Assembly (NCBI RefSeq): GCF_024700885.2 | Contig: NZ_CP117016.1 | Length of the DNA stretch: 64,000 nucleotides | Reading direction: 5' to 3' (one strand) | Origin: Escherichia coli | GTDB lineage: Bacteria; Pseudomonadota; Gammaproteobacteria; Enterobacterales; Enterobacteriaceae | Shown here: one piece after another, positions 1-64,000 of the stretch | Numbering within the stretch: the stretch's first letter is position 1 | How the letters are laid out: the number at the start of each line of letters is the position of its first letter | Program-made: the position numbers and the translations under genes | The notes under the pieces: model-generated | Databases searched by the model: none | The model's input: only the letters and a program-made list of their open reading frames with translations | Told to the model about the DNA's origin: nothing

Positions 1-350
1 GCTGCAAGGAACATAGTGTAGGTTGCCATATGCGAGGCAGGGAAAAAAAGTGTACAACCACCAATATACAGCGTCAGGCCAATTAAAATTGCCACCTTAT
101 AACTGGTCTTTTTAATCACAAGGGATGCTGGTATTGCAATTAAAAAATAACCTCCATAAAATGCGCTCTGCACCAATGCTGAAGCAAAGTTACTTAGCGA
201 AAATACACTTTTGAATTGAGTGATTAATATGTCATTTAATGCAGCTGCGCATCCCCATAGCGGGAATAAACACGATAACAAAATAAACTGGAACAAGGGA
301 GTCTTATTCAGATATCCATCAGGCATCTGAATGATGTTTTTATCGTTCAT
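1..350 (-). CDS. deoP: Deoxyribose permease (MFS, FucP-like), N-terminal part; gene continues past window start
   Basis: Minus-strand ATG at 350 gives MNDKNIIQMPDGYLNKTPLFQFILLSCLFPLWG..., FucP-like TM segments; lies 27 bp downstream of deoK. Confidence 0.65.
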   Translation of the reverse strand, partial: MNDKNIIQMPDGYLNKTPLFQFILLSCLFPLWGCAAALNDILITQFKSVFSLSNFASALVQSAFYGGYFLIAIPASLVIKKTSYKVAILIGLTLYIGGCTLFFPASHMATYTMFLA

Positions 351-377
351 AGTGCTACCTTTAACTGTGCAGGATGA

Positions 378-1298
378 TTATTCGTTTAAGGTTAAAAATT
401 CATTAAATTGTTCAATACTCGGATAAGATGATTGCGTACCTTTCCCTGTGACGCTGAAAGCGGCAAAGAGAGCGGCTTTTTTCAAAGCGGCTTCAACATC
501 ACCGCTTTGAACATAATAATGGGAAAAGCAACCAATAAATGCGTCACCAGCGCCACTAGTATCAACAGCATTTACTTTGAATGCAGGAACATGGACTTCC
601 TGATCGCGGGTCATCCATAATGCGCCTTTTTCGCTCATGGTAACAATAATATTGTTCAGCCCTTTATCAACTAACGAACGTGCGGCCAAACGAATATGAT
701 CATAAGTATCAACCGACATACCGGTTAATATTTCCAGTTCTGTTTCATTCGGGATAAAGAAATCACATTTGCAGGCATAAGACATATCTAACTCACGCAA
801 TGCCGGAGCCGGATTTAATAACACTTCAATACCATTTATCTTACCAAACTCAATCGCGTGGTAAACTGTTTCCAGTTGAACTTCCAGTTGTAAAACGATC
901 AATTTGCATTTTTTCAGATCTTCTGCAGCTCGATCGATATCTTCCGGGGAAAGAAATTTATTCGCTCCCTTAATTATTAATATACTATTGCTCGAGTTGG
1001 CATTAACAAAGATCGGTGCAACACCACTGCTGGTACAGGGGACCTTCTCAACATAAGTGGTATTAATTCCCCATGATTCAAGATTACGAATAGTATTATC
1101 CGCAAAAATATCATCACCTACTTTAGTCAGCATCAGGACTTTTGAATTCAATTTAGCCGCCGCCACCGCTTGATTAGCACCTTTCCCACCACATCCGATT
1201 TTGAAGGCAGGTGCTTCCAGAGTTTCTCCTTCTTTAGGCATCTGATTAGTGTAAGTAATGAGATCCACCATATTGGAACCAATAACTGCAATGTCCAT
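378..1298 (-). CDS. deoK: Deoxyribokinase, ribokinase/PfkB family (306 aa)
   Basis: MDIAVIGSNMVD... with GG motif (KIGCGGKGANQA) and C-terminal DTSGAGDAF anion-hole motif; start taken at internal ATG with AGAGG RBS. Confidence 0.8.
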   Translation of the reverse strand: MDIAVIGSNMVDLITYTNQMPKEGETLEAPAFKIGCGGKGANQAVAAAKLNSKVLMLTKVGDDIFADNTIRNLESWGINTTYVEKVPCTSSGVAPIFVNANSSNSILIIKGANKFLSPEDIDRAAEDLKKCKLIVLQLEVQLETVYHAIEFGKINGIEVLLNPAPALRELDMSYACKCDFFIPNETELEILTGMSVDTYDHIRLAARSLVDKGLNNIIVTMSEKGALWMTRDQEVHVPAFKVNAVDTSGAGDAFIGCFSHYYVQSGDVEAALKKAALFAAFSVTGKGTQSSYPSIEQFNEFLTLNE

Positions 1299-1603
1299 TT
1301 CACTACCTCTTATAAACTTTCGCATAACAATGGTATTTAAATAACATTAGCATGTTACTTTTGCATCATTTGTGACTGAGATCGCGATTAGCACATCAAC
1401 CCGATGTTTATTTAATAGACTTCCAGTCTCATCACTCAGGCCAACACTATCTAATCATAAGCAACCTAACAAGATTAGTGCCCAAAACTCAGCAGCCTAT
1501 ACCCTTTTCATTTCAAAGGGTCGGTCGTATAGTATGGTAATGAAAACAATGTTTACTAACGCCAAAATGTTATTTTTATAACATTCTTACGGAGAGAGAG
1601 TTG

Positions 1604-2386
1604 ATGGAAACGAAGCAAAAAGAGCGTATCCGACGTTTGATGGAACTGCTTAAGAAAACTGACAGAATCCATTTGAAAGACGCAGCGCGAATGCTGGAAG
1701 TTTCTGTAATGACTATTCGTCGCGATCTCCATCAGGAAGATGAACCTCTGCCACTGACCCTACTGGGTGGCTATATTGTAATGGTGAATAAACCCGCGCC
1801 ATCCATGCCAGTAATCCATGACGTTCCAAAAAATCATCGTGATGACTTACCTATTGCAATTCTGGCTGCCGGAATGGTTAATGAAAATGATCTGATCTTC
1901 TTTGATAATGGCCAGGAGATACCACTCGTTATAAGCATGATCCCGGATGCAATCACCTTCACCGGCATCTGTTACTCACATCGCGTCTTTGTTGCGTTGA
2001 ATGAAAAGCCTAATGTAACAGCAATACTTTGTGGTGGTACGTATCGTGCCAGAAGTGATGCTTTTTACGATGCCAGTAACTCTTCGCCATTAGACTCTCT
2101 CAATCCGCGAAAAATATTTATTTCCGCCAGCGGTGTGCATAATCACTTTGGCGTCAGCTGGTTTAACCCTGAAGATCTTGCCACTAAGCGTAAAGCGATG
2201 AACCGTGGACTACGGAAAATTTTGCTCGCCCGCCACGCGTTGTTCGATGAAGTGGCCTCTGCCAGCCTTGCACCGATCTCTGCATTTGACGTTCTGATTA
2301 GCGATCGTCCGTTACCGGCAGATTATGTTACGCACTGCCAGAATGGTTCTGTAAAGATCATTACACCTGATTCAGAAGACGAATGA
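1604..2386 (+). CDS. deoQ: DeoR-family transcriptional regulator, divergent from deoK
   Basis: N-terminal HTH (RIRRLMELLKKTDRIHLKDAARMLEVSVMTIRRDL) plus sugar-binding-type C-domain; GGAGAGAG RBS before ATG 1604. Confidence 0.75.
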   Translation: METKQKERIRRLMELLKKTDRIHLKDAARMLEVSVMTIRRDLHQEDEPLPLTLLGGYIVMVNKPAPSMPVIHDVPKNHRDDLPIAILAAGMVNENDLIFFDNGQEIPLVISMIPDAITFTGICYSHRVFVALNEKPNVTAILCGGTYRARSDAFYDASNSSPLDSLNPRKIFISASGVHNHFGVSWFNPEDLATKRKAMNRGLRKILLARHALFDEVASASLAPISAFDVLISDRPLPADYVTHCQNGSVKIITPDSEDE

Positions 2387-3431
2387 CTTACTGAAAAAAC
2401 ACCACAATCTTGTTAAACATCGTCGGATTGGACTGATTACGTTGCACTTTCACCACATATTCCAGCTTATCTATTTGGCTTATCACCTACTCCAGACGCT
2501 GGTCATCCTTGACCAGTAGCCAGATATGGCTTTTGTCGCAGTCCTGAATCGGCAGGCAGAGAATGTCTTCAACGTTAAGAGCGCGACGGGCAAAAGCCCA
2601 CAAAGGTGAGTCATTACACCCGGATGGTAAACAGGCACTTCCTTGTTGTAGAAGCCGTTATATTGCCCATAATGTCTGGGTTTTTAATGCATACTGGGTA
2701 ACAACCGGACGAATCTTCGAATATCACTGGCGCTGCCAGCCGGTTTGAATTCATCTCACAACCCTGCATAGAGCGAATCTCCTGCCTGCACGTCACTCCA
2801 CTCCATGGTATCAACTTCACACTCTTTATCTGCGGCTAGCTTCAGCCACCAGATAAGCATCGACTATGAAAGATGAGCCATGACAACATAACGTTGGTAA
2901 CGCTCTGACGCCTTAATGGAAGATGCCTGCCACCATAGGGAATGTAAACGACTGAAGTGTGGCCTTTAATGCCGTGAACGGCTCATGGTCTCCTGGCACG
3001 GTTGCCGCCCCAACCTGTAACAACATTCCACAGTACAATGTCTGCCAGAGTCAGAGCCTCCCATGCTTGTTGTAGTAACTCTACCAGTTACGAACATCCT
3101 TCCTCAAAATTGTTGTCATATCTCGCATGGAAGAAAAGATCCTGGCTAAGGAGCAACACACAACGTATTGCGGAACTTGCATATTTTTCCTGTAACTAGT
3201 GTATTACCACATATGGTAATAGCTACCTGTGTGGTTTCGCTGGATAGCAAGGGGATTTATTCGCAAGTAAAATGCCTGATAAAATACACGAATCTAGTAA
3301 TCATCAATATTTACTCTGGTCGAATGACGCGTGAAAGTGGACGGCCAACAGACGCAGTCAGTGATCTACAGCCTGTTGAATAAAACCCCGGATGCTTCCC
3401 CCGATTCTGCAAGTAATACTTCGGTTATTTG

Positions 3432-3537
3432 CACTATTTTATCCCTGTTGAATTTGGTTAAGCCGGTGCAGACGCGCCGGGAAACGCACACCTGAACCGG
3501 CACAATAAAATACAATACAACCCCCTGTTACTGGAGA
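3432..3537. repeat. 106-bp sequence, identical second copy at 17603-17708
   Basis: Exact match read by eye between the two loci. Confidence 0.85.
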
Positions 3538-3544
3538 AATGCCT

Positions 3545-3838
3545 GCGCCGGGGTCCGATATGGCAGTATTGTTGCAGCCTGCGGCATGGCTCAGGGGATG
3601 GATTTGATGGGCAATATGGCTCCGTTTATTCTGCGTGGTGTCACGCTGAAAGGGATTGATAGCGTCATGTTCGCGAAAGAGAAAAGAGCAGCAATCTGGC
3701 AACAGGCGGTATAGTATTTGCCAGAGTCCAGAATGGATAGTCTCACTACCGTTTATCCGCTCAGTGACGCCATCACTGTGGCTGAAAAACTTCTGAGTGG
3801 CGGAATTCGCGGTCGTGCAGTCATTCAATATAGCTAAT
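3545..3838 (+). pseudogene. C-terminal fragment of a YhdH/AcuI-like quinone oxidoreductase
   Basis: Translation ...VAACGMAQGMDLMGNMAPFILRGVTLKGIDSVMFAKEKRAAIWQQAV(stop)...LSGGIRGRAVIQYS matches the MDR oxidoreductase C-terminus; no N-terminal part, internal stop. Confidence 0.55.
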
Positions 3839-3894
3839 TAGATGGATGCCGAGCTCAGGCTTAGTATAATAAGTTTTAGGGGCTGCGGCCCCTT

Positions 3895-4551
3895 TTACTG
3901 GCCAGTTGTTGCTTCCTGAGAAGACTGATAGCGTACCGAGGTTTTGAAATAGCTCCAGAAGTCGTACACTGGCTCAGTAGAACAATATAGTTTGGAACGC
4001 ATTACCGCACCTTCCCAGCCACTCCAGAAAATAGCCGCCAGTTGTGTATTATTCATATTTGAACTTATTTCGCCTGAAGATAACGCGTCGGACAGGCAGG
4101 CCGCAACAAGTGCCTGCCAGCTCTCAAGAATATTCTGTAGTACTTTAATGAAGGATTGGGGAAGCCCCGGACTCTCCTGCATCATATTTCCAACCAGGCA
4201 GCCGCGGGTAAAATTGTATTTTTTAATCCCCTCACAGGCATCATTGATGAAATTTTCCAGACGTACCATTGGTGTGCAGGATGATTCATGTAGATGTTTT
4301 TTGAGTTTATGCTCGAAGAAACTGTCATAGGCGTTCAGAACGGTCTGAGCATAATCCTCTTTACTCTTAAAGTAGTAATAAAATGAGCCTTTAGGGACAT
4401 TGGCATTTTTAACAATGGCATCGACTCCCGTCGCAAGAAAACCATTCTGCGTCAGCAGTTCAAGGCCACTGCGGATCAGATCATTACGAGTATCTGCATA
4501 GGTACTTTCTGTCTTTCGCGGCCTTCCCCGGCCACGATTTTCGCCTGTCAT
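3895..4551 (-). CDS. TetR/AcrR-family transcriptional regulator
   Basis: N-terminal TetR HTH (RNDLIRSGLELLTQNGFLATGVDAIVKNANVPKGSFYYYFKSKE); GGAG RBS before internal ATG. Confidence 0.8.
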   Translation of the reverse strand: MTGENRGRGRPRKTESTYADTRNDLIRSGLELLTQNGFLATGVDAIVKNANVPKGSFYYYFKSKEDYAQTVLNAYDSFFEHKLKKHLHESSCTPMVRLENFINDACEGIKKYNFTRGCLVGNMMQESPGLPQSFIKVLQNILESWQALVAACLSDALSSGEISSNMNNTQLAAIFWSGWEGAVMRSKLYCSTEPVYDFWSYFKTSVRYQSSQEATTGQ

Positions 4552-4798
4552 GACCCATCTCCTACATTTTATTAACGCAAAAGAATAAGTGATTTTGCGC
4601 GAGAGCTTCAATCAGTTTATCCCCGCAGTGGCAAAGTGTTCGCTTTTGCCGACTGGACAGTGGCAGTGCCTGTCGCTACTGCGCCATCGCTGAACAGTGC
4701 AGAATTAGCAACGTTTGCTTTTGGCACAAAGCATACGCCCATTCTCACGCGAATGCTTTGCCCTTGACTTGCCAACAACCGAATCGCTTGCTCTGCAG

Positions 4799-6091
4799 CT
4801 ATGTTTTTTTATTAGAATATTCGCCACTAAATAAATTATAATAAGTTGATTTTATTAGATATCTATCAGAATCTATATGGTCAGCACGAGTTGCATGCTC
4901 TAATGTTTCAAATGCCAGGGTATGTGCGGCTTCAGCAAATATCCCTGGCCAACCTTTACTCAGCATCGACAGTCCTTTAAGGACTCTTATCTGAATCTCC
5001 CTCATACTGGCACCATCGCGCGCGACAGGTGAGAAAAAGTCTTCCAGTAGATCGTTATTCTGAAGTGGTGCAACATGTACTGAAGGATATTTCACTTCTA
5101 TTTCATCAGATTTATTCTGCGCGTAAGTGGAAAGTATACGAACACCTCTGCCAATGACATCAATGGCGGTTCCAGGATCGTTCACTGCAGGGGAAAGGGC
5201 CCGGCAGGCTATTTCGGCCATGACGCTAAGACAAAATCGAGGATCCTGAGCAAATGAACGTGCATCCGAGACAATAATCGTCTCAAGTAAATCGGTGCTG
5301 ATTGACGACTCCTGGCCCTGACTCAGGTACAAAACTGGCATGGACGGATGTATGAAACTGCCTGGCTGCGCCACGAGGTATACATGACGGGGATCATTGG
5401 TCAGCAGCTTGCTAAGTTTCACCATATCAATATATTCAACATAGCCAATCTTCTTCGGATAAACTGCAACCGTTCCTTTCGGCTGTTCATTGTTCTCAAG
5501 CCATGGATATCCGCCGAGACAGGGATTTCTTGCTCTCGCAATAAATGTTTCGATGGCCGCCTGTTCTACTTGTGCCGTTGTCTCACCAACCCTCCCCAGA
5601 GAGGTCAAATGCTGTATCCAGCGAAGCAATGTGATGAGGATTAAGGCAATGACAACCAGTGTGACAATGAATAAAATGACTCTCCCCCTTTCTCCATAAG
5701 CTCCCATATTGAGGGCAATAATCCCTACCAGACTGAAGAGAAAAGAACCGATGAAGGTGGCCAGTACATTTTGTGTGGTGACGTCTTCAACAACTAAACG
5801 CGTAGCTCTGGGAGTCACATTAGTAGTGGCTGAACCGTAGGCTGTGACCATGATACTCAGCGAAAATGTGGTCACTGCCAGCATACTCGATGCCAGTATG
5901 TTCAGAATGTTATCGACTGCTTCCGCACCAACCTTCACGGAAACCGACTCAGGTATCATTGATTTAAAAAGAATTGATAAAAGGGCCGTTATTATCGCGA
6001 CAATTGCGAATAACGTTGCCCTGAACCATAGTTTTTTAATTGTCTGCTTCAGCATCCATTTCCAGCGTGAAATCATTCTGCATTCCCTCAT
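4799..6091 (-). CDS. Membrane protein, DUF2254-like; start codon uncertain
   Basis: Several N-terminal TM helices followed by a soluble domain; family assignment from memory. Confidence 0.5.
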   Translation of the reverse strand: MRECRMISRWKWMLKQTIKKLWFRATLFAIVAIITALLSILFKSMIPESVSVKVGAEAVDNILNILASSMLAVTTFSLSIMVTAYGSATTNVTPRATRLVVEDVTTQNVLATFIGSFLFSLVGIIALNMGAYGERGRVILFIVTLVVIALILITLLRWIQHLTSLGRVGETTAQVEQAAIETFIARARNPCLGGYPWLENNEQPKGTVAVYPKKIGYVEYIDMVKLSKLLTNDPRHVYLVAQPGSFIHPSMPVLYLSQGQESSISTDLLETIIVSDARSFAQDPRFCLSVMAEIACRALSPAVNDPGTAIDVIGRGVRILSTYAQNKSDEIEVKYPSVHVAPLQNNDLLEDFFSPVARDGASMREIQIRVLKGLSMLSKGWPGIFAEAAHTLAFETLEHATRADHIDSDRYLIKSTYYNLFSGEYSNKKT

Positions 6092-6138
6092 ATTGCGGCC
6101 GGGATAATAATTGCCGCCCCCAGGACGGCATGTTGCTA

Positions 6139-8142
6139 TTAACGAACCAGGTGCAGGAAGTGCAGATGTTTTTCGTACTGGTCCAGTATGTCATTAATCA
6201 GCTGTTCCTGGTTCCAGCCCATCACATCATAATTTTGACCGCCTTCTTTGAGATAAACCTCAGCGCGATAATATCGATGTTGTTCAGTCTGCTGCTCATC
6301 ATTATCCATTGCGGCGAGCGCGAAGGTCGGTGAGATATACCCGCGAAGCCTCACTTCATATATAAAATTCAGCTCGTTGCCCAAATCGACTTCAAGACGA
6401 ATACGATCGTCGACTGCATCACTAATGTGGCTTATCGTCCCCTGCTTGTTCAGTTCCTCCTGAACCAGCGTCATGGCGGGCTGGATAACGTCGTCCATAA
6501 AACGTTTCACAAGAGATCGCTTCGGCAGATACGCGATATTGCGTAACCTTCTCTGCCAAGGAATTGGGTTACGTGCAGCCGTAGGAGCAATTGTCGCCAT
6601 GCTCAGGCTTTCACGCTTGGTCAAATCCCGGCGCAAAGCTTTTAAAAGTCCGTATATAGATATTAGTAAGATCACTGAGAAGGGCAATGCACTCGCTATT
6701 GTCACCGTTTGCAGCGCACTTAGCCCTCCGGCAAGGAGAAGCGCAATTGCAACAATGCCCATGAGCGAGGCCCAGAATATTCGCTGCCAGACGGGTGTGT
6801 TTGCCACTCCACCTGATGCCAGAGTATCCACAACCATTGCCCCCGAATCAGCAGACGTTACAAAGAAGACGATGACCATCGCCATTGCAATGAATGACAG
6901 CACAGAAGAGAACGGGAAATGCTCCAGGAAATTAAACAGGGCCAGCGCCACATCCTGCTGAACAGTATTGGCGAGGTCTGTGGCCCCCTGGTTCATAATG
7001 AGATAGATCGCGCTGTTACCAAACACCGTCATCCACATTAGCGTAAAACCCGCGGGAACAAACAGCACGCCGGTGACAAACTCGCGAATGGTTCGCCCGC
7101 GGGAGACTCGTGCGATGAACATCCCCACAAACGGCGACCATGAAAGCCACCATCCCCAGTACAGTAATGTCCAGCCCCCCAGCCAGTTGCTCGACTTGGG
7201 CTCATACGCGTAAAGGTTGAACGTTTTACTCACCAGTTCCGAAAGATAACCGCCCGTATTTTCCACAAATGACTTCAGCAGAAGCACGGTTGGTCCCAGA
7301 CACAGGACCAGCGCCAGGAGCAACAAAGCCAGACCCAGATTGAGTTCAGACAGGATACGTATTCCCTTATCCAGACCGGACACCACTGAAATCGTCGCTA
7401 ACCCCGTGATGACCACGATCAGAATTACCTGCACCGTTTCATTGATGGGCACCCCGAAAAGATGGTTCAAACCGGCATTCACCTGCAAAACACCGTAACC
7501 CAGTGATGTCGCAACGCCAAAGACCGTGCCTATAACAGCGAAAATATCAACCGCATGTCCTACAGGTCCGTATATGCGATCGCCAATAATGGGATAGAGT
7601 GCGGAGCGCAGAGTTAAAGGCAGACCGTGACGGTAACTGAAGAACGCCAGAATCAGCGCCACAATGGCATAAATTGCCCATGCGTGCAGTCCCCAGTGGA
7701 AAAAGGTCAGACGCATTGCTTCCTTAGCTGCCGCAACGGTTTCTGGAGTGCCAACGGGTGGCGAAAGATAATGCATTACAGGTTCGGCAACGCCAAAGAA
7801 CATCAGGCCGATCCCCATCCCTGCCGAAAAAAGCATCGCAAACCAGGAGTGGTAGCTGAAATCAGGCTGCGCATGGTCCGGGCCCAGCTTGATATCACCG
7901 TAGCGTGAGAGTCCAAGGAACGTGACACTCAGTAAAATCAGGGCCACAGCAAGGATGTAGAACCAGCTGGCATTCGTGAAGATTTGTTGCTGAAGTAGTT
8001 TAAAATTTTTGTCGGCGACATCCGGGAATACGGCGGCAAAGGCGACAAGAAGGAAAATTAGCAAAGCAGATGTAAAGAATACCGCTTTGTTAATCTGACT
8101 TGTAGACTTCTTTGGGATTGTATCATTTTCACTCATAATCAT
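6139..8142 (-). CDS. BCCT-family transporter (BetT-like) with long cytoplasmic C-terminal tail
   Basis: BCCT signature WTLLYWGWWLSWSPFVGMFIARVSRGRTIREF and BetT-like length (667 aa). Confidence 0.8.
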   Translation of the reverse strand: MIMSENDTIPKKSTSQINKAVFFTSALLIFLLVAFAAVFPDVADKNFKLLQQQIFTNASWFYILAVALILLSVTFLGLSRYGDIKLGPDHAQPDFSYHSWFAMLFSAGMGIGLMFFGVAEPVMHYLSPPVGTPETVAAAKEAMRLTFFHWGLHAWAIYAIVALILAFFSYRHGLPLTLRSALYPIIGDRIYGPVGHAVDIFAVIGTVFGVATSLGYGVLQVNAGLNHLFGVPINETVQVILIVVITGLATISVVSGLDKGIRILSELNLGLALLLLALVLCLGPTVLLLKSFVENTGGYLSELVSKTFNLYAYEPKSSNWLGGWTLLYWGWWLSWSPFVGMFIARVSRGRTIREFVTGVLFVPAGFTLMWMTVFGNSAIYLIMNQGATDLANTVQQDVALALFNFLEHFPFSSVLSFIAMAMVIVFFVTSADSGAMVVDTLASGGVANTPVWQRIFWASLMGIVAIALLLAGGLSALQTVTIASALPFSVILLISIYGLLKALRRDLTKRESLSMATIAPTAARNPIPWQRRLRNIAYLPKRSLVKRFMDDVIQPAMTLVQEELNKQGTISHISDAVDDRIRLEVDLGNELNFIYEVRLRGYISPTFALAAMDNDEQQTEQHRYYRAEVYLKEGGQNYDVMGWNQEQLINDILDQYEKHLHFLHLVR

Positions 8143-8246
8143 TTATTCCATTAATTAAATTCGCACTGGATAGAAGGTACTACCTCTCACAAAGTAGCAA
8201 AGTTCAACTGGCTATGCGGCGTTAATCGGAATGCATGGTGGAATGT

Positions 8247-9493
8247 TGAGGTGTACTGGCAATAGCGGACACTACCATTTGTTCTTTTTTTAAGCAGCCA
8301 TCTGATGATATTTTTCCCTGAAGGCTGCCGGGGAGATATTCCCCAGACGAGAGTGACGACGCTGACGATTGTAGAAAATCTCAATGTATTCCCGTATTAC
8401 TGAGATGGCTTCATCCCGGTTATTAAAACGATAGTGGCTCAGGCTCTCATTTTTCAGCGTTCCCCAGAAGCTTTCCATCGGAGCGTTGTCGTAACAGTTA
8501 CCTTTACGCGACATTGATGTTTTCAGACCAAACTGCTCCTGTATGACACGGTAATCGTATGCGCAGTACTGTGAACCTCGATCAGAGTGGTGGATTAGCC
8601 CGGCAGGTGGGCGCTGGCTCCTGAGCGCCATAAACAGGGCTTTACCTGTCAGCTCTTTTGTCATGCGCTCTCCCATGGCGTAGCCGACAATTTCGCACGT
8701 ATAAACATCTTTGATGCCAGCGAGGTACAACCATCCCTCCTGTGTGGCAACATACGTCAGGTCCGCCACCCAGACCTGATTTGGTGCTGTAGGAGCGAAC
8801 GTCTGGTTCAGCAGATTTGGCGCAACTGGCAGATTGTGGTTCGAGTTCGTAGTCGCTCTGAACTTGCGTTTCTGCTTACAGCGTAGCCTTAGCTCCTTAC
8901 GAAGACGTGCCAGTCGGTCACGACCAACGATGATGCCATTCTCTGCCAGCTCCGTCTGGAGCTGCCGGGTTCCATATGTTTCGCGAGTGCGGATATGCGC
9001 CACCTTAATCTCCAGTTTTAGCCGCTCATCACTTTGTTTTCTGTCTGAGGGTTCATGCTGTACCCAGTTGTAATAACCGCTCCTGGATACACCAAATACC
9101 TGACACATCGCTTCAATGGGAAATTGTTGTCGCCATTGTTCGATTAACGCGTATTTTTCAGCGACTCCTGTGCAATTTAATATATCTCGCTCAAGGCGAG
9201 CTTCATTTAACGCCTTACGCAGTTGCAGAATTTCAGATTCCAGTTCAGCCACCGTGCGGGAACCAGGAGTACCGAGCCCTTTTCTGGCGGCGGTAACCCA
9301 TTGTCCTAAAGTGCCTTCAGGAAGAGATAATCGGGAAGCACCTTCACTGATCGAAAGTTGATTTTCAAGAACCGTTCTGACAGCTTCGGCTTTGAACTCT
9401 TTAGAGTAACGTTGGGTTTTTCTGCTCATTATTAGCTCCTTCTGATGCCATTCTATTTCAGGAAGGAGTGTCCGTTAAACTCAGGCTACCTCA
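8247..9493 (-). mobile_element. IS3-family insertion sequence (IS600-like), about 1.25 kb
   Basis: Imperfect terminal inverted repeats TGAGGT...CGGACACT at both ends flanking the transposase ORF. Confidence 0.7.
8290..9429 (-). CDS. IS3-family transposase, OrfA and OrfB fused in one 379-aa frame
   Basis: OrfA-like HTH and leucine zipper (LQLRKALNEARLERDIL) continuous with DDE OrfB (DLTYV, HSDRGSQY, GNCYDNAPMESFW). Confidence 0.85.
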   Translation of the reverse strand: MSRKTQRYSKEFKAEAVRTVLENQLSISEGASRLSLPEGTLGQWVTAARKGLGTPGSRTVAELESEILQLRKALNEARLERDILNCTGVAEKYALIEQWRQQFPIEAMCQVFGVSRSGYYNWVQHEPSDRKQSDERLKLEIKVAHIRTRETYGTRQLQTELAENGIIVGRDRLARLRKELRLRCKQKRKFRATTNSNHNLPVAPNLLNQTFAPTAPNQVWVADLTYVATQEGWLYLAGIKDVYTCEIVGYAMGERMTKELTGKALFMALRSQRPPAGLIHHSDRGSQYCAYDYRVIQEQFGLKTSMSRKGNCYDNAPMESFWGTLKNESLSHYRFNNRDEAISVIREYIEIFYNRQRRHSRLGNISPAAFREKYHQMAA

Positions 9494-9575
9494 TTGGTTC
9501 CCACTACTTATTTGGTGGACACCACTTTGTCTAATTCGTCAGATTCTGACCAGACGGTTCAGGCTGTACGCTTAC
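9494..9575. repeat. 82-bp IS66-family terminal fragment (solo end), identical to 17521-17602
   Basis: Ends in revcomp GTAAGCGTACAGC; identical to the left end of the IS66 copy at 15315-17602. Confidence 0.75.
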
Positions 9576-9609
9576 AAACAACTAGTGGAAATACTTGTAC
9601 TTTATAATT

Positions 9610-10554
9610 TCAAGGGTACGGGTCCGCTTCGTTTGATTTGCGTGTTTTTAACAATTTTAAAACCCAGACATACTGTTCCGGATGTGGCCCCACCAAAATT
9701 TCCACTGTTTTGTTCATTTGTCGGGCAATCATTTTATTGTCCGCGCTGGCAATGCAAGCATCCATTGGTGGCCGAATTTCAATAGTCAGGAGATGTTTTT
9801 TTTCATCATAAACCGGGAAAAGTGGTATAATCATAGCCTGACTGATGTTCATCAGACGTCCAATGATTGGTAATGTCGCTTTATAGGTCGCAAAAAAATC
9901 AGCAAATTCACTGTATTCAGGACCATGATCCTGATCTGGGAGGTAATATCCCCAGTATCCCTGGCGTACTGACTGAATAAATGGTTTTATCCCATCCTCC
10001 CGGGCATGTAAGCGCCCCCCGAATTTACGCCGTACTGAATTCCAGACATAATCAATCACTGGATTTCGTTGCTGATGAAACATGGCGGCCATTTTTTTTC
10101 CCTGAGCTGCCAGCAACATTGCAGGAATATCCACGCTCCAGCCATGGGGAACCAGAAAAATCACATTTCTATTATTGTGTCGAATTTCCTCAAGAATTTC
10201 GAGGCCTTTCCAGAACACTCGTTTCTGGAACTTTTCCGGACCACGAATTGCCAGTTCTGCCATCATCACTATGGATTGCAATGCTGTGGCAAACATTTTG
10301 TCGACAATTATTTCCCGTTCTGTATCACTCTTTTCTGGGAAACAAAGCGATAAATTAATCGTCGCCCTGCGACGAGCTTTTTTGCTCAATCTGCCCACCC
10401 AACGCCCTATTTTTGCCAAGACAGGATCTCTGAATGAAGGGGGAAACATTGAAATACCTGCAATCATTCCCAAAAGGAACCATGTAGACCAGTAAACAGG
10501 GGAAAGGTAATTTTTCTTAAATTCAGGAATAAACTCAGATTTATATTTTTTCAT
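9610..10554 (-). CDS. Lipid A secondary acyltransferase, LpxM/MsbB family (msbB2-like paralog)
   Basis: Lauroyl/myristoyl acyltransferase motifs (FLVPHGWSVD, YLPDQDHGPE); virK fragment immediately upstream as in shf-virK-msbB2 modules. Confidence 0.8.
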   Translation of the reverse strand: MKKYKSEFIPEFKKNYLSPVYWSTWFLLGMIAGISMFPPSFRDPVLAKIGRWVGRLSKKARRRATINLSLCFPEKSDTEREIIVDKMFATALQSIVMMAELAIRGPEKFQKRVFWKGLEILEEIRHNNRNVIFLVPHGWSVDIPAMLLAAQGKKMAAMFHQQRNPVIDYVWNSVRRKFGGRLHAREDGIKPFIQSVRQGYWGYYLPDQDHGPEYSEFADFFATYKATLPIIGRLMNISQAMIIPLFPVYDEKKHLLTIEIRPPMDACIASADNKMIARQMNKTVEILVGPHPEQYVWVLKLLKTRKSNEADPYP

Positions 10555-10618
10555 TATTTAGTGCGAATGCCTCTACCAAAATTATCATTACTGTTTTATT
10601 CAGAGAATACATCAAACC

Positions 10619-11233
10619 TTAATTTAAATTCTGATGTTCTGAGTGTACAGGATATGCATCCAAAGAGCGGATAGTAGTTTCATGGATATAATCCAGCAAA
10701 GCGTATCGTTTTCGGTACTCAGAGCGTTTTTTACTGGCTATATCGCTTAGCGGCTTTCGAATCACCTGGGTTGGTAATCTGTACCAGTCACCACAGGTTT
10801 TTCCTGCTACAGACTCCCAGAAATCACTATAGACCGCAACAAAGGTTTTGCGTTTCTGATACCAGTATCTCAATTGCCGGAAAACATGACTGTGCTCACT
10901 GACTGCCAGACACTCAGAGATATTGCAAGCTTTCATCAACGCACAAAATGCTTCAAAAATAATCCGTTTTGGGAAAATCCCATAACAGGCCCGGGTTGCG
11001 CACCGAATAACATCAGGTCCGGTATTTTTAGGGGCTCCCTGTAATCCGCCAATAAAAGCAATGTGTCCATTTTGAGTCAGAATGACTGAAAATGTTAACC
11101 GGGCAATAACTGTTTTATTGTAAAACAATGACAACATCAACTCTCCTTCCCGGTCAAAACCACTGGGAGAACACTGGATATCAAAATTCTCTCCATCTTT
11201 CCCGATGAATTGGACTAATGATACCGATTTTTG
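10619..11233 (-). pseudogene. virK: virK-like (DUF535) gene, C-terminal part only, cut by IS1
   Basis: Open frame runs from the IS1 boundary (...FIGKDGENFDIQCSP...) to the stop at 10619; N-terminal half absent. Confidence 0.55.
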
Positions 11234-11288
11234 GGTAATGCTGCCAACTTACTGATTTAGTGTATGATGGTGATTTTAAGGTGCTTGC

Positions 11289-11564
11289 GTGGCTTCCATT
11301 TCCATCAGATGTCCTTCCTGCTCCGCTACTGAAGGCGTGGTGCGTAACGGCAAAAGCACTGCCGGACATCAGCGCTATCTCTGCTCTCATTGCCGTAAAA
11401 CATGGCAACTACAGTTCACTTACACCGCCTCTCAGCCCGGTACGCACCAGAAAATCATTGATATGGCCATGAATGGCGTCGGATGTCGCGCCAGTGCACG
11501 CATTATGGGCGTTGGCCTCAACACGGTTTTACGTCACTTAAAAAACTCAGGTCGCAGTCGGTAA
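11289..11564 (+). CDS. insA: IS1 InsA
   Basis: [40 protein letters not shown]... Confidence 0.9.
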
Positions 11565-11986
11565 CCTCGCGCATACAACCGGGCAGTGATGTGATTGTCT
11601 GCGCTGAAATGGACGAACAGTGGGGCTACGTCGGTGCTAAATCACGTCAGCGCTGGCTGTTTTACGCGTATGACAGGATACGGAGGACGGTTGTGGCGCA
11701 CGTCTTCGGTGAACGCACTCTGGCCACACTGGAGCGTCTTCTGAGCCTGCTGTCGGCCTTTGAGGTCGTGGTATAGATGACGGATGGCTGGCCGCTGTAT
11801 GAATCACGCCTGAAGGGAAAGCTGCACGTTATCAGCAAGCGTTACACTCAGCGCATTGAGCGACATAATCTGAATCTGAGACAACATCTGGCAAGGCTGG
11901 GACGGAAGTCACTGTCGTTCTCAAAATCGGTGGAGCTGCATGACAAGGTCATCGGGCATTATCTGAACATAAAACACTATCAGTAA
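11483..11986 (+). pseudogene. insB: IS1 InsB frame with premature stop (TAG at 11774-11776)
   Basis: Copy 2 reads ...VVIWMTDGW (TGG); copy 1 reads ...VVV(stop)MTDGW (TAG). Confidence 0.85.
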
Positions 11987-12071
11987 GTTGGAGTCATTAC
12001 CTCCTCCCGAACTCAAAGCTATCATACAGATAATTACTGGTTAACCCTATATAGGGCATTTTAAAGTGTTG

Positions 12072-12408
12072 TGATCTTACCCAGCAATAGTGGACACGCG
12101 GCTAAGTGAGTAAACTCTCAGTCAGAGGTGACTCACAAGACAAAACAGTTTCAACCAGTAAAAAAACGTAAACACCATTCGCATGAATTTCGTAGTTAAG
12201 ATCTGAAGCTTGCAGAATGCATCGGTGTTACTGCCGGAGTCCGTGAACTTAGTCTGCATGAATCACCACAGCTTTACATCTGTCGCAGTAAACAGCAAAA
12301 TCAGCAAACTTACTTAATTATATCGAGTGCGATTACAATCGCTGGCGATGGTACAGTTGGTGTGGCGGTCTCAGTCCGGAACAATTTGAAAATCAGAATC
12401 TCACTTAA
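12072..12408 (+). mobile_element. IS3 remnant with large internal deletion (left end and orfA 5' joined to orfB 3' end; right IR missing)
   Basis: TGATCTTACCCAGCAATAGTGGACACGCGGCTAAGTGAGTAAACTCTCAGTCAGAGGTGACTCACA then ...[33 protein letters not shown] tail. Confidence 0.7.
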
Positions 12409-12746
12409 AACGGCATCCATTTTACAAAAGATGGCCGTCTGTGTATTTATAATGAATACCTTCTACATGTTTAGAGTGCATAATCCACGACAAGGCGATA
12501 TCCTAAAAATTAGCTAGCAGGCAACTTTGATGGCATAGATAATGTTTTTAGTAAAAAAGAGTTGACTTAATATAATACAGCCTCTTCCTACATAAGAAGG
12601 AATGTGCTCACAAAAAAAAACATTAGTCTGCTTCCTGTTCTTACAATAATCAGTATTATGTATTTTATTTATATAGCAAAATATGCTTGTTACACCTGTC
12701 ATAATTAGGCATGGTAAAATTATTGACTGAACCCTGGGGGAGAAAG

Positions 12747-13004
12747 ATGCACAGTGATTATTATAATATGGTTTTTGGTGAAAAATTGGCCAATATTTTA
12801 TATGAAGCTAACTCTCAATTTTTTTACGAGAGAAATGTCATAGAAGAGGCAGTCAACGCTTTATTCTGTGAGCGTGAAATAATAAACAACAAGAACATAA
12901 TAAAGAAGCTGATGTTCTTTTTGTCAGATGTTAATCACACCAAGAAAGATGTTGTTCAGAGCGCACTTAATATTATCATTGACATTACATCAGGTGATAT
13001 TTGA
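12747..13004 (+). CDS. Hypothetical protein (85 aa), AT-rich
   Basis: ORF with GGGGGAG RBS; no recognisable family. Confidence 0.3.
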   Translation: MHSDYYNMVFGEKLANILYEANSQFFYERNVIEEAVNALFCEREIINNKNIIKKLMFFLSDVNHTKKDVVQSALNIIIDITSGDI

Positions 13005-13264
13005 GATTTTACATAAAAGATAATCTCTCAAGGAGTCTTATCTGAAAACGAAATATATAGTCCCTCTCGTTTTGTAATATCGATTGGCTTTGTTGAATCG
13101 GTTACGTACCCCGGAGCCGGTCATATTTTCAGGTAATACACACGCTTTCAGACATTTCGGCTTTCGTCATTTTGGTATCATGGGCATAGCTTCTGCTACC
13201 TGACCATCATAATCACGCAGCTTCAGTGAAGCAGTGACCACCTGTTTAACCCGGTGTATCGTTA

Positions 13265-13465
13265 TGATCTTATCCAGCAATAATGGACACGCGGCTAAGT
13301 GAACCGCCCCGGGTTTCCTGGAGAGTGTTTTATCTGTGAACTCAGGCTGCCAGATCATCGTTTCCGATGGAAGCATAATAAGCTTTTTCTGCTTCTGCCG
13401 GTGGGATATGGCCCTGCCTTTCCAGCAATCGTCGATTGTTATACCAGTCCACCCACGTGAGTGTG
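13265..13465 (-). mobile_element. IS3-family right-end remnant (transposase C-terminus plus terminal IR)
   Basis: Minus strand encodes ...QYDELTTLTWVDWYNNRRLLERQGHIPPAEAEKAYYA then IR ending ...TGTCCATTATTGCTGGATAAGATCA. Confidence 0.65.
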
Positions 13466-13754
13466 GTCAGCTCATCATACTGACACGTGCATTACCCCTA
13501 CCGCGATAATGCAACCGTACAATATAGGGCGTTTCCTAAACGCAGCCCTCATCACTCCAATCCAACAAGACACAGCATTTTTGATCACGAAGAAAGACAA
13601 ATAATTTCCGTAAATGTTTCCGTTGTTACAAATAACAACAGTGTTTTACATTTCTTTGGCCTCAGGCCCGCGCATGTTGCCATTCGATGTCATTTTCCTG
13701 ACTCGTTTCTTCTTTATGGTGTAGTGTGATCTTCACTTTATGGATGCTAACAAT

Positions 13755-15113
13755 ATGAAAAGAAAAATTATTCCCGTGCTAATCGGTTGTACGCTCTCTT
13801 TCTCTGCCCTGGCGGCACAACCTACGGCTGAGCGCTATGTCGTCAGTTTTCCAGAAGGCACGCACGTGAACTACGCCGGCGCATTTGCCAGTGCATTCCC
13901 GAACGGCCTTCCGGTTGGGATAGGTTCTGGCCTGCTGTTCACCGGTAAACAGGGCGATGCCCTGACATTCGCAACCATTACCGATCGCGGTCCGAACGCG
14001 GATTCACCGAAAGAGGGGAAAAACGAAACTAAAATTTTCGTTACGCCAGATTTCGCGCCGCTGCTGATGACGATTCGTGTACAAAACGGCAAAGCGGAGG
14101 CCATCGATCCCCGTCCTCTGCATGACGATAAAGGCGCGATCAACGGTCTGCCGCTGGCAAGCGACGTGATTGGCTCCACCAATGAAGTGGCCTTCAGCGA
14201 CACGTTACATAGACTGAAGGGGGATAATCGCGGGCTGGATACGGAAGGGATCACTCCGGATGGTAAAGGAGGTTACTGGCTGTGCGATGAGTATGGCCCG
14301 TTCCTGATTAACATCGACAGTAAAGGGAAAATCCTGGCAATCCACGGTCCGCAGGCGGCGGAAGAGGAAAAAGCGATTGCGGGCGGTTTGCCAAATATCC
14401 TCAAATGGCGTCAGGCGAACCGCGGCTTTGAAGGCCTCACCCGTATGCCGGACGGGCGTATTATTGTCGCCGTGCAAAGTACGCTGGATATCGACGCTAA
14501 GAGCAAGAAAAAGGCGCTGTTTACGCGTCTGGTGAGCTTCGATCCGGCAAGCGGAAAAACCGCGATGTACGGTTATCCCATCGACAGCGCGGCCTACAGC
14601 AAAAACAGCGACGCTAAAATCGGAGACATCGTGGCGCTCGATAACCAGCACATCCTGCTGATCGAACAGGGAAGAGATAAAAACAACAGAATGCGTAACC
14701 TGATTTACGAGGTCGATCTCAATAAGGCGAGCGACCTGTCAGGCTTCGACAAGCCGGGTGAGTATCCGGAGTTTGATGATGAGAAAACCCTGTCACAGCG
14801 CGGCATTACCCTTGCGCAGAAAACGCAGGTTGTTGATCTGCGCTCCTTGGGCTGGCAGCAGGAGAAGGCTGAAGGGTTGGCGCTGATCGACAGCAAAACG
14901 CTGGCGGTGGCGAACGATAACGACTTTGGCGTGAAGGTGGCGATGCAACATCCGGTCGAGGGCAAGACATTCAAGGATTATCGGGTGAACGCGGAAGGAA
15001 AGCTGACGCTTGACGACAAGCAGGTTGAAACGACCCTCAGAGTGAAGCCACTGGAGAAACCGGAGTCTGACAGTGAACTGTGGATTGTGACGCTGCCGGA
15101 AGCGTTGAAATAA
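13755..15113 (+). CDS. Secreted phytase-like / esterase-like beta-propeller protein (452 aa)
   Basis: Signal peptide (MKRKIIPVLIGCTLSFSALAAQP); repeated D-x-G/beta-strand blocks; family assignment from memory. Confidence 0.5.
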   Translation: MKRKIIPVLIGCTLSFSALAAQPTAERYVVSFPEGTHVNYAGAFASAFPNGLPVGIGSGLLFTGKQGDALTFATITDRGPNADSPKEGKNETKIFVTPDFAPLLMTIRVQNGKAEAIDPRPLHDDKGAINGLPLASDVIGSTNEVAFSDTLHRLKGDNRGLDTEGITPDGKGGYWLCDEYGPFLINIDSKGKILAIHGPQAAEEEKAIAGGLPNILKWRQANRGFEGLTRMPDGRIIVAVQSTLDIDAKSKKKALFTRLVSFDPASGKTAMYGYPIDSAAYSKNSDAKIGDIVALDNQHILLIEQGRDKNNRMRNLIYEVDLNKASDLSGFDKPGEYPEFDDEKTLSQRGITLAQKTQVVDLRSLGWQQEKAEGLALIDSKTLAVANDNDFGVKVAMQHPVEGKTFKDYRVNAEGKLTLDDKQVETTLRVKPLEKPESDSELWIVTLPEALK

Positions 15114-15351
15114 GTTTATAAGGTACGGACAGCAGTATCGCTTAGTTTTTCAAATTCATGTATGTGAACAATATTGGGGTTCCGGCGTAGACCCCCAATG
15201 AAAGCGTCACCACGTGAAAACATGCCTGCACGGTTTACACGTCATCCCATGGTGGCAGCCGGTTAACTTTCCTGCGCCACCAGTGGAAAAAGGCCATAAG
15301 CAGTCCGAACAAAAGTAAGCGTACAGCGAGGGCCGTATTGACGGGGATGTG

Positions 15352-16736
15352 TTATTCAGCTGGCAGTGCTATGCGCCACGGAAGCAGTTCGCTGACCCGG
15401 TTGACCGGCCAGTCTGCTATGACGCCAGGCACATGGCGAAGGTAGCTTTCTGGATCCACGTCATTCAGTTTGCACGTCCCGATCAGGCTGTACAGTAGCG
15501 CTCCCCGCTCACCACCATGGCCAGAGCCGAAGAACAGGGTCTTCATCTTTTCACGCAACCAGCTTTCCAGGGATTTCAACAGCGGTTTCGTTTTTCGCTG
15601 ACGTTCAGCAAGCCGCTGCTCTGCCGGCATTCCCCTTATATCCGCCTCTATGGCGTACAACTGACCGATCTGCTCCAGGGCTTCTTCCGTCAGTGCTGAC
15701 GGGATGCGGACGTGCACATCGTGGATCTTTCGGCGGGCATGAGCCCAGCAGGCAGCTTCCGTTATCCCACCATTGCGATACAGCTCGTTGAACCCGGCGT
15801 ACGCATCCGCTTGCAGCACACCGCTGAAGCAAGCAAGATGAGTCTGCGGATGGATGCCTTTTCTGTCCGGGCTGTAAGCGAACCTCACTGCAGGTGCCAA
15901 CGCTGACCCGGCATTGCGGTCATCACGAACATACGCCCACAACCGCCCGGTCTTCGTCTTCTTATTACCCGGCAGCAGTACCTGGACCGGGGTATCATCG
16001 GCATGGAGTTTGCCGTCAGTCATGACATAGCCATGAAGCGCCTCTTCCAGCGGAGACAGCAGCCGGCAGCATGCATCCACCCAGCCCGACAGCAGTGAAC
16101 GGCTCAGCTCCACACCTTGCCGGCCGTATATTTCTGACTGGCAATACAGCGGGGTGTGCTCTGCATACTTCGAGGTCAGCACGCGGGCCAGCAGCCCCGG
16201 TCCGGCGATACCCCGCTCGATGGGCCGCGAAGGTGCAGGTGCCTGCACGATGGCATCGCACTGAGTACAGGCATGTTTTTCCCGTACCGTCCGGATAACC
16301 CGGAAGGCGCTACGCATCAACTCCAGCTGTTCGGCGGTATCCTCGCCCAGATAGCTCAGTGAACCGCCGCAGTTCGGGCAGCACGGCGCCGCAGGCAACA
16401 GTCGCTTTTCGTCACGGGGTAGTGATTCAGGGAACGGCTTACGGGTGCGGGTCTGACGCAACGGACGCTGTACTGCCGGGTCATACACCCTACCAGTCAG
16501 CGTATCGCTCTCTTTCTGAAGCCGGTTCAGATCGGCTTCCATTTGTGCGATACGGCGGGAGACTTTTTCGGAACGACTGCCGAAGTTCATCCGGCGGAGT
16601 TTATCCAGCTGCGCCTGCAGATGTCTATTTCGCGCTCCCGGTTGCTCAGCTTTTCCTGCAGGGCGTGGATCAGCGCTTCCTGTTCGGCCAGGCGCTGTTT
16701 CAGCAGGAAGATGTCGTCAGAAGAGATTTCGTTCAT
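15352..16736 (-). pseudogene. IS66 TnpC transposase with frameshift near the N-terminus
   Basis: MNEISSDDIFLLKQRLAEQEALIHALQEKLSNRERE... continues in another frame as ...QLDKLRRMNFGSRSEK...; shift lies around 16600-16630. Confidence 0.75.
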
Positions 16737-16785
16737 AAGCCCGTATTTTACCGGGCTTATTCTGTGACAACCAGGATAAAGAGAT

Positions 16786-17133
16786 TTACAGCATGGTCAG
16801 GGAGGTCAGCAGCCGCTTGGGCTGTCGCCAGTCGATACCTTCCAGCAGCATCGCCAGCTGCGCCTGCGTAAGGAACACTTTGCCATCACGGGCTGACGGC
16901 CAGGCGAAGCGCCCACGCTCCAGCCGTTTGGTCAGGAGGCACAGTCCGTCACCGGTGGACCACAGCAGTTTAACCTGACTGCCGCTGCGGCCCCGGAAAA
17001 TGAAAACATGGCCGGACATGGGATCGTCTTTCAGCGCCGTCTGTACTTTCGCAGCCAGGCCGTTGAAGCCATTTCTCATATCGGTGATACCGGCAACCAG
17101 CCAAATTTTGGTCCCGGAAGGTAACGGGATCAT
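16786..17133 (-). CDS. IS66 Orf2 (TnpB)
   Basis: MIPLPSGTKIWLVAGITDMRNGFNGLAAKVQ... Confidence 0.85.
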   Translation of the reverse strand: MIPLPSGTKIWLVAGITDMRNGFNGLAAKVQTALKDDPMSGHVFIFRGRSGSQVKLLWSTGDGLCLLTKRLERGRFAWPSARDGKVFLTQAQLAMLLEGIDWRQPKRLLTSLTML

Positions 17134-17468
17134 CGCTTCAGTTCCTGTATCAGCAGAGTCAGGAGCTTTTCGCTGACATTGCCATTGAAGCGGAGCGTCC
17201 CGTGCCGGAACGTTACCTCACAGCTGATACTGAGGGTTTCCGGGTCCTCTGCGAGCGATTCTGGCTGTTCGGCAGCTGCATCGGGAGTCACAGGAAGTAG
17301 CTGGGGGCTCTCTGAAGAAGGTAATAGCAGCTTTCCCTCGCGCCATTGTTGTCGCCATTTGAACAACAGATTGGCGTTAATGCCATTTTCAAGAGCAAGT
17401 TTTGAGATGGATATCCCGGGTTCACAGGAGGCAGCAACGAGCTGCTGTTTAAATTCGGGAGGATAATT
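17130..17468 (-). pseudogene. IS66 Orf1 (TnpA) without a canonical in-frame ATG start
   Basis: Frame encodes ...PEFKQQLVAASCEPGISISKLALENGINANLLFKWRQQWREGKL but is preceded by TGA with no ATG. Confidence 0.6.
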
Positions 17469-17602
17469 AGGGCAGCCTTTTCACCTGCCGGGAGTCACAT
17501 TTTTCTGCATATCTGACACTTTGGTTCCCACTACTTATTTGGTGGACACCACTTTGTCTAATTCGTCAGATTCTGACCAGACGGTTCAGGCTGTACGCTT
17601 AC

Positions 17603-17708
17603 CACTATTTTATCCCTGTTGAATTTGGTTAAGCCGGTGCAGACGCGCCGGGAAACGCACACCTGAACCGGCACAATAAAATACAATACAACCCCCTGTT
17701 ACTGGAGA
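17603..17708. repeat. Second copy of the 106-bp sequence at 3432-3537, abutting the IS66 terminus
   Basis: Exact match. Confidence 0.85.
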
Positions 17709-17864
17709 TACGAATGGAATGACGAGGCAGCCTGTCAGTCACAGGGGGCTGTTGGCATAAAATCAACGGAAAGGCCACCAACACCGGAATTAAGCTCCAC
17801 AGTCCCCGCACTGGCAATCCATTCCCGGGAAAGGCATCACCGCAAACTGCTCCGGAGGCAACCA

Positions 17865-18299
17865 TTACAGCCTCTGTAACGGATTATCAGCCCTGGCATC
17901 TTCCGACGGCACCTCCTGCCGCCCCCACGCCCTGCTGTATACCCCGGTACCGCAGCGTGGGCAGCACTTTTCCCCCTCATAATCTTCGTCACACATCACA
18001 CAAAACCACTTTCTCACCTTCACCGTATAATCCGGAACCGTCATGCCCTGCAGATGCAAACGACGGGCCTCTTTCTCCGCCGGGTCAAGCCAGGTACATC
18101 GCAGCAGGATTTTTTCAGCGACAGTCATCTGGTCATGTTCAAACCACGGTGGTTGTCCGTCATTGCCCCGCTGAAGTGTTAACGGGCATCCACAGGACAC
18201 ACAGCACAAAACGTCCTGTCGGTTGTGCTTCGCAGCTTCTTTCGCCGTAACAAAATGGCCTTTGCTGTCATTCGCCATATAACAGTTCAGAATTCGCAT
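17865..18299 (-). CDS. Cys-rich zinc-ribbon protein (144 aa), paralog of the next gene
   Basis: CxxC...PWFEH...WxCxxC...YxGExxCxxCxTG pattern shared with 18287-18694; AGGAGG RBS. Confidence 0.55.
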   Translation of the reverse strand: MRILNCYMANDSKGHFVTAKEAAKHNRQDVLCCVSCGCPLTLQRGNDGQPPWFEHDQMTVAEKILLRCTWLDPAEKEARRLHLQGMTVPDYTVKVRKWFCVMCDEDYEGEKCCPRCGTGVYSRAWGRQEVPSEDARADNPLQRL

Positions 18300-18694
18300 A
18301 TTTCCTCCTGAGTTGTCCGGGGAATACTGAATCCTCCGGTCTGGCAGTGTGTGCAGTACTGCTCCCCATAATAATCGTGGTGACATTGTCTGCAGTGCCA
18401 GCTGGCTTTACGCACCACGGGTAAGGCATCCGATACGAATTGCTGCAGACGTTTAATCAACTGTATTTCTCTGCGCTCCGGCCTGACATAAGGGCACTGT
18501 TGACCGTGCTCTGTCAGCCTGTCGTCAGTGTGTTCAAACCAGGGAAGTTCAGTGTCGTATTGCGGATGGTATCTGAGTGCACTGCCACACAAGTGGCAGG
18601 TGTAGTTAGCATAAGGTGCGTCCTGTGCAGTACGGGCGCCCGTCAGACGTCCGTTGCCATCAAGAGCGATAAAGGATTTTGCGTACATAGTCAT
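18287..18694 (-). CDS. Cys-rich zinc-ribbon protein (135 aa), paralog
   Basis: Same Cys/PWFEH pattern; overlaps the downstream paralog start by 13 bp. Confidence 0.55.
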   Translation of the reverse strand: MTMYAKSFIALDGNGRLTGARTAQDAPYANYTCHLCGSALRYHPQYDTELPWFEHTDDRLTEHGQQCPYVRPERREIQLIKRLQQFVSDALPVVRKASWHCRQCHHDYYGEQYCTHCQTGGFSIPRTTQEEICEF

Positions 18695-18947
18695 ATTCCT
18701 TAGCCGCCAGACGACACGCAGGCAACAGCCGTCCCGGTACGGGCAGCGTGGTCAGGGTGTGAATGGCGGTTCAGTTAAAATCTGGACTGGAGTTTGGGTA
18801 AAGCAGGCTGGTTGCTGTTACAGCACTGTGGTTGTCACACAATGGAACACTGACGTAAAAAACAGTCAGTGGGCGAGTGGATACATCGTTGCCGCCAGAC
18901 AACAACCCATACTTTTGGTTTGCCGGATATTGGCGCGCCAGTCGTGC

Positions 18948-19517
18948 TCAACTCCGGCTACAGCCAAAATTGCGCTCACCGGTGCAGTGAGCTTTGGTAT
19001 GCTCTTTCGCCAGATAGTCAGCACGTTCCAGCACTTGCTGAAAGCCGGTGTCATCATTACGCGCCAGCCACACCGCCGGCCAGGCCGGAAAATGCACCAG
19101 CGTGGCATGGCACCCGACATCCACTCCCAGGGCACTGCACCACGCCTGTTTAATCATCCCGGCCAGAGACTCCGGAGCGCGGTAATCACCGGCACGACAC
19201 CAGGTATCCCGGTTGACCAGCAGCATCAGGTGATAGTGTTTTTTACCTTTGAACTCCCCAAACTCCCGGGCCCAGACGTAATGCAGGGGGGTGGGATGCA
19301 CGCGTTTACCTTTCCGATGCTTACGTTTCTGGTAAGCGTCGATTCGGGCTTTCAGGGCATTGATGAAGCGGGATATCACAGCTGCGTCCGTTGCTGCCGG
19401 TACATCCGGGAGACGCAGGTCAACCCGCAATGCCGTCAGGCGGGGATGAACATTCAGTGCGTGCCGCACCGTCTCACGAATACGTTGCTGCCAGAAGGGG
19501 TTGTATTTGTAGGTCAT
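18948..19517 (-). CDS. Inovirus Gp2-like / YagK-YfjJ family protein
   Basis: LTALRVDLRLPD...HYHLMLLVNRD... resembles CP4-type prophage YagK/YfjJ; GGAGA RBS before MTYKYNPF. Confidence 0.6.
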   Translation of the reverse strand: MTYKYNPFWQQRIRETVRHALNVHPRLTALRVDLRLPDVPAATDAAVISRFINALKARIDAYQKRKHRKGKRVHPTPLHYVWAREFGEFKGKKHYHLMLLVNRDTWCRAGDYRAPESLAGMIKQAWCSALGVDVGCHATLVHFPAWPAVWLARNDDTGFQQVLERADYLAKEHTKAHCTGERNFGCSRS

Positions 19518-21144
19518 GGTTAAATCTCCGTATGGTTCATACGGAATAGCCACGTCGTAAAAAATGCGCAGAGTCCCTGAAGTGACCTCCGGCAGGACAC
19601 TGTCTCAGGCACTCTGTGATAACCCGAACGGTCGTCTCCGGACTGACGGTTGAATTTTCAGCGTCGTTTTTTAATGTAAAAAACCGGTTACGGGTAAGGC
19701 TGTGAGGAGGGAGTGATGGTGATACGCAAAAAGAAGTGCAGGGATTGTGGAAACGCGATTACTCATAATACAGTGTGTTGCCCGTATTGTGGTTCTGTCG
19801 ACCCCTTCGGCTACTACCGGAATACAGACCGTATCGTTACCATACTGCTGGCGCTGATTATTGTGGTCCTGCTGACTACTGTCAGCGTCAGTGTGTGTAT
19901 ACTGTGTAGCTGGTGAGATAACGGTTCATGTATCCCCTGAGCTGACAGTGTACCGTGTATATTAAGCGTAACCGACAGGTTCTCCTTCATACCATATTAA
20001 ATTTTCCAGGGATTGCCGCTGCCTTATTTCGTCTCATACAGGAAAACTCATCTGGGTTTCTGACAAATACGCGAAACTCACAGCCCCTCAATATCAACCA
20101 CACGTTGTAAGCCGGTAATACCTGAAAATCAGCCTATTACCGCCCACGCCTCCGGCACCATTCCCTTTTGATTTCGAATTCTTTGTTGTCGCTATACCGC
20201 TTAATGTTCCCGGTCCTCCGGTGCAGATAACACCGGAGTCATCGTAGCGCTGCTTCAATATTCAGGTGACATATTTCCAGACGGAAGCCGGCGCGCGATC
20301 GTAAAGTTTGTTCATTGTCAGTTCTGCCAGCCGGTTGTCAACGGCAGAGTTAAAGGCTTCCAGCTCCGCAAGGGTAAGTTTATAACGCGTGTGGGAATTC
20401 ACTTTTCCCGCGTCTCCTGACGTATTACGGGCTGCCACTTACCTGGTGTCCCGCAATACAGCCTTAGTGTTCCGTTATCGGGGATCCGGACGCACCGCAA
20501 CAACCGGGGAAGTATTTCTGGTTTAGAGCATTGTCAAGAGGGATTTCTCAGCCCCTCACTCACCGCTCAGTCTCAGGGCAGGAGCATTAATACGCTCAGT
20601 TCATGTCTTATACAGGAATGGGCACAGGGGGAGCTGGCGTGTCACTGCTGATTTTACGCATCAGCGTTCATGTATCTGCACTCTGATACATGAACGATTC
20701 ACAGCGCTCTGTTACCGGAGAGATTTACTCTCTTAGCTTACTCTGGCAAATCCTTTACGTTACTCTCTGATGACTTCTTATATTTATAATACCAATCAGA
20801 CAGCCTTATCCCATCGGTGATATCAGTCTCCTCCTCGCCAGGAACGGGCTGACTCACTGTAACCACCTCCGAAAACAACTCTGCAATTATCAGAACGCCT
20901 GCTTCTCTCCCTGTCCTCACGAAAACTATCCCCTCTTTATCGCGCGTGCGTGCGGAAGCATCTTTTCGCAACAACCACCCGGTATACCGGTACGGCTCAG
21001 CCACCGCAACCTCCCCGTTTATCTCCTGGCGGTCACATTCCCGATTATTTTTTACGTTTCTCCCCGGTTGTTATGCCGGTGAAGGTGGCGCGCTGTTTTC
21101 ATGACCACACCGGCTGGTTTAACAACATCCGGAGGAACATTCTC

Positions 21145-21351
21145 ATGGCTACCCCAGTTTCACTGATGGATGACCAGATGGTCGACATGGCATTTATCAC
21201 TCAACTGAACGGCCTGACAGATAAGTGGTTTTACAGGCTCATCAGGGATGGGGCCTTTCCGGCTCCCATCAAGCTGGGCCGCAGCTCCCGCTGGCTGAAA
21301 AGTGAAGTGGAAGCCTGGCTACAGGCGCGTATTGCACAGCCCCGCCCGTAA
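21145..21351 (+). CDS. alpA: AlpA-family phage regulatory protein (68 aa)
   Basis: MATPVSLMDDQMVDMAFITQLNGLTDKWFYRLIRDGAFPAPIKLGRSSRWLKSEVEAWL; GGAGG RBS. Confidence 0.8.
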   Translation: MATPVSLMDDQMVDMAFITQLNGLTDKWFYRLIRDGAFPAPIKLGRSSRWLKSEVEAWLQARIAQPRP

Positions 21352-21439
21352 TTTCTGACCGTTATCCGTTCACCCGCAGCAGACGTAATCCCCGGCCTGC
21401 CGGCGGCATTCTGCTGCCTGTTATATCCCCGTGAGGAAT

Positions 21440-22048
21440 ATGAAAATGAAACAACAGTATCAGACCCGCTACGAATGGCTCCACGAAAGCTACCAGAAAT
21501 GGCTGACCGGCTTCACCCGGCACGCCGTATCCTGGGGCGTGTGTCATCCGAATATCTACTACTTCCATAATCTGACGCCCGGTTGGGTGTCATTCAATGG
21601 TGAAAAACCGGAGATTGCCATCGTACCCCAGAGCCTGCACCGGCTGATTTATGGCCCTGACAAACGGGCCACGCCGCCCCTGGATGATGATCTGATTGTG
21701 AATTTATGCACCAGTGAACATCTGCTGGTTCATCATCCGATGCTGGAAGGCATTCTCCTGTCTGAATGTGAACGTCTGAGGCAGCGTTCTCTGGCAAATA
21801 AACTGATCAGCCTCTTCCGTCAGTTTGGTGGCACGGAGTTGCGCCTCAAACTGGTCTGGCTTTGCTGGCTTGATTTAATGACCGGAAACAGCCTTGAAGA
21901 CTGGAAAGAGAACCTGAAACGGAAATCAGAAAAAGAGCTGGAGGAATGGATCATCAACCGTCAGAGGCAGAGCGCAGCACTGACGGATCTGATGGATCAG
22001 TACGTGCTCCTGGCATACCGCACAACGGTTGACGATAGCCGCAACTGA
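21440..22048 (+). CDS. Hypothetical island protein (about 202 aa)
   Basis: ORF directly downstream of alpA; no family recognised. Confidence 0.35.
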   Translation: MKMKQQYQTRYEWLHESYQKWLTGFTRHAVSWGVCHPNIYYFHNLTPGWVSFNGEKPEIAIVPQSLHRLIYGPDKRATPPLDDDLIVNLCTSEHLLVHHPMLEGILLSECERLRQRSLANKLISLFRQFGGTELRLKLVWLCWLDLMTGNSLEDWKENLKRKSEKELEEWIINRQRQSAALTDLMDQYVLLAYRTTVDDSRN

Positions 22049-23233
22049 TGCCGGTTGCTTCCGGAAGGTGTGACAAAATACGGAAATGATGATGCTCCCG
22101 GCCCCGCATGCTCACCTGCAGAGCGTGTTCGTCGTCATCATACTGAGCCATGACGGGCGTCTTAAGGGCATCCTGTCATTGCTGAGCAGGCAACACCACC
22201 AGAGGAGCCACGGACAGGGATGTTCTTTACAGCCCGATACACGCCAGGTTCTCAGCAGACTGAATGTGCAGGTGCGGTTATTCACCAGAAATGGCATGCT
22301 GCGGTACATACCCATCCTGGTGACAATATGTACGTGGCGACAGCGATCCCGGCACTGTGGAAGAGACTCACTCAGCCTGCAGGATATTCTTTCCGGCATC
22401 CGGGAATGTCCGCCTGAATGCAAACAGGATGATATTTGAATCCGTAATACTGTTCTTTCATCATAAATAATTTATGCAGATACAGTTAACCGTTACAGTA
22501 GCCGGTTTGTTTTACCGGGAAATAATATCCGTCAGACTGATGCCGGAACATATCTGAAACACGTTATGATGTTTTGTTATCAGAAATGTTGTATATTCTT
22601 ATCCGTGGCGACAGTTTAATGCCCTCTGGTATCACCTTGGATTTGCCCCTATATTTACGGGACACGCCTCTTTTCATTGTGCTCCTTTTCAGACTTCATT
22701 TTCCGTAAGTGTTCCCCGGCATAAAGGAGGTACCTTTCTGGCGTTTATAACTCTCTTTATCGGTGACGCCGGTAATACAGGGAATACCACACCGACAAAC
22801 GAGGTATTAACAGACGATATTTCAGTGTCCATAATTTTTCTGTCCGGTTAAATAACGTCAGTCTGCTGCCCTCTGACTGTAATCATCAAAGCCGGAATGC
22901 ATACCGGGTTACAACGTAAAAAAAGTGATGCTGGCCCCCGGTGCAGCTGGCGGGCGAAACATGTTTACCTTTCAATACCCCCTGTCTGCAGTCTCCACTC
23001 TTCCATCCTCTTAAGCTACGTCGGCCACATGAGTGCACTTCCATGATAACAGGTATTCCTGTCAGCATAACGAAGCCGGTTACCTTCCCTTCCTCCTGCA
23101 TTTCCTGTCAGAATGACTGTACAGCGCGCAGATTGCCTTTTTATTGACCACCTTAATATACCATTATAAACTTCTTTTTATCATGTTATTATCACCTTAT
23201 TATGTTTAATTTTTAAGCAACCGGAGAAAGAGG

Positions 23234-24151
23234 ATGGTTCAGAAAATTTTGTCGGATAAGGTTATGAATGAAAGAACAAATGCGTATTACTCTTATTATC
23301 TTGGAGAGCGTAATATCTCCGTACTGCCCCTTAATGTTTATGATCCCCCGGAACGTTTTATCGCTTACATAAAAAAAAACAGAGAAAATCTGAACATCAC
23401 ACTTTCAGATTTTGAACTTGAACAAATCATTTCTGGTATGCGTCTGAAGGCACTGGCCTCCCTGGTGCCCCTGGAAAAAATATCCTGGATCGCGGGCAGT
23501 GAACGTGCATGCTTATTTTCCTGGTATCTGTTGATGCAGTTTATCCAGAATAACAGGACAAAAATAAGCGCAGACTTGCTTCAAAAGAATAAACTGTATC
23601 TTAAAGAAGAGTATTTAGAAGGGAATGCCTTCCCGTCGGACTCATCGACACAGTTCAGACAAATACTCAGAGTTCTCGATATTCTTTCTGATAAGAATTT
23701 GCGGGATGAGTGGATAATCCAGACCAAAGACAGATGGATGCGGGCATTTAAATCAAAGAGTCCTTTCAGTTACCTCCTCCCGGAGAACGAACATGAATGC
23801 ATATGGACATGGAATTATTTGAAGGGAAAAAATATTGCACTGGAAAAACTGGCCAGTTTTCCTGGTTCTGCTGATATTTACCACGCAATTCACCTTTCAT
23901 TTGACATATGGGTTACCTGTCCACTCACCTCACCTGACGATATAAAAAATTTCAGAAACAGTTTCAATAAGGCCAAGGCGCAGCGCAAGTACAAAAAAAT
24001 GCAGGAAGATAAAGTCAATGTACAGTTTTTTCTTGACGCAGAAACCAGGGCGCAGCTCAAAGAATTATCGAGGGTCAGAAGACTCAGTACCGGCGAAATG
24101 CTGCATGACCTGATTGTTGAAGAGTATAAAAGGTACCGACATTCCAGATAA
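23234..24151 (+). CDS. Hypothetical protein (305 aa)
   Basis: ORF with GGAGAAAGAGG RBS directly upstream of the GTPase gene; no family recognised. Confidence 0.4.
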   Translation: MVQKILSDKVMNERTNAYYSYYLGERNISVLPLNVYDPPERFIAYIKKNRENLNITLSDFELEQIISGMRLKALASLVPLEKISWIAGSERACLFSWYLLMQFIQNNRTKISADLLQKNKLYLKEEYLEGNAFPSDSSTQFRQILRVLDILSDKNLRDEWIIQTKDRWMRAFKSKSPFSYLLPENEHECIWTWNYLKGKNIALEKLASFPGSADIYHAIHLSFDIWVTCPLTSPDDIKNFRNSFNKAKAQRKYKKMQEDKVNVQFFLDAETRAQLKELSRVRRLSTGEMLHDLIVEEYKRYRHSR

Positions 24152-24235
24152 TTTCAGACATATATTATCTCCGTGAGTCCCCCACCACCTTTCCGGTGTG
24201 CGGGGGTTTTGTCTTTTTTCACCGGGAATACATGT

Positions 24236-25108
24236 ATGAATCCGTCTGATGCCATTGAGGCAATTGAAAAACCGCTCTCCTCCCTGCCTTACTCACTTTC
24301 CCGTCACATCCTGGAACATCTGCGCAAACTCACCAGTCACGAACCCGTGATTGGCATTATGGGTAAAAGCGGGGCCGGTAAATCCTCACTCTGTAATGCA
24401 CTGTTTCAGGGGGAGGTCACCCCGGTCAGTGATGTTCACGCCGGCACCCGGGAAGTGCGGCGCTTCCGTCTGAGTGGCCACGGTCACAGCATGATTATCA
24501 CTGACCTGCCCGGGGTGGGCGAGAGCCGGGACAGGGATGCAGAGTATGAAGCCCTGTACCGTGACATTCTGCCTGAACTTGACCTGGTACTGTGGCTGAT
24601 TAAAGCCGATGACCGTGCCCTGTCTGTGGATGAGTATTTCTGGCGACACATCCTGCACCGGGGACATCAGCAGGTGCTGTTTGTGGTGACGCAGGCCGAC
24701 AAAACGGAGCCCTGCCATGAATGGGATATGGCCGGCATTCAGCCTTCTCCCGCACAGGCACAGAACATTCGTGAGAAAACAGATGCGGTATTCCGGCTGT
24801 TCCGGCCCGTACATCCGGTTGTGGCCGTATCGGCCTGCACCGGCTGGGAACTGGATACGCTGGTCAGTGCGCTCATGACAGCGCTTCCCGACCATGCCGC
24901 CAGTCCCCTGATGACCCGCCTGCAGGACGAGCTGCGCACGGAATCTGTCCGGTCTCAGGCCCGTGAACAGTTTACCGGTGCGGTGGACCGGATATTTGAC
25001 ACGGCGGAGAGCGTCTGTATTGCCTCTGTTGCACGCACGGTTCTGCGTGCCGTCCGTGACTCGGTGGTCTCTGTTGCCCGCGCTGTATGGAACTGGATTT
25101 TCTTCTGA
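24236..25108 (+). CDS. YeeP/YfjP-family small GTPase (290 aa), apparently intact
   Basis: P-loop GIMGKSGAGKSSLCNALF, G3 DLPGVGES, G4 TQADK; lies upstream of flu as yeeP does in CP4-44. Confidence 0.75.
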   Translation: MNPSDAIEAIEKPLSSLPYSLSRHILEHLRKLTSHEPVIGIMGKSGAGKSSLCNALFQGEVTPVSDVHAGTREVRRFRLSGHGHSMIITDLPGVGESRDRDAEYEALYRDILPELDLVLWLIKADDRALSVDEYFWRHILHRGHQQVLFVVTQADKTEPCHEWDMAGIQPSPAQAQNIREKTDAVFRLFRPVHPVVAVSACTGWELDTLVSALMTALPDHAASPLMTRLQDELRTESVRSQAREQFTGAVDRIFDTAESVCIASVARTVLRAVRDSVVSVARAVWNWIFF

Positions 25109-25227
25109 ACACTCTGCCAGGGGAAATGCCTGATTACATTGCGTTAACCAACTGAAAACATGACACAAACACCTCATGCCCCTCCTGTTTCTCTTGCGTG
25201 ACTGCTCTGCTGTTAATAGAATAAAAC

Positions 25228-25263
25228 GATCGATAAAACAGGTATCGATCGTTACTATCGATC
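25228..25263 (+). promoter_or_regulatory. Three clustered GATC (Dam) sites in the flu leader: probable OxyR/Dam phase-variation switch
   Basis: GATC at 25228, 25247 and 25260, about 220 bp upstream of the flu ATG. Confidence 0.6.
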
Positions 25264-25480
25264 GTTTATAGTGGTTAATGGTCTGCGAAAAGGCAGCTGA
25301 ATCTCTTCATCATGCAGAACGGAATTGCACACAACGGACTGATACTTCTCTGGCGGATGAGAGAGGGGAAGCATTTATGTCCGGGAAAAACCACTTTATC
25401 TGACCATGCTGTTTTGTACCTGCCGGTATCCACATTTGTGGGTACCGGCTTTTTTATTCACCCTCTGTAAGGAAAAGCTG

Positions 25481-28327
25481 ATGAAACGACATCTGAACAC
25501 CAGCTACAGGCTGGTATGGAATCACATTACGGGCACCCTGGTGGTGGCTTCCGAACTGGCGCGCTCACGGGGAAAACGCACCGGTGTGGCGGTTGCGCTG
25601 TCTCTTGCTGCTGTCACGTCAGTCCCGGTACTGGCTGCTGACACGGTCGTACAGGCGGGAGAAACCGTGAGCGGCGGAACACTGACAAATCATGACAACC
25701 AGATTGTCTTCGGTACGGCCAACGGAATGACCATCAGTACCGGTCTGGAGTATGGGCCGGATAACGAGGCCAATACCGGCGGACAATGGATACAAAATGG
25801 CGGTATCGCCAACAACACTACTGTCACCGGTGGTGGTCTTCAGAGAGTGAATGCCGGAGGAAGCGTTTCAGACACGGTTATCAGTGCCGGAGGCGGACAG
25901 AGCCTTCAGGGGCAGGCAGTGAACACCACTCTGAACGGCGGTGAGCAGTGGGTACATGAAGGCGGGATTGCAACGGGTACCGTCATTAATGAGAAGGGCT
26001 GGCAGGCCGTCAAATCCGGCGCAATGGCAACCGACACGGTTGTGAATACCGGCGCGGAAGGGGGACCGGATGCAGAAAATGGTGATACCGGGCAGTTTGT
26101 TCGCGGAAATGCCGTACGTACCACTATCAATGAAAATGGTCGTCAGATTGTGGCTGCTGAAGGAACAGCAAATACCACTGTGGTTTATGCCGGCGGCGAC
26201 CAGACGGTACACGGGCATGCGCTGGATACCACACTGAATGGCGGTTACCAGTATGTGCACAACGGAGGCACAGCCTCTGACACGGTTGTAAACAGTGACG
26301 GCTGGCAGATTGTCAAGGAAGGTGGTCTGGCGGATTTCACCACCGTTAACCAGAAAGGCAAACTGCAGGTGAACGCCGGTGGTACAGCCACGAATGTCAC
26401 CCTGAAGCAGGGAGGCGCACTGGTCACCAGTACGGCGGCAACCGTCACCGGCAGCAACCGTCTGGGCAATTTCACTGTGGAAAACGGTAATGCTGACGGT
26501 GTTGTTCTGGAGTCCGGTGGTCGCCTGGATGTACTGGAGGGCCATTCAGCCTGGAAAACACTGGTGGATGACGGCGGAACCCTGGCAGTGTCTGCCGGTG
26601 GTAAGGCAACAGATGTCACCATGACATCCGGTAGTGCCCTGATTGCAGACAGTGGTGCCACTGTTGAGGGGACCAATGCCAGCGGTAAGTTCAGTATTGA
26701 TGGCACATCCGGTCAGGCCAGCGGACTGCTGCTGGAAAATGGCGGCAGCTTTACGGTTAATGCCGGAGGACTGGCCAGCAACACCACTGTCGGACATCGT
26801 GGAACACTGACGCTGGCTGCCGGGGGAAGTCTGAGTGGCAGAACACAGCTCAGTAAAGGTGCCAGCATGGTACTGAATGGCGATGTGGTCAGTACCGGCG
26901 ATATTGTTAACGCAGGGGAGATTCGCTTTGATAATCAGACGACACCGGATGCCGCGCTGAGCCGTGCTGTTGCAAAAGGCGACTCCCCGGTAACGTTCCA
27001 TAAACTGACCACCAGTAACCTCACCGGTCAGGGTGGCACCATCAATATGCGTGTTCGCCTTGATGGCAGCAATACCTCTGACCAGCTGGTGATTAATGGT
27101 GGTCAGGCAACCGGCAAAACCTGGCTTGCGTTTACAAATGTCGGAAACAGTAACCTCGGGGTGGCAACCTCCGGACAGGGTATCCGGGTTGTGGATGCAC
27201 AGAATGGCGCCACCACAGAAGAAGGTGCGTTTGCCCTGAGTCGCCCGCTTCAGGCCGGCGCCTTTAACTACACCCTGAACCGTGACAGCGATGAAGACTG
27301 GTACCTGCGCAGTGAAAATGCTTATCGTGCTGAAGTCCCCCTGTATACATCCATGCTGACACAGGCAATGGACTATGACCGGATTCTGGCAGGCTCCCGC
27401 AGCCATCAGACCGGTGTAAACGGTGAAAATAACAGCGTCCGTCTCAGCATTCAGGGCGGTCATCTCGGTCACGATAACAACGGCGGTATTGCCCGTGGAG
27501 CCACGCCGGAAAGCAGCGGCAGCTATGGCTTCGTCCGTCTGGAGGGTGACCTGCTCAGAACAGAGGTTGCCGGTATGTCTCTGACGACAGGGGTGCATGG
27601 TGCCGCAGGCCATTCTTCCGTTGATGTTAAGGATGATGACGGTTCCCGCGCCGGCACGGTCCGGGATGATGCCGGCAGCCTGGGCGGATACCTGAATCTG
27701 ACACACACGTCCTCCGGCCTGTGGGCTGACATTGTGGCACAGGGAACCCGCCACAGCATGAAAGCGTCATCGGACAATAACGACTTCCGCGCCCGCGGCT
27801 GGGGCTGGCTGGGCTCACTGGAAACCGGTCTGCCCTTCAGTATCACTGACAACCTGATGCTGGAGCCACAACTGCAGTATACCTGGCAGGGACTTTCCCT
27901 GGATGACGGCCAGGATAACGCCGGTTATGTGAAGTTCGGGCATGGCAGTGCACAACATGTGCGTGCCGGTTTCCGTCTGGGCAGCCACAACGATATGAGC
28001 TTTGGTGAAGGCACCTCATCCCGTGACACCCTGCGCGACAGTGCAAAACACCGTGTGCGTGAACTGCCGGTGAACTGGTGGGTACAGCCTTCTGTTATCC
28101 GCACCTTCAGTTCCCGGGGTGACATGAGCATGGGGACAGCCGCCGCCGGCAGTAACATGACGTTCTCACCGTCCCGGAATGGCACGTCACTGGACCTGCA
28201 GGCCGGACTGGAAGCCCGTGTCCGGGAAAATATCACCCTGGGCGTTCAGGCCGGTTATGCCCACAGTGTCAGCGGCAGCAGCGCTGAAGGTTATAACGGT
28301 CAGGCCACGCTGAATGTGACTTTCTGA
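25481..28327 (+). CDS. flu: Antigen 43 autotransporter adhesin (948 aa)
   Basis: [35 protein letters not shown]... signal/passenger repeats and C-terminal beta-barrel ending ...GQATLNVTF. Confidence 0.9.
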
Positions 28328-28397
28328 TAATCAGGTCACTCTCCTTCAGGCCCCGGTCATCATGACCGGGGCTTTTTACTTTCAGGGAGCAACAGAT

Positions 28398-28556
28398 ATG
28401 CCGGGTTGTACATCACGTTTATTGCCCGAAGGCCCTTTCTCACGCGAACAGGCTGTTGCCGTCAAAACAGCTTACCGCAATGTATTTACTGAAGATGACC
28501 AGGGAACATATTCCCGGCTGGTTATCCGTAATGCTGAAGGTCAGTTGCGCTGGTGA
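28398..28556 (+). CDS. Small hypothetical protein (52 aa)
   Basis: ORF with AGGGAG RBS between flu and the DUF932 gene. Confidence 0.35.
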
Positions 28557-28710
28557 TGCCGGAACACAGCTTAATACTCAGCTCGCCAGTTAAGGGCTTC
28601 TCAGACAATAAACGTCATTCATTTCATCTGTCAGGCCGCGTCTTCTCCGGGAGACGCAGCTTTTTCATTTATTACACCAGTAAATCGTAACCACCGATAA
28701 GGAGCAAATT

Positions 28711-29529
28711 ATGCGACTAGCCAGTCGTTTTGGTTATGCGAACCAGATACGCCGTGACCGTCCGCTGACACACGAAGAACTGATGCACTATGTTCCCAGT
28801 ATTTTCGGTGAAGACCGGCATACTTCCCGCAGTAAACGATATGCGTACATTCCCACCATCACCGTACTGGAAAGCCTGCAGCAGGAAGGTTTTCAGCCAT
28901 TCTTCGCCTGCCAGACCCGCGTGCGCGACCCGGGCCGCCGGGGATACACAAAACACATGCTGCGTCTGCGGCGGGCCGGAGAGATAAACGGAGAACATGT
29001 CCCTGAAATTATTCTGCTCAACTCTCATGACGGTACCTCCAGCTACCAGATGCTGCCGGGTTACTTCAGATTCGTCTGCCAGAATGGCTGCGTCTGCGGT
29101 CAGTCTCTGGGGGAAGTGCGTGTTCCACACCGGGGAAATGTGGTGGAGAAAGTTATCGAAGGGGCTTACGAAGTGGTGGGGGTTTTTGACCGGATTGAGG
29201 AAAAGCGTGATGCCATGCAGTCGCTGGTCCTGCCGCCACCGGCACGCCAGGCGCTGGCACAGGCGGCACTGACTTACCGTTATGGTGACGAACATCAGCC
29301 AGTCACCACCGCTGACATTCTGACGCCACGACGCCGGGAGGATTACGGTAAGGACCTGTGGAGTACTTATCAGACCATCCAGGAGAATATGCTGAAAGGC
29401 GGGATTTCCGGCCGCAGTGCAAAAGGAAAACGTATCCACACCCGTGCCATTCACAACATCGACACCGATATTAAGCTCAACCGCGCATTGTGGGTAATGG
29501 CAGAAACGCTGCTGGAGAGCCTGCGCTGA
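28711..29529 (+). CDS. DUF932-family protein (YfjQ/YafZ-like)
   Basis: Position and sequence typical of CP4-type prophage DUF932 proteins. Confidence 0.6.
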   Translation: MRLASRFGYANQIRRDRPLTHEELMHYVPSIFGEDRHTSRSKRYAYIPTITVLESLQQEGFQPFFACQTRVRDPGRRGYTKHMLRLRRAGEINGEHVPEIILLNSHDGTSSYQMLPGYFRFVCQNGCVCGQSLGEVRVPHRGNVVEKVIEGAYEVVGVFDRIEEKRDAMQSLVLPPPARQALAQAALTYRYGDEHQPVTTADILTPRRREDYGKDLWSTYQTIQENMLKGGISGRSAKGKRIHTRAIHNIDTDIKLNRALWVMAETLLESLR

Positions 29530-29870
29530 TGCAGCATGTCCCTGAAGGCGTGATTCAGGCACCAGAATCACCCGACGCCCCGGAGGCGCTGCCGGGGTGT
29601 CGTTCCATTTCTGATGATGACCTGTGCGCCTGGTGTACCCGTCTGCTTTACCGTCCCGGAGAAATCAGTCTGTGCAGACTGAGTATACAGGCAATGGCAT
29701 CTGGCCATCCGTCTGTGACCGGAACGGTTACGCGTACGGCTGTCCGGAATTTCAGCCGAATATCATTCATCCCTGATATTACCGGGTCATCACGGTCAGT
29801 GATGAACGTGATGTTGCCAGGTCCCGACCTTTACTCCCTCTCATTTATTCACATTACAAGGATTTCATAC

Positions 29871-30344
29871 ATGAAAACATTGTCTCAGAACACCACCTCT
29901 TCGGCCTGTGCACCGGAGACTGACCTGCAACAACTGGTTGCCACCCTCGTCCCTGATGAACAGCGCATCAGCTTCTGGCCGCAGCACTTTGGCCTCATTC
30001 CACAGTGGGTGACCCTGGAGCCCCGTGTCTTCGGCTGGATGGACCGTCTGTGCGAAGACTACTGCGGTGGTATCTGGAATCTGTACACCCTGAACAACGG
30101 CGGGGCATTTATGGCACCCGAACCGGATGACGATGATGACGAAACATGGGTACTGTTCAATGCCATGAACGGTAACCGCGCTGAAATGAGTCCGGAAGCT
30201 GCCGGCATTGCTGCCTGTCTGATGACGTACAGTCATCATGCCTGTCGTACGGAGTGTTATGCCATGACGGTCCATTATTACCGGCTGCGGGATTACGCCC
30301 TGCAGCATCCGGAATGCAGCGCCATTATGCGCATCATCGACTGA
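29871..30344 (+). CDS. Antirestriction protein, KlcA/ArdB-like (YfjX family)
   Basis: MKTLSQNTTSSACAPETDLQQLVATLVPDEQRISFWPQHFG...; upstream frame open to 29490 but homology begins here. Confidence 0.65.
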   Translation: MKTLSQNTTSSACAPETDLQQLVATLVPDEQRISFWPQHFGLIPQWVTLEPRVFGWMDRLCEDYCGGIWNLYTLNNGGAFMAPEPDDDDDETWVLFNAMNGNRAEMSPEAAGIAACLMTYSHHACRTECYAMTVHYYRLRDYALQHPECSAIMRIID

Positions 30345-30359
30345 ATGGAGAGAAGTACA

Positions 30360-30836
30360 ATGCAACAGCTTTCCTTTCTGCCCGGAGAGATGACGCCCGG
30401 CGAGCGCAGCCTCATTCAACGGGCCCTGAAAACCCTGGACCGCCATCTTCATGAACCCGGCGTGGCCTTCACCTCCACCCGTGCGGCACGAGAATGGCTG
30501 ATTCTGAACATGGCGGGACTGGAGCGTGAAGAGTTCCGGGTGCTGTATCTGAACAACCAGAATCAGCTGATTGCCGGTGAAACCCTCTTCACCGGCACCA
30601 TCAACCGCACGGAAGTCCATCCCCGTGAAGTGATTAAACGCGCCCTGTATCACAATGCCGCTGCTGTGGTGCTGGCACACAATCACCCGTCCGGTGAAGT
30701 CACACCCAGCAAGGCAGACCGCCTTATCACGGAACGTCTGGTACAGGCACTGGGCCTGGTGGATATCCGGGTGCCGGACCATCTGATAGTCGGTGGCAGC
30801 CAGGTTTTCTCCTTTGCCGAATATGGTCTGCTTTAA
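30360..30836 (+). CDS. RadC-like JAB-domain protein (YeeS/YkfG family)
   Basis: JAMM motif HNHPSGEVTPSKADRLIT; GGAGAG RBS. Confidence 0.75.
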   Translation: MQQLSFLPGEMTPGERSLIQRALKTLDRHLHEPGVAFTSTRAAREWLILNMAGLEREEFRVLYLNNQNQLIAGETLFTGTINRTEVHPREVIKRALYHNAAAVVLAHNHPSGEVTPSKADRLITERLVQALGLVDIRVPDHLIVGGSQVFSFAEYGLL

Positions 30837-30898
30837 CCCGTCACAACCACATCACACCTGTTTTCACTTTTATCTTCTGTCTTCAGAGGTATCCCACT

Positions 30899-31120
30899 AT
30901 GAAAATCATCACCCGTGGCGAAGCCATGCGTATTCACCGTCAGCATCCGGCATCCCGTCTTTTTCCGTTCTGTACCGGCAAATACCGCTGGCACGGCAGT
31001 GCTGAAGCGTATACCGGTCGTGAAGTGCAGGATATTCCCGGTGTGCTGGCCGTGTTTGCAGAACGCCGTAAGGACAGTTTTGGTCCGTATGTCCGGCTGA
31101 TGAGCGTCACCCTGAACTGA
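30899..31120 (+). CDS. YeeT-like DUF987 protein (73 aa)
   Basis: Position and size as yeeT upstream of cbeA. Confidence 0.6.
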   Translation: MKIITRGEAMRIHRQHPASRLFPFCTGKYRWHGSAEAYTGREVQDIPGVLAVFAERRKDSFGPYVRLMSVTLN

Positions 31121-31282
31121 TGTTCCGTCACCCGGAAAACGAGTACGACTGGCTGAGCTCAGACGCCGCTGTGGATGAGGCCCTGCTCATCAACGAATAC
31201 ACCTTCACCGAAGCCGGTCTGTGCACCGGCTGACCCGTCATCGTTAAACTATCATTCACCGATTTTCTGTGAGGATTTTATC

Positions 31283-31651
31283 GTGTCAGACACACTTTCC
31301 GGGACAACGCATCCCGATGACAATGACGACCATCCCTGGTGGGGACTACCCTGCACAGTGACGCCCTGTTTCGGCGCCCGTCTGGTGCAGGAGGGTAACC
31401 GGTTGCATTACCTTGCCGACCGTGCCGGTATCAGAGGCCGGTTCAGAGATGCGGATGCGTACCCTCTGGACCAGGCCTTTCCGCTGCTGATGAAACAACT
31501 GAAATTAATGCTCACCAGTGGTGAACTGAATCCCCGCCATCAGCATACCGTGACACTGTATGCGAAGGGGCTGACCTGTGAAGCCGACACCCTCGGCTCC
31601 TGTGGTTACGTTTATCTGGCTGTTTATCCGACACCTGAAACGAAAAAGTAA
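31283..31651 (+). CDS. cbeA: CbeA/YeeU-family antitoxin (122 aa), GTG start
   Basis: [50 protein letters not shown]...; GAGGA RBS before GTG. Confidence 0.75.
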
Positions 31652-31740
31652 ACCACCAGAATAACCTTCTGCTCCGGCCTGGTGTTTTCACCACGCCACT
31701 GTCCCATTTTTTATCTCTGCATATCAGGAAAATCTTCAGT

Positions 31741-32115
31741 ATGAAAACATTACCCGACACGCATGTACGGGAGGTATCGTGCTGCCCGTCTCCCGTCACC
31801 ATCTGGCAGACACTGCTCACCCGGTTACTGGACCAGCATTACAGCCTTACGCTGAATGACACACCGTTCGTGGATGAACGCGTGATTGAGCAGCATATTG
31901 AGGCAGGCATTTCACTGTGTGATGCAGTGAACTTTCTCGTGGAAAAATACGCACTGGTACGAACTGACCAGCCGGGATTCAGCGCAGGAGCCTCGTCGCA
32001 GTTAATCAACAGCATTGATATTCTCCGGGCTCGCCGGGCAACAGGCCTGATGACCCGCCACAACTACAGAACGGTGAACAATATCACCCTGGGTAAGTAT
32101 CCGGAGGCGAAATGA
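31741..32115 (+). CDS. cbtA: CbtA/YeeV-family toxin (124 aa)
   Basis: [43 protein letters not shown]...; follows the antitoxin. Confidence 0.75.
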
Positions 32116-32603
32116 TGAAACTGGCCCTGACACTGGAAGCCGACAGTGTTAACGTACAGGCACTGAATATGGGGCGAATTGTCGTTGACATTGATGGTGT
32201 TAATCTCGCTGAACTGATTAACATGGTCTGCGATAACGGCTACTCCCTTCGTGTTGTTGATGAATCTGACCGGACCTCAGCAGACTGCACGCCACCATTT
32301 GTTGCCCTTACCGGCATACGCTGCAGTACCGCACATATCACGGAAACGGACAACGCCTGGCTGTACTCGCTGTCACACCAGACCAGTGACTTCGGTGAAT
32401 CAGAATGGATTCATTTTACCGGTACCGGTTATCTGTTACGTACCGATGCGTGGTCATACCCGGTTCTGCGGCTTAAGCGCCTGGGGCTGTCAAAAACGTT
32501 CCGTCGTCTGGTCGTCACACTCATCCGGCGTTATGGTGTCAGTCTCATTCATCTGGATGCCAGTGCCGGATATCTGCCGGGTTTACCCACTTTCGACTGG
32601 TAA
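32112..32603 (+). CDS. YeeW-like hypothetical protein (163 aa)
   Basis: Start overlaps cbtA stop (ATGA); position as yeeW in CP4-type elements. Confidence 0.5.
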
Positions 32604-32619
32604 TCCGGAAATTCACAAC

Positions 32620-32796
32620 ATGAAATCATTAACCACGGAAACAGCGCTGGATATTCTGATTACGTGGCTGCAGGACAATATCGACTGCGAATCGGGAATT
32701 ATCTTCGACAACGATGAGGATAAAACAGGTTCGGCAGCACTGTTGCGCTGTATCGAACAGGCCAGGGAGGGTATCCGTACCCTGCGCCAACAGTAA
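32620..32796 (+). CDS. Small hypothetical protein (58 aa)
   Basis: MKSLTTETALDILITWLQDNIDCESGIIFDNDEDKTGSAALLRCIEQAREGIRTLRQQ. Confidence 0.4.
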   Translation: MKSLTTETALDILITWLQDNIDCESGIIFDNDEDKTGSAALLRCIEQAREGIRTLRQQ

Positions 32797-33706
32797 CTTT
32801 TGCACCAGAACCAGTGAAGATCACTCACCCGATTTCACTTCCCTGACGTCAGCCTGAACACGGCTGGCGTTTTCATTTATAAACAGAAAGGAAAAATGAT
32901 GATGTCAGATACCACACTCTCCCGCCCGGAGGTGGTCAGCGGGCATACGGACGTTATCTATTCCACCTCAGTCTGCCACATTCTGGCTGTACGAAAGAGT
33001 ACACTGTTGCCAATCGACACAATTATCCGGCATCAAGTAAGCGATATCAGTTAACCGATATAGATGGGGAAGATGCTTTTATCCGGATTGGTTCTATCGC
33101 GATGGTGCGAGTACCACTTGATGCAATGGAGCCTGTCGAGGAAGATGACGAGTAACAGAGCTCGGTATCTCAATCAGGACCTGATTGTCCTGGTTCGATG
33201 CCGAAAACCAGTGATTTTTCGTGTTGGTATCTGTGTTGGTATAGGATGGTGTTGTTTATTATTAACAATTTTAAATCATGAGGTTAAATCGCATGTTTGA
33301 GTCCGGCCTTCGCACCACATCGTATGCAAATCGAGTCGCTCAAGGGCGGCTTTTTTTGTGCCTGTGTTTTCACTACTTTGTTTGTATGTAACGCTGATAA
33401 TCTAAGAACTTCGGAAGCCCCATTCCCATCAATGATGTTCATTCATCATCCTGAAAATTAAGTAGATATAAAACTTCATTGCCTTGGTCTAATGGCTCAG
33501 GAAATAGATTGCATTTAGCGAGTGGCATTCTTAATGTGCCATTGTTTAGCCATGAAACGATGCGTAAAATTGCTGATTTTATGTGTCAAAGGCCCGCAAC
33601 CGGAGATGTCCTTACTTCAAGGATCAACCACTATTGGCGTATCCTTTTACTATCTTGATTCAATTCAGCAGGTTATCGTCAAAAGTACAGCGAAGAGAGA
33701 GAAAAG

Positions 33707-36598
33707 ATGATTGGTACAACACCTTATCATGCGAAATATTTTGCGCATGAACTTTCCATTCTCCATTCAAACAATGGGGTGGACCGTCTGTCTCAATCGC
33801 TGTTTGATGCAAGCGTAGATCTAAATCCTCATCAAATTGAGGCGGCTCTTTTTGCTATTGAAAATCCGCTAAGCAAAGGTGTTGTGCTTGCCGATGAAGT
33901 TGGTTTAGGTAAAACCATTGAAGCGGGGTTAGTGCTTTGCCAGTTGTGGGCTGAAAGAAAACGTAAACTGTTGATCATTTGTCCTGCTTCACTGCGTCGC
34001 CAATGGGCGAGCGAGTTACAGGAAAAGTTCAATCTACCTTCTCAGGTGTTGGACGCGAAAACGTATAGCCAGCTTCAAAAAGAAGGGATCCATAATCCCT
34101 TAAATAATAAATCGATCACTATCATGTCATACCACTATGCTGCTCGGTTAGAAGAAAAATTGGTGGCTGAAATGTGGGATCTGGTTGTTATCGACGAAGC
34201 CCATAAACTGCGTAATGCTCATCGAGAAAGTAACAAAATGGGGCAAGCGTTAAAGCGTGCGCTTGATGGGCGGAAAAAATTACTACTGACCGCAACGCCT
34301 TTACAGAATTCGTTAATGGAACTGTATGGCATGTCGACGCTTATAGATGAACATACCTTCGGCGAAGTTAAAGCGTTCAGAAAGCAATATATGCAGGCAG
34401 ATAGCGATATTGCGGAGTTGAAGGGGCGATTGTCGCGTTTTATCAAACGAACTTTACGCAAGAATGTGCTGGAGTACATCAAGTATACAGAACGTAAAGC
34501 GATCACTATTCCTTTCTATCCGAGCGAACAGGAGCAGGATCTTTATGAACGCGTACAAAAATTGCTTGAACGTGAGGATAGCTATGCCTTACCAAAACGA
34601 CACCGGCATCTGACGGGGCTTATTCTCAGAAAGCTACTTTCCTCAAGTACGAAAGCTGTATTGAATAACTTGCAGATCCTTAAGAGTCGTTTAGAAAGGT
34701 TAAAGCTGGAAGGTATCGTTGAAGATGATATGAACATCATCCAACAGATCATAATGGATGACGATCTTGAAGATGACATCGTGGAAGATGCCGAATCAGT
34801 GGCTTTAGATACCGAGTGCAAAGTTGTCGATTCAGACGCGCTTCAGGCAGAAATCAATGAGCTGGAATCACTCATTGTCAAAGCAGAACAGATTGGCACT
34901 GATACCAAATCAAAAGAGTTGCTTTCTGGCCTGGAGCAAGGTTTTGCACAGCTTGCCGAAATGGGGGCTGCAAAAAAAGTCATCATCTTCACGGAGTCAA
35001 TGCGAACTCAACAGTATCTTGCACATTTTCTGGAAAACAATGGCTACCAGGGGAAAGTAGTAACCTTTAGTGGCACAAACAATACACCGCAGGCAAACAA
35101 GATCTACCAGCAATGGCGCGAGGAATATCAGGGATCTTCTCGTATTACCGGGTCGGCGCAAATTGATAAACGCTCGGCTTTGATCGACCACTTCAAAGAT
35201 CATGCTGAAATCATGATAGCTACAGAAGCTGCAGCTGAAGGGGTGAACCTGCAATTTTGTTCGCTACTGATCAATTACGATTTACCCTGGAACCCACAAC
35301 GCATTGAACAGCGTATTGGACGTTGTCACCGATACGGGCAAAAATTTGATGTGGTTGTTATTAACTTCCTCAATCAGCGAAACCAGGCCGATCAACGCGT
35401 TCTTGAACTCTTAACTGAAAAGTTCAGCCTGTTTGATGGCGTGTTTGGCGCATCGGATAGTGTGCTTGGCAGCATAGAAAATGGTGTGGATTTTGAAAAA
35501 AGGATCCAGTCAATTTATGAGTCATGCCGTACCCCCGAGGAGATAGAGCTGGCTTTTGAAAGGTTGCAGAAAGAGCTGGAAGATGAAATCAATCTCAAGA
35601 TGCAGAAGACGCAAGAACAGTTGCTTGAGCATTTTGATGAAGATATTCACGATATCCTTAAAATAAGGCTTGATGAAGCTCGGGAGCGTCTGGATAAAGT
35701 CGGTCGTTGGTTTTGGGCCGTGACCTGTCAGCAGCTCAAACAATATGCTGATTTTGATCATGAGCATCATCGTTTCACTTTACGTGAATCAGTAAATGAA
35801 CTGCCTGTCGGGCAGTACCAGCTGTTGCGCAAAGATGGTAGGCAAAATAGTGCGTTACAAATGCAGGATCACCACAGTTTTGCATATCGGATCAATCATC
35901 CGCTGGGTGAGTACGTCATTGAGGGGGCTAAGGTCCAGGAGACGAAAACAGCTGAAGTCATCTTCGATTACAGTAACCACACAACGAAAGTCTCGGTGGC
36001 TGAGCAGCTGAAAGGGCAATCAGGGTGGTTAACACTAAATTTGCTTACTGTTGATGCGTTTAACAGGCAGCAATTTTTAGTCTTTACCGCAAAAACTGAC
36101 AACGGACGTGTGGTAGATGGTGAAGCTTGTAAACGTCTGTTCAACTTGTCTGCAATAACCAACGAAAAGCTGGATAATTCGGCAAGTTCAGATGCATTAC
36201 CTGATGACTTGATCTTACTCAAGAACAGGCAAATTGACGCCAGACTTGCGGAAGTTCTGGAGCAGAACAATGTCCTTTTTGAAGCTGAAAGAGATAAGCT
36301 GGAAAAATGGGCTGAAGATATGATCTTTGCGGCGGAAGAAGCATTACGCGATACCAAAATGCAAATCAAGTCGTTAAAGCGAGAAGCCAGACTGGCGCAA
36401 TCGATGGAAGAACAAAAGCAAAACCAGGAAAAGCTGAAGCTACTGGAACGGCAGCAGAAACGCCAACGTATGGAAATTTTTGACATTGAAGATGAGATCG
36501 CTGACAAGCGGGATGAACTCATCAGTGCCCTTGAAGAGCGGATGAAGCAAAAAACGGATATCACCGAGCTTTTTTCCATCCGCTGGAAAGTTATTTAA
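33707..36598 (+). CDS. SNF2-family DEAH-box ATPase/helicase (963 aa) with C-terminal coiled-coil tail
   Basis: Walker A DEVGLGKT (33893-33916), motif II VVIDEAHKLRN (DEAH 34193-34204), motif III LLLTATPLQNS, helicase-C NLQFCSLLINYDLPWNPQRIEQRIGRCHRYGQ; AGAGAGA RBS. Confidence 0.85.
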   Translation: MIGTTPYHAKYFAHELSILHSNNGVDRLSQSLFDASVDLNPHQIEAALFAIENPLSKGVVLADEVGLGKTIEAGLVLCQLWAERKRKLLIICPASLRRQWASELQEKFNLPSQVLDAKTYSQLQKEGIHNPLNNKSITIMSYHYAARLEEKLVAEMWDLVVIDEAHKLRNAHRESNKMGQALKRALDGRKKLLLTATPLQNSLMELYGMSTLIDEHTFGEVKAFRKQYMQADSDIAELKGRLSRFIKRTLRKNVLEYIKYTERKAITIPFYPSEQEQDLYERVQKLLEREDSYALPKRHRHLTGLILRKLLSSSTKAVLNNLQILKSRLERLKLEGIVEDDMNIIQQIIMDDDLEDDIVEDAESVALDTECKVVDSDALQAEINELESLIVKAEQIGTDTKSKELLSGLEQGFAQLAEMGAAKKVIIFTESMRTQQYLAHFLENNGYQGKVVTFSGTNNTPQANKIYQQWREEYQGSSRITGSAQIDKRSALIDHFKDHAEIMIATEAAAEGVNLQFCSLLINYDLPWNPQRIEQRIGRCHRYGQKFDVVVINFLNQRNQADQRVLELLTEKFSLFDGVFGASDSVLGSIENGVDFEKRIQSIYESCRTPEEIELAFERLQKELEDEINLKMQKTQEQLLEHFDEDIHDILKIRLDEARERLDKVGRWFWAVTCQQLKQYADFDHEHHRFTLRESVNELPVGQYQLLRKDGRQNSALQMQDHHSFAYRINHPLGEYVIEGAKVQETKTAEVIFDYSNHTTKVSVAEQLKGQSGWLTLNLLTVDAFNRQQFLVFTAKTDNGRVVDGEACKRLFNLSAITNEKLDNSASSDALPDDLILLKNRQIDARLAEVLEQNNVLFEAERDKLEKWAEDMIFAAEEALRDTKMQIKSLKREARLAQSMEEQKQNQEKLKLLERQQKRQRMEIFDIEDEIADKRDELISALEERMKQKTDITELFSIRWKVI

Positions 36599-36603
36599 TT
36601 GAT

Positions 36604-39600
36604 TTGAAAGAGAAAATAATGAGTAAGTACAACGAATTAGTTAAGAAGCTAAAAGAAATTTTTCAGATTGATCGACCAGAACTGGATTTCGGTATTTATC
36701 GTATTTTAAATGCACGTGCTGATGAAATTAACGACTATCTGGATAATAAGCTGAAGGCCAAAATCCAGTCTGCGCTGGCGGATGCAGGAAATGCCAATAA
36801 ATCAGAATTAGAACATCAGTTGCAACTGACAATAAAAGCGGCAACTGATGCGGGTGTGGACCCTGCTGATAGCCCGAAAGTACAGGAGCTTAAAAAGCAA
36901 CTGGCGGCTATGGCATCCGGAGCAAATGAGCATGAAAATGCAGTATTTTCCCATCTGCTGACTTTCTTTTCGCGTTATTATGACAACGGCGATTTTATCA
37001 GCAAACGCCGTTATAAAGGTAATACCTACGCCATCCCTTATTCTGGCGAAGAAGTGATGTTGCACTGGGCAAATAAGGACCAGTACTACATTAAAAGCGG
37101 TGAAAACTTTGCTAATTATTCATTTAAATTAGATGATGGTCGTAAAGTTAGCTTTAAATTGCTCGCAGCGGACACAGCAAAAGATAACCGTAAAGATAAT
37201 GAATTAGATCGCTGCTTTGTACTTATTGAGCCGCATGTTCGTACCAAAATTGATGAAGAAGGCGATGAGTACGAACAAGAATATAAGCCAGTAGAAGTGG
37301 TGAAAACTTCATCTGTGGTTGACGGTAAACTCGTTGAAACAGAAGAGTTAGTTATTCACTTCGAATATAAGGCCATGAAAAAGGGCACTAAGCAGGATGC
37401 TTTAGTGCAGTCCGCTATTTCAACAATTCTGGCTGATAAAACAGTTCAACAGCATTGGGTTGATCTTGCTAAACGTGCGCCAACAGAAAAAAATCCGTCA
37501 CGTACAGAGTTGGAGCGTCATCTTACAACTTATACCCAGCGTAATACAGCAGACTACTTTATTCATAAAGATCTCGGTGGTTTTTTAACTAACGAACTGG
37601 ATTTTTATATTAAAAATGAAGTAATGAATCTCGATAATGTGCAAAATGCAGAAGTGTTTGCCAATATTGAGAAACAATTGCGCATGATTCAATGTTTGCG
37701 TACTGTTGCGCTGGAACTCATTGCATTTTTGGCACAAATTGAGAATTTCCAGAAGAAACTTTGGACTAAGAAGAAGTTTGTTGTTTCAAGTAATTACTAT
37801 ATTACTATGGACAAAATAAGTTCAGAGTTTTACAGTGAAATAATTAATAATGAAAAAATAGTCCAAGAATGGATTGAATTAGGCATCTTAGATGAGAAGC
37901 CATCTACCTCTGATGTGGAGTTGCTCAAGTTTGCAACAGTTAATTTATCTCATTTAAACGGAGATCTAAGGAAAAAAATATTAAATAGTATCAATGATAT
38001 TGACGATAATGTTGATGGCGTTTTTATTAATGGTGATAATTATCAAGCGTTAAATCTTTTGAAGAAAAAATATAATTCCGTAATTGATTGTGTCCATATA
38101 GATCCACCATATAACACAGATACTAGTGGTTTTTTATATAAAAATAGCTTTAAGCATTCAAGTTGGCTGAGTATGATGGATAGCCGTTTGCTTTTTGTTA
38201 AAAATTTACTCAGTGAAAATGGTGTATTTTTTTGTCATATTGATGAAAATGAATATGAGCGACTTTATTTAATTAATAAACAGTTAGGTCTTATCGATGC
38301 AGGGACAATTATTTGGGATAAACGCAATCCCATGAATGGTGGTAGTGGCATTGCGATTCAACATGAATATACTACTTGTTTTACAAAGAACATGATTTCT
38401 ATTAATAAGAAAAATGAGAATGTATTAGAAATACTCGAATATGCAAAATTAATTAAGAATAAATATCCTGTAATTAACAGTGAAGCAAAGAAAAAATTTT
38501 ATGATTGGGTAACAAAGAATAAAAAACTTACTGGAGGTGAACAAGCTTACAAATATATCGATGAGAAAGGTCGAGTGTACCAGAGTGTCAGCCTCCGTGC
38601 CCCAGAGCCAAGGACTGACAAGAAATTCTATATACCATTAATTCATCCAGTTACCGGGAAACCATGCGCTATGCCACCAAATGGTTTTTCTCGTACCCCA
38701 GAAACATTAAAAGATATGATGGATAAGGGGGATATACTATTTGGTGTTGATGAAACAACGCAACCTAGACAGAAAGCATATTTATATGCTGACGCTAAAA
38801 AGCAAATAACATCAATAATTCAGGATGCTAAAAAAGGAAAAACTCAAACAACTCATCTTGGAATTGATTTTCCTTATTGTCACTCAACTTCTTTATATAA
38901 TTATTTAATTGGGAGTGCATCTCATAATAAAAATGAGATAATATTAGATTTTTTTGCTGGTTCAGGAACAAGTGGCCACTCAGTCATAGAGTTGAATCGT
39001 AAGGATGCGGGTTCAAGGAAATATATACTTGTTGAACAGGGGGAGTATGCACAAAATGTAACTTTAAGCAGGTTGAGAAAAGTTATATTCAGTAGCAATT
39101 GGAAAGATGGTAAAGCTATGGATTCAACGACAGGCTCATCTCATATACTTAAAGTTATGAAAATAGAAAGTTACGAAGATGTATTAAATAGCCTTCGATT
39201 TGAACAACAAAAAGAAATAAAAGATCTTTTTGATACAGTGAATGAATCAGTAGCAAATGAGTATTTAATAAAATATATGCTTGAAACAGAAAGCAAAGGT
39301 TCACTACTCAGTACTGATAATTTCAAAAAACCATTTAACTACGAAATGGATATTGCGACGGATTCCGCCGGTGCCACTGAGCGTAAAAACATCGATTTAG
39401 TTGAAACTTTCAACTATCTCATTGGTTTACATGTGAAATCCATCGAATCCAATATCGAACGTGGCTATGTGCGTGTTGAAGGAATGCTACCAACAGGCGA
39501 GCGTACCCTTATTCTGTGGCGCGATTGCGACAAGATCGGTTATGAAGAATTGAATAAATATGCCAACCGATTCGATTTATATGCAAAAGAAAACACGTTC

Positions 39601-39741
39601 GACGTTATCTATATCAATGGCGATCATAACTTACCTACCGCCTTTACTGTTGATGAAGAAGACGGCGAGATTGTTCGTAGCCTGAAAATCCGCCAGATCG
39701 AACCTGAATTCTTGAACCTGATGTTTGCGGAGGAGGTTTAA
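36604..39741 (+). CDS. Large beta-class DNA methyltransferase (N6-adenine/N4-cytosine type; 1045 aa) with about 490-aa N-terminal extension
   Basis: Motif IV HIDPPYNTD (38101-38112) precedes motif I ILDFFAGSGTSG (38951-38977), the order seen in Type III Mod; starts 6 bp after the SNF2 stop. Confidence 0.8.
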   Translation: MKEKIMSKYNELVKKLKEIFQIDRPELDFGIYRILNARADEINDYLDNKLKAKIQSALADAGNANKSELEHQLQLTIKAATDAGVDPADSPKVQELKKQLAAMASGANEHENAVFSHLLTFFSRYYDNGDFISKRRYKGNTYAIPYSGEEVMLHWANKDQYYIKSGENFANYSFKLDDGRKVSFKLLAADTAKDNRKDNELDRCFVLIEPHVRTKIDEEGDEYEQEYKPVEVVKTSSVVDGKLVETEELVIHFEYKAMKKGTKQDALVQSAISTILADKTVQQHWVDLAKRAPTEKNPSRTELERHLTTYTQRNTADYFIHKDLGGFLTNELDFYIKNEVMNLDNVQNAEVFANIEKQLRMIQCLRTVALELIAFLAQIENFQKKLWTKKKFVVSSNYYITMDKISSEFYSEIINNEKIVQEWIELGILDEKPSTSDVELLKFATVNLSHLNGDLRKKILNSINDIDDNVDGVFINGDNYQALNLLKKKYNSVIDCVHIDPPYNTDTSGFLYKNSFKHSSWLSMMDSRLLFVKNLLSENGVFFCHIDENEYERLYLINKQLGLIDAGTIIWDKRNPMNGGSGIAIQHEYTTCFTKNMISINKKNENVLEILEYAKLIKNKYPVINSEAKKKFYDWVTKNKKLTGGEQAYKYIDEKGRVYQSVSLRAPEPRTDKKFYIPLIHPVTGKPCAMPPNGFSRTPETLKDMMDKGDILFGVDETTQPRQKAYLYADAKKQITSIIQDAKKGKTQTTHLGIDFPYCHSTSLYNYLIGSASHNKNEIILDFFAGSGTSGHSVIELNRKDAGSRKYILVEQGEYAQNVTLSRLRKVIFSSNWKDGKAMDSTTGSSHILKVMKIESYEDVLNSLRFEQQKEIKDLFDTVNESVANEYLIKYMLETESKGSLLSTDNFKKPFNYEMDIATDSAGATERKNIDLVETFNYLIGLHVKSIESNIERGYVRVEGMLPTGERTLILWRDCDKIGYEELNKYANRFDLYAKENTFDVIYINGDHNLPTAFTVDEEDGEIVRSLKIRQIEPEFLNLMFAEEV

Positions 39742-39743
39742 GA

Positions 39744-42700
39744 ATGGCTAAAAAACCGACCACCGGTAAAGCTGTTAAAAAAGAGACAAACAGCAAACTG
39801 AGCTTTCATAAGCAACTGGTTTTGAACCGCTTTATGTTCCATTTTTTTAAAGATGGCACATTGCAAGGTTTAAAAAATCGGTTAGGTGAAGATCGCTTTG
39901 AAGGCATCCATGAAGATGGCCAAAGCTTGTTCTTCCATGAGCTGAGTAACTATTTATTCGAGGTCGATCTTATCGATCTCGATGAACTGCGTCGTTACGA
40001 TCTCAATATCGTACAGCACTGGCAGCAGATAACTGAGCACCGTAATCGCAAAGAAGACACCGTGCTGAATATGAAATATTTTCAGTACTTGTCGCTTCTG
40101 TTTACCGAGATCTACCTGGACTGGTACTTCAATCGTAAACAGCAATTACTCGATGGGCTAAATAACGAGCTGGCAGCATACAATGCTGAAAATGATAAAA
40201 CAGCAAAAGACCGGGCTAATCAGTTCAAATCATACATTCTAGATGACTTGAATAAACTTGCATACTGGAACGCTACCGGTTCGGGTAAAACACTGCTATT
40301 GCATGTCAATATTTTGCAATATTTACATTATTTCCAGAACGGTAATACCCACCATTACCCGGATAAAATCATCCTGCTTACGCCGGATGAACGCCTGTCG
40401 AAGCAACATTTAGATGAGCTGGAAAACTCAGGATTTACCCAATACCAGTTATTCGATAAGAGTAAATCTGCGCCCTTCAAAGGCACGATTGAAGTTATTG
40501 ATATCAATAAACTTGCCGATGAAATGGGTGACAAAACTGTTGCCGTTGAGGCATTTGAAGGCAACAATCTGGTTCTGATTGATGAAGGGCATAAAGGCAC
40601 CGGAAGTGCTGCTGGTGCCTGGATGCGCCGTCGTGACAAATTAACACGTGACGGATTTGCGTTTGAATATTCAGCAACTTTTGGCCAGGCAGTAGCCGGT
40701 GGCAATAATGTTGAGGCAGTTGAAACAGAAATTCAGAAGAAAAAAGCAAAGCTGCTTTTTGAAACAACGGCCTTAGGTAAACTGAACGAAGAAGAGTTAG
40801 CGCAAATAGCATTAACCAGCGAAGAAAAACGAGATGCGCGTATTCAGGCGACGCGAGAGGTCTATGGAAAATCGATTCTGTTCGATTACTCCTATAAATT
40901 CTTCTATGAGGATGGTTATGGTAAAGAATCACTGATTCTTAACCTTAATCCTGAAGAGGATAAAAAAGATGAGCGTCGGTATGAGTATTTTACCGCGTGT
41001 TTGCTCAGCTTTTATCAGCAACAATATTTATTCAATAAGAATAAAGAAAAATTAAGTGAATTTAATATCGAAAAACCGCTGTGGGTTTTTGTCGGTAATA
41101 CGGTAAGTGGTGAAGATTCAGACATTCACGCAGTATTGCGTTTTTTAGCATGGTTTTTAAACCACGAAACGCAGGCAAAAGCGTGGATTAACGATCTCAT
41201 TAAAAATAAAGCGCGAATCCTCGATACCAAAGAGCGTAACATTTTTGAAAATCGCTTTACTGCACTAATGAACGCTCCGGAAGATATCTACGCAGATATT
41301 CTTTCTCGCTTGTTTAACACCACTCACTCTGGTCAGCGACTGCGAGTTCTGAATTTAATAGGCAGTAAAGGTGAACTGGCATTACAGGTTGGTGAGGCCG
41401 AACCGTTTGGCCTTATCAATATTGGTGATGCACCGTCTCTTTACAAAATGTGTGAAGAGGATACGACATTTGATTATCAGAGAGATGATTTTGCAAAGTC
41501 ACTCTTTCATACGTTAAATGACAAAGACTCGCGACTACATATTTTGATCGGCTCGCGAAAATTTACTGAAGGCTGGAGCAGTTGGCGCGTCTCAACGATG
41601 GGATTGCTCAATATGGGCCGTGGAGAAGGTTCACAGATCATTCAGTTATTTGGTCGTGGCGTACGCCTTAAAGGTCGCAATTATTCTTTGAAACGCAGTA
41701 CACCCGGTGAGCGTCCGAAAGGGTTGCATCTGGAAAAATTAGAGACACTGAATGTATTCGGTGTACGTGCCGATTACATGGCAACCTTTAAACAATACCT
41801 GGAAGATGAAGGGATTACGCCAAGTGACGAGATCCTTGAGCTGAATTTTGAAACTCGGCCAAATATGCCAGCAACCAGGCTTAAAACACTTAAGCTTAAA
41901 GATGGTTATAAAGATAATCAAAGACTCGGCTTTAAACGTGTCTATTTTCCCGAATTGTATGAAGTTCCTGCTGATTTTCAGGGGAAAATTAAGCAGCCGC
42001 ATATTAAGCTGGACTTATACCCGAAACTTGAGTCGATTGATACCAGCAGAAAAGGGGACAATACTCCGGTTAACGTGCGCAATGAAGCGAAGTTAGATTA
42101 TAAAATCATTAGTGCATTTGATTTTGATCGGCTTTATCTCGCCATTCAGAATTATAAACTACAACGCGGCTGGTCAAATTTACGTGTGGATAAACAACGT
42201 TTGATCGACTTTTGTACCGGTAAGACAAAGATCGGAAATAGTTGGTATACCCTTTTGATTCCAGCTTCAGAGCTTGAGATTAAGCAATATGCAGATATTG
42301 CTAAGCAGGAAGATATTATGCTTCGTCTGCTGACTGATTATACTGATCGCTTTTACAACACCTTGAAAAATGCTTATGAAGGTCAGTTTTATGAAGTCAC
42401 GCAGGTGAAAGAAGATGATCCTGGTATGATCAAAATGTACCATTTCGAGATCGAAGAAACTGATGATGGGTTGGCTTATGCCAGTCGGCTGGAACAATTA
42501 CAACAATTGGTCATCGACGGCGAAATCGGTAAAGCAAAATCCTGGAGTGCATCCGGGATGGTTGCTATTACCTTTGATAAACATCTCTATTACCCGCTTC
42601 TTTCGATTGAAAAAAATGCCAATATACCGCTAAAAATGCGACCGGCAGCACTTGGTGCGCCAAGCGAGATTACTTTTGTTCAGGATCTTCAGTCTTTTGT

Positions 42701-51862: not shown

Positions 51863-52765
51863 ATGAAACGAGTTATTAACCTGTTTGCTGTACTGCTGAT
51901 GGGCTGGTCGGTAAATGCCTGGTCATTCGCCTGTAAAACCGCCAATGGCACCGCTATCCCTATTGGCGGTGGCAGCGCCAATGTTTATGTAAACCTTGCG
52001 CCCGCCGTGAATGTGGGGCAAAACCTGGTCGTGGATCTTTCGACGCAAATCTTTTGCCATAACGATTACCCGGAAACCATTACAGATTATGTCACACTGC
52101 AACGAGGCTCGGCTTATGGCGGCGTGTTATCTAATTTTTCCGGGACCGTAAAATATAGTGGCAGTAGCTATCCATTTCCGACCACCAGTGAAACGCCGCG
52201 GGTTGTTTATAATTCGAGAACGGATAAGCCGTGGCCGGTGGCGCTTTATTTGACGCCTGTGAGCAGTGCGGGCGGGGTGGTGATTAAAGCTGGCTCATTA
52301 ATTGCCGTGCTTATTTTGCGACAGACCAACAACTATAACAGCGATGATTTCCAGTTTGTGTGGAATATTTACGCCAATAATGATGTGGTGGTGCCCACTG
52401 GCGGCTGCGATGTTTCTGCTCGTGATGTCACCGTTACTCTGCCGGACTACCCTGGTTCAGTGCCGATTCCTCTTACCGTTTATTGTGCGAAAAGCCAAAA
52501 CCTGGGGTATTACCTCTCCGGCACAACCGCAGATGCGGGCAACTCGATTTTCACCAATACCGCGTCGTTTTCACCTGCACAGGGCGTCGGCGTACAGTTG
52601 ACGCGCAACGGTACGATTATTCCAGCGAATAACACGGTATCGTTAGGAGCAGTAGGGACTTCGGCGGTAAGTCTGGGATTAACGGCAAATTACGCACGTA
52701 CCGGAGGGCAGGTGACTGCAGGGAATGTGCAATCGATTATTGCCGTGACTTTTGTTTATCAATAA
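51863..52765 (+). CDS. fimH: Type 1 fimbrial adhesin FimH (300 aa)
   Basis: MKRVINLFAVLLMGWSVNAWSFACKTANGTAIPIGGGSANVYVNLAP... Confidence 0.92.
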   Translation: MKRVINLFAVLLMGWSVNAWSFACKTANGTAIPIGGGSANVYVNLAPAVNVGQNLVVDLSTQIFCHNDYPETITDYVTLQRGSAYGGVLSNFSGTVKYSGSSYPFPTTSETPRVVYNSRTDKPWPVALYLTPVSSAGGVVIKAGSLIAVLILRQTNNYNSDDFQFVWNIYANNDVVVPTGGCDVSARDVTVTLPDYPGSVPIPLTVYCAKSQNLGYYLSGTTADAGNSIFTNTASFSPAQGVGVQLTRNGTIIPANNTVSLGAVGTSAVSLGLTANYARTGGQVTAGNVQSIIAVTFVYQ

Positions 52766-52838
52766 AGAAATCACAGGGCATTGCTAATGCAGGTACGCAA
52801 TATTACCTGAAGCTAAAACCTGCACGTTAGCCCTTTGT

Positions 52839-52883
52839 AGGCCAGATAAGACGCGTCAGCGTCGCATCTGGCATAAACAAAGC
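52839..52883. repeat. REP (palindromic unit) element
   Basis: GCCCTTTGTAGGCCAGATAAGACGCGTCAGCGTCGCATCTGGCAT. Confidence 0.6.
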
Positions 52884-52908
52884 GCACTTTACCGACAATC
52901 CGAACAGA

Positions 52909-52940
52909 GCCTGCCAATGGCAGGCTCAGGTGCTCTTTTA
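52909..52940. terminator. Hairpin between convergent fimH and gntP (possible bidirectional terminator)
   Basis: AGCCTGCC-AAT-GGCAGGCT stem-loop followed by a T-rich run. Confidence 0.35.
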
Positions 52941-54281
52941 CGCTACCATGCTAATAATCAGCACAATAATCAGCCCAACCACGGAGTTGACCAGCTCCAG
53001 CAGACCCCAGGTTTTCAACGTGTCTTTTACTGACAGGTCAAAGTAACCTTTGAACAACCAGAATGAGGCATCGTTAATGTGGGTGAGGGTGTTGGAACCC
53101 GCAGCCGTCGCCAGTACCAGCAGCGCCGGATTCACGCCAACCAGCTGACCAGTTGCTGGATCAAGGATTGCTGCACTGATAATCCCGGCGGCGGTCATCG
53201 CTGAAACCACACCCTGACCCGTCGCCAGACGAATCAGTACGGTGATCAGCCATGCCATGATGTAGGGCGAGATATTGCCGTGGGACATCAGCATGCCGAT
53301 GGTGTCGCCGATGCCGGTGTCGATGATGGTCTGCTTCAGCACGCCACCTGCACCGATGATCAGAATCACCATTGCAATGCTTTTCACCGCGCTTTCAAAA
53401 GCGTTCATTACCCACTGCATATCGTGCCCGCGCGCGGTGCCAAAGAGTACGAATGCAACCACCATCGCAATAAACATTGCAATCGGCGAGGAACCGATAA
53501 AGTTAACCACTTCCCACGCAGGGGTATCTTTTACCAGCCAGATATTGGCGATGGTGGTAGAGATCATAATGATCGCCGGGATCAACGGCACCAGAATCGA
53601 AACGCCGAAAGAGGGCAGATTATTCATATCTACCGGTTGATCTGCTTTCAGGAATGATGGCGTTGGGCGCTCAAGATTGCCGAGGAACTTCGGCAGGATC
53701 AGACCTGCGCAGATGACACTTGGGATCGTCACCAGTACGCCATAGATATAAACCATCCCCATATCCGCGCCATAAGCATTCACCAGCGCCACCGGACCCG
53801 GCTGCGGTGGGAACAGTGAATGTGCGGTAGTGGCAGCTGCTACTGCCGGGATCGCCAGTTTCAGGAACGGAATTTTAGCTTCGGCGGCAATAACAATAAC
53901 CAGCGGTGCTAACATGATAAAGGCCACTTCATAGAACATCGCCAGACCGAAAATCAGGCCGATGATAATCACCGACAGCTGTACATAACGCAGACCGAGA
54001 CGTGCCAGCAGCGTATGCGCTATCTGGTGAGCCGCGCCGGAGTCGACCATCAATTTACCGATGACCGCACCGAACACCACGATGATAGCCAGTTCCCCCA
54101 GCGTGTTGCCGAAGCCCGCTTTCATGGTGTGCAGCAGCGACATCAAATCCATGCCCGCCAGCATCCCGACGGACAGCGCCGCCACCAACAAGGCCACCAT
54201 TGAATTGATTTTGAACTTCAAATTCAGTACCAGCATCAGACCAATGCCGAATACCACCCAGAGAATGTTAAGCACATGCAT
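52938..54281 (-). CDS. gntP: Fructuronate/gluconate transporter (447 aa)
   Basis: [43 protein letters not shown]... Confidence 0.9.
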
Positions 54282-54620
54282 AACGTTTTACCTTACCTGG
54301 TTGAACCGTTGTTATTTTGGGCGATATGTTATGTAAATTGGTCAACCATTGTTGCGATGAATGTCACATCCTCTGATCAATAACCATCGATTACCTTTTG
54401 CTGCAATTTGCAGCAACAACCAGGAGAGTGAAATTCTTGTGATGTGGTTAACCAATTTCAGAATTCGGGTTGACATGTCTTACCAAAAGGTAGAACTTAT
54501 ACGCCATCTCATCCGATGCAACGCCACGGCTGCGGTCTGGTTGTTCATCCGGATACCTAAACAACTCCAGGGTTCCGCGTCTCTTTGCTGTGGAACCCAC
54601 TATGTGAAAGAGGAAAAATC

Positions 54621-55805
54621 ATGGAACAGACCTGGCGCTGGTACGGCCCAAACGATCCGGTTTCTTTAGCTGATGTCCGTCAGGCGGGCGCGACTGGCGT
54701 GGTTACCGCTTTGCACCATATCCCGAACGGTGAAGTATGGTCCGTAGAAGAGATCCTCAAACGCAAGGCTATCGTTGAAGATGCAGGCCTGGTGTGGTCT
54801 GTCGTAGAAAGCGTGCCAATTCACGAAGATATCAAAACCCACACTGGCAACTATGAGCAGTGGATCGCTAACTATCAGCAGACTCTGCGCAACCTGGCGC
54901 AGTGCGGTATTCGCACCGTGTGCTACAACTTCATGCCGGTGCTCGACTGGACCCGTACTGACCTCGAATACGTGCTGCCAGACGGCTCCAAAGCTCTGCG
55001 CTTCGACCAGATCGAATTCGCTGCATTCGAAATGCATATCCTGAAACGCCCAGGTGCGGAAGCGGATTACACCGAAGAAGAAATTGCTCAGGCAGCTGAA
55101 CGCTTCGCCACTATGAGCGACGAAGACAAAGCGCGTCTGACCCGTAACATCATTGCCGGTCTGCCGGGCGCGGAAGAAGGGTACACCCTCGACCAGTTCC
55201 GTAAGCACCTGGAGCTGTACAAAGATATCGACAAAGCCAAACTGCGCGAAAACTTTGCCGTCTTCCTGAAGGCGATTATTCCGGTTGCCGAAGAAGTTGG
55301 CGTGCGTATGGCTGTTCACCCGGACGATCCGCCGCGCCCAATCCTCGGCCTGCCGCGCATTGTTTCTACCATTGAAGATATGCAGTGGATGGTTGATACC
55401 GTAAATAGCATGGCGAACGGTTTCACCATGTGCACCGGTTCCTACGGCGTGCGTGCTGACAACGATCTGGTTGATATGATCAAGCAGTTCGGTCCGCGTA
55501 TTTACTTCACCCATCTGCGCTCCACCATGCGTGAAGATAACCCGAAAACCTTCCACGAAGCGGCGCACCTGAACGGTGACGTTGATATGTACGAAGTGGT
55601 GAAAGCGATTGTTGAAGAAGAACACCGTCGTAAAGCGGAAGGCAAAGAAGACCTGATCCCGATGCGTCCGGACCACGGTCATCAGATGCTGGACGACCTG
55701 AAGAAGAAAACTAACCCAGGTTACTCCGCAATTGGTCGTCTGAAAGGCCTGGCCGAAGTTCGCGGTGTCGAACTGGCGATCCAGCGCGCTTTCTTTAGCC
55801 GTTAA
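54621..55805 (+). CDS. uxuA: Mannonate dehydratase (394 aa)
   Basis: [41 protein letters not shown]... Confidence 0.92.
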
Positions 55806-55885
55806 TATCCACCGGCATGGCTGCGCGCCGTGCCGGTTCCTTCTTCCTTGCCGTCACTCTCTGAAGACGGATTCTGGAGTTTACG

Positions 55886-57346
55886 ATGACTACTATTGTT
55901 GACAGCAATCTGCCGGTTGCCCGCCCGTCATGGGTGCATTCTCGTCTGGAATCACGCATTGTGCATCTCGGTTGCGGGGCGTTTCACCGCGCGCACCAGG
56001 CGCTGTATACCCATCATCTGCTGGAAAGTACCGACAGCGACTGGGGTATCTGCGAAGTTAACCTGATGCCAGGTAACGACCGTGTGCTGATTGAAAACCT
56101 GAAAAAACAGCAACTGCTGTACACCGTGGCGGAAAAAGGCGCGGAAAGCACCGAACTGAAAATTATCGGTTCGATGAAAGAAGCGCTGCATCCGGAAATC
56201 GACGGCTGCGAAGGTATTCTCAACGCGATGGCGCGTCCGCAGACGGCGATTGTCTCTCTGACGGTCACGGAAAAAGGCTACTGCGCTGATGCGGCAAGCG
56301 GTCAGTTGGATCTCAATAACCCGCTGATCAAGCACGATCTGGAAAACCCGACTGCGCCGAAGTCTGCGATTGGTTACATCGTCGAAGCCCTGCGTCTGCG
56401 TCGTGAAAAAGGGCTGAAAGCGTTTACGGTGATGTCCTGCGATAACGTGCGTGAAAACGGTCATGTGGCGAAGGTCGCGGTACTGGGGCTGGCTCAGGCG
56501 CGTGACCCGCAGCTGGCGGCATGGATTGAAGAGAACGTCACCTTCCCGTGCACCATGGTTGACCGCATCGTTCCGGCGGCGACGCCAGAAACCTTACAGG
56601 AAATTGCTGACCAGCTGGGTGTTTATGACCCGTGCGCCATTGCCTGCGAACCGTTCCGTCAGTGGGTGATTGAAGATAACTTCGTTAATGGTCGTCCGGA
56701 CTGGGATAAAGTGGGCGCACAGTTCGTTGCAGACGTTGTGCCGTTCGAAATGATGAAGCTGCGTATGCTGAACGGCAGCCACTCTTTCCTGGCATACCTC
56801 GGTTACCTCGGCGGCTATGAAACTATTGCCGACACCATGACTAACCCGGATTATCGCAAAGCGGCCTTTGCCCTGATGATGCAGGAACAAGCGCCAACGC
56901 TGTCGATGCCGGAAGGTACGGACCTGAACGCCTATGCGACGCTGCTGATCGAGCGTTTCAGCAACCCGTCTCTGCGTCACCGTACCTGGCAGATTGCGAT
57001 GGACGGCAGCCAGAAGTTACCGCAGCGTCTGCTGGATCCGGTGCGTCTGCACCTGCAAAACGGCGGCAGCTGGCGTCACCTGGCGCTGGGCGTGGCTGGC
57101 TGGATGCGTTACACCCAGGGCGTGGATGAGCAGGGTAATGCCATTGACGTGGTCGACCCGATGCTGGCCGAGTTCCAGAAGATTAACGCGCAGTATCAGG
57201 GCGCAGACCGCGTGAAAGCGCTGCTGGGCCTGAGCGGTATTTTTGCCGATGATCTGCCGCAGAATGCCGACTTTGTTGGCGCGGTGACGGCGGCATATCA
57301 GCAGCTGTGCGAACGCGGTGCGCGCGAGTGTGTGGCTGCGCTGTAA
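55886..57346 (+). CDS. uxuB: D-mannonate oxidoreductase (486 aa)
   Basis: MTTIVDSNLPVARPSWVHSRLESRIVHLGCGAFHRAHQALY... Confidence 0.92.
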   Translation: MTTIVDSNLPVARPSWVHSRLESRIVHLGCGAFHRAHQALYTHHLLESTDSDWGICEVNLMPGNDRVLIENLKKQQLLYTVAEKGAESTELKIIGSMKEALHPEIDGCEGILNAMARPQTAIVSLTVTEKGYCADAASGQLDLNNPLIKHDLENPTAPKSAIGYIVEALRLRREKGLKAFTVMSCDNVRENGHVAKVAVLGLAQARDPQLAAWIEENVTFPCTMVDRIVPAATPETLQEIADQLGVYDPCAIACEPFRQWVIEDNFVNGRPDWDKVGAQFVADVVPFEMMKLRMLNGSHSFLAYLGYLGGYETIADTMTNPDYRKAAFALMMQEQAPTLSMPEGTDLNAYATLLIERFSNPSLRHRTWQIAMDGSQKLPQRLLDPVRLHLQNGGSWRHLALGVAGWMRYTQGVDEQGNAIDVVDPMLAEFQKINAQYQGADRVKALLGLSGIFADDLPQNADFVGAVTAAYQQLCERGARECVAAL

Positions 57347-57482
57347 CTAACTGATTACCCTACAGACTTACTGGTCAATCAAACTGATATTTGGTTGACC
57401 AGTTTTCGTTTTTTTGCCCACCTGTACGTGCCAACTTCCAGTGCTAATGGTATAGTTTGAGATTAACGGGTGCCGTAAAATT

Positions 57483-57524
57483 GCCCGTTGTAGGCCGGAT
57501 AAGGCGTTCACGCCGCATCCGGCA
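57483..57524. repeat. REP (palindromic unit) element
   Basis: GCCCGTTGTAGGCCGGATAAGGCGTTCACGCCGCATCCGGCA. Confidence 0.6.
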
Positions 57525-57560
57525 AAAATTTGATTAACCGCACCTAACGGACACAACACC

Positions 57561-58334
57561 ATGAAATCTGCCACCTCTGCGCAAAGACCTTACCAGGAAG
57601 TCGGGGCGATGATCCGCGATCTGATCATAAAGACGCCGTACAATCCTGGCGAACGGTTGCCGCCGGAGCGTGAAATTGCAGAAATGCTTGATGTCACGCG
57701 GACGGTGGTACGTGAAGCGCTGATCATGCTGGAGATCAAAGGGCTGGTGGAAGTGCGCCGGGGTGCCGGTATCTATGTTCTTGATAGCTCAGGCAGCCAC
57801 AACACAGACAGTCCGGATGCCAACGTTTGCAATGATGCGGGTCCTTTTGAGCTGTTGCAGGCGCGACAGCTTCTTGAGAGCAACATCGCCGAGTTTGCCG
57901 CCCTGCAGGCTACCCGCGAAGATATCGTCAAAATGCGTCAGGCATTGCAACTGGAAGAGCGTGAACTGGCTTCCAGTGCGCCGGGCAGCAGCGAAAGCGG
58001 TGACATGCAGTTCCATCTCGCTATTGCCGAAGCAACGCATAACAGCATGCTGGTGGAGCTGTTCCGTCAGTCCTGGCAGTGGCGGGAAAACAATCCAATG
58101 TGGATCCAGTTGCACAGCCATCTGGATGACAGCCTGTATCGCAAAGAGTGGTTGGGCGATCACAAACAGATCCTCGCCGCGTTAATCAAAAAAGATGCCC
58201 GAGCGGCGAAGCTGGCAATGTGGCAGCATCTGGAAAACGTTAAGCAACGTCTGCTGGAATTCTCGAACGTTGACGATATTTATTTTGATGGCTATCTGTT
58301 TGATTCATGGCCGCTGGATAAAGGCGACGCCTGA
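57561..58334 (+). CDS. uxuR: GntR-family regulator of hexuronate metabolism (257 aa)
   Basis: MKSATSAQRPYQEVGAMIRDLIIKTPYNPGERLPPEREIAEMLDVTRTVVREAL... Confidence 0.9.
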   Translation: MKSATSAQRPYQEVGAMIRDLIIKTPYNPGERLPPEREIAEMLDVTRTVVREALIMLEIKGLVEVRRGAGIYVLDSSGSHNTDSPDANVCNDAGPFELLQARQLLESNIAEFAALQATREDIVKMRQALQLEERELASSAPGSSESGDMQFHLAIAEATHNSMLVELFRQSWQWRENNPMWIQLHSHLDDSLYRKEWLGDHKQILAALIKKDARAAKLAMWQHLENVKQRLLEFSNVDDIYFDGYLFDSWPLDKGDA

Positions 58335-58346
58335 CTTATTATAATA

Positions 58347-58378
58347 AGCGCAAGGGTAAACGTTCCTTGCGCTTTCTT
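58347..58378 (+). terminator. Rho-independent terminator after uxuR
   Basis: AGCGCAAGG-GTAAACGTT-CCTTGCGCT stem-loop followed by TTCTT. Confidence 0.6.
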
Positions 58379-58571
58379 AAATTAAGAAGTCGCAATGAGT
58401 ATTACTTTGTAAATTGCAGGGGATTGTTTAGCTATCTGTATAACCTGAATGTTAGTACTCATTCTTCCTGGTAGTTATTTACCAATATAATTCCATTCAC
58501 CATTTTTTAATTCAAACAGTTCTGGAAGAGATGACGGTTGCAGAGTCATACGTTTGAGTGGTGCATTTTCA

Positions 58572-59150
58572 TCACCCGGGATAGGCTTCTATACCAATTA
58601 TTGGGTCATTACCCAACTCAATATTAGCATTAAGTAATGCGGCAAGGGCGAATCCGGAAGAATTTGCTACCCCTGTTACCGTCATTATCTGATCAATATA
58701 GATATCAATCCTTGGCTGCTCATTGGTCCATCTTTTTGCCTGAGAAGCTGGAAGGGTTGAAATATATCCTATCGTGGTTCCGGCATAACCAGGAACATTG
58801 CAACCAGGGCCTAATGTTATTTCATGAACTGTATAGTCCTCAACAGGATCGAAAGGGCCTTTCATAAATAAATTTAGCCGTAATCCTTTTGCTAACTCTG
58901 TGGCAGCATGCGCCTTTTTACATATACCACCATATATTTCGTCTAAAGCTGAGGTGATTTTCAAGTTTCGATAGAGCATACGTCCTGTTGTTGTAATACC
59001 ATTGAATTCTCTGCATGTTTCTGTCACATAATTAAATGGCCAGGACTCTTTACTAATATCAAGTTTTCTAATTTCGACAACGCTTTTTCCATCGTAATTA
59101 TGGTTATTGCCACGAGCAAGAGGCGGAAGATAGATATTTTCCGTATCCAT
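58572..59150 (-). CDS. yjiC: YjiC-like hypothetical protein (192-aa ORF; true N-terminus uncertain)
   Basis: Position between uxuR and iraD as in E. coli; sequence not independently recognised. Confidence 0.45.
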   Translation of the reverse strand: MDTENIYLPPLARGNNHNYDGKSVVEIRKLDISKESWPFNYVTETCREFNGITTTGRMLYRNLKITSALDEIYGGICKKAHAATELAKGLRLNLFMKGPFDPVEDYTVHEITLGPGCNVPGYAGTTIGYISTLPASQAKRWTNEQPRIDIYIDQIMTVTGVANSSGFALAALLNANIELGNDPIIGIEAYPG

Positions 59151-59932
59151 GCGTGCACGTTCATGTTTACGTGTTAACTCACTGTCGACTTTTGGATGAT
59201 GAAGGAAGTGATTATCTGTAATAATTTAACTCTGAAGGGCATTGCTTAATGGCATAGACATAATAGTTACCTTTTATGAGTATTTCACTGATGTTTAGAA
59301 AAATAGATAAATTTTTCTGTAGTAAAAGAGAAGTAAACAAATGACATGCATGTTTCTGTTGTAGTGATATCAACTCTACACAGTGATATTAAAGGGTAGG
59401 AAACACTATAAAGTATCAAAAAACGCTCATTTAAAATTATTTGCATGCAATTTAAAAGCATATCTTATTACTAATTGGAATTTGATGTTGCTATATTGAT
59501 GTCTATATTAATAATGCCTGTGAATGGTATTTTTGATGTATTTGATATGTTATCAATTTATATTATTTACAAACTAATTGTTTCAAATAATACATGGCTG
59601 ATTATGCGGAAATAAATAATTTCCCACCGGAATTAAGTAGCGGTGGTGACAAGTATTTTCATCTACGTAACTATTCGGAATATTCAGAATATACTAGCGG
59701 TTTTTTTTTGAGTTTGATGATTTTTATCAAATCATGACTTTTTTCCTGAAAAGTCAGTAGATATTCATAGGCAAGTAAGGTTTTATACTTTGCTGACAGG
59801 ATTCAGGCCTGTCTCAGACTGACATGGATGTAATGAACAAAAGGGAATGGCTATGGAAAATGAGCATCAATACAGTGGTGCCCGGCATTCAGGGCAAGCC
59901 GCATATGTTGCTAAACGTCAGGAGTGCGCAAA

Positions 59933-60325
59933 ATGATGCGCCAATCACTTCAGGCTGTTTTACCTGAAATTTCAGGCAATAAAACGTCATTGCTGCGTAA
60001 ATCGGTATGCAGCGATCTCCTCACTCTTTTTAATTCTCCTCATTCGGCATTACCGTCATTACTTGTTTCAGGCATGCCCGAGTGGCAAGTGCATAACCAG
60101 AGCGACAAACATCTTCAGAGCTGGTATTGCCGTCAGCTGCGTTCTGCACTGTTATTTCATGAGCCACGGATTGCGGCGTTGCAGGTCAATTTGAAAGAAG
60201 CGTACAGCCACACGCTGGCGATCAGCCTTGAGATAATGCTGTACCACGACGATGAACCGCTAACGTTTGATCTGATCTGGGATAATGGCGGTTGGCGTAG
60301 TGCGACGCTGGAGAATGTCAGCTAA
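59933..60325 (+). CDS. iraD: RssB anti-adaptor IraD (130 aa)
   Basis: [52 protein letters not shown]... Confidence 0.85.
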
Positions 60326-61229
60326 GCACAATCTCCAGCTCGCGCAGTTCACGCCAGAAGCGTTCGGCAACTGGATTCATGCGGGTATTCATCCGGTATG
60401 CGTAGGCCTGAATCGGGATCACCAGTTCTTCCCGATTCAGTACAACGAGCTGCCCGCTGCGAATTTCTTGTTGGATGGCGTACTCCGGCAGCCAGGCAAT
60501 CCCACAGCCGTCGAGGGCAACCTGCTTTAAAAGCTCGCTCATCGAAGAGACAAAAAAGGTGCTGAAACTCAACTCACTGTGGCGCGTCAGGGTGCGATTA
60601 ATCAATCGCCCCATGTAGGAGTTGCGGCTGTAATTCAGTAACGGAAAGTGTGGCTGCGCGAGGTTAAACAGTGCTTCTCCGTGTTCGTCACTGGCGCAGA
60701 CGGGGAACAATTGAGATTCAAATAAGCGAATGTGGTCAAACGGTGCTTCCAGCAAATCTTCGTCGTGAAAGGAAAAAATACAGTCACTTTGCCCTTCACG
60801 CAGTTTATCGACCGCTTCATCGACATCAATGGCTTCAATCGCCCAGGTAAAGAGCGGCGGCATCTGGCTGATAATGGACGGTAACAGACCGAGGGAAAGA
60901 GAGTGTGCAGCGGCAATCTTGATTTTACGTTGCGCGTAATCGCTGCCGCCACGCAGCTCTGCCAGGTTGCTTTCTAACTGTTGTAACAGATGGCGGATCT
61001 GCGAATGAAAGATTTTCCCTTGTTCCGAGAGTTGCAGCGGCGTCACCTGGCGGTTAAACAATTCAACGCCAATCGCCTGTTCCAGTGCACGGATGCGGCG
61101 GCTGAATGCCGGTTGCGAGACGTTGCGACTGACTGCCGCCTGGGAAAAGTTGCGGCATTTTTCCAGGGTCAGAAAATCATAAAGCCATTTTGTTTCAATA
61201 TTATGCAAAACCGCACCACAGTCATCCAT
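60318..61229 (-). CDS. hypT: LysR-family regulator HypT/YjiE (303 aa)
   Basis: [50 protein letters not shown]... Confidence 0.85.
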
Positions 61230-61293
61230 TACGTTTTACTCTGTCAGCCGCCCTTGCGGGCATTCTACGTCCATTCGGGCGGCTGACAACCGT

Positions 61294-62466
61294 TTAAGCC
61301 ATTTCAAACGTTCCTTTCACGCAGGCTTTGCCGTCTTTGACCATCAGTTTGCCGCGAGCGTATACCTGCTCAATGCGCAATTCTGGCGTCATGACCAGTA
61401 AGTCTGCGTCATTGCCTGGCAGAATTTCGCCTTTCCCGCTCAGGTTAAGGAAACCGGCTACGCTACTGGTGAGCGGGCGAAGGGCATCGCTGATACTGAA
61501 ATCATAGTCCTTGACCAGCACCTGCACGGTTTCCAGCAACGTTTCAAAACCTGCAACACCGATATGGGTTAAATTCCCTTCGTCATCGAAGAACGGCTGG
61601 CTACCGTTGCCGTCGGAGCTGAGGGTGACGCGTGCCAGCGGAATACCGGCCTGAACGGCGCGGGCAATACCTTCGGCAGGGGCGACCGGTTCGTCAATGC
61701 TGCTGGTGATGTCGATAGTGCCGCCTTTGTGCGCAAACTCCAGCGCCTGCTCAAACAACGGAACGTTGCGGTTAACGTGGGTCGGCAGCAGCTTGCTGAT
61801 CGGCACATCGCAGTTTTCCAGCAGGTCATAGACAGGCTGTAACGCCTTTTTGCTGTCGCCCATGTGGAACACGGTGACGCCAGGTTTGCCGCCGAGCAAA
61901 CCGCCAACGCGGGATTCCGCCGCCATATTAGCCAGGTGATAAACGTCAGGTGCGGCAGAACGGTGATCAGAGATGGCGCATTTCACACCAATCACGCGAT
62001 CGATAATCGCCACGTCTTTTTCCACGGAACCTGTAATGGTGCGGGAAGGGACATGATAAGCGCCGGTCAGCATCCAGGCGCTGATGCCTTCTTCATTGAG
62101 CGCACGGGTCTTGGCGAGCAGGGATTCCGGGTGACGAGAGATAGAGTCAGTGCCGAGCAGACCAACCACTGACGTGACGCCCGCTTCCGTCAGACGACTT
62201 AACGCCACTTCCGGCGTGCGCGTCGTGGGACCTGCTTCACCGCCACCGCCAATTAAATGAACGTGTTGATCAATAAAACCTGGGCAGAGGATCTGCCCGC
62301 TGAGATCGACAACCGTGCAGTCCGGTACAATATCAGAAGGGATATTACTGGCAACGGCGATAATTTTGCCGTTAGCGACGAGGACATCGCAAACTCCCCG
62401 ATCTTCCGGCGCATACAAATGCGCTCCCTGCAGCAGGGTAAAACCGGCTGCGGTATAATCAATCAT
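61294..62466 (-). CDS. iadA: Isoaspartyl dipeptidase (390 aa)
   Basis: MIDYTAAGFTLLQGAHLYAPEDRGVCDVLVANGKIIAV...HVHLIGGGGEAG. Confidence 0.9.
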   Translation of the reverse strand: MIDYTAAGFTLLQGAHLYAPEDRGVCDVLVANGKIIAVASNIPSDIVPDCTVVDLSGQILCPGFIDQHVHLIGGGGEAGPTTRTPEVALSRLTEAGVTSVVGLLGTDSISRHPESLLAKTRALNEEGISAWMLTGAYHVPSRTITGSVEKDVAIIDRVIGVKCAISDHRSAAPDVYHLANMAAESRVGGLLGGKPGVTVFHMGDSKKALQPVYDLLENCDVPISKLLPTHVNRNVPLFEQALEFAHKGGTIDITSSIDEPVAPAEGIARAVQAGIPLARVTLSSDGNGSQPFFDDEGNLTHIGVAGFETLLETVQVLVKDYDFSISDALRPLTSSVAGFLNLSGKGEILPGNDADLLVMTPELRIEQVYARGKLMVKDGKACVKGTFEMA

Positions 62467-62478
62467 GGTAACTCCTTG

Positions 62479-62940
62479 TTAAACAATAAGCTGCATAACC
62501 CAGATCGACAGCAATGCGTTAATCACGCAGACCGTAATGATATGCGGGTAATATTTGGCATTCACTTCGGCTGTCCCCAGGCAGCGACCGACATTTTGCA
62601 CCGGGTTGCCCATTAAATACATCGCGGGCAGTAAAACGGTGACATCGTGACCGGTTAATGCGCCAGCGGTTGCCAGACTGGCGGCAACACCGACTGCGCC
62701 GCCCATACTCATTAATGCGGCTAAAAGGACGGTTGCCGCTTCACCGGGCAATCCCCACAGCGCCATTACCGGTTCACAGATATGCCCCACCCAGTCGAGC
62801 AGGCCGGTAATTTTCAGCGCCTGAATGATGACAAACGCCATCACCACGTTTGGCAGCAGGTTGGTGGTGGCGATAGTAAAGCCACGGCGCGCGCCATCGA
62901 TAAACATATCCATGACGTTTTTGCGGACCTGAGTTGTCAT
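62479..62940 (-). CDS. yjiG: Inner-membrane protein YjiG (153 aa)
   Basis: Position and size immediately downstream of iadA as in E. coli. Confidence 0.75.
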   Translation of the reverse strand: MTTQVRKNVMDMFIDGARRGFTIATTNLLPNVVMAFVIIQALKITGLLDWVGHICEPVMALWGLPGEAATVLLAALMSMGGAVGVAASLATAGALTGHDVTVLLPAMYLMGNPVQNVGRCLGTAEVNAKYYPHIITVCVINALLSIWVMQLIV

Positions 62941-63620
62941 GCTTGCGCTCCTTGCGTTGGGTTGCGACGTTCTTCGAAGTTAAGCCAGACGCGCAAAATG
63001 TTGGCTCCGACAAATTTAAACACCAGGATGACTGCTAAAGGTACGATTACGGACGTGCCCAGAAAGGCAAACACCGCGACGCCGGAAGAGAAGTAGTTGG
63101 TGATAATGGCGCTACCGCTGGTTTGATATGCGGCGAAAATCACTTTATCGCGTTCGGTAATTTCACCTTCCTGCGCCAGCTCTTTGGTCATACCGGCGGC
63201 GGCATCGGTGTTTTGCAGGTTAGCGATCAGCGCCAGCGAGCAGATCCCTGGAATGCCCAACAACGGTTTTAGCACTGGCGTCATTAACTGCTGCGCGGCG
63301 CGTAATCCACCAAGACCATCGGTAATTGAAATAATCCCCAGAGAGAGAATGACTGACGGTGCCAGCTCCAGCGCAAAGAGAAAGCCATCTTTAGCCCCCG
63401 CGCCACCCGCGCCGCGAAACGAGGTGGTGGCTCCGTTCGCACCAGGCAGTTGCCCAAATGATCCGTTCAGCACGGAAAAATCAAAAACGCGCCACCAACT
63501 GTCTGTCCCGGAAAAAACACCGGAAAAAAAGATTATGGTGAGAAAAAAAGCCAGATACCCTTTAATGCCCACTTTTTCTGTCGCCAGCTCCCCGGCTACA
63601 GCATCCCCTTGTTGTGTCAT
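62937..63620 (-). CDS. yjiH: Inner-membrane protein YjiH (227 aa)
   Basis: MTQQGDAVAGELATEKVGIKGYLAFFLTIIFFSG...; overlaps yjiG start by 4 bp. Confidence 0.75.
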   Translation of the reverse strand: MTQQGDAVAGELATEKVGIKGYLAFFLTIIFFSGVFSGTDSWWRVFDFSVLNGSFGQLPGANGATTSFRGAGGAGAKDGFLFALELAPSVILSLGIISITDGLGGLRAAQQLMTPVLKPLLGIPGICSLALIANLQNTDAAAGMTKELAQEGEITERDKVIFAAYQTSGSAIITNYFSSGVAVFAFLGTSVIVPLAVILVFKFVGANILRVWLNFEERRNPTQGAQA

Positions 63621-63869
63621 AACAATCCCCATTGTTTTTTTGTGTTTGTGTGTTGCTTGAGCCAGGAAAATTCCTGGAGCTGAAAAACCTTATCAGCCAT
63701 GTGGGTATGGGGAAAATGCAAGTATGTTTCTGGCTATGCGTTTTTTGCATAGCGGAAAAATTACGCTATGGGGAAAAGGTTCTGCGCAGGATTGAGTTGC
63801 AGTAAATTCATAAACCCAGTGACAATGACATCAGTAAATAAAAACAGAAAATCCAGGGACGAAAACGCG

Positions 63870-64000: not shown

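Follow-up and report, generated by a model that had tools for sequence, protein, structure and literature searches.

An accessory deoxyribose utilisation locus on an Escherichia coli genomic island, with gene stubs that may mark its former chromosomal site

The left end of the Escherichia coli DNA analysed here, a stretch of 64 kb that we call the window, carries what we take, with a probability of roughly 90%, to be the accessory locus deoQ / deoK-deoP(-deoX) by which island-bearing E. coli use 2-deoxy-D-ribose. Its proposed substrate, induction and fitness role are carried over from the Salmonella orthologues and from work on E. coli AL862. The locus is the published deoK operon and in that sense already known: it represents a recognised niche-adaptation trait, deoxyribose use being reported as commoner in pathogenic E. 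coli, and raises no new question of wide interest. Its recognition does correct the misleading RefSeq names rbsK and fucP. The flanking stubs of ilvN and uhpA, for their part, would record the former site of the cluster, and would slightly revise the accepted story of its origin.

Results

Gene content of the locus

A ribokinase-family kinase and a FucP-like permease had been described in an earlier note on this DNA as being read divergently from a DeoR-family regulator, and this arrangement is indeed present (Table 1). The genes deoK and deoP are co-directional with 27 bp between them, and deoQ diverges from them across 305 bp. About a quarter of deoP is visible in positions 1-2386, the remainder lying to the left of the window, as does deoX, the operon's fourth gene, whose product is aldose-1-epimerase-like. 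In profile searches the deoP fragment matches the FucP models TIGR00885 (3.4e-32) and NF007524 (2.4e-30); its 116 residues reach 112 bits against a FucP equivalog cut-off of 280 that is set for the full-length protein. The fragment shows clear kinship with the family, which does not by itself fix the substrate. RefSeq labels the three genes in general terms ('rbsK ribokinase', 'fucP' and 'DeoR family regulator').

Table 1. Features of the deo locus and its control region, in window coordinates
Feature	Coordinates	Strand	Description
deoP, 5' part	1..350	minus	First 116 codons of a 438-aa FucP-like MFS deoxyribose permease (putative); ATG at 350
deoK, deoxyribokinase (putative)	378..1298	minus	Intact, 306 aa, PfkB/ribokinase fold; PF00294 2.7e-62; coordinates follow the RefSeq start, a longer ORF extends to 1325
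Divergent deoK-deoQ control region	1299..1603		305 bp; conserved blocks between unalignable sequence (12-taxon alignment)
Operator-like palindrome adjoining deoK	1329..1348		AATGGTATTTAAATAACATT; core TGGTA-N6-TAACA at 1331-1346; flanking bases invariant in 12 taxa
Second palindrome	1342-1357		TAACATTAGCATGTTA; overlaps the deoK-side palindrome
CRP-like site	1368..1389		TGTGA at 1371-1375, N6, TCGCG at 1382-1386
Promoter-like site for deoQ	1505..1533	plus	TTTTCA-17-TATAGT, from a consensus scan; GTATAGT (-10) invariant in 12 taxa
Operator-like palindrome adjoining deoQ	1566..1585		AATGTTATTTTTATAACATT; core TGTTA-N6-TAACA at 1568-1583; exact pattern match
deoQ, DeoR-family repressor (putative)	1604..2386	plus	260 aa; HTH_DeoR PF08220 and DeoRC PF00455
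ilvN pseudogene stub	2388..2628	minus	3' 240 nt; frameshift and in-frame stop; 1 base from the deoQ stop codon

Identity of the kinase and the regulator

Could these genes instead form an ordinary system for the uptake and phosphorylation of ribose (or L-fucose) under a DeoR-family regulator, unrelated to deoxyribose, as the RefSeq gene names rbsK and fucP would imply? The kinase shares 292 of 306 residues (95%) with a protein of S. enterica subsp. salamae named deoxyribokinase in UniProt, and is likewise 95% identical to the deoK product of S. enterica subsp. diarizonae, an orthologue that sits in the same four-gene arrangement. Its identity to K-12 RbsK is only 37%, so that the nearest relative is not rbsK, in agreement with the earlier reading of the gene. 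A ribose or fucose system could appeal to the broader bacterial ribokinase model TIGR02152, which DeoK passes (366 bits against a cut-off of 299.65) and from which the RefSeq name rbsK derives, and to the ribokinases that are the best matches among solved structures; on the RbsK-specific equivalog NF008353, in contrast, DeoK scores 249.5 bits, under the cut-off of 341, and its genomic context is deoQ and deoP, not rbsDACBKR.

Alignment of the two kinases places Asp12, Lys39, Asn42, Glu139 and Asp252 of DeoK at D16, K43, N46, E143 and D255 of RbsK, and DeoK retains the catalytic Asp252, within its GAGD motif, together with the sugar-binding residues. In place of RbsK Asn14, which contacts the 2'-OH, DeoK carries Met10, and this substitution is said to have been described by Tourneux et al. 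2000 as discriminating deoxyribose from ribose. Human and mouse ribokinase, the best PDB matches of DeoK, also carry Met there, so Met10 is not exclusive to deoxyribokinases. STM3793, the DeoK of Salmonella, is needed for growth on deoxyribose, strains without deoK failing to grow, and it phosphorylates ribose as well (PMC13432705). The E. coli operon is described as giving deoxyribose use in two publications (PMC5382810, PMC7545054), and rbsDACBK and fucPIK are already part of the E. coli core genome. Weighing these observations, we regard a ribose or fucose system as extremely improbable, and deoxyribose as the probable substrate of the locus.

The regulator is 84% identical to its Salmonella enterica orthologue. 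It reaches 230.2 bits on the DeoR equivalog NF007961, under the cut-off of 244, and shares 38-57% identity with proteins named DeoR, on which grounds we consider DeoQ a paralogue of DeoR; its C-terminal domain aligns to the E. coli DeoR structure 7l6l.

Control region and proposed pathway

Conservation within the region between deoK and deoQ is concentrated at several motifs. Both TTTGTGAC and GATCGCGA of the CRP-like site are invariant in 12 of 12 aligned taxa, the assignment to CRP following from the consensus TGTGA-N6-TCACA, and the deoQ-side palindrome keeps its arms ATGTT and AACAT in 12 taxa. The DeoR-type palindrome pattern has three matches in the 64 kb, against 2.15 expected by chance, and two of the three fall within the 305-bp region. 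Motif conservation nominates the operator and CRP sites as candidates. An Rfam scan of the whole window returned nothing in or near the locus, its sole match being an IS102 RNA at 25226-25462, and the 1.27-kb stretch to the right of the ilvN stub held no annotation of interest.

According to the pathway that we propose, DeoP would act as a FucP-like proton symporter taking up deoxyribose, with assistance from the mutarotase-like DeoX. DeoK would then convert deoxyribose, at the expense of ATP, to deoxyribose-5-phosphate, and the aldolase DeoC, whose gene belongs to the core genome (5423 of 5426 E. coli genomes), would split this intermediate into glyceraldehyde-3-phosphate and acetaldehyde. 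DeoQ would bind two TGTTA-N6-TAACA palindromes and repress both divergent promoters until released by deoxyribose, and the CRP-like site would subject deoKPX to catabolite control. The published accounts credit the deoK operon with deoxyribose use and with promoting gut colonisation, and place it beside vpe on islands (PMC5382810, PMC6455142, PMC7545054).

Distribution and island setting

The earlier note had further supposed that the locus occurs in some E. coli, that K-12 lacks it and that the left part of the window was acquired, and each of these suppositions is borne out. Of 5426 complete E. coli genomes, 1594 (29%) carry the deo locus. In K-12 ilvN abuts uhpA with nothing between them, and no deoQ match was found in that genome. 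Each of the four E. coli copies inspected is located on an IS-rich island, and three have the vpe sugar-transport operon with them, as published (PMC5382810, PMC6455142, PMC7545054).

In the window itself the left ~45 kb consists of island DNA, and the core genes nanM, nanC, fim, gntP and uxu start near 45.9 kb. Elements and remnants of IS3, IS66, IS110, IS1 and IS21 flank the locus, and the cargo includes vpe, Ag43 and lpxM/virK. The GC content is 41% over 1-2386 as compared with 49% where the window consists of core DNA. No tRNA gene was found inside the 64 kb; the integration site of the island and its integrase lie outside the window. With its variable presence, surrounding IS elements and pseudogenes, deviant GC and fitness or virulence cargo, the locus fits a genomic (pathogenicity) island.

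Such surroundings, rich in IS elements and pseudogenes, raise the question of whether the locus is a relic in decay that has lost its function and no longer gives deoxyribose use. Individual copies have been damaged: strain CUVET21-37 matches positions 1-2700 at 100% identity and has an IS3-family element interrupting its deoP, and a metagenome contig (L091) bears a shortened deoQ of 227 aa. In the window, on the other hand, deoK and deoQ are full length and without internal stops. Strain MLI114, whose identity to the window is 99.997% (a single base and a single indel across the 64 kb), has intact copies of all four genes, among them deoX and a full-length deoP of 438 aa; this near identity is our reason for considering deoP and deoX intact in the source strain too. 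While the low GC3 of the cluster would be compatible with relaxed selection, the ratios of synonymous to non-synonymous differences between two E. coli allele classes (18:9 in deoX, 10:4 in deoP, 2:1 in deoK and 19:11 in deoQ) speak against decay, and the DeoK protein remains 95-97% identical to distant orthologues despite saturated dS, which indicates purifying selection. A relic is therefore very unlikely, and we retain the reading of a probably working deoxyribose locus.

Discussion

Where did the cluster come from? The deo module of E. coli is flanked by stubs of ilvN and uhpA, both of them dead. The ilvN stub, annotated as a pseudogene in RefSeq in the inspected E. coli copies, aligns by tblastn to residues 18-96 of IlvN and contains a stop codon within that stretch. 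Its identity is 91% with the native ilvN of E. coli and 73-82% with those of other genera (77% with Salmonella), and all 500 neighbour-joining bootstraps group it with the native E. coli gene, E. coli being the one Escherichia species included in the comparison. The stub and native E. coli ilvN share no unique derived bases (three columns are unique to E. coli, and 0 of these are shared), so that it is overall distance and bootstrap support that place the two together. Divergent E. coli records (90-95% identity) that could calibrate the ilvN tree were absent among the records listed. The uhpA stub was considered as a second marker of origin; it is real, but the 131 columns that can be aligned vary too little between genera to be informative, and no clade received bootstrap support.

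In the published view, E. coli received its deoK operon directly from Salmonella enterica. The two do agree in gene order and in having ilvN and uhpA as neighbours, and their DeoK proteins are 95% identical. The same arrangement recurs, however, in 36 enterobacterial loci and is therefore not a signature of Salmonella, and the agreement does not extend to the DNA. Compared with subsp. diarizonae, the one subspecies covered at DNA level, identity is 81% in deoK, 83% in deoP and 77% in deoQ, with saturated dS. The match to Salmonella proposed in the earlier note thus stands for protein sequence and gene order and fails for the DNA (~81% identity, synonymous sites saturated). Citrobacter is slightly nearer than Salmonella in deoK and deoP. 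The dS of the cluster to Citrobacter, Salmonella and Raoultella is at least 1.3 or saturated, that of the core flanks mostly 0.9-1.3, and the saturation with respect to Salmonella and Citrobacter argues against a recent import from Salmonella. The affinity of the ilvN stub to E. coli, and not to Salmonella, points in the same direction. Nor does any DeoQ homologue of 85-96% identity among 5.8 billion proteins bear the name of an organism other than E. coli. Direct transfer from Salmonella accordingly appears unlikely.

The search of the 5.8 billion proteins was also considered for traces of an intermediate donor lineage, and this candidate was rejected: it revealed a gap between the E. coli clusters of DeoQ (96-100%) and the next full-length homologues (at most 85%). 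Two single matches were likewise dismissed as donors. The 85% match (L089) comes from another genus, has the native arrangement and carries an ilvB 79% identical to that of K-12; the 87% match, on the metagenome contig L091, is the E. coli island copy with the shortened deoQ.

We favour, with moderate confidence, the capture of a ~5-kb chromosomal segment, reaching from within uhpA to within ilvN, into the island from an Escherichia-like chromosome, as opposed to a recent import from Salmonella. The ilvN stub would then be a relic of the ancestral chromosomal site of the cluster. Whether the deoK module (uhpA'-deoX-deoP-deoK-deoQ-'ilvN) is more specifically an old piece of the Escherichia lineage, cut from the ilvN-uhpA site and surviving only as island cargo, we consider an even bet. 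A chimeric query of deoQ joined to native ilvN-ilvB detected the deo cluster at the native ilvN-uhpA site in 0 of 5426 E. coli genomes, and if the module is such an old piece, the native-site copy has been lost from, or was never present in, all of them. It would also mean that a metabolic operon of a core site has turned into mobile accessory DNA and has since undergone strong AT drift at synonymous sites. The GC3 of the cluster is 34-47% versus 60-67% in the E. coli core flanks, and lies also below that of all close orthologues. Simple descent within Escherichia does not predict so low a value.

Comparison with known systems

The gene order deoQ / deoK-deoP is common to ~45 enterobacterial loci, including that of Salmonella enterica subsp. 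diarizonae. In 36 of these an intact ilvN adjoins deoQ, and the nine loci checked for both flanks all read ilvB-ilvN, deoQ / deoK-deoP-deoX, uhpA. The deoQKPX regulon of Salmonella enterica (deoK = STM3793), reportedly described by Tourneux et al. 2000 and Christensen et al. 2003, shares all four genes and their divergent layout with the E. coli locus. Its DeoK is likewise 306 aa long and is 95% identical, with Met10 in both, and the identities of DeoQ and DeoP are 84% and ~96%. Salmonella likewise has the conserved palindromes, the CRP-like site and the -10 box, as well as an ilvN adjoining deoQ; its deoK-deoQ intergenic region is said to measure 324 bp, as compared with 305 bp here. The two systems differ in their setting and in their DNA. 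Salmonella and 35 other enterobacterial loci are chromosomal with an intact ilvN, whereas the E. coli locus sits on a mobile island between dead ilvN and uhpA stubs; the clusters are 77-83% identical in DNA with saturated dS, and the E. coli cluster lies 10-21 points lower in GC3.

The deoK operon of E. coli pathogenicity islands (AL862 at pheV, ROD 40 of NCTC 86 and the LAC PAI of LEE-negative STEC) is the same locus. These islands likewise carry vpe (a LacI regulator and PTS IIA/IIB/IIC) alongside, are rich in IS elements and encode Ag43-type adhesins (PMC5382810, PMC6455142, PMC7545054). The present island abuts the nan-fim-gntP-uxu core region, that is, the leuX side of the chromosome, whereas that of AL862 lies at pheV, and, as a further difference, the stretch that was annotated showed no afa-8 cluster.

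Finally, RbsK, DeoR and FucP of K-12 belong to the same families as the products of the locus (PfkB ribokinase fold, DeoR helix-turn-helix with sensor domain, and FucP-type MFS), and share with them the catalytic Asp, the sugar-binding residues and, as candidate operators, DeoR-type palindromes. Unlike these core paralogues, the kinase and the regulator of the deo locus score below the core equivalog cut-offs, and DeoQ has an identity of about 40% to repressors of the DeoR type.

Identity of the locus

The left edge of the window carries deoQKPX, the deoxyribose-utilisation module known from E. coli islands, an already described locus that the earlier note identified correctly. Reading frames and profile matches uphold the arrangement proposed there, with a kinase and a FucP-like permease divergent from a DeoR-family regulator, the permease being only partial in the window: the visible deoP frame comprises 116 codons, about a quarter of the gene, begins with MNDKNIIQMPDGYLNKTPLFQF... 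in translation and is FucP-like (TIGR00885, 3.4e-32). Only 27 bp separate deoP from deoK, both on the minus strand, and 305 bp separate the pair from plus-strand deoQ. The deoK product, which would be nine residues longer if translated from the in-frame ATG upstream at 1325, belongs to the PfkB/ribokinase family (PF00294, 2.7e-62), and the deoQ product combines HTH_DeoR and DeoRC domains.

The reading as an accessory deoxyribose locus rather than a core kinase also stands. The kinase does not align best to rbsK: it is 95% identical (292/306, no gaps) to the UniProt 'Deoxyribokinase' of Salmonella enterica versus 37% to K-12 RbsK, and it scores above the broad NCBI ribokinase model (366 bits, cut-off 299.65) and below the RbsK-specific one (249.5 bits, cut-off 341). 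The sugar-binding and catalytic residues of RbsK are retained in the alignment (D12, K39, N42, E139 and D252 of DeoK), with the sole exception of Asn14, which is Met10 in DeoK. This is the position that, from the work of Tourneux et al. in 2000, reportedly tells deoxyribose from ribose; the kinase's best PDB matches, the ribokinases of human and mouse, have Met at this site too. DeoQ falls slightly below the DeoR equivalog cut-off (230 versus 244), shares 84% identity with its Salmonella orthologue and only about 40% with DeoR-type repressors, and is a DeoR paralogue. In Salmonella, DeoK is STM3793, in whose absence the bacterium cannot grow on deoxyribose (2026 paper, PMC13432705). Orthology and the literature together give high confidence in the predicted deoxyribose function of the module.

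Features of the module, its control region and its flanking stubs (window coordinates unless stated)
Feature	Position	Strand	Basis or remark
deoP, 5' part (permease)	ATG at 350, runs off left edge	minus	ORF listing, translation
deoK (kinase), 306 aa	378-1298	minus	ORF listing, RefSeq start
Palindrome AATGGTATTTAAATAACATT, deoK side	1329-1348		repeat search
Additional invariant block TAACATTAnCATGTTA	1342-1357		alignment
Putative CRP site, invariant block TTTGTGAC...GATCGCGA	1368-1389		alignment
Promoter-like site for deoQ, -10 GTATAGT (invariant)	1505-1533		alignment
Palindrome AATGTTATTTTTATAACATT, deoQ side, related to the deoK-side one	1566-1585		repeat search
deoQ (regulator), 260 aa	1604-2386	plus	ORF listing
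ilvN stub, last 240 nt	2388-2628		one base past deoQ stop; frameshift and CAG-to-TAG stop
uhpA promoter and first ~62 nt of uhpA	9875-10011 of L087 (copy of the window allele type)		left of deoX, outside window; 1-nt deletion

Control region

The cores of both palindromes between deoK and deoQ match TGTTA-N6-TAACA. The E. coli DeoR operator is TGTTAGAA.TTCTAACA, its outer arms having this same form. With at most one mismatch the pattern occurs three times in the 64 kb, two of these within the 305-bp region, against a chance expectation of 2.15 matches in the whole window. Alignment of the window with 11 other loci (the second E. coli allele, Citrobacter, Pseudocitrobacter, Salmonella diarizonae, Raoultella, Leclercia, Klebsiella indica, Enterobacter and Cedecea) reveals invariant blocks amid unalignable intergenic sequence, both palindromes among them. 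For Salmonella, Christensen et al. reportedly described in 2003 divergent promoters with DeoQ and DeoR repressing at tandem operators, and catabolite repression limited to deoKPX. The E. coli layout agrees with this scheme, and the regulators are predicted to bind here.

Ancestral site and origin

DeoK orthologues with 89-97% protein identity occur in many Enterobacteriaceae (scan of one genome per species), and 36 of those loci have deoQ directly next to an intact ilvN; the order ilvB-ilvN, deoQ / deoK-deoP-deoX, uhpA-uhpB holds in 9/9 loci checked on both flanks. In other genera the bases after the deoX stop are those found in K-12 after the ilvN stop; the presence/absence difference is clean. 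A junction of deoQ with an intact ilvN-ilvB occurs in 0 of 5426 E. coli genomes. The frameshift and stop in the ilvN stub are common to both E. coli allele classes, so there was a single capture event, and beyond the uhpA stub the sequence breaks into an IS3-like remnant. Some deoK-negative E. coli have other genes in the uhpA-ilvN gap, two unrelated hypothetical ones in strain B1.H1.1 (L002 3697-5924), which indicates that the ancestral deo site is itself a variable spot. An ORF-poor stretch of 1.27 kb (2629-3894) separates the ilvN stub from an acuR-like TetR regulator; its only annotation is a 108-nt 'alcohol dehydrogenase' fragment, and its pieces are scattered separately across many E. 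coli genomes.

What could be the source of the captured module? PMC5382810 quotes the view that the E. coli deoK operon was transferred from Salmonella. The ilvN stub, however, matches native E. coli ilvN at 91% identity versus 73-82% for eight other genera, and groups with the former in one clade in 100% of 500 NJ bootstraps; the strong conservation of the uhpA stub makes it uninformative. At the DNA level the deo genes are 72-84% identical to those of Citrobacter, Salmonella and Raoultella, and their dS (at least 1.3 or saturated) equals or exceeds the values that most of E. coli's flanking core genes give with these genera (mostly 0.9-1.3). Stub affinity and dS contradict a recent Salmonella transfer and favour an Escherichia-like donor chromosome, a moderately supported reading, with E. 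coli as the sole Escherichia species in the comparison. Alternatively, the stub may have been altered by early gene conversion from native ilvN. The island deo genes (1-2386; deoX and deoP in L004) have a GC3 of 34-47%, 10-21 points under their closest orthologues (Citrobacter, Salmonella, Raoultella) and 13-33 points under the core flanks ilvN, ilvB, uhpA and uhpB, despite which DeoK protein identity is still 95-97%. To account for such low GC3, either prolonged AT drift within the island gene pool or a lower-GC donor outside the sampled genomes would be required. This refinement of origin goes beyond the earlier note.

Allele classes

The window type and the class of strain E1 (L003 versus L087; window ~1-1400 versus 1400-2640) differ at 0-2 positions per 200 nt in the stretch that runs from the 3' half of deoP across deoK and its promoter. 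On both sides they are 3-9% diverged, namely in deoX and the 5' half of deoP on one side and in the deoQ-side intergenic sequence, deoQ and the ilvN stub on the other. The near-identical central stretch points to a recombination tract or a sweep. In all four deo genes synonymous changes exceed non-synonymous ones, and both classes therefore appear to be under purifying selection. In strain CUVET21-37, which shares 100% identity with the window across 1-2700, an IS3-family element splits deoP (L001 7392-8569), and the deoxyribose trait is presumably lost.

Island setting and distribution

E. coli MLI114, isolated from human stool in Mali, matches the entire 64-kb window at 99.997% identity and has deoX (337 aa), deoP (438 aa), deoK and deoQ all intact. 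Its module adjoins the vpe operon (LacI regulator and PTS IIA/IIB/IIC), and IS110, IS66, IS21, IS3 and IS1 elements surround both. The island cargo includes a second lpxM, a virK remnant, an Ag43-type adhesin, a YeeU/CbtA module and a large SNF2/methyltransferase/helicase cluster; to its right lie the core genes nanM, nanC, a truncated fim operon, gntP and uxuAB ... kptA.

Several of these elements deserve mention in their own right. IS3 and IS1 elements bracket the second, msbB-like lpxM and the truncated virK (9610-11233), an arrangement reminiscent of the virK-msbB2 module on Shigella virulence plasmids. The sole Rfam match in the window, an IS102 RNA (25226-25462, 74.6 bits), lies just upstream of a gene (~25481-28327) for an Ag43/Cah-family autotransporter. 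At the inner island edge, three large co-directional genes for an SNF2-related protein, a site-specific DNA methyltransferase and a DEAD/DEAH helicase (33707-44658) are followed by a phosphorothioated-DNA-binding restriction endonuclease, and the set looks like a phage-defence cluster. By the MLI114 annotation, IS1 adjoins a 5'-truncated fimD (49182-50787), and fimF, fimG and fimH remain; since fimB to fimC are apparently missing, production of type 1 fimbriae is unlikely.

Of 5426 complete E. coli genomes, 1594 carry the full locus and 5423 have deoC, which the second pathway step requires. The absence from K-12 that the earlier note asserted is confirmed: there is no deoQ match, and ilvN and uhpA lie 75 bp apart with nothing between. 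Its claim that the left part of the window was horizontally acquired is likewise borne out by IS-rich island DNA extending to ~45.6 kb. Published descriptions (PMC5382810, PMC6455142, PMC7545054) place a deoK operon beside vpe on islands, in AL862, in NCTC 86 (ROD 40) and in the LAC PAI of STEC. The setting found here agrees with them exactly.

Follow-up and report, generated by a model that had tools for sequence, protein, structure and literature searches.

The region at positions 2387-3544 of the window, by which we mean the whole 64,000-nucleotide stretch of DNA that was analyzed, is very probably ordinary non-functional DNA that decayed at a junction inside an E. coli genomic island, as judged from its sequence. 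The window is 99.998% identical to the E. coli MLI114 chromosome NZ_CP117013.1 across 48.6 kb and lies in a large genomic island adjoining the nanC/nanM region, with part of the deoxyribose operon at its left end (Table 1). An earlier note on this DNA had described the region as containing no intact gene, and this was borne out: its longest ORFs comprise 71, 68, 65 and 61 codons, and the RefSeq annotation of NZ_CP117013.1 places only an ilvN pseudogene there. The note had further read the region as decayed coding sequence at an old insertion or deletion junction, and the data support this, with two junctions, at 2628/2629 and 3537/3538. Its view that the ORFs of 60-70 codons belong to no family holds insofar as these are chance ORFs, but its claim that the stretch has no recognizable family was wrong for about three-quarters of it, since the surrounding DNA contains the tail of ilvN (ilvN′) and a pseudogene of an island-backbone gene family, both recovered by tblastn.

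Table 1. Features in and around the region; positions are those of the window unless another locus is named
Feature	Position	Strand	Description
uhpA′ stub and uhpA-ilvN spacer	locus L001, 4576-4716 (left of the window)		next to/downstream of deoX; first ~21 codons of uhpA
deoK	378-1325	-	deoxyribose operon, at the left end of the window
deoQ	1604-2386	+	DeoR-family regulator of the deoxyribose operon; intact
ilvN′ pseudogene (acetolactate synthase I small subunit)	2388-2628	-	codons ~17-96 and stop
Orphan spacer	2629-2884		~255 nt without assignable origin; holds most of the chance ORF 2614-2820(-)
Backbone pseudogene, 166-182-aa family	~2884-3434	-	start-codon equivalent is GTG 3434-3432
Direct repeat, copy 1 (106 bp)	3432-3537		upstream region of the backbone pseudogene
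IS-rich mosaic block (14,065 bp)	3538-17602		between the 106-bp copies
acuI′ (acrylyl-CoA reductase, YhdH/AcuI)	3538-3837	+	last 99 of ~325 codons; forms the left edge of the block
acuR (TetR-family regulator)	3895-4551	-	intact; NF051457, 266 bits (above the 247-bit cut-off)
Direct repeat, copy 2 (106 bp)	17603-17708		followed by island-backbone zinc-ribbon and Gp2 genes

The first of the two remnants, ilvN′, is convergent with deoQ, and the stop codons of the two are 1 nt apart. It is 91% identical to K-12 ilvN at the nucleotide level and 87% identical over 68 aa at the protein level (tblastn), and the NCBIfam profile PRK08178 aligns with it over positions 24-102 of 102 (134 bits, E 1e-39). 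Codons 1-16 are missing, and what is left is not a complete, uninterrupted 96-codon frame: one nucleotide has been deleted from the A-run at 2592-2595, and an in-frame CAG has become TAG at 2487-2489. Both lesions are also found in the divergent HM670-type allele of the island. ilvN′ does not stand downstream of an ilvB, as tblastn detected no IlvB similarity anywhere in 2300-3950, and a search for ilvB or uhpA remnants inside the region found none. The RefSeq annotation of 2388-2614 varies between an 'acetolactate synthase small subunit' pseudogene and a coding 'ACT domain-containing protein'; the latter call, which occurs sometimes, is spurious.

The presence of an ilvN tail at this position is explained by the arrangement of the operon elsewhere. 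The earlier note had suggested comparing the flank of the deoK operon in other genomes, and among 52 deoQ loci sampled from other Enterobacteriaceae, an intact ilvN-ilvB pair follows deoQ on the opposite strand in 41, at a distance of about 50 nt or less in 34, and uhpA lies on the far side of the deo cluster. The corresponding side in the E. coli island carries a uhpA′ stub together with the uhpA-ilvN spacer, and this whole stretch is 84% identical to K-12; the spacer contains a hairpin and a T-run that look like the ilvBN terminator. The flanking ilvN′ and uhpA′ remnants thus indicate that the cargo is a chromosomal segment of about 4.75 kb, cut within uhpA and within ilvN, and at 2628/2629 this captured segment (uhpA′-deoX deoP deoK deoQ-ilvN′) meets the island backbone. 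No repeats link the uhpA′ and ilvN′ boundaries of the cargo as they would in a composite transposon. The truncated ends of ilvN and uhpA pinpoint where in the chromosome the deoxyribose operon was taken from; this operon is a fitness factor of pathogenic E. coli.

A native donor with deoQ still joined to ilvN-ilvB was sought within E. coli. Two metagenome contigs join an HM670-type deoQ to a B2-type native ilvN-ilvB (OJVA01000027.1, 3461-3718, and OMBO01000503.1, 9765-10022). Their crossovers lie inside stretches of 34 nt and 22 nt that are identical between ilvN′ and ilvN, one of the contigs keeps the pseudogene TAG, and both run out within the deo genes; on its native side OJVA01000027.1 matches ST73-like strains that carry the two loci separately. 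We therefore rejected these contigs as a native deoQ-ilvN-ilvB donor, and they are probably assembly chimeras arising from the 240-bp, 91-92% identical ilvN′ repeat. deoQ is joined to intact ilvN-ilvB in none of 5426 complete E. coli genomes. In metagenome assemblies the ilvN′ repeat seems to give rise to chimeras with the genuine ilvBN locus.

The second remnant belongs to a family of island-backbone proteins of 166-182 aa. It was detected by tblastn with an E value of 2e-17, and its translation gave 26 database matches (best E 2.8e-14), aligning to residues 12-147 of a 166-aa protein with 33-40% amino acid identity; at the nucleotide level it is about 67% identical to intact copies in other E. 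coli islands. Its frame is not intact, with multiple stops and at least two frame changes. The family carries the precomputed Pfam label PF27752, and RefSeq names its members 'YagK/YfjJ domain-containing' or 'inovirus Gp2'; no match to the family was found in the copies of Pfam and PHROGs that were searched, and a pairwise comparison with a true YagK/YfjJ protein revealed no similarity.

At 3537/3538 the backbone gives way to the inserted block, which begins with the oxidoreductase fragment that the earlier note had described as containing an internal stop. This fragment does match the AcuI profile NF051456, at positions 227-323 of 325 (E 2.6e-31); the internal stop is the in-frame TAG at 3712-3714. 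Its score of 108.6 bits falls below the 440-bit curated cut-off, and it is not a full-length, intact AcuI (NF051456, TIGR02823); without its first ~226 codons and with the internal TAG it can therefore produce no enzyme. acuR is normally paired with acuI, and megablast of E. coli genomes revealed no intact acuI beside this acuR. Small pieces of acuI′ are annotated in RefSeq as 'alcohol dehydrogenase' CDSs.

Besides acuI′ and acuR, the block contains genes for a DUF2254 protein and a BCCT transporter, IS3, lpxM, virK′, IS1, ymgB/ariR, IS fragments, a gene for a phytase-like esterase, and IS66, whose terminal sequence stops exactly at 17602. The two 106-bp copies that flank the block are 100% identical. 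Strain Rb-3 represents the empty site, as its sequence continues directly from the equivalent of 3537 to that of 17709 with a single 106-bp copy and no block. The structure does not have the form of a simple IS or transposon insertion: the target-site duplication of IS66 is 8 bp, whereas the repeat that flanks the block is 106 bp, and only the right end is IS66, the left end being a truncated acuI. The 106-bp duplication with its single IS end is thus no simple transposition, and the duplication is not accounted for by any single standard transposition mechanism. In other strains the right-hand junctions fall at 3094, 3434 and 3473, which identifies the stretch upstream of the pseudogene as a hot spot of rearrangement.

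Two further observations concern rearrangement of the island. Strain FDAARGOS_1292 lacks exactly 3095-13296 (10.2 kb), so that the pseudogene at 3094 is joined to an IS3 remnant at 13297; it seems to carry a variant of this island produced by an IS-associated deletion. Within the block, an 82-bp IS66 end fragment is duplicated with 100% identity at 9494-9575 and 17521-17602, the first copy having an IS3-family element on one side and lpxM on the other, a sign of further IS66-mediated rearrangement within the block. Elsewhere in the window, the island has what resembles a defence locus at 33707-44658, a cluster of genes for an SNF2-related protein, a large DNA methyltransferase, a DEAD/DEAH helicase and a restriction endonuclease that binds phosphorothioated DNA, and a gathering-level Rfam match to IS102 RNA (RF00124, 74.6 bits) lies at 25226-25462, beside an Ag43 autotransporter gene.

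The junctions are shared by many genomes. deoQ is present in 1606 of the 5426 complete E. coli genomes, and in 1543 of these deoQ, ilvN′ and the spacer are contiguous. The 2628/2629 breakpoint, the frameshift and the TAG are common to the two main island alleles, which differ by 7.5% in this fragment; the sharing of the breakpoint and lesions by diverged alleles and the high retention indicate that the junction is old. It is extremely improbable that the region is instead a recent deletion or an error of assembly confined to this genome. The two metagenome contigs, built from short reads, do mis-join or recombine across ilvN′, but the same structure occurs in hundreds of independently finished genomes (the exact acuI′ junction in about 549, in addition to the 1543 with the deoQ-ilvN′-spacer arrangement), and the island alleles that share it have diverged by 5-7%; the population data already refute this explanation. 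The island alleles have diverged unevenly along the region, by about 9-10% in ilvN′ and about 3.6% across 2700-3370. In a comparison of window positions 378-2628 with the HM670 island, deoK was 99.6%, deoQ 95.9% and ilvN′ 92.5% identical. The difference between deoK and deoQ in the same pair of alleles leads us to attribute the uneven divergence to a patchwork of recombination, and the sequences suggest a recombination breakpoint between deoK and deoQ, while mild constraint could alternatively underlie the lower divergence across 2700-3370.

Between the two remnants lies the orphan spacer, and the earlier note had held that a conserved small gene or sRNA with homologs mapping to the region would overturn its reading. 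No such element was found, and it is very unlikely that a functional small protein, in the form of the 68-codon minus-strand ORF, or a small RNA is encoded in the orphan part (about 2629-2900). In favour of such a function, none of the four alleles examined interrupts the 68-codon ORF, not even the HM670-type allele, in which four ORFs of the region are broken, and it is predicted by gene callers in public assemblies; the orphan segment is also less divergent between alleles than ilvN′, and 130 nt of it (2702-2830) have a 74% identical counterpart in a few E. coli plasmids, in the unannotated spacer that separates trbC from a helicase gene. This plasmid counterpart, however, contains stops in every frame, and the ORF itself shows 10 amino acid changes in 68 residues from about 15 nucleotide differences, a neutral pattern. 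The ORF starts with GTG, its Shine-Dalgarno-like motif is badly spaced, and an exhaustive HMMER scan of its 68-aa product against 1.84 billion proteins returned only same-locus alleles and spurious large multi-match proteins. Searches with conceptual plus- and minus-frame translations likewise recovered only the PF27752 family (in the pseudogene part), same-locus alleles and spurious matches, and none of the six conceptual frames of 2600-3560 matched Pfam. ProQ/FinO and other neighbours of the intact backbone gene were considered as an origin of 2629-2884 and were rejected, having no similarity to it. At the RNA level, a search of 1-8000 against Rfam 15 at E<=1 brought up only two miRNA matches, both due to chance and outside the region, and the region itself gave no gathering-level match; no sigma-70-like promoter sites were present against 2.8 expected, and the folding z-scores of the spacer were -1.5 and -1.6 on the two strands. 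In the AL862 island, validated sRNAs map to afa-8 and the integrase, and deoK and deoQ are not mentioned (PMC3326304).

A related proposal, somewhat less improbable than a hidden gene but still unlikely, is that ilvN′ has been kept as the 3′ UTR or terminator region of deoQ, given that no room for a terminator exists before the ilvN stop. The stop codons of deoQ and ilvN, 1 nt apart here, are 4 nt apart in other genera, so deoQ transcripts must enter sequence antisense to ilvN, and a weak terminator-like hairpin is located at 2665-2681 on the plus strand, just beyond the ilvN′ boundary; moreover, the deoQ-ilvN′-spacer stretch is retained in 96% of deoQ-positive genomes. Against this, the hairpin has only 5 pairs, and the three weak terminator-like hairpins found, compared with 1.5 expected, do not amount to an enrichment. 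Physical linkage to a selected operon would explain the retention of ilvN′ equally well, and ilvN′ is the fastest-diverging segment between the island alleles. The preferred reading of the region as decayed junction DNA gives it small functional importance, as dead DNA, and a modest value as a molecular fossil.

It is as a fossil that the region bears on the source of the operon. That the region has decayed is already largely known, as the ilvN remnant is annotated as a pseudogene in RefSeq, and all that is new, and only mildly so, is that the ilvN and uhpA scars are Escherichia-like. When compared with 18 other genera, ilvN′ reached a maximum identity of 83%, with Pseudocitrobacter and Citrobacter at or below this value and Salmonella arizonae/diarizonae at 77%, against the 91% seen with K-12; of the sites derived relative to the majority of the 18 genera, 11 are common to ilvN′ and K-12 and 2 are confined to K-12. 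The island deo genes show 75-84% identity to their counterparts in every genus sampled, including Salmonella and Citrobacter, and ilvB and uhpA of E. coli have diverged from these genera to an equal extent, which implies that no sampled genus was a recent donor. The Escherichia-like sequence of ilvN′ suggests that the captured segment probably came from a chromosome of the Escherichia lineage, although early gene conversion by the resident ilvN, and not the identity of the donor, could also have produced it. The transfer of the deoK operon to E. coli has been attributed to Salmonella enterica (Bernier-Febreau et al. 2004, as cited in PMC5382810), and the Escherichia-like scars call this accepted origin, as it is given in that citation, into question. 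We tentatively entertain, without quite favouring it, a fuller account in which the deo operon was lifted from an Escherichia-lineage uhpA-ilvN site and not from Salmonella; it would once have been native, have been lost from the core genome and survive only as island cargo, with a 240-bp ilvN′ repeat still homologous to the resident ilvN and able to mis-join short-read assemblies or, rarely, to recombine.

Taken together, these observations lead us to propose the following history. The enterobacterial chromosome piece, for which the synteny is directly visible, would have been captured onto the island backbone by cuts at about codon 21 of uhpA and about codon 17 of ilvN, bringing deoX-deoP-deoK-deoQ as cargo. 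The ilvN tail was separated from its 5′ end, from ilvB and from its promoter, and then acquired the frameshift and the stop before the main island alleles split. The neighbouring backbone gene of the 166-182-aa family, whose lesions can be read where it stands, has decayed in place. Finally, the IS-rich block, the structure of which is observed and the mode of arrival of which we infer, would have been joined immediately upstream of the backbone pseudogene in a sub-lineage that makes up about 10% of complete E. coli genomes, leaving the 106-bp duplication. The duplication would most likely reflect an insertion of IS66 at the pseudogene start codon and recombination between related island copies, and not one transposition.

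Several parts of the region have counterparts in known systems. The captured segment shares its gene order and its tight convergent deoQ/ilvN junction with the chromosomal uhpA-deoXPK-deoQ-ilvN-ilvB locus of Salmonella, Citrobacter, Raoultella, Leclercia and others, and the spacer with the putative ilvBN terminator still adjoins deoX on the island; the E. coli segment differs in being cut inside uhpA and ilvN and in being borne on an island. The backbone pseudogene recalls the modules of other E. coli islands, where its intact relatives sit among YagK/YfjJ-type ('inovirus Gp2'), zinc-ribbon, Hha and AlpA-like HTH genes, and the backbone of the window restarts at 17709 with zinc-ribbon and Gp2 genes, but the copy of the family in the window is dead. 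Similarly, the acrylate detoxification pair acuR-acuI is represented here by an intact acuR with an adjacent acuI′ that matches the C-terminal 97 positions of its family, whereas the N-terminal part of acuI is lost and the remainder is interrupted. A further likeness is to the deoK operon on the E. coli pathogenicity islands described by Bernier-Febreau et al. 2004 (as cited in PMC5382810), such as the AL862 PAI and ROD 40 of NCTC 86, which have the deoX/P/K/Q operon, an island beside the vpe PTS locus and horizontally acquired cargo in common with the window. The literature as cited gives the operon a Salmonella origin, whereas the ilvN′ that ends it in the window is 91% identical to E. coli and 77% to Salmonella arizonae/diarizonae.

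Follow-up and report, generated by a model that had tools for sequence, protein, structure and literature searches.

Holt et al. 2011 (PMC3139670) cite BetU as an uptake system for glycine betaine and proline betaine (Ly 2004) and trace betU to pyelonephritis Escherichia coli, in which it was first found; its betaine substrates are also cited in a 2025 review. Holt et al. 2011 cloned the two coding sequences of Tn6062, betU and a downstream DUF2254 gene carried by IncHI1 PST6 plasmids of S. Typhi, as a 3405 bp fragment with which S. Typhi can grow at 0.8 M NaCl. BetT of E. coli (b0314; EcBetT) and of P. syringae (8YBQ; PsBetT) has the BCCT fold, a tryptophan prism and a frataxin-like C-terminal domain, and acts as an osmoregulated choline/H+ symporter. 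BetS of Sinorhizobium meliloti possesses a long C-terminal extension and is coupled to Na+; its listed substrates, glycine betaine and proline betaine, are those of BetU. Derepression of the regulator AcuR by acrylate is known only for Rhodobacter sphaeroides and Halomonas, in which acuR forms an operon with acuI (acuR-acuI-dddL in R. sphaeroides).

The window analysed here, a stretch of 64,000 nucleotides of E. coli (contig NZ_CP117016.1), very probably holds two unrelated two-gene modules joined in an accessory island: betU-DUF2254, known as the cargo of Tn6062, and acuR with a dead acuI (Table 1). The preliminary description had reported a TetR regulator, a BCCT transporter and a DUF2254-like protein on one strand as island cargo, and three intact minus-strand open reading frames with matches to these families (TetR_N and TetR_C_13, PF02028, PF10011) were found within 3895-8142. 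The surroundings (IS3-family transposase, lpxM pseudogene, virK fragment and other IS debris) and the presence of the block in only part of E. coli agreed with the island setting. The transporter had been placed between the two other genes; read along the coding strand, the order is BCCT, DUF2254, TetR, with DUF2254 in the middle position of the trio. The acuI remnant lies outside the interval covered by that description, which missed it as a fourth element.

Table 1. Features of the betU-DUF2254 and acuR-acuI region (positions in the window).
Feature	Position	Strand	Description or basis
betU (BCCT)	6139-8142	-	intact ORF, 667 aa from first ATG; PF02028
DUF2254 gene	4799-6091	-	intact ORF; PF10011
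acuR (TetR)	3895-4551	-	intact, 218 aa; longest ORF 3895-4611
acuI remnant	3538-3834	+	99 codons, convergent with acuR; tblastn
Mobile betU-DUF2254 module	4722-8245	-	about 3.5 kb; homology extent
Seam between betU-DUF2254 and acuR-acuI modules	4714-4722		blastn boundaries
Candidate extended -10 element TGCTACTTT	8191-8199	-	inferred only
IS3-family transposase gene	8290-9429	-	Pfam rve and HTH_Tnp_1, RefSeq annotation
GC-rich hairpin	3879-3892		between convergent acuR/acuI stops; sequence inspection

The BCCT protein was identical at 663 of 665 residues to BetU of Tn6062 (S. Typhi IncHI1 plasmid NZ_CP029934, between two IS1 copies) and is identified by this match as BetU, an already described salt-stress betaine importer of E. 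coli; the identification rests on the Tn6062 copy rather than on BetU of E. coli HU734 (Ly et al. 2004). An alternative ATG at 8136 gives 665 aa, as long as the gene called by RefSeq. Residues 21-506 covered the whole PF02028 profile (positions 1-485 of 485) with 660 bits for a cut-off of 27, and the protein aligned over its full length to the P. syringae BetT structure. The transmembrane domain extends up to about residue 511 and is followed by a BetT-type C-terminal domain (512-667); the long tail noticed before indeed aligns, over residues ~512-667, with the C-terminal domains of EcBetT (36%) and PsBetT (40%). Both primers of Holt et al. 2011 match NZ_CP029934 exactly (3498-3519 and 6879-6898), bracketing betU and the DUF2254 gene, and the reverse primer matches the window at 4809-4828 with one mismatch. 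The dN/dS ratio of betU against the Enterobacter asburiae copy was very low (~0.02). A Klebsiella copy, 97% identical, is named 'secondary glycine betaine transporter BetU' in GenBank records and in a plasmid transcriptome paper, and BetS or glycine betaine transporter in annotations that are, judging from the product wording, of Prokka type. The substrate had been called unknown; this fails because the protein is BetU, with betaine uptake and an osmotolerance phenotype described in the literature, its substrate range being taken here from citations in Holt et al. 2011 and in the 2025 review and from database names.

A second osmolyte locus, BetT-like and distinct from the core betT, had also been proposed and is real but already known, since both transporter and phenotype are published, which changes little for biology at large. 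The BCCT protein is 42-43% identical to BetT of K-12, and no other BetT-like gene was found in the window. The possibility that the gene is simply the core betT beside betIBA was checked and does not apply: no betIBA context was found, and the adjacent TetR protein reached 29 bits for a BetI cut-off of 201. Because core betT occurs in 5182 of 5426 genomes, most betU carriers have both transporters.

A second choline/H+ symporter, i.e., a BetT paralogue feeding choline to BetA/BetB, would account for several traits of the protein, but is improbable. BetU scored 751 bits against NF007399 (cut-off 695), an NCBIfam BetT subfamily model that is not an equivalog, RefSeq names the protein BetT, and its full-length alignment to BetT of E. 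coli and of P. syringae (43-45% overall identity) includes the C-terminal domain. The WWxxW tryptophan prism and the choline-contacting glycine of TM3 are conserved as well. Against this, the literature presents BetU as a betaine transporter, BetS or 'glycine betaine transporter' is its name in Prokka-type annotations, and its transmembrane domain is about equally far from TmaT (49% identity), PsBetT (47%) and EcBetT (46%). BetU carries G108-M-G-I-G112 (GMGIG), a form of the GxGxG motif that has been linked to Na+ coupling, where BetT has GIGID or GISIT; Gly112 occupies the position of EcBetT D108 and Ser213 that of PsBetT D210, so that both acidic residues proposed for proton coupling are lacking. 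Since the GMGIG motif is present and both proposed BetT proton-site residues are missing, we infer that transport by BetU is Na+-coupled. A BCCT protein of S. meliloti pRmeGR4d, a candidate BetS, was 49.6% identical to BetU over residues 16-664 and shares the GMGIG motif and the long C-terminal domain; unlike betU here, its gene lacks a DUF2254 gene in the surrounding 5 kb. The DddT structure paper notes that substrates of BCCT transporters are not readable from sequence similarity. In RefSeq, the widely used label 'choline BCCT transporter BetT' obscures the fact that BetU, present in a third of complete E. coli genomes, is a characterised betaine transporter. Under hyperosmotic stress, BetU is described in the literature as taking up glycine betaine and proline betaine, supplementing ProP/ProU and the choline route via core BetT, and osmolarity may switch it on through the frataxin-like C-terminal domain.

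The betU and DUF2254 genes form one mobile module, whose ends lie ~103 nt ahead of the betU start codon and 77 nt beyond the DUF2254 stop. Homology to a K. pneumoniae plasmid spanned 4722-8245 (96.3% identity) and homology to E. asburiae 4722-8201 (89%; both blastn). Contexts comprised plasmids, the end of an E. asburiae prophage, a Serratia island and E. coli chromosomes, with different flanks each time. Of the complete E. coli genomes, 36% contained the module; ~1,470 plasmid records, mostly conjugative Klebsiella plasmids, covered at least 80% of it, and within the plasmid collection that was searched, betU was carried by ~2% of the sequenced plasmids. Plasmid carriers include IncFIB/IncFII Klebsiella plasmids, with sil genes nearby in the example examined. 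The 3.4-kb two-gene fragment of the window matches the Tn6062 fragment conferring growth in 0.8 M NaCl. In Tn6062, the pair is bracketed by two IS1 copies, as seen on the S. Typhi plasmid; no such bracket was found in the window, where the pair sits in a chromosomal island with an IS3-family element upstream and the acuR-acuI remnant downstream, and it is therefore the cargo of Tn6062 and not the transposon itself. The sequence TGCTACTTT, ~57 nt ahead of the betU start codon, is a candidate extended -10 promoter element (TGnTAnnnT), and six contexts show conservation of the aligned element (TGCTACAAT, TGCTAAAAT, TGCTATGAT, TGCTATTCT, TGCTACTCT); a generic promoter scan returned no more sites than expected by chance.

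The DUF2254 protein matched PF10011 with 312 bits (residues 20-374 for profile positions 3-366 of 368) and its gene corresponds to SPAP0105 of Tn6062, the two products being 96.9% identical. The longest reading frame starts at 6091, and an alternative start at 6076 gives 425 aa, in agreement with the RefSeq length. A soluble domain of ~265 aa, which would be cytoplasmic, follows four predicted membrane helices at the N-terminus; the AlphaFold model had a pLDDT of 80.7, and no relative of solved structure was found. The gene follows betU by 47-62 nt on the same strand and is probably co-transcribed with it. The sole functional test, that of Holt et al. 2011 (PMC3139670), concerned betU and DUF2254 cloned together. 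The habit of DUF2254 of adjoining ion and osmolyte transporters is suggestive: a gene of BCCT, NhaA, ClC, CPA1 exchanger or K+ channel type adjoined DUF2254 in 26 of 80 diverse loci (counts that ignore shared ancestry), and BCCT-DUF2254 adjacency, with either gene first, was seen in Enterobacterales as well as in Rhizobiaceae. It may be, although this is less likely than not, that DUF2254 is no passenger but a new kind of membrane component of ion and osmolyte homeostasis (such as a regulator, sensor or ion pathway), working alongside BetU here and alongside NhaA, ClC, CPA1 exchangers or K+ channels elsewhere. Two observations argue against such a partnership: betU was kept with a truncated DUF2254 gene in ~586 E. 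coli genomes, including BL21, and in K. aerogenes and S. liquefaciens the BetU orthologue is encoded without DUF2254 next to it. On the preferred reading, DUF2254 is at most a dispensable accessory.

The TetR protein passed the NCBIfam equivalog NF051457 (265.8 bits, cut-off 247), with 3BRU as its best solved relative (166 bits), and is thereby identified as AcuR, an acrylate-responsive regulator of the TetR family. Its gene starts at the ATG at 4551 with a Shine-Dalgarno sequence (AGGAG) 8 nt upstream, unlike the leaderless arrangement of the R. sphaeroides and Halomonas module. The adjacent partner gene acuI, intact in relatives, where its products pass the AcuI equivalog NF051456, is present in the window only as codons 229-327 of 327 of an acrylyl-CoA reductase (YhdH family), with an in-frame stop and 90% identity to residues 229-327 of a K. 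grimontii protein (tblastn). Homology to an E. coli locus with intact acuI breaks at 3538; the 5' 70% of acuI, its promoter and an upstream palindrome have been deleted here, in contrast to the R. sphaeroides and Halomonas module. Convergent acuR-acuI pairs were found in K. grimontii, Pectobacterium, Vibrio, Raoultella, K. aerogenes and one further enterobacterial assembly, and betU was absent beside them in all six of these non-E. coli contexts (at least four genera). The enterobacterial pairs also lack dddL, unlike the operon of the described module. The palindrome TAGAC-N5-GTCWA, which is conserved ~55 nt ahead of acuI in relatives where that gene is intact, is similar to two published operators (TAATAGAC-N6-GTCTATTA and TATAGA-N7-TCTATA) and is a putative AcuR operator, through which AcuR would control the acrylyl-CoA reductase gene in the intact form. 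Because acuI and palindrome are deleted, AcuR is orphaned in the window. Among 1273 carriers in E. coli, just 4 had an intact acuI.

The three genes had been presented as one unit, a reading contradicted by the identity of the regulator as AcuR, whose conserved partner is a pseudogene here, and by the seam that splits the modules: homology to acuR-acuI loci stopped at 4714 and homology to betU-DUF2254 loci at 4722 (blastn). That the TetR protein senses a quaternary amine and controls a BCCT-DUF2254 operon is very unlikely, although TetR regulators often stand beside transporter genes, the three genes are adjacent on the same strand, and at least 859 genomes of E. coli share this fixed arrangement. 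No AcuR homologue occurred within 6 kb of DUF2254 in any of the 80 loci scanned, and acuR did not adjoin betU-DUF2254 in the plasmid, prophage-end and other-genus copies examined. Across the whole window, no AcuR-type palindrome was found (TAGACGATCGGTCWA with up to three mismatches), and the substrate of the transporter is described in the literature. No evidence supporting AcuR control of betU was found, and AcuR is not to be read as the regulator of BetU. Read-through into acuR or co-option of AcuR may have occurred within E. coli: the four genes reached this species as one block, betU-DUF2254-acuR-acuI is intact in four genomes, and acuR lies 247 nt downstream of DUF2254 on the same strand, with no convincing terminator in between according to the terminator scan.

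The same four intact blocks could suggest a DMSP/acrylate unit, with the BCCT protein as importer of DMSP, or of a related propionate of sulfonium or ammonium type, and AcuR-AcuI serving to detoxify the acrylyl-CoA produced; some BCCT proteins (DddT) do import DMSP, and AcuR and AcuI act in DMSP and acrylate catabolism. We consider this reading very improbable. Neither a close relationship to a verified DddT nor linkage to dddD/dddX was found, BetU reaching only 231 bits to the solved DddT compared to 649 to PsBetT, and no DMSP lyase gene was present among the annotated genes that flank the block in the reference strain or the intact block. The modules were separate in all genomes examined from outside E. 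coli, and 1269 of the 1273 carriers have lost acuI and retained betU. Two unrelated modules joined in an island remain the preferred reading.

The hairpin GGGGC-CGCA-GCCCC, which separates the stop codons of the convergent genes acuR and acuI, is probably a terminator, although the terminator scan did not report it. At the other end of the locus, the IS3-family transposase gene stands directly upstream of betU, and the IS end abuts the module at ~8245. This element is part of the context and lies outside the betU-DUF2254 unit; IS1, IS26 and IS600 take its place beside betU in other copies.

The BCCT transporter encoded in the window is BetU, and the locus is already known as BetU/Tn6062 cargo. 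Holt et al. (2011, PMC3139670) described Tn6062 as an IS1 composite transposon of IncHI1 PST6 plasmids in S. Typhi. It contains two 'putative transporters', SPAP0105 and SPAP0106 (betU), which were cloned jointly on one 3405-bp fragment; S. Typhi harboring this fragment on pACYC184 grows in 0.8 M NaCl (PMC3139670). One of the collected S. Typhi plasmids displayed the order IS1, BCCT, DUF2254, IS1, and both published Tn6062 primers matched it exactly, on either side of the BCCT and DUF2254 genes. Its BCCT protein was identical to that of the window at 663 of 665 residues, and the DUF2254 proteins shared 96.9% identity. The reverse primer matched window 4809-4828 with one mismatch; the forward primer had no match in the window within three mismatches, because the allele differs at the primer site.

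Both family models and solved structures grouped the protein with BetT, but with an uneasy fit. The NCBIfam BetT subfamily model was passed (751 bits vs 695), the score for the glycine-betaine BCCT equivalog stayed below its cut-off (592 vs 650), and the CaiT and YeaV models were far off. P. syringae BetT (PsBetT, 8YBQ) was the best solved relative, aligned over its full length (649 bits), followed by TmaT (515), the transmembrane domain of E. coli BetT (EcBetT, 471), BetP (330), DddT (231) and CaiT (170). Since TmaT, PsBetT and EcBetT were about equally near in the transmembrane domain (49, 47 and 46% identity, respectively), a substrate could not be assigned from the nearest characterised relatives. 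The preliminary description had left the substrate as unknown, a point settled by the literature, which cites betU as an uptake system for glycine betaine and proline betaine, originally found in pyelonephritis E. coli (PMC3139670). The gene is named 'secondary glycine betaine transporter BetU' in two GenBank records and in a paper on a plasmid transcriptome, and a review table lists the E. coli BetU of Ly et al. (2004). RefSeq and PLSDB records annotate the same protein as 'choline BCCT transporter BetT', 'BCCT family transporter', 'Glycine betaine/proline betaine transporter BetS' or 'secondary glycine betaine transporter BetU'. BetT, the commonest RefSeq name, is at odds with the literature description; this misleading annotation and the DUF2254 partner are what remains of interest in the locus.

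Three intact ORFs were found on the minus strand within 3895-8142, in agreement with the gene content and single strand described preliminarily; their order on the coding strand was BCCT, DUF2254, TetR, and not with the BCCT gene between the other two.

Features of the betU region and of its surroundings in the window
Feature	Position	Strand	Details
betU (BCCT transporter)	8142-6139	minus	667 aa; PF02028, 660 bits
DUF2254 gene	6091-4799	minus	PF10011, 312 bits
acuR (TetR family)	true start ATG 4551	minus	218 aa; AGGAG ahead of ATG
acuI remnant	3538-3834	plus	99 codons, in-frame stop; convergent with acuR
Second lpxM copy (msbB-like lipid A myristoyltransferase)	9610-10554	minus	pseudogene by reference-strain annotation
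Truncated virK	10619-11140	minus
PfkB-family ribokinase gene and divergent DeoR regulator gene	378-2386
Low-GC stretch (0.32-0.45), first part	about 33700-43100	plus
Low-GC stretch, second part	about 43800-44700

Matches to the betU-DUF2254 pair were obtained in 1964 of 5426 complete E. coli genomes (36%), 1378 of which covered at least 80% of it. Ly et al. are said to have found betU at a prevalence of about one third, which agrees with this value. In 859 E. coli genomes the pair was joined to acuR and to the IS3 end. Core betT was found in 5182, and BetU is therefore an addition rather than a replacement. The early reading as a second osmolyte locus on the island held. The 3.5-kb pair was also carried by 1536 PLSDB plasmids (1470 covering at least 80%), including 1264 from Klebsiella and 1208 conjugative ones; on one IncFIB/IncFII K. 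pneumoniae plasmid, about 3.7 kb separated it from the sil genes.

About 586 matching E. coli genomes did not reach 80% coverage of the pair, and in all three sampled betU was intact and DUF2254 truncated. These genomes include the laboratory strain BL21 (locus L104, NZ_CP170101.1, 6007-8405), with betU intact and DUF2254 cut by IS911. DUF2254 is thus dispensable for the retention of betU. In K. aerogenes and S. liquefaciens, the BetU orthologue had no DUF2254 neighbour. PHROGs contained near-full-length families for both proteins, and no nucleotide match to the pair was found in the phage genome collection. In E. asburiae (loci L012/L013, 7178-11278), the pair directly followed prophage tail-fibre and resolvase/invertase genes and adjoined a Lyase_1/ASL_C gene (probably purB), and looks like moron-type cargo at a prophage end.

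The preliminary description counted the TetR regulator as part of the locus, from which it has to be separated. This protein passed the NCBIfam AcuR equivalog (265.8 bits vs a cut-off of 247) and failed the BetI model (29 bits, cut-off 201); the TTG at 4611 is the start of its longest ORF only, not the true start. In DNA comparison, homology to betU-DUF2254 loci elsewhere extended from window 8245 (or 8201) to 4722, and homology to acuR-acuI loci from 4714 to 3538, and the two modules therefore join at a seam a few bases wide. The acuI remnant shared 90% identity with residues 229-327 of a 327-aa K. grimontii protein, and its intact orthologues passed the AcuI (acrylyl-CoA reductase) equivalog. 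Convergent acuR-acuI pairs were found in K. grimontii, Pectobacterium, Vibrio, Raoultella, K. aerogenes and another enterobacterial assembly, with different surroundings in each, and in none of these genomes did a BCCT or DUF2254 gene adjoin them. AcuR belongs to another module and is not part of the betU locus. The AcuR annotation had prompted a DMSP/acrylate reading (a DddT-like BCCT with AcuR and AcuI), which was dropped because the modules are separable and the BCCT is BetU.

A palindrome, TAGACGATCGGTC(A/T)A, located about 55 nt upstream of acuI, was common to all four aligned loci, was likewise present at an intact E. coli acuI copy, and resembled the AcuR operators reported for R. sphaeroides and Halomonas; it was not found in the whole window, even allowing three mismatches. 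The intact four-gene block betU-DUF2254-acuR-acuI occurred in four E. coli genomes, and acuI was whole in only 4 of the 1273 E. coli genomes carrying the acuR module. Other E. coli genomes displayed acuI interrupted by IS100, and the window-type allele carried an acuI deletion ending at 3538; intact, split and deleted copies show acuI at different stages of decay (loci L095, E. coli 027_SK3, 5579-10861, and L096, 8878-11793). Identity between the island copy and core yhdH (K-12 acrylyl-CoA reductase) was 51%; a published abstract links yhdH to acrylate resistance, and redundancy with yhdH could be the reason for this decay. In the rare E. coli strains with the intact block, it adjoined a gene for an Orn/Lys/Arg decarboxylase that has a basic amino acid/polyamine antiporter gene on either side.

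In the literature, the two-gene fragment is shown to confer osmotolerance and BetU is described as a betaine importer (PMC3139670). The protein carried G108-M-G-I-G112, the GxGxG motif associated with Na+-coupled BCCT carriers (TmaT paper), and displayed Gly at the position of the proposed proton site D108 of EcBetT and Ser at that of D210 of PsBetT. Given the motif and these two residues, the sequence makes coupling to Na+ more likely than to H+. The aromatic box was complete (W150, W155, Y158 and the WWxxW prism). The long C-terminal tail, rightly pointed out beforehand, is homologous to the BetT C-terminal domain, with 40% identity to that of PsBetT, a frataxin-like domain, domain-swapped within the trimer, for which autoinhibition until osmotic activation has been proposed; the same osmotic control may be expected in BetU. 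Protein identity to the Serratia copy reached 95% despite saturated synonymous sites, and dN/dS was about 0.02 against the E. asburiae copy; constraint on BetU is very strong.

The IS element that adjoins the module, at about 100-270 nt ahead of the betU gene, differed by copy (IS3-family, IS1, IS26, IS600). In the retained upstream DNA, a TGnTAnnnT element was conserved about 57 nt before the betU ATG and is a candidate extended -10 promoter, judged from its sequence. Promoter and terminator scans returned sites no more numerous than in shuffled sequence.

The DUF2254 protein comprised four hydrophobic segments followed by a soluble domain modelled with confidence. No solved structural relative was found for it, PADLOC gave no defence-system match for the BCCT, DUF2254 or TetR protein, and the DUF2254 literature was limited to statistics on knot topology and one old automated prediction, with no functional study found. 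Among 80 diverse proteobacterial DUF2254 loci (L014-L093), nine had a BetU/BetT-like BCCT gene immediately adjacent, always co-oriented, in both orders, in Enterobacterales and Rhizobiaceae, and another 17 adjoined an NhaA, ClC or CPA1 exchanger instead (26 of 80 in total, as raw counts ignoring shared ancestry). Transporter genes within 400 bp were NhaA (12), BCCT (9), ClC (7) and CPA1 (5), some DUF2254 genes lying between NhaA and ClC, and an Agrobacterium plasmid (L102) harbored a K+ channel, BCCT and DUF2254 gene in a row. These neighbours hint at a role of DUF2254 in ion or osmolyte homeostasis.

The first 17 kb of the window shared 99.8% identity with E. coli strain CUVET21-37, where the betU region was set in accessory DNA rich in IS elements (IS1, IS66 and an IS3-family transposase), alongside genes for a deoK-type ribokinase and a DeoR regulator and the remains of lpxM (a pseudogene) and virK (a fragment); core genes (nan, fim, uxu, yji) were found past this stretch. 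The second lpxM and the truncated virK come directly after the IS3 element located upstream of betU; both genes are characteristic of virulence plasmids from Shigella and EHEC. In the reference strain, the ribokinase and DeoR genes precede an MFS transporter gene split by an IS and an aldose epimerase gene, an arrangement resembling the operon with which pathogenic E. coli use deoxyribose (deoK). The low-GC stretch was collinear with a reference-strain cluster of an SNF2-related protein, a site-specific DNA methyltransferase and a DEAD/DEAH helicase, followed by a phosphorothioated-DNA-binding restriction endonuclease gene, and looks like a defence island (about 33700-43100 and about 43800-44700).

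Follow-up and report, generated by a model that had tools for sequence, protein, structure and literature searches.

An IS600 copy with a single transposase frame

The window analysed here is a 64,000-nt stretch of an Escherichia coli contig (NZ_CP117016.1, assembly GCF_024700885.2). Positions 8247-9493 on its minus strand are occupied by a 1247-bp copy of IS600, the sole IS600 sequence within the window. IS600 is an IS3-family insertion sequence of 1264 bp that was originally described from Shigella sonnei. Members of the family transpose by a copy-out, paste-in route via a circular intermediate. End-to-end alignment with the 1264-bp IS600 reference of S. sonnei 53G revealed one 17-bp gap and four substitutions, corresponding to an identity of 98.3% when the gap is counted and of ~99.7% for the nucleotides outside it. 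This deletion derivative is referred to as IS600-delta17 (delta17). The first-pass annotation had placed an IS3-family element at these positions and suspected it to be somewhat shorter than IS600. Its coordinates match the element ends exactly, and the alignment bears out the difference in length (1247 versus 1264 bp).

The element is bounded by TGAGG...CCTCA. Its 30-nt terminal inverted repeats, IRL (9464-9493, minus strand, beginning 5'-TG) and IRR (8247-8276, minus strand, terminating CA-3'), agree with each other at 20 of 30 positions and are each identical to those of the reference. Both size and ends fall within the IS3-family range (1.2-1.55 kb, imperfect repeats with 5'-TG and CA-3'), and the near-identical DNA and ends make the copy an IS600 isoform. 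A promoter-like site was predicted in the IRL by a consensus scan only (9450-9478, minus strand; TTAACG, a 17-nt spacer and TAGAAT, 9 of 12 matches); a weak promoter in this position is usual for the IS3 family (PMC3219604). Members of the family generate a 3-4 bp target duplication, but the flanks of the window copy differ, with CAA on the IRL side (9494-9496) and ACA on the IRR side (8244-8246), both read in the IS orientation. Because no duplication accompanies these flanks, the window copy was regarded as a recombinant between IS600 copies and not as a simple insertion. Other IS600 copies do carry a 3-bp duplication (CTG/CTG in L001 and ACC/ACC in L004). The missing duplication is explained by later recombination rather than by a different transposition mechanism.

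The interior is occupied by one ORF (379 aa and a stop codon), called at 8290-9429 on the minus strand. Its product corresponds to native OrfAB (385 aa) in which N takes the place of KKSNSVF. Pfam domains assigned to the protein were HTH_Tnp_1 (residues 3-75), HTH_21 (134-190) and rve (214-312), with E-values from 1e-12 to 6e-26, and rve_2 and rve_3 were matched as well. As in other IS3-family transposases, an N-terminal helix-turn-helix (HTH) is followed by a leucine-zipper-like coiled coil and then by a C-terminal DDE domain of the RNase-H fold with K or R seven residues past the E. The triad, located by invariant columns of the homologue alignment, is intact and consists of D223 (8761-8763), D283 (8581-8583) and E319 (8473-8475), all on the minus strand, and K326 (8452-8454, minus strand) lies seven residues past E319 in a nearly invariant column (at least 90%). 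The frame thus runs from the OrfA HTH and leucine zipper into the DDE domain, as had been noticed at first pass. One substitution, R156Q in the YGxRR motif of HTH_21 (8962-8964, minus strand), is specific to the haplotype of the window; R or K occupies this position in 11 of 11 other aligned proteins. In RefSeq, the product of an identical copy (WP_000088351.1) is named only 'IS3 family transposase', a generic label that conceals a lesioned IS600.

AlphaFold models were built from a 12-sequence alignment for native OrfAB (mean pLDDT 85.5) and the window protein (83.1), and both adopted the same fold. The native model resembled IstA, TnsB, Mu and retroviral integrase structures, and a search for a solved structure by sequence match found none. 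The deletion maps to the end of the long helix past the HTH, which spans residues 60-91 in native OrfAB versus 60-84 in the window protein, and the next helix is shorter as well. The zipper retains its four d-position residues (L63, L70, A77 and L84), whereas the residues past L84 are gone. In ISSen4, a more distant member, this segment is ~7 aa shorter. Since all four d-position residues are retained and the ISSen4 region is shorter, the loss of six residues might be tolerated. Published work on related elements gives reasons to expect the opposite by analogy: point mutations in the fourth zipper heptad of IS2 abolish binding and transposition (PMC3219604), and in IS911 the frameshift-associated pause promotes cis action of the transposase (PMC5009743), so that the fused protein may be impaired on either count.

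Loss of the frameshift cassette

The window copy departs from the usual organization of the IS3 family, in which two overlapping ORFs (orfA in phase 0 and orfB in phase -1) are joined by programmed -1 frameshifting at A6G or A7, with a structured segment downstream. Here there is a single ORF, and only AAA is left of the A7 run. The family is the classic example of programmed frameshifting as a brake on transposition. The S. sonnei 53G reference is annotated with such a frameshift and differs from the window copy in both length and frame, being longer and two-framed.

The gap corresponds to IS positions 319-335 of the reference, where the bases AAAAGCAACAGCGTATT are missing from the window copy. 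Read in the orfA frame, this part of the reference (TTA AAA AAA GCA) presents the heptamer A_AAA_AAA, which is followed by a 6-nt spacer and a hairpin formed by GCGUAUUUU...AAAAUACGC. The deletion took out the whole spacer together with four A's of the seven-base slippery heptamer and seven bases of the 9-nt hairpin 5' arm. The junction, TTAAA|TTGCAC, lies between 9176 and 9175 (feature 9172-9179, minus strand) and creates a new codon 85, AAT (Asn). A folding comparison identified the orphan 3' arm of the former frameshift-stimulating hairpin, AAAATACGC, at 9149-9157 on the minus strand. The hairpin folding energy was -12.5 kcal/mol for the reference versus -2.1 kcal/mol for the delta17 copy, and z-scores of the 91-nt segment against its shuffles were -3.25 and 0.03, respectively, the latter being no better than shuffled sequence. 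Stimulators of the IS3 family start 4-10 nt past the motif and require at least 7.6 kcal/mol for unfolding (PMC4066793). The reference hairpin begins 6 nt past A7, and the reference cassette follows both rules. Rfam contains no family for the IS600 frameshift element.

Aligning the copy to reference IS600, as had been suggested at first pass, located the deletion at the slippery site, and the idea that a small deletion had taken out the frameshift window was borne out by the 17-bp gap across A7, spacer and hairpin 5' arm. Because 17 equals 2 modulo 3, the deletion is equivalent to a -1 shift and places orfB in frame with orfA. No stop is left for orfA, and therefore the 100-aa OrfA cannot be made. 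The alternative that the fused frame is native to this lineage does not agree with the comparison: the IS600 reference is two-framed, the spacing of the segment is constant in ten homologues down to 32% identity, which keep the full-length region, and the gap occurs in the window protein alone. A microhomology origin was considered for the deletion and set aside, as no repeat at the end points could be seen by eye in the alignment, in contrast to the 80-bp deletion described below, which lies between 7-nt repeats. Read at the level of sequence, the window element is an IS600 from which the recoding cassette has been deleted and which encodes only a shortened OrfAB fusion, with both ends intact.

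In native IS600, most ribosomes would complete orfA to yield the 100-aa (11-kDa) protein of HTH and leucine zipper, and a minority, helped by the hairpin 6 nt downstream, would slip by -1 on A_AAA_AAA to yield the 385-aa OrfAB transposase. In delta17, every translation from the orfA start would yield a 379-aa OrfAB-like protein, with a predicted mass of 43 kDa, whose zipper helix is six residues shorter at its C-terminal end, and OrfA would not be produced. Up to OrfAB-only translation, this predicted course can be read directly from the two arrangements of frames.

Distribution and genomic context of the delta17 allele

To follow the allele, a 54-nt junction-centred probe, which is unable to seed on full-length copies, was run against 5426 complete E. 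coli genomes (Shigella chromosomes excluded). The delta17 junction was found at 468 places in 460 genomes (8.5%), with at most 2 per genome and a single copy in ~453 of the 460 carriers, which span unrelated E. coli lineages. Since the exact junction occurred in these 460 complete genomes and on 29 contigs of a metagenome scan, delta17 is no assembly artefact. Two delta17 haplotypes were distinguished, one equal to the Shigella reference save for the gap and retaining R156, and that of the window with four more changes including R156Q. The exact junction was absent from a scan covering one genome per species, and a literature search found no paper describing the delta17 allele of IS600. In a plasmid search, the lpxM junction described below was present in four records, all of them delta17 and at least one with a chromosome-type lpxM context, and no full-length IS600 was found at this junction.

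Exact-protein look-ups with three variants covered 83 contigs, and the 30 distinct places listed all lay at one neighbourhood, with the shf-capU-virK-lpxM cluster, or IS1-cut remnants, on the IRL side. On this side of the window copy, an lpxM (msbB2-like) paralogue of 314 aa (9610-10554) is accompanied by a VirK (DUF535) fragment (10619-11140) that is cut by IS1 (insA, 11289-11564). The lpxM/VirK region (9610-11776) is what remains, here on the chromosome, of a cluster (shf-capU-virK-msbB2) that is familiar from virulence plasmids of Shigella.

Across the complete E. coli set, the IRL/lpxM-side junction was present in 487 genomes and the junction of the IRR with a BCCT transporter in 1494, the latter being about three times as many genomes as carry delta17. 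Two sampled genomes held a full-length frameshifting IS600 at the BCCT-side junction (L008:2764-4027 and L009:2764-4027), and its left flank was an ISEc52 remnant by fec genes.

Among 35 assembled-genome copies examined, the right flanks were of three kinds (BCCT, Dcu-type transporter and one other), and a 3-bp target duplication was absent from all three configurations. E. coli SUISSEKPC3NDM5 contains two delta17 copies (1,684,112 and 1,707,479; L006 and L071) because a 23.4-kb segment has been tandemly duplicated. The duplicated segment covers shf-lpxM, IS600-delta17, BCCT, IS3, IS1 and fec. An IS600 3' remnant is present at the Dcu junction of this genome, and the Dcu-flanked form is therefore explained as a deletion by homologous recombination. 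Isolate CB209 also has two delta17 copies (L007, L010 and L074). The copy seen is Dcu-flanked and lies in an integrase-bearing island near phoH, and we presume that the second occupies the native locus; the extra copy in this second two-copy genome probably came with an imported island. The island contains fec, OXA-1, aadA1 and cat, a gene content that, as we take it, resembles the Shigella resistance locus island. Other genomes with the Dcu-flanked form (L021-L030) were taken as S. flexneri. The presence of this form in the CB209 island and in S. flexneri-type genomes indicates that delta17 moves between genomes inside a larger mobile island. In E. coli AR_0013 (NZ_CP032204.1, L073), the same lpxM and BCCT flanks enclose a 1261-bp IS600 with intact A7, a 3-bp deletion and different substitutions. 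The IS interior at this locus has probably been exchanged by gene conversion with other copies.

The first-pass annotation had proposed that a constitutive fusion could be either hyperactive or a dead end. An active and possibly hyperactive protein, freed of the frameshift bottleneck and of an OrfA inhibitor, would cause excision, circle formation and local rearrangements, as do engineered one-base fusions of IS3, IS911, IS2 and IS150. Engineered frame fusions are indeed active and make OrfAB as the main product (PMC3219604, PMC2909936), and delta17 has retained both ends, the promoter-like site in the IRL and the DDE triad. Its locus has also been rearranged, with three right flanks and a tandem duplication. 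However, the right-flank variants are accounted for by the pre-existing IS600 remnant at the Dcu junction, nearly all carriers have one copy, and the 25-nt left flank, which belongs to the lpxM paralogue, was identical in 34 of 34 assembled-genome copies with an intact IRL.

Metagenome copies gave a less uniform picture. The left flank was canonical in 21 of the 26 contigs on which it was present at full length and differed in five, and three delta17 copies were disrupted. On one 1403-bp contig (L068), delta17 at 110-1356 is bounded by a perfect AAC/AAC duplication downstream of sat, as would be expected of a copy that had moved. Yet the complete genome of strain N32 (L070) holds a full-length IS600 at the same left junction, with three diagnostic substitutions common to both, and L068 was accordingly downgraded as evidence of transposition. 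A chimeric short-read assembly or a product of gene conversion is the simplest explanation for L068; as the one remaining hint of mobility, the contig could possibly represent a real second site. Disrupted copies and the neutral substitutions reported next also speak against hyperactivity, which we regard as quite improbable. Of the two first-pass alternatives, hyperactivity gives way to the lack of spread and the constant left flank, whereas the comparative data favour a dead end.

Selection on the fused frame was assessed in 51 full-length delta17 copies. Of their variable sites, 20 were nonsynonymous and 8 synonymous; with available nonsynonymous sites outnumbering synonymous ones 3.3-fold, dN/dS is ~0.76, in a sample biased against variation because part of it was fetched by exact protein. 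This value is compatible with neutrality, and nothing in the substitution pattern suggests that the ORF is kept by selection. These figures bear on whether the host has co-opted the fused protein, which would then be kept by selection and could, for instance, bind IS600 ends or OrfAB in a dominant-negative manner. The frequency of the allele (8.5% of complete genomes, in unrelated lineages), an ORF that is intact in most copies and independent frame-fusing deletions in other IS600 copies would all fit such a role. A nonsynonymous/synonymous ratio near the neutral expectation does not, and neither do the disrupted copies, the change of a conserved residue in the window haplotype (R156Q) or the different, non-fused allele at the same locus in AR_0013. 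Co-option is therefore considered highly improbable.

Delta17 could also have roughly wild-type low activity, or be mobilised in trans by full-length IS600, in which case the lack of new copies would be due to the generally low activity of IS600 in E. coli and to the limited time available. The behaviour of wild-type IS600 is in line with this possibility, having a median of ~2 places per non-Shigella E. coli genome, and roughly 1000 genomes have a full-length copy fixed at the BCCT junction that delta17 occupies. Because wild-type IS600 itself spreads little in these hosts, the contrast between its spread and that of delta17 is weak. The intact inverted repeats and the retained zipper d-position residues of delta17 point in the same direction. 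On the other hand, a rise in OrfAB translation from a few percent to 100% should exceed wild-type activity if the protein works, and delta17 is the only IS600 sequence in many carrier genomes, the ST648 genome NZ_CP008697.1 among them, and is still single there. Moreover, IS600 has expanded in Shigella (PMC7373316), but delta17 occupied one neighbourhood in all S. flexneri-type genomes read. Low or trans-supported activity thus appears rather unlikely.

Probable fate of delta17 and other lesions in the frameshift window

Taken together, the single locus, the lack of duplications, the neutral substitutions and the right flanks explained by recombination indicate that delta17 lacks hyperactivity and has most likely reached a dead end. 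We consider it probably crippled, persisting as an island passenger and recombination substrate (probability roughly 0.7), and we infer its inactivity from the absence of spread in the sequences compared. The crippling may have one or more of three causes: zipper and linker are shortened, OrfA is no longer made, and the frameshift pause that favours action in cis is gone. The element would then stay at the one locus tied to the lpxM paralogue, by vertical inheritance or by carriage in larger islands. Its visible genomic role would be to recombine homologously with other IS600 copies, leading to adjacent deletions and duplications.

Compared with the IS600 reference, delta17 has the same inverted repeats, promoter region, OrfA N-terminus and OrfB DDE domain; it differs in having one ORF instead of two, no OrfA and, at the window site, no target duplication. 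Single-ORF transposases characterize the IS481 family. Some IS1447-like relatives within the IS3 family are likewise translated without slippage (PMC6211511). Both groups resemble delta17 in that one long ORF encodes the HTH, zipper-like and DDE parts of the transposase, but theirs is a native architecture conserved in the lineage, whereas delta17 is a recent lesion in a lineage that uses -1 frameshifting. The engineered OrfAB fusions of IS911, IS2 and IS3, obtained by insertion of one base in the A6G window, share with delta17 OrfAB as sole product and the absence of OrfA (PMC2909936, PMC3219604). In these constructs, however, the OrfAB sequence is unchanged and active, whereas delta17 has lost six residues and the hairpin and shows no sign of spread. 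Quiet at one locus in about 1 in 12 sequenced E. coli genomes and also present in S. flexneri-type genomes, delta17 is a natural counterpart of the hyperactive laboratory fusions. It could be used to learn whether IS600 is limited by expression level only or also requires OrfA, the pause in translation and an intact zipper end. The allele can further serve as a stable marker of the island with the lpxM paralogue and the BCCT transporter.

Lesions in the same 20-80 nt region were found in other IS600 copies as independent events with other end points. A 14-bp frame-fusing deletion (delta14) on the EIEC pINV plasmid CP119444 (L004:1501-2750) encodes 380 aa and belongs to the copy with the ACC/ACC duplication. 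A delta14-specific probe matched none of the RefSeq complete E. coli genomes, and this allele is therefore rare. Another frame-fusing deletion (delta80, protein P0057, 358 aa) lies between 7-nt GCGTTAA repeats. Two further deletions are an out-of-frame one of 13 bp (delta13, L005:1501-2751) and the 3-bp one of AR_0013 (delta3, L073:1045-2305), which keeps the A7 run and was found through the span lengths of delta80-probe matches. In addition, a 4-nt substitution cluster in one of the two full-length copies at the BCCT-side junction (L008:2764-4027) weakens the hairpin to -4.8 kcal/mol. With delta17 and IS911-like/IS600 chimeras included, seven kinds of independent lesion were recorded in the IS600 recoding window.

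In the annotated transposases P0071 and P0073, a foreign IS3-family OrfA N-terminus is joined to IS600 OrfB at the frameshift window. The N-terminal OrfA part of P0073 is presumably IS911-like. These chimeras suggest recombination between different insertion sequences at the shared slippery region. ISSfl10 (376 aa, 94% identical) was tried as a further fusion and rejected, as its shorter length reflects a 9-aa deletion in the catalytic domain and the frameshift region is kept.

On a broader reading, the A7 run and hairpin would form a mutational hotspot that repeatedly converts IS3-family copies into fixed, non-mobile or self-limiting fused forms; we regard this generalization as unlikely. One possibility is that fused proteins dampen the remaining active IS copies. 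Elsewhere in the window, an Rfam match to IS102 RNA (RF00124) was recorded at 25226-25462 on the plus strand with 74.6 bits, above the gathering score, and is unrelated to IS600-delta17.

Follow-up and report, generated by a model that had tools for sequence, protein, structure and literature searches.

An apparent composite insertion bracketed by a 106-bp native repeat in the leuX-associated island of Escherichia coli

Unequal homologous recombination between short direct repeats is the classical, RecA-dependent way in which a DNA segment is duplicated, amplified in tandem or excised. Elements of the IS3 family reportedly undergo IS911-type targeted insertion beside sequences that resemble inverted repeats (IRs), as Loot et al. 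in 2002 and Rousseau et al. in 2008 are said to have described. The leuX/KpLE2 island is a mosaic mediated by insertion sequences (IS) that includes the chromosomal shf-rfbU(capU)-virK-msbB2 genes of EAEC 042 beside fec (PMC2808357). This is the same chromosomal region as that considered here, lying between sugar-utilisation genes and nanC/fim. The literature searched on this island makes no mention of a 106-bp bracketing repeat or of a solo ISEc8 end. The window analysed here, the whole 64-kb stretch of E. coli DNA, contains an IS-built mosaic of known modules in the leuX island rather than a new system. The modules are ISEc8, IS600, IS1, a shf/msbB2 remnant and plasmid-type transporter genes (Table 1).

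Table 1 Features of the F-bracketed region and its flanks, in window coordinates.
Feature	Coordinates	Strand	Remarks
X, native island sequence left of F	3095–3431		Contiguous with F and the left flank in other genomes
F1, first 106-bp copy	3432–3537		Native neighbour on left
Plasmid-type oxidoreductase 3' fragment and TetR/AcuR regulator	3538–4727		97.9% identical to Enterobacter plasmid pE76_001
DUF2254 protein and BCCT (BetT-like) transporter module	4796–8245	-	97% identical to Klebsiella IncF plasmids
IS600 (IS3 family), variant copy	8247–9493	-	TGAGG...CCTCA; adjoins solo E exactly at 9493/9494
E solo, terminal 82 bp at the IRL end of a second ISEc8 copy truncated by IS600	9494–9575	-	Outer flank AAACAACT
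lpxM (msbB2) and 3' part of virK	9576–11233	-	Remnant of pINV/EAEC-type shf-capU-virK-msbB2 operon
IS1 copy (pseudogene), truncates virK	11234–12001	+	virK cut by IS1 end at 11233/11234
IS debris: IS3 IR copies around AriR-like gene, then IS1203/IS629-like remnant	12068–13473		
Phytase-like esterase gene and truncated DUF6404 gene, adjoining ISEc8 IRR	13740–15312		
ISEc8 (IS66 family) copy, GTAAGCGTACAGC termini, tnpA-tnpB-tnpC	15315–17602	-	Contains second E copy, 17521–17602
F2, second 106-bp copy	17603–17708		Native neighbour on right
Y, Zn-ribbon genes of CP4-like island, right of F	17709–18386	-	Adjoins F directly in the empty-site genomes H45, H46 and L005

A repeat search of the window identified four direct-repeat families in all and no inverted repeats. 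String comparison confirmed that the two copies of the 106-nt sequence (F) are identical and direct, as are the two copies of the 82-nt sequence (E); an exact match of 106 nt would arise by chance with a probability of ~1e-64 per pair. The first-pass annotation had placed both repeats correctly, had noted that an IS3-family element abuts the solo 82-bp end and that the second 106-bp copy lies immediately outside an IS66-family terminus, and had read the repeats as scars of an IS-associated rearrangement, all of which is borne out. F2 begins at the first base beyond the ISEc8 terminus.

The native context of F is visible in an insert-free genome (L005), in which window positions 1–3072, 3371–3537 and 17709–19784 are contiguous and both IS66 and the cargo are lacking. 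Since the left flank, F and the Zn-ribbon genes are contiguous there, the comparison identifies window 3538–17708 as a composite insertion of 14,171 bp between two direct copies of F, and F itself as ordinary intergenic sequence native to the leuX-associated island, in the order X-F-Y. The search for an ancestral arrangement among IS-free relatives, as had been suggested, thus yields the native order, although with flanks 3–5% diverged L005 does not display the immediate ancestor. Both copies of F are native relative to their outer flanks and bracket the insertion, contrary to the earlier view that the 106-bp unit had been scattered. At the right joint the insertion ends on the tip of a defective ISEc8 copy with no 8-bp target duplication, and at the left joint it breaks off abruptly within the plasmid-type oxidoreductase gene, with neither microhomology nor an IS end. 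F matched no Rfam family, gave folding z-scores of -1.0 and -1.7 (no significant structure), and contains no promoter-like site and only a weak terminator-like hairpin. An integrase-driven element with att repeats was considered and rejected: no integrase is annotated between the F copies, and the window contains no tRNA genes.

The cargo is drawn from several sources. The oxidoreductase gene is intact on pE76_001 (984 bp), and homology of the DUF2254/BCCT module to Klebsiella IncF plasmids stops at 8245. The lpxM-virK segment is 96.8–97.4% identical to Shigella pINV, with homology from exactly 9576. The IS1 copy is likely the endpoint of a deletion of the 5' part of virK, capU, shf, ISEc52' and fec. 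Within the IS debris, IS3 IR copies lie at 12072–12109 and 13265–13298, and the terminal tip of the IS1203/IS629-like remnant is at 13299. Intact DUF6404 genes occur on F-type plasmids, and the junction of the truncated DUF6404 gene with the ISEc8 IRR is present in 2165 genomes.

The ISEc8 copy is 99.35% identical to one annotated as ISEc8, and its terminal inverted repeats start with GTAAGCG (15315, GTAAGCGTACAGCG...; reverse complement from 17602, GTAAGCGTACAGCC...). All three tnp genes are annotated, but the copy is defective: tnpC carries a frameshift, and ~150 bp of internal sequence present in a full-length relative are missing. The 8-bp target duplications that the first-pass annotation had proposed to look for are lacking both here (flanks GAACAAAA versus CACTATTT) and at the solo end, and one was found elsewhere: the IS66-family element ISEc23, nearby at the same locus in O104:H4, is flanked by a clean duplication of 8 bp, GGAGAAAT. 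The missing duplication at the window ISEc8 therefore points to later rearrangement and not to non-membership of the IS66 family. A composite transposon was rejected as an explanation, given one defective ISEc8, an 82-bp stub and no target duplication.

At its end the 82-nt unit reads ...GTACGCTTAC; reverse-complemented, this is the GTAAGCGTAC terminus that is also found at 15315, so the unit is the end of the IS66-family copy. The solo E comes from a different ISEc8 copy, one that arrived with a pINV/EAEC-type shf-capU-virK-msbB2 operon, because the lpxM/msbB2 region of Shigella pINV is homologous from the exact first base outside it and because it is found without F on other replicons, beside lpxM or beside an afa/eit plasmid flank. 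E is 100% identical across many unrelated ISEc8 copies, and the identity of the two window copies simply reflects near-identical ISEc8 elements. In one genome (L012) the order is IS600, E, the full lpxM-virK-capU-shf operon and then fec; the sole difference between the fec variant and the window lies between IS600 and IS1. In EAEC 042 the chromosomal shf locus is reported to adjoin fec (PMC2808357). A scan of genome contigs for truncated E gave 0 matches, and one metagenome contig with an IS3-like element, E and lpxM (L042) was excluded as evidence, since it may be chimeric across the 82-bp repeat. While these sequence relationships are clear, the order of events is our reconstruction: a second ISEc8 copy would have landed beside msbB2/lpxM in a shf operon of pINV/EAEC type, an IS3-family element would then have cut it 82 bp from its tip to leave E, and the E-lpxM module would have come to lie beside the chromosomal IS600, an arrangement like that of EAEC 042-type genomes, where shf and fec adjoin. 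A later IS1-associated deletion could have removed the 5' part of virK, capU, shf and the fec operon to give the window arrangement.

The IS600 copy has TG...CA termini with imperfect inverted repeats (TGAGGTGTACTGG... and TGAGGTAGCCTGAG... at 8247 and 9493) and is 97–99% identical to annotated IS600. In this copy orfA and orfB are joined into one 379-aa ORF (8290–9429) by a 17-bp deletion that takes out the A7G site, so the programmed -1 frameshift arrangement is not present in this copy; the normal layout of 100-aa and 272-aa ORFs is found in the L010 and pINV copies. No 3-bp target duplication surrounds the element (flanks AATGT and TTGGT); an ordinary IS600 insertion elsewhere carries a TTC duplication. 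On ExPEC eit/afa plasmids, a distinct IS3-group element adjoins ISEc8 at the identical nucleotide and in the same orientation. The outer flanks of the ISEc8 copies cut by IS600 (chromosomal lpxM context) and by the IS3-group element differ. Position 82/83 from the ISEc8 IRL tip may, tentatively, be a preferred target of IS3-family elements. By analogy with IS911, insertion could be directed there by a GGACAC core that mimics an IR and lies in register within E, 3 nt away from the junction. General mimicry of IRs was rejected except as a lead of low probability: the interior of E matches the IS600/IS3 terminal repeats at only 10–12 of 30 positions, within background across ISEc8, with only the core in register. 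The reciprocal junction (ISEc8 interior...TTG joined to the IS600 IRR) was not found in metagenome contigs or PLSDB, and no partner was found for the plasmid-class solo end. Partial matches to this junction proved to be an unrelated IS600 insertion with the TTC duplication and an ISEc8-like element within IS600 in S. dysenteriae.

Among complete E. coli genomes, 217 contain window positions 1–22000 as a match at a single place; the sequence agrees with that of strain MLI114 except for one homopolymer base. Three metagenome contigs span both copies of E. Among 5426 genomes, the ISEc8-F-Y junction is present in 1703; the X-F-oxidoreductase' junction is found in 589 genomes. The majority type is the fec-to-ISEc8-F-Y half alone, with a single F (e.g., L058). 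In the urine isolate 20AR0734 there are exactly three tandem F-bounded units of the fec variant, with the predicted ISEc8-F-oxidoreductase' joint. Because this tandem triplication exists, the F copies can be regarded with confidence as now serving as passive homology for unequal crossing-over.

We consider it reasonably probable that the patchwork insertion arose in the leuX-associated (KpLE2/CP4-like) island by the joining of two rearranged versions of the same island region. One version would have kept X-F, with the sequence right of F replaced by the plasmid-derived oxidoreductase'-TetR-DUF2254-BCCT-IS600 block. Its partner would have been the common type, ISEc52'-fec-IS1-...-phytase-DUF6404'-ISEc8-F-Y. 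The two may have been joined by homologous recombination or by transposition at IS copies, at the IS600 boundary, and because their breakpoints sit on opposite sides of F, the join would have duplicated it. The postulated intermediate, X-F-cargo with no ISEc8-F-Y downstream, was not found among the genomes. Genomes with cargo and a single F were considered as ancestors, but both that were examined are secondary deletions via IS copies, reaching treR or fimE.

Campbell-type integration could have given the same structure in one step, if a circle, originating from a plasmid segment or by excision from the island and already carrying F between an ISEc8 end and the oxidoreductase fragment, had recombined with chromosomal X-F-Y through the 106-bp homology. 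Direct repeats of the native target on either side of an insertion are the classical product of such an event, the cargo is largely plasmid-derived, and the required joint exists in the 20AR0734 array and would be present on any circle released by recombination between F copies. However, in the 5426 complete genomes that joint occurs only inside the tandem array, it is on none of the 72,556 PLSDB plasmid records, and a prior event would be needed to put F on the circle, so that the first origin would be left unexplained. We regard this route as unlikely.

The first-pass annotation had proposed that one ISEc8 inserted beside F and that duplication, inversion or deletion then scattered this junction to produce the solo end and the second 106-bp copy. 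The two repeats are indeed contiguous at 17521–17708, a second direct copy of each lies elsewhere, and both IS elements lack target duplications. Of this proposal, IS-associated rearrangement and the abutment of an IS66 end on the 106-bp sequence stand, but a single duplicated and scattered junction is contradicted and highly improbable: the outer flank of the solo end differs and matches pINV from its first base, solo E occurs with lpxM or afa/eit plasmid flanks in records that lack F, E is shared by unrelated ISEc8 copies, and F1 is in its native position. A simple ISEc8 insertion at X/F was found in 0 of 5426 genomes, and inversion is not needed, as all the repeats are direct. Still less probable is an aberrant, one-ended ISEc8 transposition in which joining staggered by 106 bp was filled in to give a 106-bp target duplication; the right boundary is exactly an IS terminus and target DNA is directly duplicated at the flanks, but IS66-family duplications are 8 bp, as for ISEc23 here, the left boundary lies inside a gene with no IS terminus, the window ISEc8 is defective, and the right half occurs alone in most genomes. 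The artefact that had been named as grounds for abandoning the rearrangement, a collapsed or chimeric contig, has a negligible chance of being correct and is refuted by the same arrangement in 217 independent complete genomes and metagenome contigs, with nothing found in its favour.

The 106-bp repeats mark out a 14–21-kb unit that can be amplified or lost by homologous recombination. Close relatives can therefore differ in how many copies they carry of lpxM or of the fec iron-uptake operon, which is present three times in one urine isolate, and such variation can confuse short-read assemblies. The two IS3-family elements at one ISEc8 nucleotide, together with the naturally fused IS600 transposase, provide a testable lead on target choice, and the fused OrfAB would be suited to such a test because no separate OrfA is made.

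In comparison with known systems, the locus resembles the leuX/KpLE2 mosaic in its fec variant, shf/msbB2 genes and CP4-like modules, the borders of which are likewise occupied by IS1, IS3-family and IS66-family elements. Unlike in EAEC 042, the shf operon in the window is reduced to lpxM and a virK fragment, and fec is absent. As in classical amplification, direct repeats bracket the unit, three head-to-tail units with a novel joint occur and a unit-free arrangement exists, but the repeat here is only a 106-bp stretch of intergenic, non-mobile DNA instead of an IS or an rRNA operon. The locus shares with IS911 targeting two IS3-family elements at the same ISEc8 nucleotide, in the same orientation and near the GGACAC core; taken as a whole, however, the ISEc8 segment resembles IS3-family IRs no better than background, and neither a reciprocal junction nor a 3-bp duplication was recovered for IS600/ISEc8. 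Finally, like a composite transposon or an IS26-like translocatable unit, the cargo is flanked by IS-derived sequences whose ends are identical over 82 bp and point in the same direction, but these are one near-complete, defective ISEc8 and a stub with no target duplications, and the amplifying unit is bounded by F and not by IS ends.

Both repeat pairs reported by the first-pass annotation are exact. Repeat searching and string comparison place each as a direct pair at 100% identity, over 106 and 82 nt, respectively; the chance of an exact match is ~1e-64 for the 106-nt pair, and neither length is expected by chance in 64 kb. The first 22 kb of the window are identical to MLI114 except for one homopolymer base (A9 in the window versus A10 in MLI114, the sole difference across 1-22000), and the same 22-kb arrangement occurs unbroken in 217 complete genomes, which excludes the assembly artefact that had been named as the way the pattern could fail.

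The window is E. coli chromosome and, according to the annotation of an identical record, the region lies in a leuX-associated island. One flank of the region carries sugar-utilisation genes (fucP-like, rbsK-like and DeoR), and the other a CP4-like block (Zn-ribbon genes, Hha, YeeP-like GTPase, Ag43 and CbtA/YeeU), beyond which lie restriction/defence genes, nanM-nanC and a truncated fim operon. Between the two copies of the 106-bp repeat (F1 and F2) the order is: oxidoreductase fragment, TetR/AcuR regulator, DUF2254 protein and BCCT transporter; IS600 and a solo 82-bp end of ISEc8 (E); lpxM (msbB2), part of virK, and IS1; an AriR-like gene amid debris of IS3 and IS1203-like elements; a phytase-like gene with a DUF6404 fragment; and an ISEc8 copy. 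The 1.15 kb between two direct copies of a 42-nt IS3 terminal repeat holds the AriR/YmgB-like gene and an IS5 fragment; a related locus with a fec operon (L010) has one copy of this repeat and lacks the 1.15-kb segment. The CP4-like region also contains what looks like a defence island, a run of large genes whose annotated products are an SNF2-related protein, a site-specific DNA methyltransferase, a DEAD/DEAH helicase and a phosphorothioated-DNA-binding restriction endonuclease. The window strain has an incomplete type 1 fimbrial operon: fimD is truncated by the distal IS1 copy and fimB-fimC are absent. In PCN061, IS600 is joined directly to fimE by IS1 copies.

Coordinates of the repeats, joints and elements (window positions unless a locus is named)
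Feature	Position	Detail
Stretch missing from L005	3073-3370	298 bp
F1; F2	3432-3537; 17603-17708	106 nt
AATAC repeat within F	3510-3525; 17681-17696	
Insertion bracketed by F	3538-17708	14,171 bp, the same as the distance between the repeats
IS600	8247-9493	1247 bp
Fused OrfAB ORF	8290-9429	minus strand; 379 aa; WP_000088351.1
Solo E; second E	9494-9575; 17521-17602	82 nt
Truncation joint, 82 bp from IRL tip	9493/9494; L011 8000/8001; L053 5600/5601	
virK cut by IS1 end	11233/11234	
IS1 pair	11234-12001; ~49127-49894	direct; 37.9 kb apart; 91% identical over first 300 nt
42-nt IS3 terminal repeats	12068-12109; 13261-13302	direct; 93% identical
Homopolymer	12612-12621	
ISEc8	15315-17602	
Defence-like block	33707-44715	

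Junction-centred searches found F with its right flank and without IS66 in some genomes (H45, H46), and F contiguous with the left flank of F1 in others. At one locus (L005), window segments 1-3072, 3371-3537 and 17709-19784 follow one another with the cargo wholly absent, giving the IS-free relative that the first reading had called for. Because F is contiguous with native flanks in these genomes, the native order is X-F-Y, where X is island DNA left of F and Y the DNA with Zn-ribbon genes on its right. Each F copy in the window keeps its native position relative to its own outer flank, and the segment from the end of F1 through F2 is inserted DNA with F at both borders. F itself is intergenic DNA, the tail that follows the Zn-ribbon genes, and no Rfam family, significant structure or promoter was found in it. 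The stretch absent from L005 has CTTGTTG/CCTGTTG microhomology at its edges; it was either deleted from that lineage or inserted in the window.

The left inner joint, between F1 and 3538, is abrupt and lies inside the oxidoreductase gene, with neither microhomology nor an IS end; Enterobacter plasmid pE76_001, to which 3538-4727 is 97.9% identical, carries the gene whole (984 bp). The right inner joint is the ISEc8 tip, F2 starting at the first base beyond it. IS66 had been proposed to have inserted beside the 106-bp sequence, and an 8-bp target duplication was to be sought. The 8-bp flanks of this ISEc8 are mismatched (GAACAAAA versus CACTATTT), and the junction of a simple insertion at X/F occurs in 0 of 5426 complete genomes, which argues against that proposal. 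The copy is also defective, with tnpC frameshifted and ~150 bp missing. In O104:H4 (NZ_CP136552.1, L006 4410-6944), ISEc23, likewise of the IS66 family, lies 4 bp past F1 and is flanked by a clean 8-bp duplication, GGAGAAAT, spanning the F/oxidoreductase joint. Since the IS66 family inserts here in its usual way, the ISEc8/F joint was made by rearrangement rather than by transposition in situ. With ISEc23, a separate lineage shows a second IS66-family insertion only a few bases from an F boundary.

The solo E terminates in the reverse complement of GTAAGCGTAC, and the identical terminus at 15315 shows E to be one end of the IS66-family element there, which is 99.35% identical to a copy annotated ISEc8. 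As first described, an IS3-family element (annotated IS600 elsewhere) abuts E exactly. On the other side, Shigella pINV plasmids match the lpxM region at 97.4% from exactly 9576, the first base past E, which fits insertion of ISEc8 into a sequence of pINV type at target AAACAACT. Many unrelated ISEc8 copies contain E at 100% identity, and its match to the second E is therefore uninformative on shared origin. With an outer flank of pINV type, the solo E is the remnant of a second ISEc8 copy and not a scattered piece of one IS66/106-bp junction. Thus, the past rearrangement first proposed stands as scars of IS-associated rearrangement, but with two separate histories instead of one and with no inversion involved, both repeat pairs being direct.

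A related locus (L012) reads IS600, E, lpxM-virK-capU-shf, then a truncated ISEc52 and fec, with a complete shf operon 95% identical to pINV. This agrees with what has been published on EAEC 042, whose chromosome has an shf-rfbU-virK-msbB2 locus adjacent to fec (PMC2808357). In the window, everything from the virK cut up to the fec-proximal IS1 is missing. The inferred series runs from the fec variant, through fec plus the shf operon, to the window, the last step being an IS1-associated deletion.

The population variants show that the right half of the insertion exists independently and widely. The junction of the phytase-DUF6404 fragment with ISEc8 occurs in 2165 genomes and ISEc8/F/Y in 1703, compared with 589 for X/F/oxidoreductase fragment. 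The majority type (L058) is K-12-like, truncated ISEc52-fec-IS1-...-phytase-ISEc8/F-Y, with a single F and without X. The two-F type adds a left half, from X-F/oxidoreductase fragment to BCCT-IS600, joined at the IS600 boundary; in its fec variant (L004, L010), truncated ISEc52-fecEDCBARI replaces E-lpxM-truncated virK. In a derived single-F type (169 genomes), window position 3094/5 directly adjoins the tip of the IS1203-like element at 13299. Genomes with cargo and a single F were considered as candidate ancestors and set aside as secondary IS-mediated deletions reaching treR or fimE. We favor a model in which IS copies mediated the joining of two versions of one island that had been rearranged in different ways; the breakpoints of the two versions lie on opposite sides of F, so that F would have been duplicated by the joining. 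The main rival is Campbell-type integration of an F-bearing circle, but an F-bearing plasmid with the ISEc8/F/oxidoreductase joint was not found in PLSDB.

A search with a chimeric query (ISEc8 end, F and oxidoreductase fragment) recovered that contiguous joint in exactly one genome, the urine isolate 20AR0734 (NZ_CP187211.1, ~4,261,600-4,324,000, L054/L055). There, three head-to-tail F-bounded units of ~20.7 kb, bracketed by X-F and F-Y, give the genome three fec operons. Unequal crossing-over between F copies would be expected to yield such an array, and the amplification of fec could be either selected, through iron uptake, or incidental. In other genomes (L004, L010), F1 and F2 differ by one SNP and by the number of AATAC repeats, which also varies between genomes; the duplication is therefore old and has not always been homogenised.

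None of the elements or modules in the region is new, and such a pattern is commonplace in E. coli genomic islands; only the F-bounded amplifiable unit and a shared truncation point in ISEc8 merit attention. Scanning for copies of E whose preceding base is not that of ISEc8 matched 37 metagenome contigs (L015-L051). The truncation nucleotide is met by an IS600 tip in 31 of these and by that of another, IS3-group element (TGATCTTACCCACCAATAGTGGACAC..., which carries an orfA of its own) in the other 6, a class common on complete ExPEC F-type plasmids beside eit/afa, where the outer flank differs (GTGCTTAA). Two flanks and two IS3-family elements imply that two ISEc8 copies were cut at the same nucleotide and in the same orientation, and this nucleotide may be an insertion hot spot for IS3-family elements. 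The IS600 in the window is itself a variant: a 17-bp deletion (normal length 1264 bp) takes out the A7G slippery site and merges orfA with orfB, giving a natural constitutive OrfAB fusion without separate OrfA. The fused protein is also annotated in PCN061.

The reciprocal junction of an IS3-family insertion in ISEc8 was not recovered from the metagenome contigs or PLSDB. The ISEc8 segment resembles IS3-family IRs only at background level overall, and there is little mimicry beyond a GGACAC core, in register and 3 nt from the truncation joint. IS911-like targeting is thus a lead rather than a result: IS911 shows targeted insertion beside IR-like sequences, of which the position of this core is reminiscent.

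Follow-up and report, generated by a model that had tools for sequence, protein, structure and literature searches.

A chromosomal msbB2-type lipid A acyltransferase gene beside a virK remnant at an IS1F-bounded deletion in Escherichia coli

An intact lipid A acyltransferase gene of the LpxM/MsbB family lies in this DNA next to a virK gene that is broken exactly at the edge of an IS1 element. The arrangement raises the question of whether the acyltransferase gene (hereafter lpxM2) is a genuine second copy, how virK came to be truncated and whether the surviving gene could still modify lipid A acylation. Members of the LpxM family are inner-membrane enzymes that use myristoyl-ACP as donor and add the sixth, secondary acyl chain to Kdo2-(lauroyl)-lipid IVA, which gives hexa-acylated lipid A. 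The analysis covered the whole 64-kb stretch of DNA (the window) together with 5426 complete E. coli genomes.

A second lpxM gene in a chromosomal island

The gene, the spacer before it and its downstream surroundings consist of the following features.

8247-9493, minus strand: IS600-like element of the IS3 family, downstream of lpxM2 (NCBIfam IS3 transposase match, 399 bits)
9494-9575: 82-bp segment between the end of the IS600-like element and the pCoo-type module homology, present as an exact copy at 17521-17602
9610-10554, minus strand: lpxM2, an msbB2-type lipid A myristoyltransferase gene; intact open reading frame of 314 codons plus stop
10555-10618, minus strand: virK-lpxM2 intergenic spacer; a weak ribosome-binding site (GAGG) precedes the ATG by about 15 nt

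The lpxM2 product scored 444 bits against TIGR02208 (lauroyl-Kdo2-lipid IVA myristoyltransferase; cut-off 336) and 523.6 bits against PRK08943 (cut-off 337), both NCBIfam models, and the Pfam Lip_A_acyltrans domain (PF03279) spans its full length (model positions 2-295 of 295, E 7e-96). The protein is RefSeq WP_024946613.1, which is named lpxM in strains MLI114 and JE86-ST05. The HX4(D/E) motif of lysophospholipid-type acyltransferases is present as H137-G-W-S-V-D142, invariant with K-12 LpxM, and aligns with PHFGTWE of A. baumannii LpxM (5KN7), the segment with the His/Glu dyad; in the companion entry 5KNK this Glu is an Ala. Residues 21-39 (YWSTWFLLGMIAGISMFPP), a candidate hydrophobic membrane anchor, correspond to the N-terminal segment of K-12 LpxM. 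Their Kyte-Doolittle mean is about 1.0 by hand calculation, and the maximum of a simple 19-mer scan lies elsewhere in the protein. The earlier note had described an LpxM/MsbB-family acyltransferase with an intact reading frame, a description borne out by the family scores above cut-off and the retained catalytic motif; no catalytic residue of the HX4D motif is missing on alignment.

The core lpxM gene of K-12 lies between pykA and mepM and was found in 5425 of the 5426 complete genomes. That lpxM2 might be this housekeeping gene in its normal chromosomal context is suggested by its location on a chromosome and by its RefSeq name. However, its product is only 70% identical in amino-acid sequence to K-12 LpxM (b1855), its neighbors are insertion sequences, the virK remnant and a BCCT transporter gene rather than pykA and mepM, and the K-12-type gene is present separately in essentially every genome, whereas lpxM2 is found in about 10%. 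The housekeeping identity was ruled out on these grounds and carries next to no probability. The degree of identity and the location of the core gene elsewhere make lpxM2 a genuine second copy, as had been supposed, and the near-universal core gene would make it a redundant one. The two proteins share family, length class and the HX4D motif and are expected to catalyze the same reaction; they differ in locus, that of the core gene being pykA-lpxM-mepM, and in that the core gene is universal and lpxM2 accessory.

Alignment to both plasmid msbB2 and chromosomal lpxM places the gene with the msbB2 type. Its DNA is 97.2-98.0% identical to lpxM of Shigella virulence plasmids and about 99% identical to that of ETEC plasmids such as pCoo. 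Plasmids of the pO157 type also carry a second lpxM, but its DNA identity is just about 70.7% across 81% of the gene, which places it in a separate clade. MsbB2 of S. flexneri pINV/pWR100 has the same length of 314 residues and differs by 10 substitutions (97.4% DNA identity); V53 of the lpxM2 product is the residue of the Shigella allele as well. On S. flexneri pINV, virK is likewise followed by msbB2 after a 64-bp spacer, and the spacer of the window shows no differences from that of pCoo, one base from that of CE10 and four bases from that of pINV. Unlike lpxM2, the S. flexneri gene is plasmid-borne and is transcribed together with shf, rfbU and virK from a PhoPQ/low-Mg2+ promoter (PMC5775216, PMC12562796). 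Comparison of lpxM2 with the plasmid alleles gave dN/dS values of 0.12-0.17, the mark of long-term purifying selection in these alignments. The enzyme looks catalytically competent, its sequence carrying no sign of activity loss, and the difference of only 10 residues from Shigella MsbB2, which is described as a myristoyl transferase (PMC12562796, PMC2808357), leads us to infer that it would transfer myristate to Kdo2-(lauroyl)-lipid IVA. The gene would then encode a catalytically competent second late acyltransferase of lipid A.

The window is colinear throughout its 64 kb with the chromosome of E. coli MLI114 (NZ_CP117013.1; 99.997% identity), and an origin of this DNA from a plasmid was thereby ruled out. 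The RefSeq annotation of MLI114 gives lpxM, a virK pseudogene ('missing N-terminus') and an IS1 family transposase. The surroundings are those of the leuX/KpLE2 island region (nanC, nanM, fim genes, CP4-like genes and Ag43), and no tRNA gene is present within the 64-kb window. These comparisons show that the shf-capU-virK-msbB2 operon of which lpxM2 is a part is a chromosomal copy associated with leuX. Elsewhere in the window are a defense-type trio at 33707-43124 on the plus strand (a DrmD-like SNF2 helicase, a large type III-like methyltransferase and a type III restriction enzyme) and, adjoining it, a gene annotated as a phosphorothioate-binding HNH endonuclease (43786-44715, minus strand). 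The only Rfam match in the window is IS102 RNA (RF00124; 25226-25462, plus strand, 74.6 bits), located just upstream of the Ag43/Cah autotransporter gene; the Rfam scan gave no match in or near the lpxM2 locus.

An lpxM-virK segment was found in 537 of the 5426 complete genomes (about 10%) at 601 places, 504 of them chromosomal and 97 on plasmids. The full shf-capU-virK-lpxM block at a coverage of at least 80% is present in 432 genomes, including EAEC 042, O104:H4 C227-11 and CE10. The chromosomal shf-rfbU-virK-msbB2 locus of EAEC 042 was described in the genome paper of that strain (Chaudhuri et al. 2010; PMC2808357), and its promoter is regulated by PhoPQ, Mg2+ and temperature (PMC2808357). 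The EAEC 042 locus and those of CE10, C227-11, AR_0149 and CV839-06 consist of the same DNA as the window (99.8-99.9% identity over lpxM plus the 3' part of virK) and have the same IS600-like element and BCCT transporter gene on the lpxM side. At these loci the four genes are all retained, as are the promoter region and fec, whereas in the window the DNA upstream of virK codon 113 is missing up to the IS1F element described below. Of the four colinear genes of the shf-capU(rfbU/wabB)-virK-msbB2 operon, the window thus retains only msbB2 and 65% of virK. The earlier note had compared the msbB2-virK pairing to the modules of Shigella and EAEC virulence plasmids. The pairing stands, given the 97.4% identity to pINV msbB2 and the DUF535 virK remnant, but the copy at hand is chromosomal rather than plasmid-borne.

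The IS600-like element has 27-nt inverted repeats (8247-8273 and 9467-9493), is 99.4% identical to the K-12 IS600 fragment and occupies the same place in CE10, AR_0149 and CV839-06. Its open reading frame (8290-9429, minus strand) encodes a single fused 379-residue transposase instead of the usual orfA/orfB pair with frameshift, and the copy in CE10, annotated as 'frameshifted', exceeds the element in length by 14 bp. Homology to pCoo-type plasmids begins at 9576. The second copy of the preceding 82-bp segment lies 8 kb away, beside an IS66-family remnant. Note that lpxM2, its pairing with virK, its chromosomal location and the exact truncated layout are already present in public annotation and the literature; the present analysis adds only the reconstruction of the deletion and a candidate fusion promoter.

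Truncation of virK by a deletion from a resident IS1F

The upstream side of lpxM2 is occupied by two further features.

10619-11233, minus strand: virK remnant, codons 113-316 of 316; in frame and free of stops, without a start codon of its own at the break
11234-12001, plus strand: IS1F, 768 bp (NCBIfam IS1 transposase match); insA intact, insB frame broken by a stop

The virK remnant is 99% identical to residues 113-316 of the 316-residue VirK of pCoo and matches positions 91-278 of the 281 positions of the Pfam DUF535 model (PF04393, E 4e-68), a full-length domain being absent. These matches agree with the earlier assignment of a DUF535 virK-like gene beside the acyltransferase. Residues 1-112 are lost (112 of 316 codons, 35%), and the remnant is a pseudogene. 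An internal AAGGAG-N5-ATG (11148-11135, minus strand) could yield a 172-residue fragment.

The left inverted repeat of IS1F (GGTAATGCTGCCAACTTACTG) begins at 11234 and abuts the virK break, so that the deletion joint is the edge of the element itself. No target-site duplication is present around IS1F, the 9 bp on its two flanks being unrelated (CGATTTTTG versus TCCTCCCGA). The element has no mismatches to the IS1F that stands beside ykiE-fecI at the undeleted locus of strain M217 and five mismatches to K-12 IS1F. Its right flank is ancestral: the junction is common to 2063 genomes and is therefore old, and in CV839-06, M217 and E2865 the same gene fragments, ymgB/ariR-like gene and phytase-like esterase gene follow IS1F as in the window. 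These three strains are the proper comparators for the deletion. K-12 IS1F, whose left flank is the same, was dropped as a direct comparator on account of its right flank, which is yjhU and unlike that of the window.

In CE10, AR_0149 and CV839-06 the gene order is BCCT transporter, IS600-like element, lpxM, virK, capU, shf, an IS3-family element, a small open reading frame, fecEDCBA-fecR-fecI, ykiE and IS1F. Aligned with CV839-06, the window has the same arrangement except for a single uninterrupted block of 12,335 bp that it lacks, with the left end of IS1F as one boundary and virK codon 112/113 as the other. The DNA lost with this block comprises the 5' third of virK, capU, shf, the region upstream of shf, the IS3-family element, the small open reading frame, fecIRABCDE and ykiE, and no shf or capU DNA remains in the 64-kb window.

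This comparison shows that virK was truncated by a deletion running outward from a pre-existing IS1F and not by an insertion. The earlier note had IS1 removing the 5' half of virK; IS1F does abut the break at 11234, but the loss is 35% rather than half and the event was a deletion. A simple insertion of IS1 into virK, with the remainder of the operon lost by unrelated events, would account for the element standing exactly at the break. Such an insertion should have left a 9-bp target duplication, which is absent, and the element is the IS1F already resident there, which retains the ancestral flank on its right, shared by 2063 genomes, and has a sequence free of mismatches to the copy at the undeleted locus. 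Moreover, the missing DNA is a single contiguous block ending at IS1F. We consider this explanation highly improbable. Recombination between two IS1 copies, which would give a chimeric element, was rejected, as the element is of the IS1F type over its whole length and matches the undeleted-locus copy without a mismatch.

Retention of a complete IS1F with its ancestral flank, contiguous loss and the absence of a target duplication are together the signature of an IS1-promoted adjacent deletion. IS1 adjacent deletions without direct repeats are documented in a review (PMC9330008, citing Turlan & Chandler 1995), and in these, as in the window, the element is kept, one flank remains ancestral and the other is joined to a distant point. 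The window differs from the documented cases in that its IS1F cannot itself have been the source of the transposase, a stop interrupting the insB frame in the window as well as in the undeleted genomes. Transposase would have come from another IS1 in trans, or some other end-specific mechanism acted.

Further observations concern the same elements. The joint of virK remnant and IS1F carries two IS1F alleles: that of the window is the M217 allele, and that of the strain named ST648 differs at five positions and is K-12-like. Two alleles on one joint suggest later recombination or gene conversion across it. In K-12, the region upstream of yjhV-fecE holds just an IS600 fragment (insM) and pieces of IS911B, which may be the scar of a loss of the same shf-msbB2 module. 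The ferric-citrate uptake operon fec is absent at this locus in the lineage that carries the joint. The sole other IS1 in the window is of the IS1A type (49127-49894; 69 mismatches to IS1F) and abuts a fimD fragment without its N-terminus, with nanC about 1.4 kb off on the other side (about 47041-50787). The genes from fimB to the 5' part of fimD are absent near this copy, and the site looks like another IS1-adjacent deletion, one that broke the type 1 fimbrial operon.

Loss of the shf promoter and possible expression of lpxM2

In Shigella the four genes form one operon, with the transcription start and a PhoP box upstream of shf (PMC12562796, PMC5775216), and expression is best in low Mg2+ (PMC7355660). 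A pgdA(shf)::tetRA insertion upstream is polar on the operon (PMC4267944). With the promoter placed according to these descriptions (PMC12562796, PMC5775216), the region upstream of shf lies within the deleted 12,335 bp. As the PhoPQ-dependent promoter is deleted, any effect of lpxM2 on lipid A needs a new promoter. The deletion from the resident IS1F thus removed shf, capU, virK codons 1-112, the PhoPQ promoter and fec in one event and left msbB2 as an intact, promoter-orphaned open reading frame. Any remaining transcription would no longer be regulated by Mg2+ and PhoPQ. A candidate for its source lies on the joint.

11218-11247, minus strand: candidate fusion promoter, TTGGCA-18-TATCAT, sigma-70-like

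The candidate -35 hexamer TTGGCA (11247-11242) lies inside the left inverted repeat of IS1F and the candidate -10 hexamer TATCAT (11223-11218) in the virK remnant; the spacer is 18 nt, and a transcription start is predicted near 11211. This is the best sigma-70-like site in 9300-12100 (10 of 12 positions), on the correct strand and exactly on the joint. However, the number of promoter-like sites in that interval is at chance level (7 versus 5.2 +/- 2.8 expected from shuffled sequence). In an endpoint control, the joint was slid over every possible deletion endpoint that keeps lpxM (n = 13,015). A -10 hexamer with a match of at least 5 of 6 at a spacing of 16-18 nt arose at 116 of these (0.9%), and at 2.2% of the endpoints within virK. 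As IS1 favors targets rich in AT, a -10-like flank is likelier to arise by chance, and this control is biased accordingly. Fusion promoters of IS1 have been documented (Prentki et al. 1986, cited by PMC9330008) and, as here, have a -35-like hexamer in the terminal inverted repeat; the promoter of the window is a sequence prediction. Given the chance-level site count, the long spacer and the AT bias, the fusion promoter is a lead and not a result.

The exact joint of virK remnant and IS1F is present in 46 of the 5426 genomes, one of them named 'ST648'. Allele counts are based on the 44 single-piece matches that span the joint. Three of these, MLI114 among them, are identical to the window. Another 35 differ solely by a 1-bp deletion at 10795 that frameshifts the virK remnant and leaves the LpxM protein unchanged. 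The in-frame form of the remnant, seen in the window and in MLI114, 200164 and 20AR0300, is the older version. The lpxM2 DNA is identical in 38 of the 44, and the lineage is thus too young to show selection, a test of which is uninformative. In other lineages lpxM2 is interrupted by IS1 or persists only as fragments, so the gene is dispensable. In the strain named ST648, lpxM is flagged as a pseudogene because of two insertions of one base, in homopolymer runs of C6 and T8. Assembly errors are the probable cause, and the flag was not counted as evidence of decay.

On balance we lean slightly toward an lpxM2 that is competent and expressed at some level. The most likely source of expression would be the candidate fusion promoter on the joint, giving low constitutive expression; the contribution to lipid A would be redundant with that of the core LpxM (LpxM1) and visible mainly in an lpxM1 mutant. 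There is a substantial, if lesser, chance that the gene is a silent relic, which is intact only because the deletion is recent, has no useful transcription without the shf promoter and is turning into a pseudogene. In favor of a relic, the operon is transcribed largely from the PhoP promoter that precedes shf, and insertions upstream have polar effects (PMC4267944, PMC5775216). The adjacent virK remnant is frameshifted in most genomes with the joint, the interrupted and fragmentary copies in other lineages show lpxM2 to be dispensable, and the few differences among chromosomal lpxM2 alleles are mostly nonsynonymous (2 of 2, 4 of 5 and 2 of 2), although their numbers do not suffice to test for selection. 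Against a silent gene, lpxM2 has remained unchanged while the shorter virK remnant has already been hit, and just 0.9% of endpoints would, like the actual joint, have set a good -10 at a suitable distance from the IS1 -35. A stronger proposal, that the IS1F deletion rewired msbB2 from PhoPQ/low-Mg2+ induction to constitutive expression in the lineage with the joint, and that this endpoint was perhaps retained since it kept msbB2 expressed, is in our view doubtful.

Possible consequences for lipid A in E. coli

Knowledge of the LpxM family is unchanged by lpxM2, and the practical value of the finding is limited. A second lpxM of this kind is present in about 10% of complete E. coli genomes and is mostly chromosomal. 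In strains that carry it, deletion of the core lpxM alone may not give penta-acylated, low-endotoxin lipid A, and the same problem of a second copy is already known in Shigella (PMC4155660). As control by Mg2+ and PhoPQ is lost in the lineage with the joint, the contribution of lpxM2 there is not predictable from the Shigella work. For the biology of this lineage, the loss of fec by the same deletion may matter more than the fate of msbB2.

Follow-up and report, generated by a model that had tools for sequence, protein, structure and literature searches.

The closest described relative of the element studied here is IS1F of Escherichia coli K-12 MG1655 (4518472-4519239; ISfinder/GenBank X52538), in which insA7 (b4294) is annotated as encoding the InsA repressor and insB7 (b4576) is classed as a pseudogene, the element itself being labelled "insertion sequence:IS1F". 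The insA7 gene is transcribed in K-12, and IS1F is single-copy in K-12 as well as in B strains harbouring 27-28 IS1A-related copies (PMC6462304). Of 47,877 repository plasmids, no more than five carried IS1F (PMC8867978). In wild-type K-12, every sequenced IS1 insertion conferring the Bgl+, FZD+ or SWM+ phenotype was of the consensus type, and a K-12 strain devoid of the two consensus IS1 copies, with only IS1B, IS1C, IS1D and IS1F left, yielded no IS1 insertions (PMC12428005). When InsAB' was over-expressed from another locus in a strain carrying only IS1B, IS1C, IS1D and IS1F, 44% of 48 sequenced insertions originated from IS1F, which was the commonest donor among these four remaining, normally immobile copies (PMC12903888). 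InsAB' was found to be strongly cis-preferring, with trans effects appearing only at raised levels (PMC12903888), and InsA acts as a repressor and as a competitor at IS1 ends (PMC12428005). Two papers from 2025 on the immobility of IS1F do not mention a stop codon and loosely ascribe the immobility to many substitutions. Our literature search for insB7/b4576 found nothing relevant. A second class of comparable elements consists of trans-mobilised non-autonomous IS derivatives, such as miniIS1 constructs and MITE-like elements, with which IS1F has in common functional ends without a functional transposase and the dependence on a helper (PMC12903888). In contrast to these derivatives, IS1F is full-length, carries a point mutation instead of an internal deletion, and in most genomes has remained a single, unamplified copy.

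The window analysed here (the whole 64,000-nucleotide stretch of E. coli DNA) is chromosomal and was 99.997% identical to positions 4559570-4623569 of E. coli MLI114, the differences being a single mismatch and a homopolymer indel. It carries two IS1 copies of 768 bp in the same orientation: copy 1, an IS1F-type element without a flanking 9-bp target duplication (11234-12001, plus strand), and copy 2, an intact IS1A-type element (49127-49894, plus strand). The two copies aligned without gaps and differed at 69 positions (91% identity). The first-pass annotation of this DNA had reported that the same insB codon reads TAG in copy 1 and TGG in copy 2, and had proposed a pairwise alignment as a check. 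The alignment was run and both codons were read directly, giving TAG in the insB frame of copy 1 at 11774-11776 and TGG in copy 2 at 49667-49669, both at IS1 nt 541-543. The two alleles are separated by a single G-to-A transition. The annotated division of the InsB frame into 97 and 69 codons agreed exactly with the ORF list, where a 97-aa ORF (11483-11776) and a 69-aa ORF (11777-11986) lie in one frame; the sum of 97 codons, the stop and 69 codons is 167, the normal insB length (504 nt in K-12 insB1).

Copy 1 was identical to K-12 IS1F at 763 of 768 positions (99.35%), including the TAG codon, and the five substitutions (nt 156, 210, 319, 677 and 703) did not affect the terminal repeats. The two elements share the 768-bp length, the inverted repeats, an intact insA and the A6C site, and they occupy broadly the same neighbourhood, the leuX-to-fim variable region. 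They differ at two InsA residues, His34 and Thr52 of copy 1 being Pro and Lys in K-12 IS1F, and in their flanks: K-12 IS1F lies between ykiE-fecI (left) and yjhU (right), copy 1 between a truncated virK (left) and an ariR-like island (right). The copies of MLI114 and M217 matched copy 1 at 768 of 768 positions. RefSeq tags the orthologous copies of MLI114, 20AR0300, ST648 and M217, all of which have TAG, as "programmed frameshift; internal stop". The feature of copy 1 is the long-known insB pseudogene of IS1F, which both the K-12 annotation and RefSeq already record; the proper label is, as there, IS1F with an insB pseudogene, and the stop is no new mutation. The IS1A/IS1E ("consensus") type, represented here by copy 2, agrees with copy 1 in length, organisation, frameshift site and Pfam domains, whereas it differs from copy 1 by the 69 nucleotides, the TGG codon, a full 232-aa InsAB' and its mobility in the K-12 experiments.

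In its size, ends and insA/insB' overlap with AAAAAAC, copy 1 fits the IS1-family layout (approximately 768 bp with repeats of approximately 23 bp). The left inverted repeat (IRL; 11234-11256, plus strand) was intact and matched the degenerate IS1 left-end pattern without a mismatch. The right inverted repeat (IRR; 11979-12001, minus strand) was also intact and identical to that of K-12 IS1F, and its three mismatches to the left-end pattern reflect the normal IRL/IRR asymmetry of IS1. The insA gene, encoding the InsA repressor and DNA-binding protein, is an intact 91-codon ORF with a GTG start (11289-11564, plus strand; ORF list and Pfam), and its product matched the Pfam families Zn_ribbon_InsA and HTH_Tnp_IS1. 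The A6C (AAAAAAC) programmed -1 frameshift site was read directly at 11540-11546 (plus strand) and is intact. After the InsAB' fusion of copy 1 had been rebuilt across this site, Zn_ribbon_InsA, HTH_Tnp_IS1 and DDE_Tnp_IS1 were all detected above the Pfam cut-offs in copy 1. Every intact IS1 has Trp at the position of the TAG codon (11774-11776, plus strand), which corresponds to codon 163 in the 232-codon InsAB', and the uninterrupted 232-codon frame of an autonomous IS1 was absent. The stop falls at position 62 of 131 in DDE_Tnp_IS1 (PF03400) and splits the domain into positions 1-61 and 63-131. The 5' piece of the insB frame (11483-11773, plus strand; 97 codons of the ORF) contributes the InsAB' residues up to 162, and the 162-residue product retains Zn_ribbon_InsA, HTH_Tnp_IS1 and positions 1-61 of DDE_Tnp_IS1. 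The 3' piece (11777-11986, plus strand; 69 codons and TAA) holds positions 63-131 and is cut off from translation. Of the acidic residues, D109 (EMDEQW) lies upstream of the stop, and D166 (MTDGW) and E191 (RIERHN) lie downstream, with a D-to-E spacing of 24 residues. On the basis of this spacing and of the IS1 DDE positions reportedly given by Ohta et al. in 2002, we take D109, D166 and E191 to be the presumed catalytic triad of InsAB'.

We are highly confident that copy 1 is an IS1F with an inherited amber codon (TGG to TAG, Trp163 to stop), which is non-autonomous and has ends that can still be used in trans. Translation frameshifted at the A6C site would stop after 162 residues, and the truncated product would consist of the DNA-binding domains plus the first DDE half, without the triad's Glu and presumed second Asp. 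Since half of the DDE domain, with the presumed Asp and Glu, would be missing, no active transposase is predicted from copy 1, and the element would be non-autonomous. Because the inverted repeats, the promoter region, insA and the frameshift site are intact, copy 1 should still be able to make InsA, and its ends should remain substrates for InsAB' provided by another IS1, e.g., copy 2. Copy 2, located 38 kb away, is a possible source of InsAB' in trans for copy 1: it differs from K-12 IS1A by one synonymous nucleotide, and its potential as a helper follows from its proteins being the same as those of the mobile K-12 element. The orthologue of copy 2 is annotated in RefSeq as an intact IS1A family transposase.

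The first-pass annotation had further regarded copy 1 as probably non-autonomous and as open to mobilisation in trans. The former view was strengthened by the loss of DDE_Tnp_IS1 positions 62-131 and by the immobility of K-12 IS1F (PMC12428005), an element with this same TAG and with ends identical to those of copy 1, and the latter by the large share of K-12 IS1F among the insertions sequenced under InsAB' over-expression (PMC12903888). Two qualifications are needed: TAG is the ancestral state of a widespread IS1F and not a private mutation of copy 1, and mobilisation in trans has been seen with the K-12 copy and only at raised transposase levels, so that it applies to copy 1 by analogy. While the sequence, the identity with K-12 IS1F and the frequency of the allele were determined directly, the immobility and trans-mobilisation come from the literature on the K-12 copy, and we infer by analogy that copy 1 would behave in the same way. 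The stop codon provides the simplest explanation for the immobility described in the 2025 papers, which omit it; as regards TAG being the sole cause, restoring TGG might not restore activity.

The frequency and ancestry of the TAG allele were evaluated with an 81-mer centred on the stop codon. Its exact sequence was present in 2737 records from the 5426 complete RefSeq E. coli genomes (about half), and the same 81-mer with TGG had an exact match in 2308 records. As 2599 of the 5426 genomes carried the K-12-type ykiE/fecI-IS1F junction, most TAG copies plausibly represent a single, fec-linked and vertically inherited IS1F. Among plasmids, 4,972 of the 5,000 best-scoring records, the limit of the search, matched the TAG 81-mer at 95-99% identity, and the plasmid rows inspected differed from it by one base, as expected of a TGG copy. 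Intact IS1F-type or IS1X-type elements of enterobacterial plasmids (e.g., p89_MLI23-1, pMRSN346647_113.1 and Shigella pINV) were 98.8-99.1% identical to copy 1, and the 81-mer of the intact IS1F-type elements differed from that of copy 1 only at the TAG/TGG base. The E. coli plasmids p89_MLI23-1 and pMRSN346647_113.1 have the same right flank as copy 1, together with TGG and an open InsAB' frame. Because all other IS1 types, as well as the IS1F-type plasmid copies sharing the right flank, have TGG, these alignments indicate that TGG is the ancestral state of the codon. The elements of p89_MLI23-1 and pMRSN346647_113.1 (L006 and L007, each at 2503-3270) are annotated as intact, yet in both of them C8Y alters the first cysteine pair of the InsA/InsAB' zinc ribbon, so that an open frame is no guarantee of an active element.

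An extension of the preferred reading would make the TAG-bearing IS1F a long-lived non-autonomous partner of active IS1, its ends being used by foreign InsAB' and its InsA and 162-residue stump inhibiting IS1. If true, this would account both for the exact-end flank replacements, such as the one that removed fec, shf, capU and the 5' part of virK here, and for the presence of IS1F in at least three non-fec plasmid contexts; we nevertheless hold such a partnership to be unlikely. It is very doubtful that the defective IS1F has been kept because it is useful, with InsA, and possibly an end-binding truncated InsAB', damping other IS1 copies. Such a role could draw on the intact insA of copy 1, which is transcribed in K-12 (PMC6462304), on the known activity of InsA as a repressor and competitor at IS1 ends (PMC12428005) and on the persistence of the TAG allele in about half of the complete E. 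coli genomes. However, vertical inheritance beside the fec operon, with the ykiE-IS1F junction in 2599 genomes, is a simpler account of this persistence, and the B strains have accumulated 27-28 IS1A-related copies despite their IS1F (PMC6462304). All three insA-only changes among the TAG copies (H34P, T52K and G74D) were non-synonymous, which suggests that there is no purifying selection on the gene. Domestication of insA was rejected as unsupported, with three of three insA-only changes being non-synonymous among the few substitutions seen.

Bypass of the stop by amber suppression, readthrough or re-initiation at the adjacent ATG with reassembly of the fragments, any of which would leave copy 1 autonomous, is highly improbable. 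An ATG (11777-11779) directly follows the TAG in a stop-start arrangement, but it is the native Met164 of every IS1. Laboratory K-12 supE/glnV44 strains would insert Gln at TAG, which is a point in favour of bypass, whereas the split parts D109 from D166 and E191. The few plasmid occurrences of IS1F (PMC8867978) were likewise entered in favour of bypass; against it stand the absence of IS1 insertions in K-12 carrying IS1F without the consensus copies (PMC12428005) and the single-copy status of IS1F in K-12 and B strains (PMC6462304). A true TGG misread as TAG through an error in sequencing or assembly, the two codons being separated by one base call, is a reading with a negligible chance of being correct and was rejected, as the same TAG occurs in K-12 MG1655, in at least four other independent chromosomes (MLI114, 20AR0300, ST648 and M217) and, as the exact 81-mer, in thousands of assemblies, and PGAP flags an internal stop in every inspected orthologue except one recombinant.

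No 9-bp target duplication was present at copy 1 (flanks cgatttttg and tcctcccga), at K-12 IS1F or at four full-length TAG plasmid copies in three distinct non-fec contexts. The 8-9 bp direct target duplication that marks a simple insertion therefore offered no proof of simple transposition of these TAG copies. The missing duplication bears on the history of the flanks, i.e., deletion or recombination, and not on the identity of the element. The flanks of the TAG element varied between fecI-ykiE and yjhU in K-12, fecI-ykiE and an ariR-like island in M217, and virK' and an ariR-like island in the window. Away from fec, TAG-bearing IS1F was located on pEk140_mcr-10 of Enterobacter roggenkampii, two IncF plasmids and the IncY plasmid pHeN100_02 (L012, L014-L016); these copies represent at least three contexts, have a few private substitutions each and lack target duplications.

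On the left side of copy 1, a virK remnant without its N-terminus (10619-11233, minus strand; ORF list and RefSeq annotation of MLI114) abuts the IRL exactly. We infer that this virK'/IRL junction arose through a trans-catalysed adjacent deletion that started exactly at the IRL, after the TAG had appeared. A complete shf-capU-virK-lpxM operon is found in M217, approximately 20 kb from IS1F. In MLI114, the whole leuX island contained no fec, shf, capU or 5' part of virK, and the 50 kb beyond the window, up to tRNA-Leu (leuX), lacked a second IS1F as well as shf/capU and fec, which makes an adjacent deletion more likely than an inversion. An IS1-mediated inversion was rejected because the second, inverted IS1F expected beside the 5' part of virK was absent from these 50 kb. 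The junction itself was found in 32 genomes; the TAG allele is far more widespread, so the deletion probably postdates the inactivation, and the transposase would then have been supplied in trans. Alternatively, the flanks could have been exchanged by homologous recombination between IS1F copies. An origin from the Shigella virulence plasmid (msbB2/virK) was rejected, since no plasmid record covered the left junction and the window matches the chromosome of MLI114 almost completely. Judging by the exact-end junctions, which have no target duplications, a defective IS can apparently go on reshaping the leuX-fim variable region with the help of other copies.

The same virK'-IS1-right-flank locus of strain CUVET21-37 (L005, 2001-2768) contains a mosaic IS1, with IS1A-type alleles at nt 452-714, 40 and 45. 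This IS1 differed from copy 1 at 31 positions, 30 of which had the allele of copy 2, and the rest of the element was IS1F backbone. TGG is restored in CUVET21-37, and the open transposase frame (WP_274503367.1) is called intact by RefSeq. The patch is a gene conversion from an IS1A-type copy and represents a natural repair of the nonsense codon.

Several other features of the window were recorded. At 9610-11233, a second lpxM (msbB2-like, 314 aa) is intact, and the adjoining virK is cut exactly at the left end of IS1F; of the shf-capU-virK-msbB2 operon, which is whole in M217, shf and capU are lacking here. An A9 run at 12611-12619, just upstream of the ariR-like gene, corresponds to A10 in MLI114 and is the sole indel over 64 kb, reflecting either a homopolymer sequencing difference or real slippage. 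The region between IS1F and the restriction cluster (15352-32115; island coordinates converted from the MLI114 annotation) carries typical CP4-like cargo, including a frameshifted IS66, an Ag43/Cah autotransporter (25481-28327) and a CbtA/YeeU toxin-antitoxin pair (31283-32115). It is followed by a defence cluster (33707-44658) composed of an SNF2/DrmD-like helicase (33707-36598), a methyltransferase (36619-39741) and a restriction enzyme (39744-43124), both of type III, and an HNH endonuclease encoded on the minus strand (43786-44658), which RefSeq annotates as phosphorothioated-DNA-binding. Copy 2 (49127-49894; flanks examined over 46000-52890) stands where K-12 has 4540870-4546839, without a target duplication. 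The 5970 bp missing at this site begin 88 bp upstream of fimB and include the first 1744 bp of fimD. With fimB, fimE, the fim switch, fimA, fimI, fimC and the 5' part of fimD lost, no type 1 fimbriae are expected in the strain. The IS1-fimD junction had a match in up to 43 complete genomes, although some of these matches are joined from two separate pieces; the single-piece matches included ETEC E24377A.
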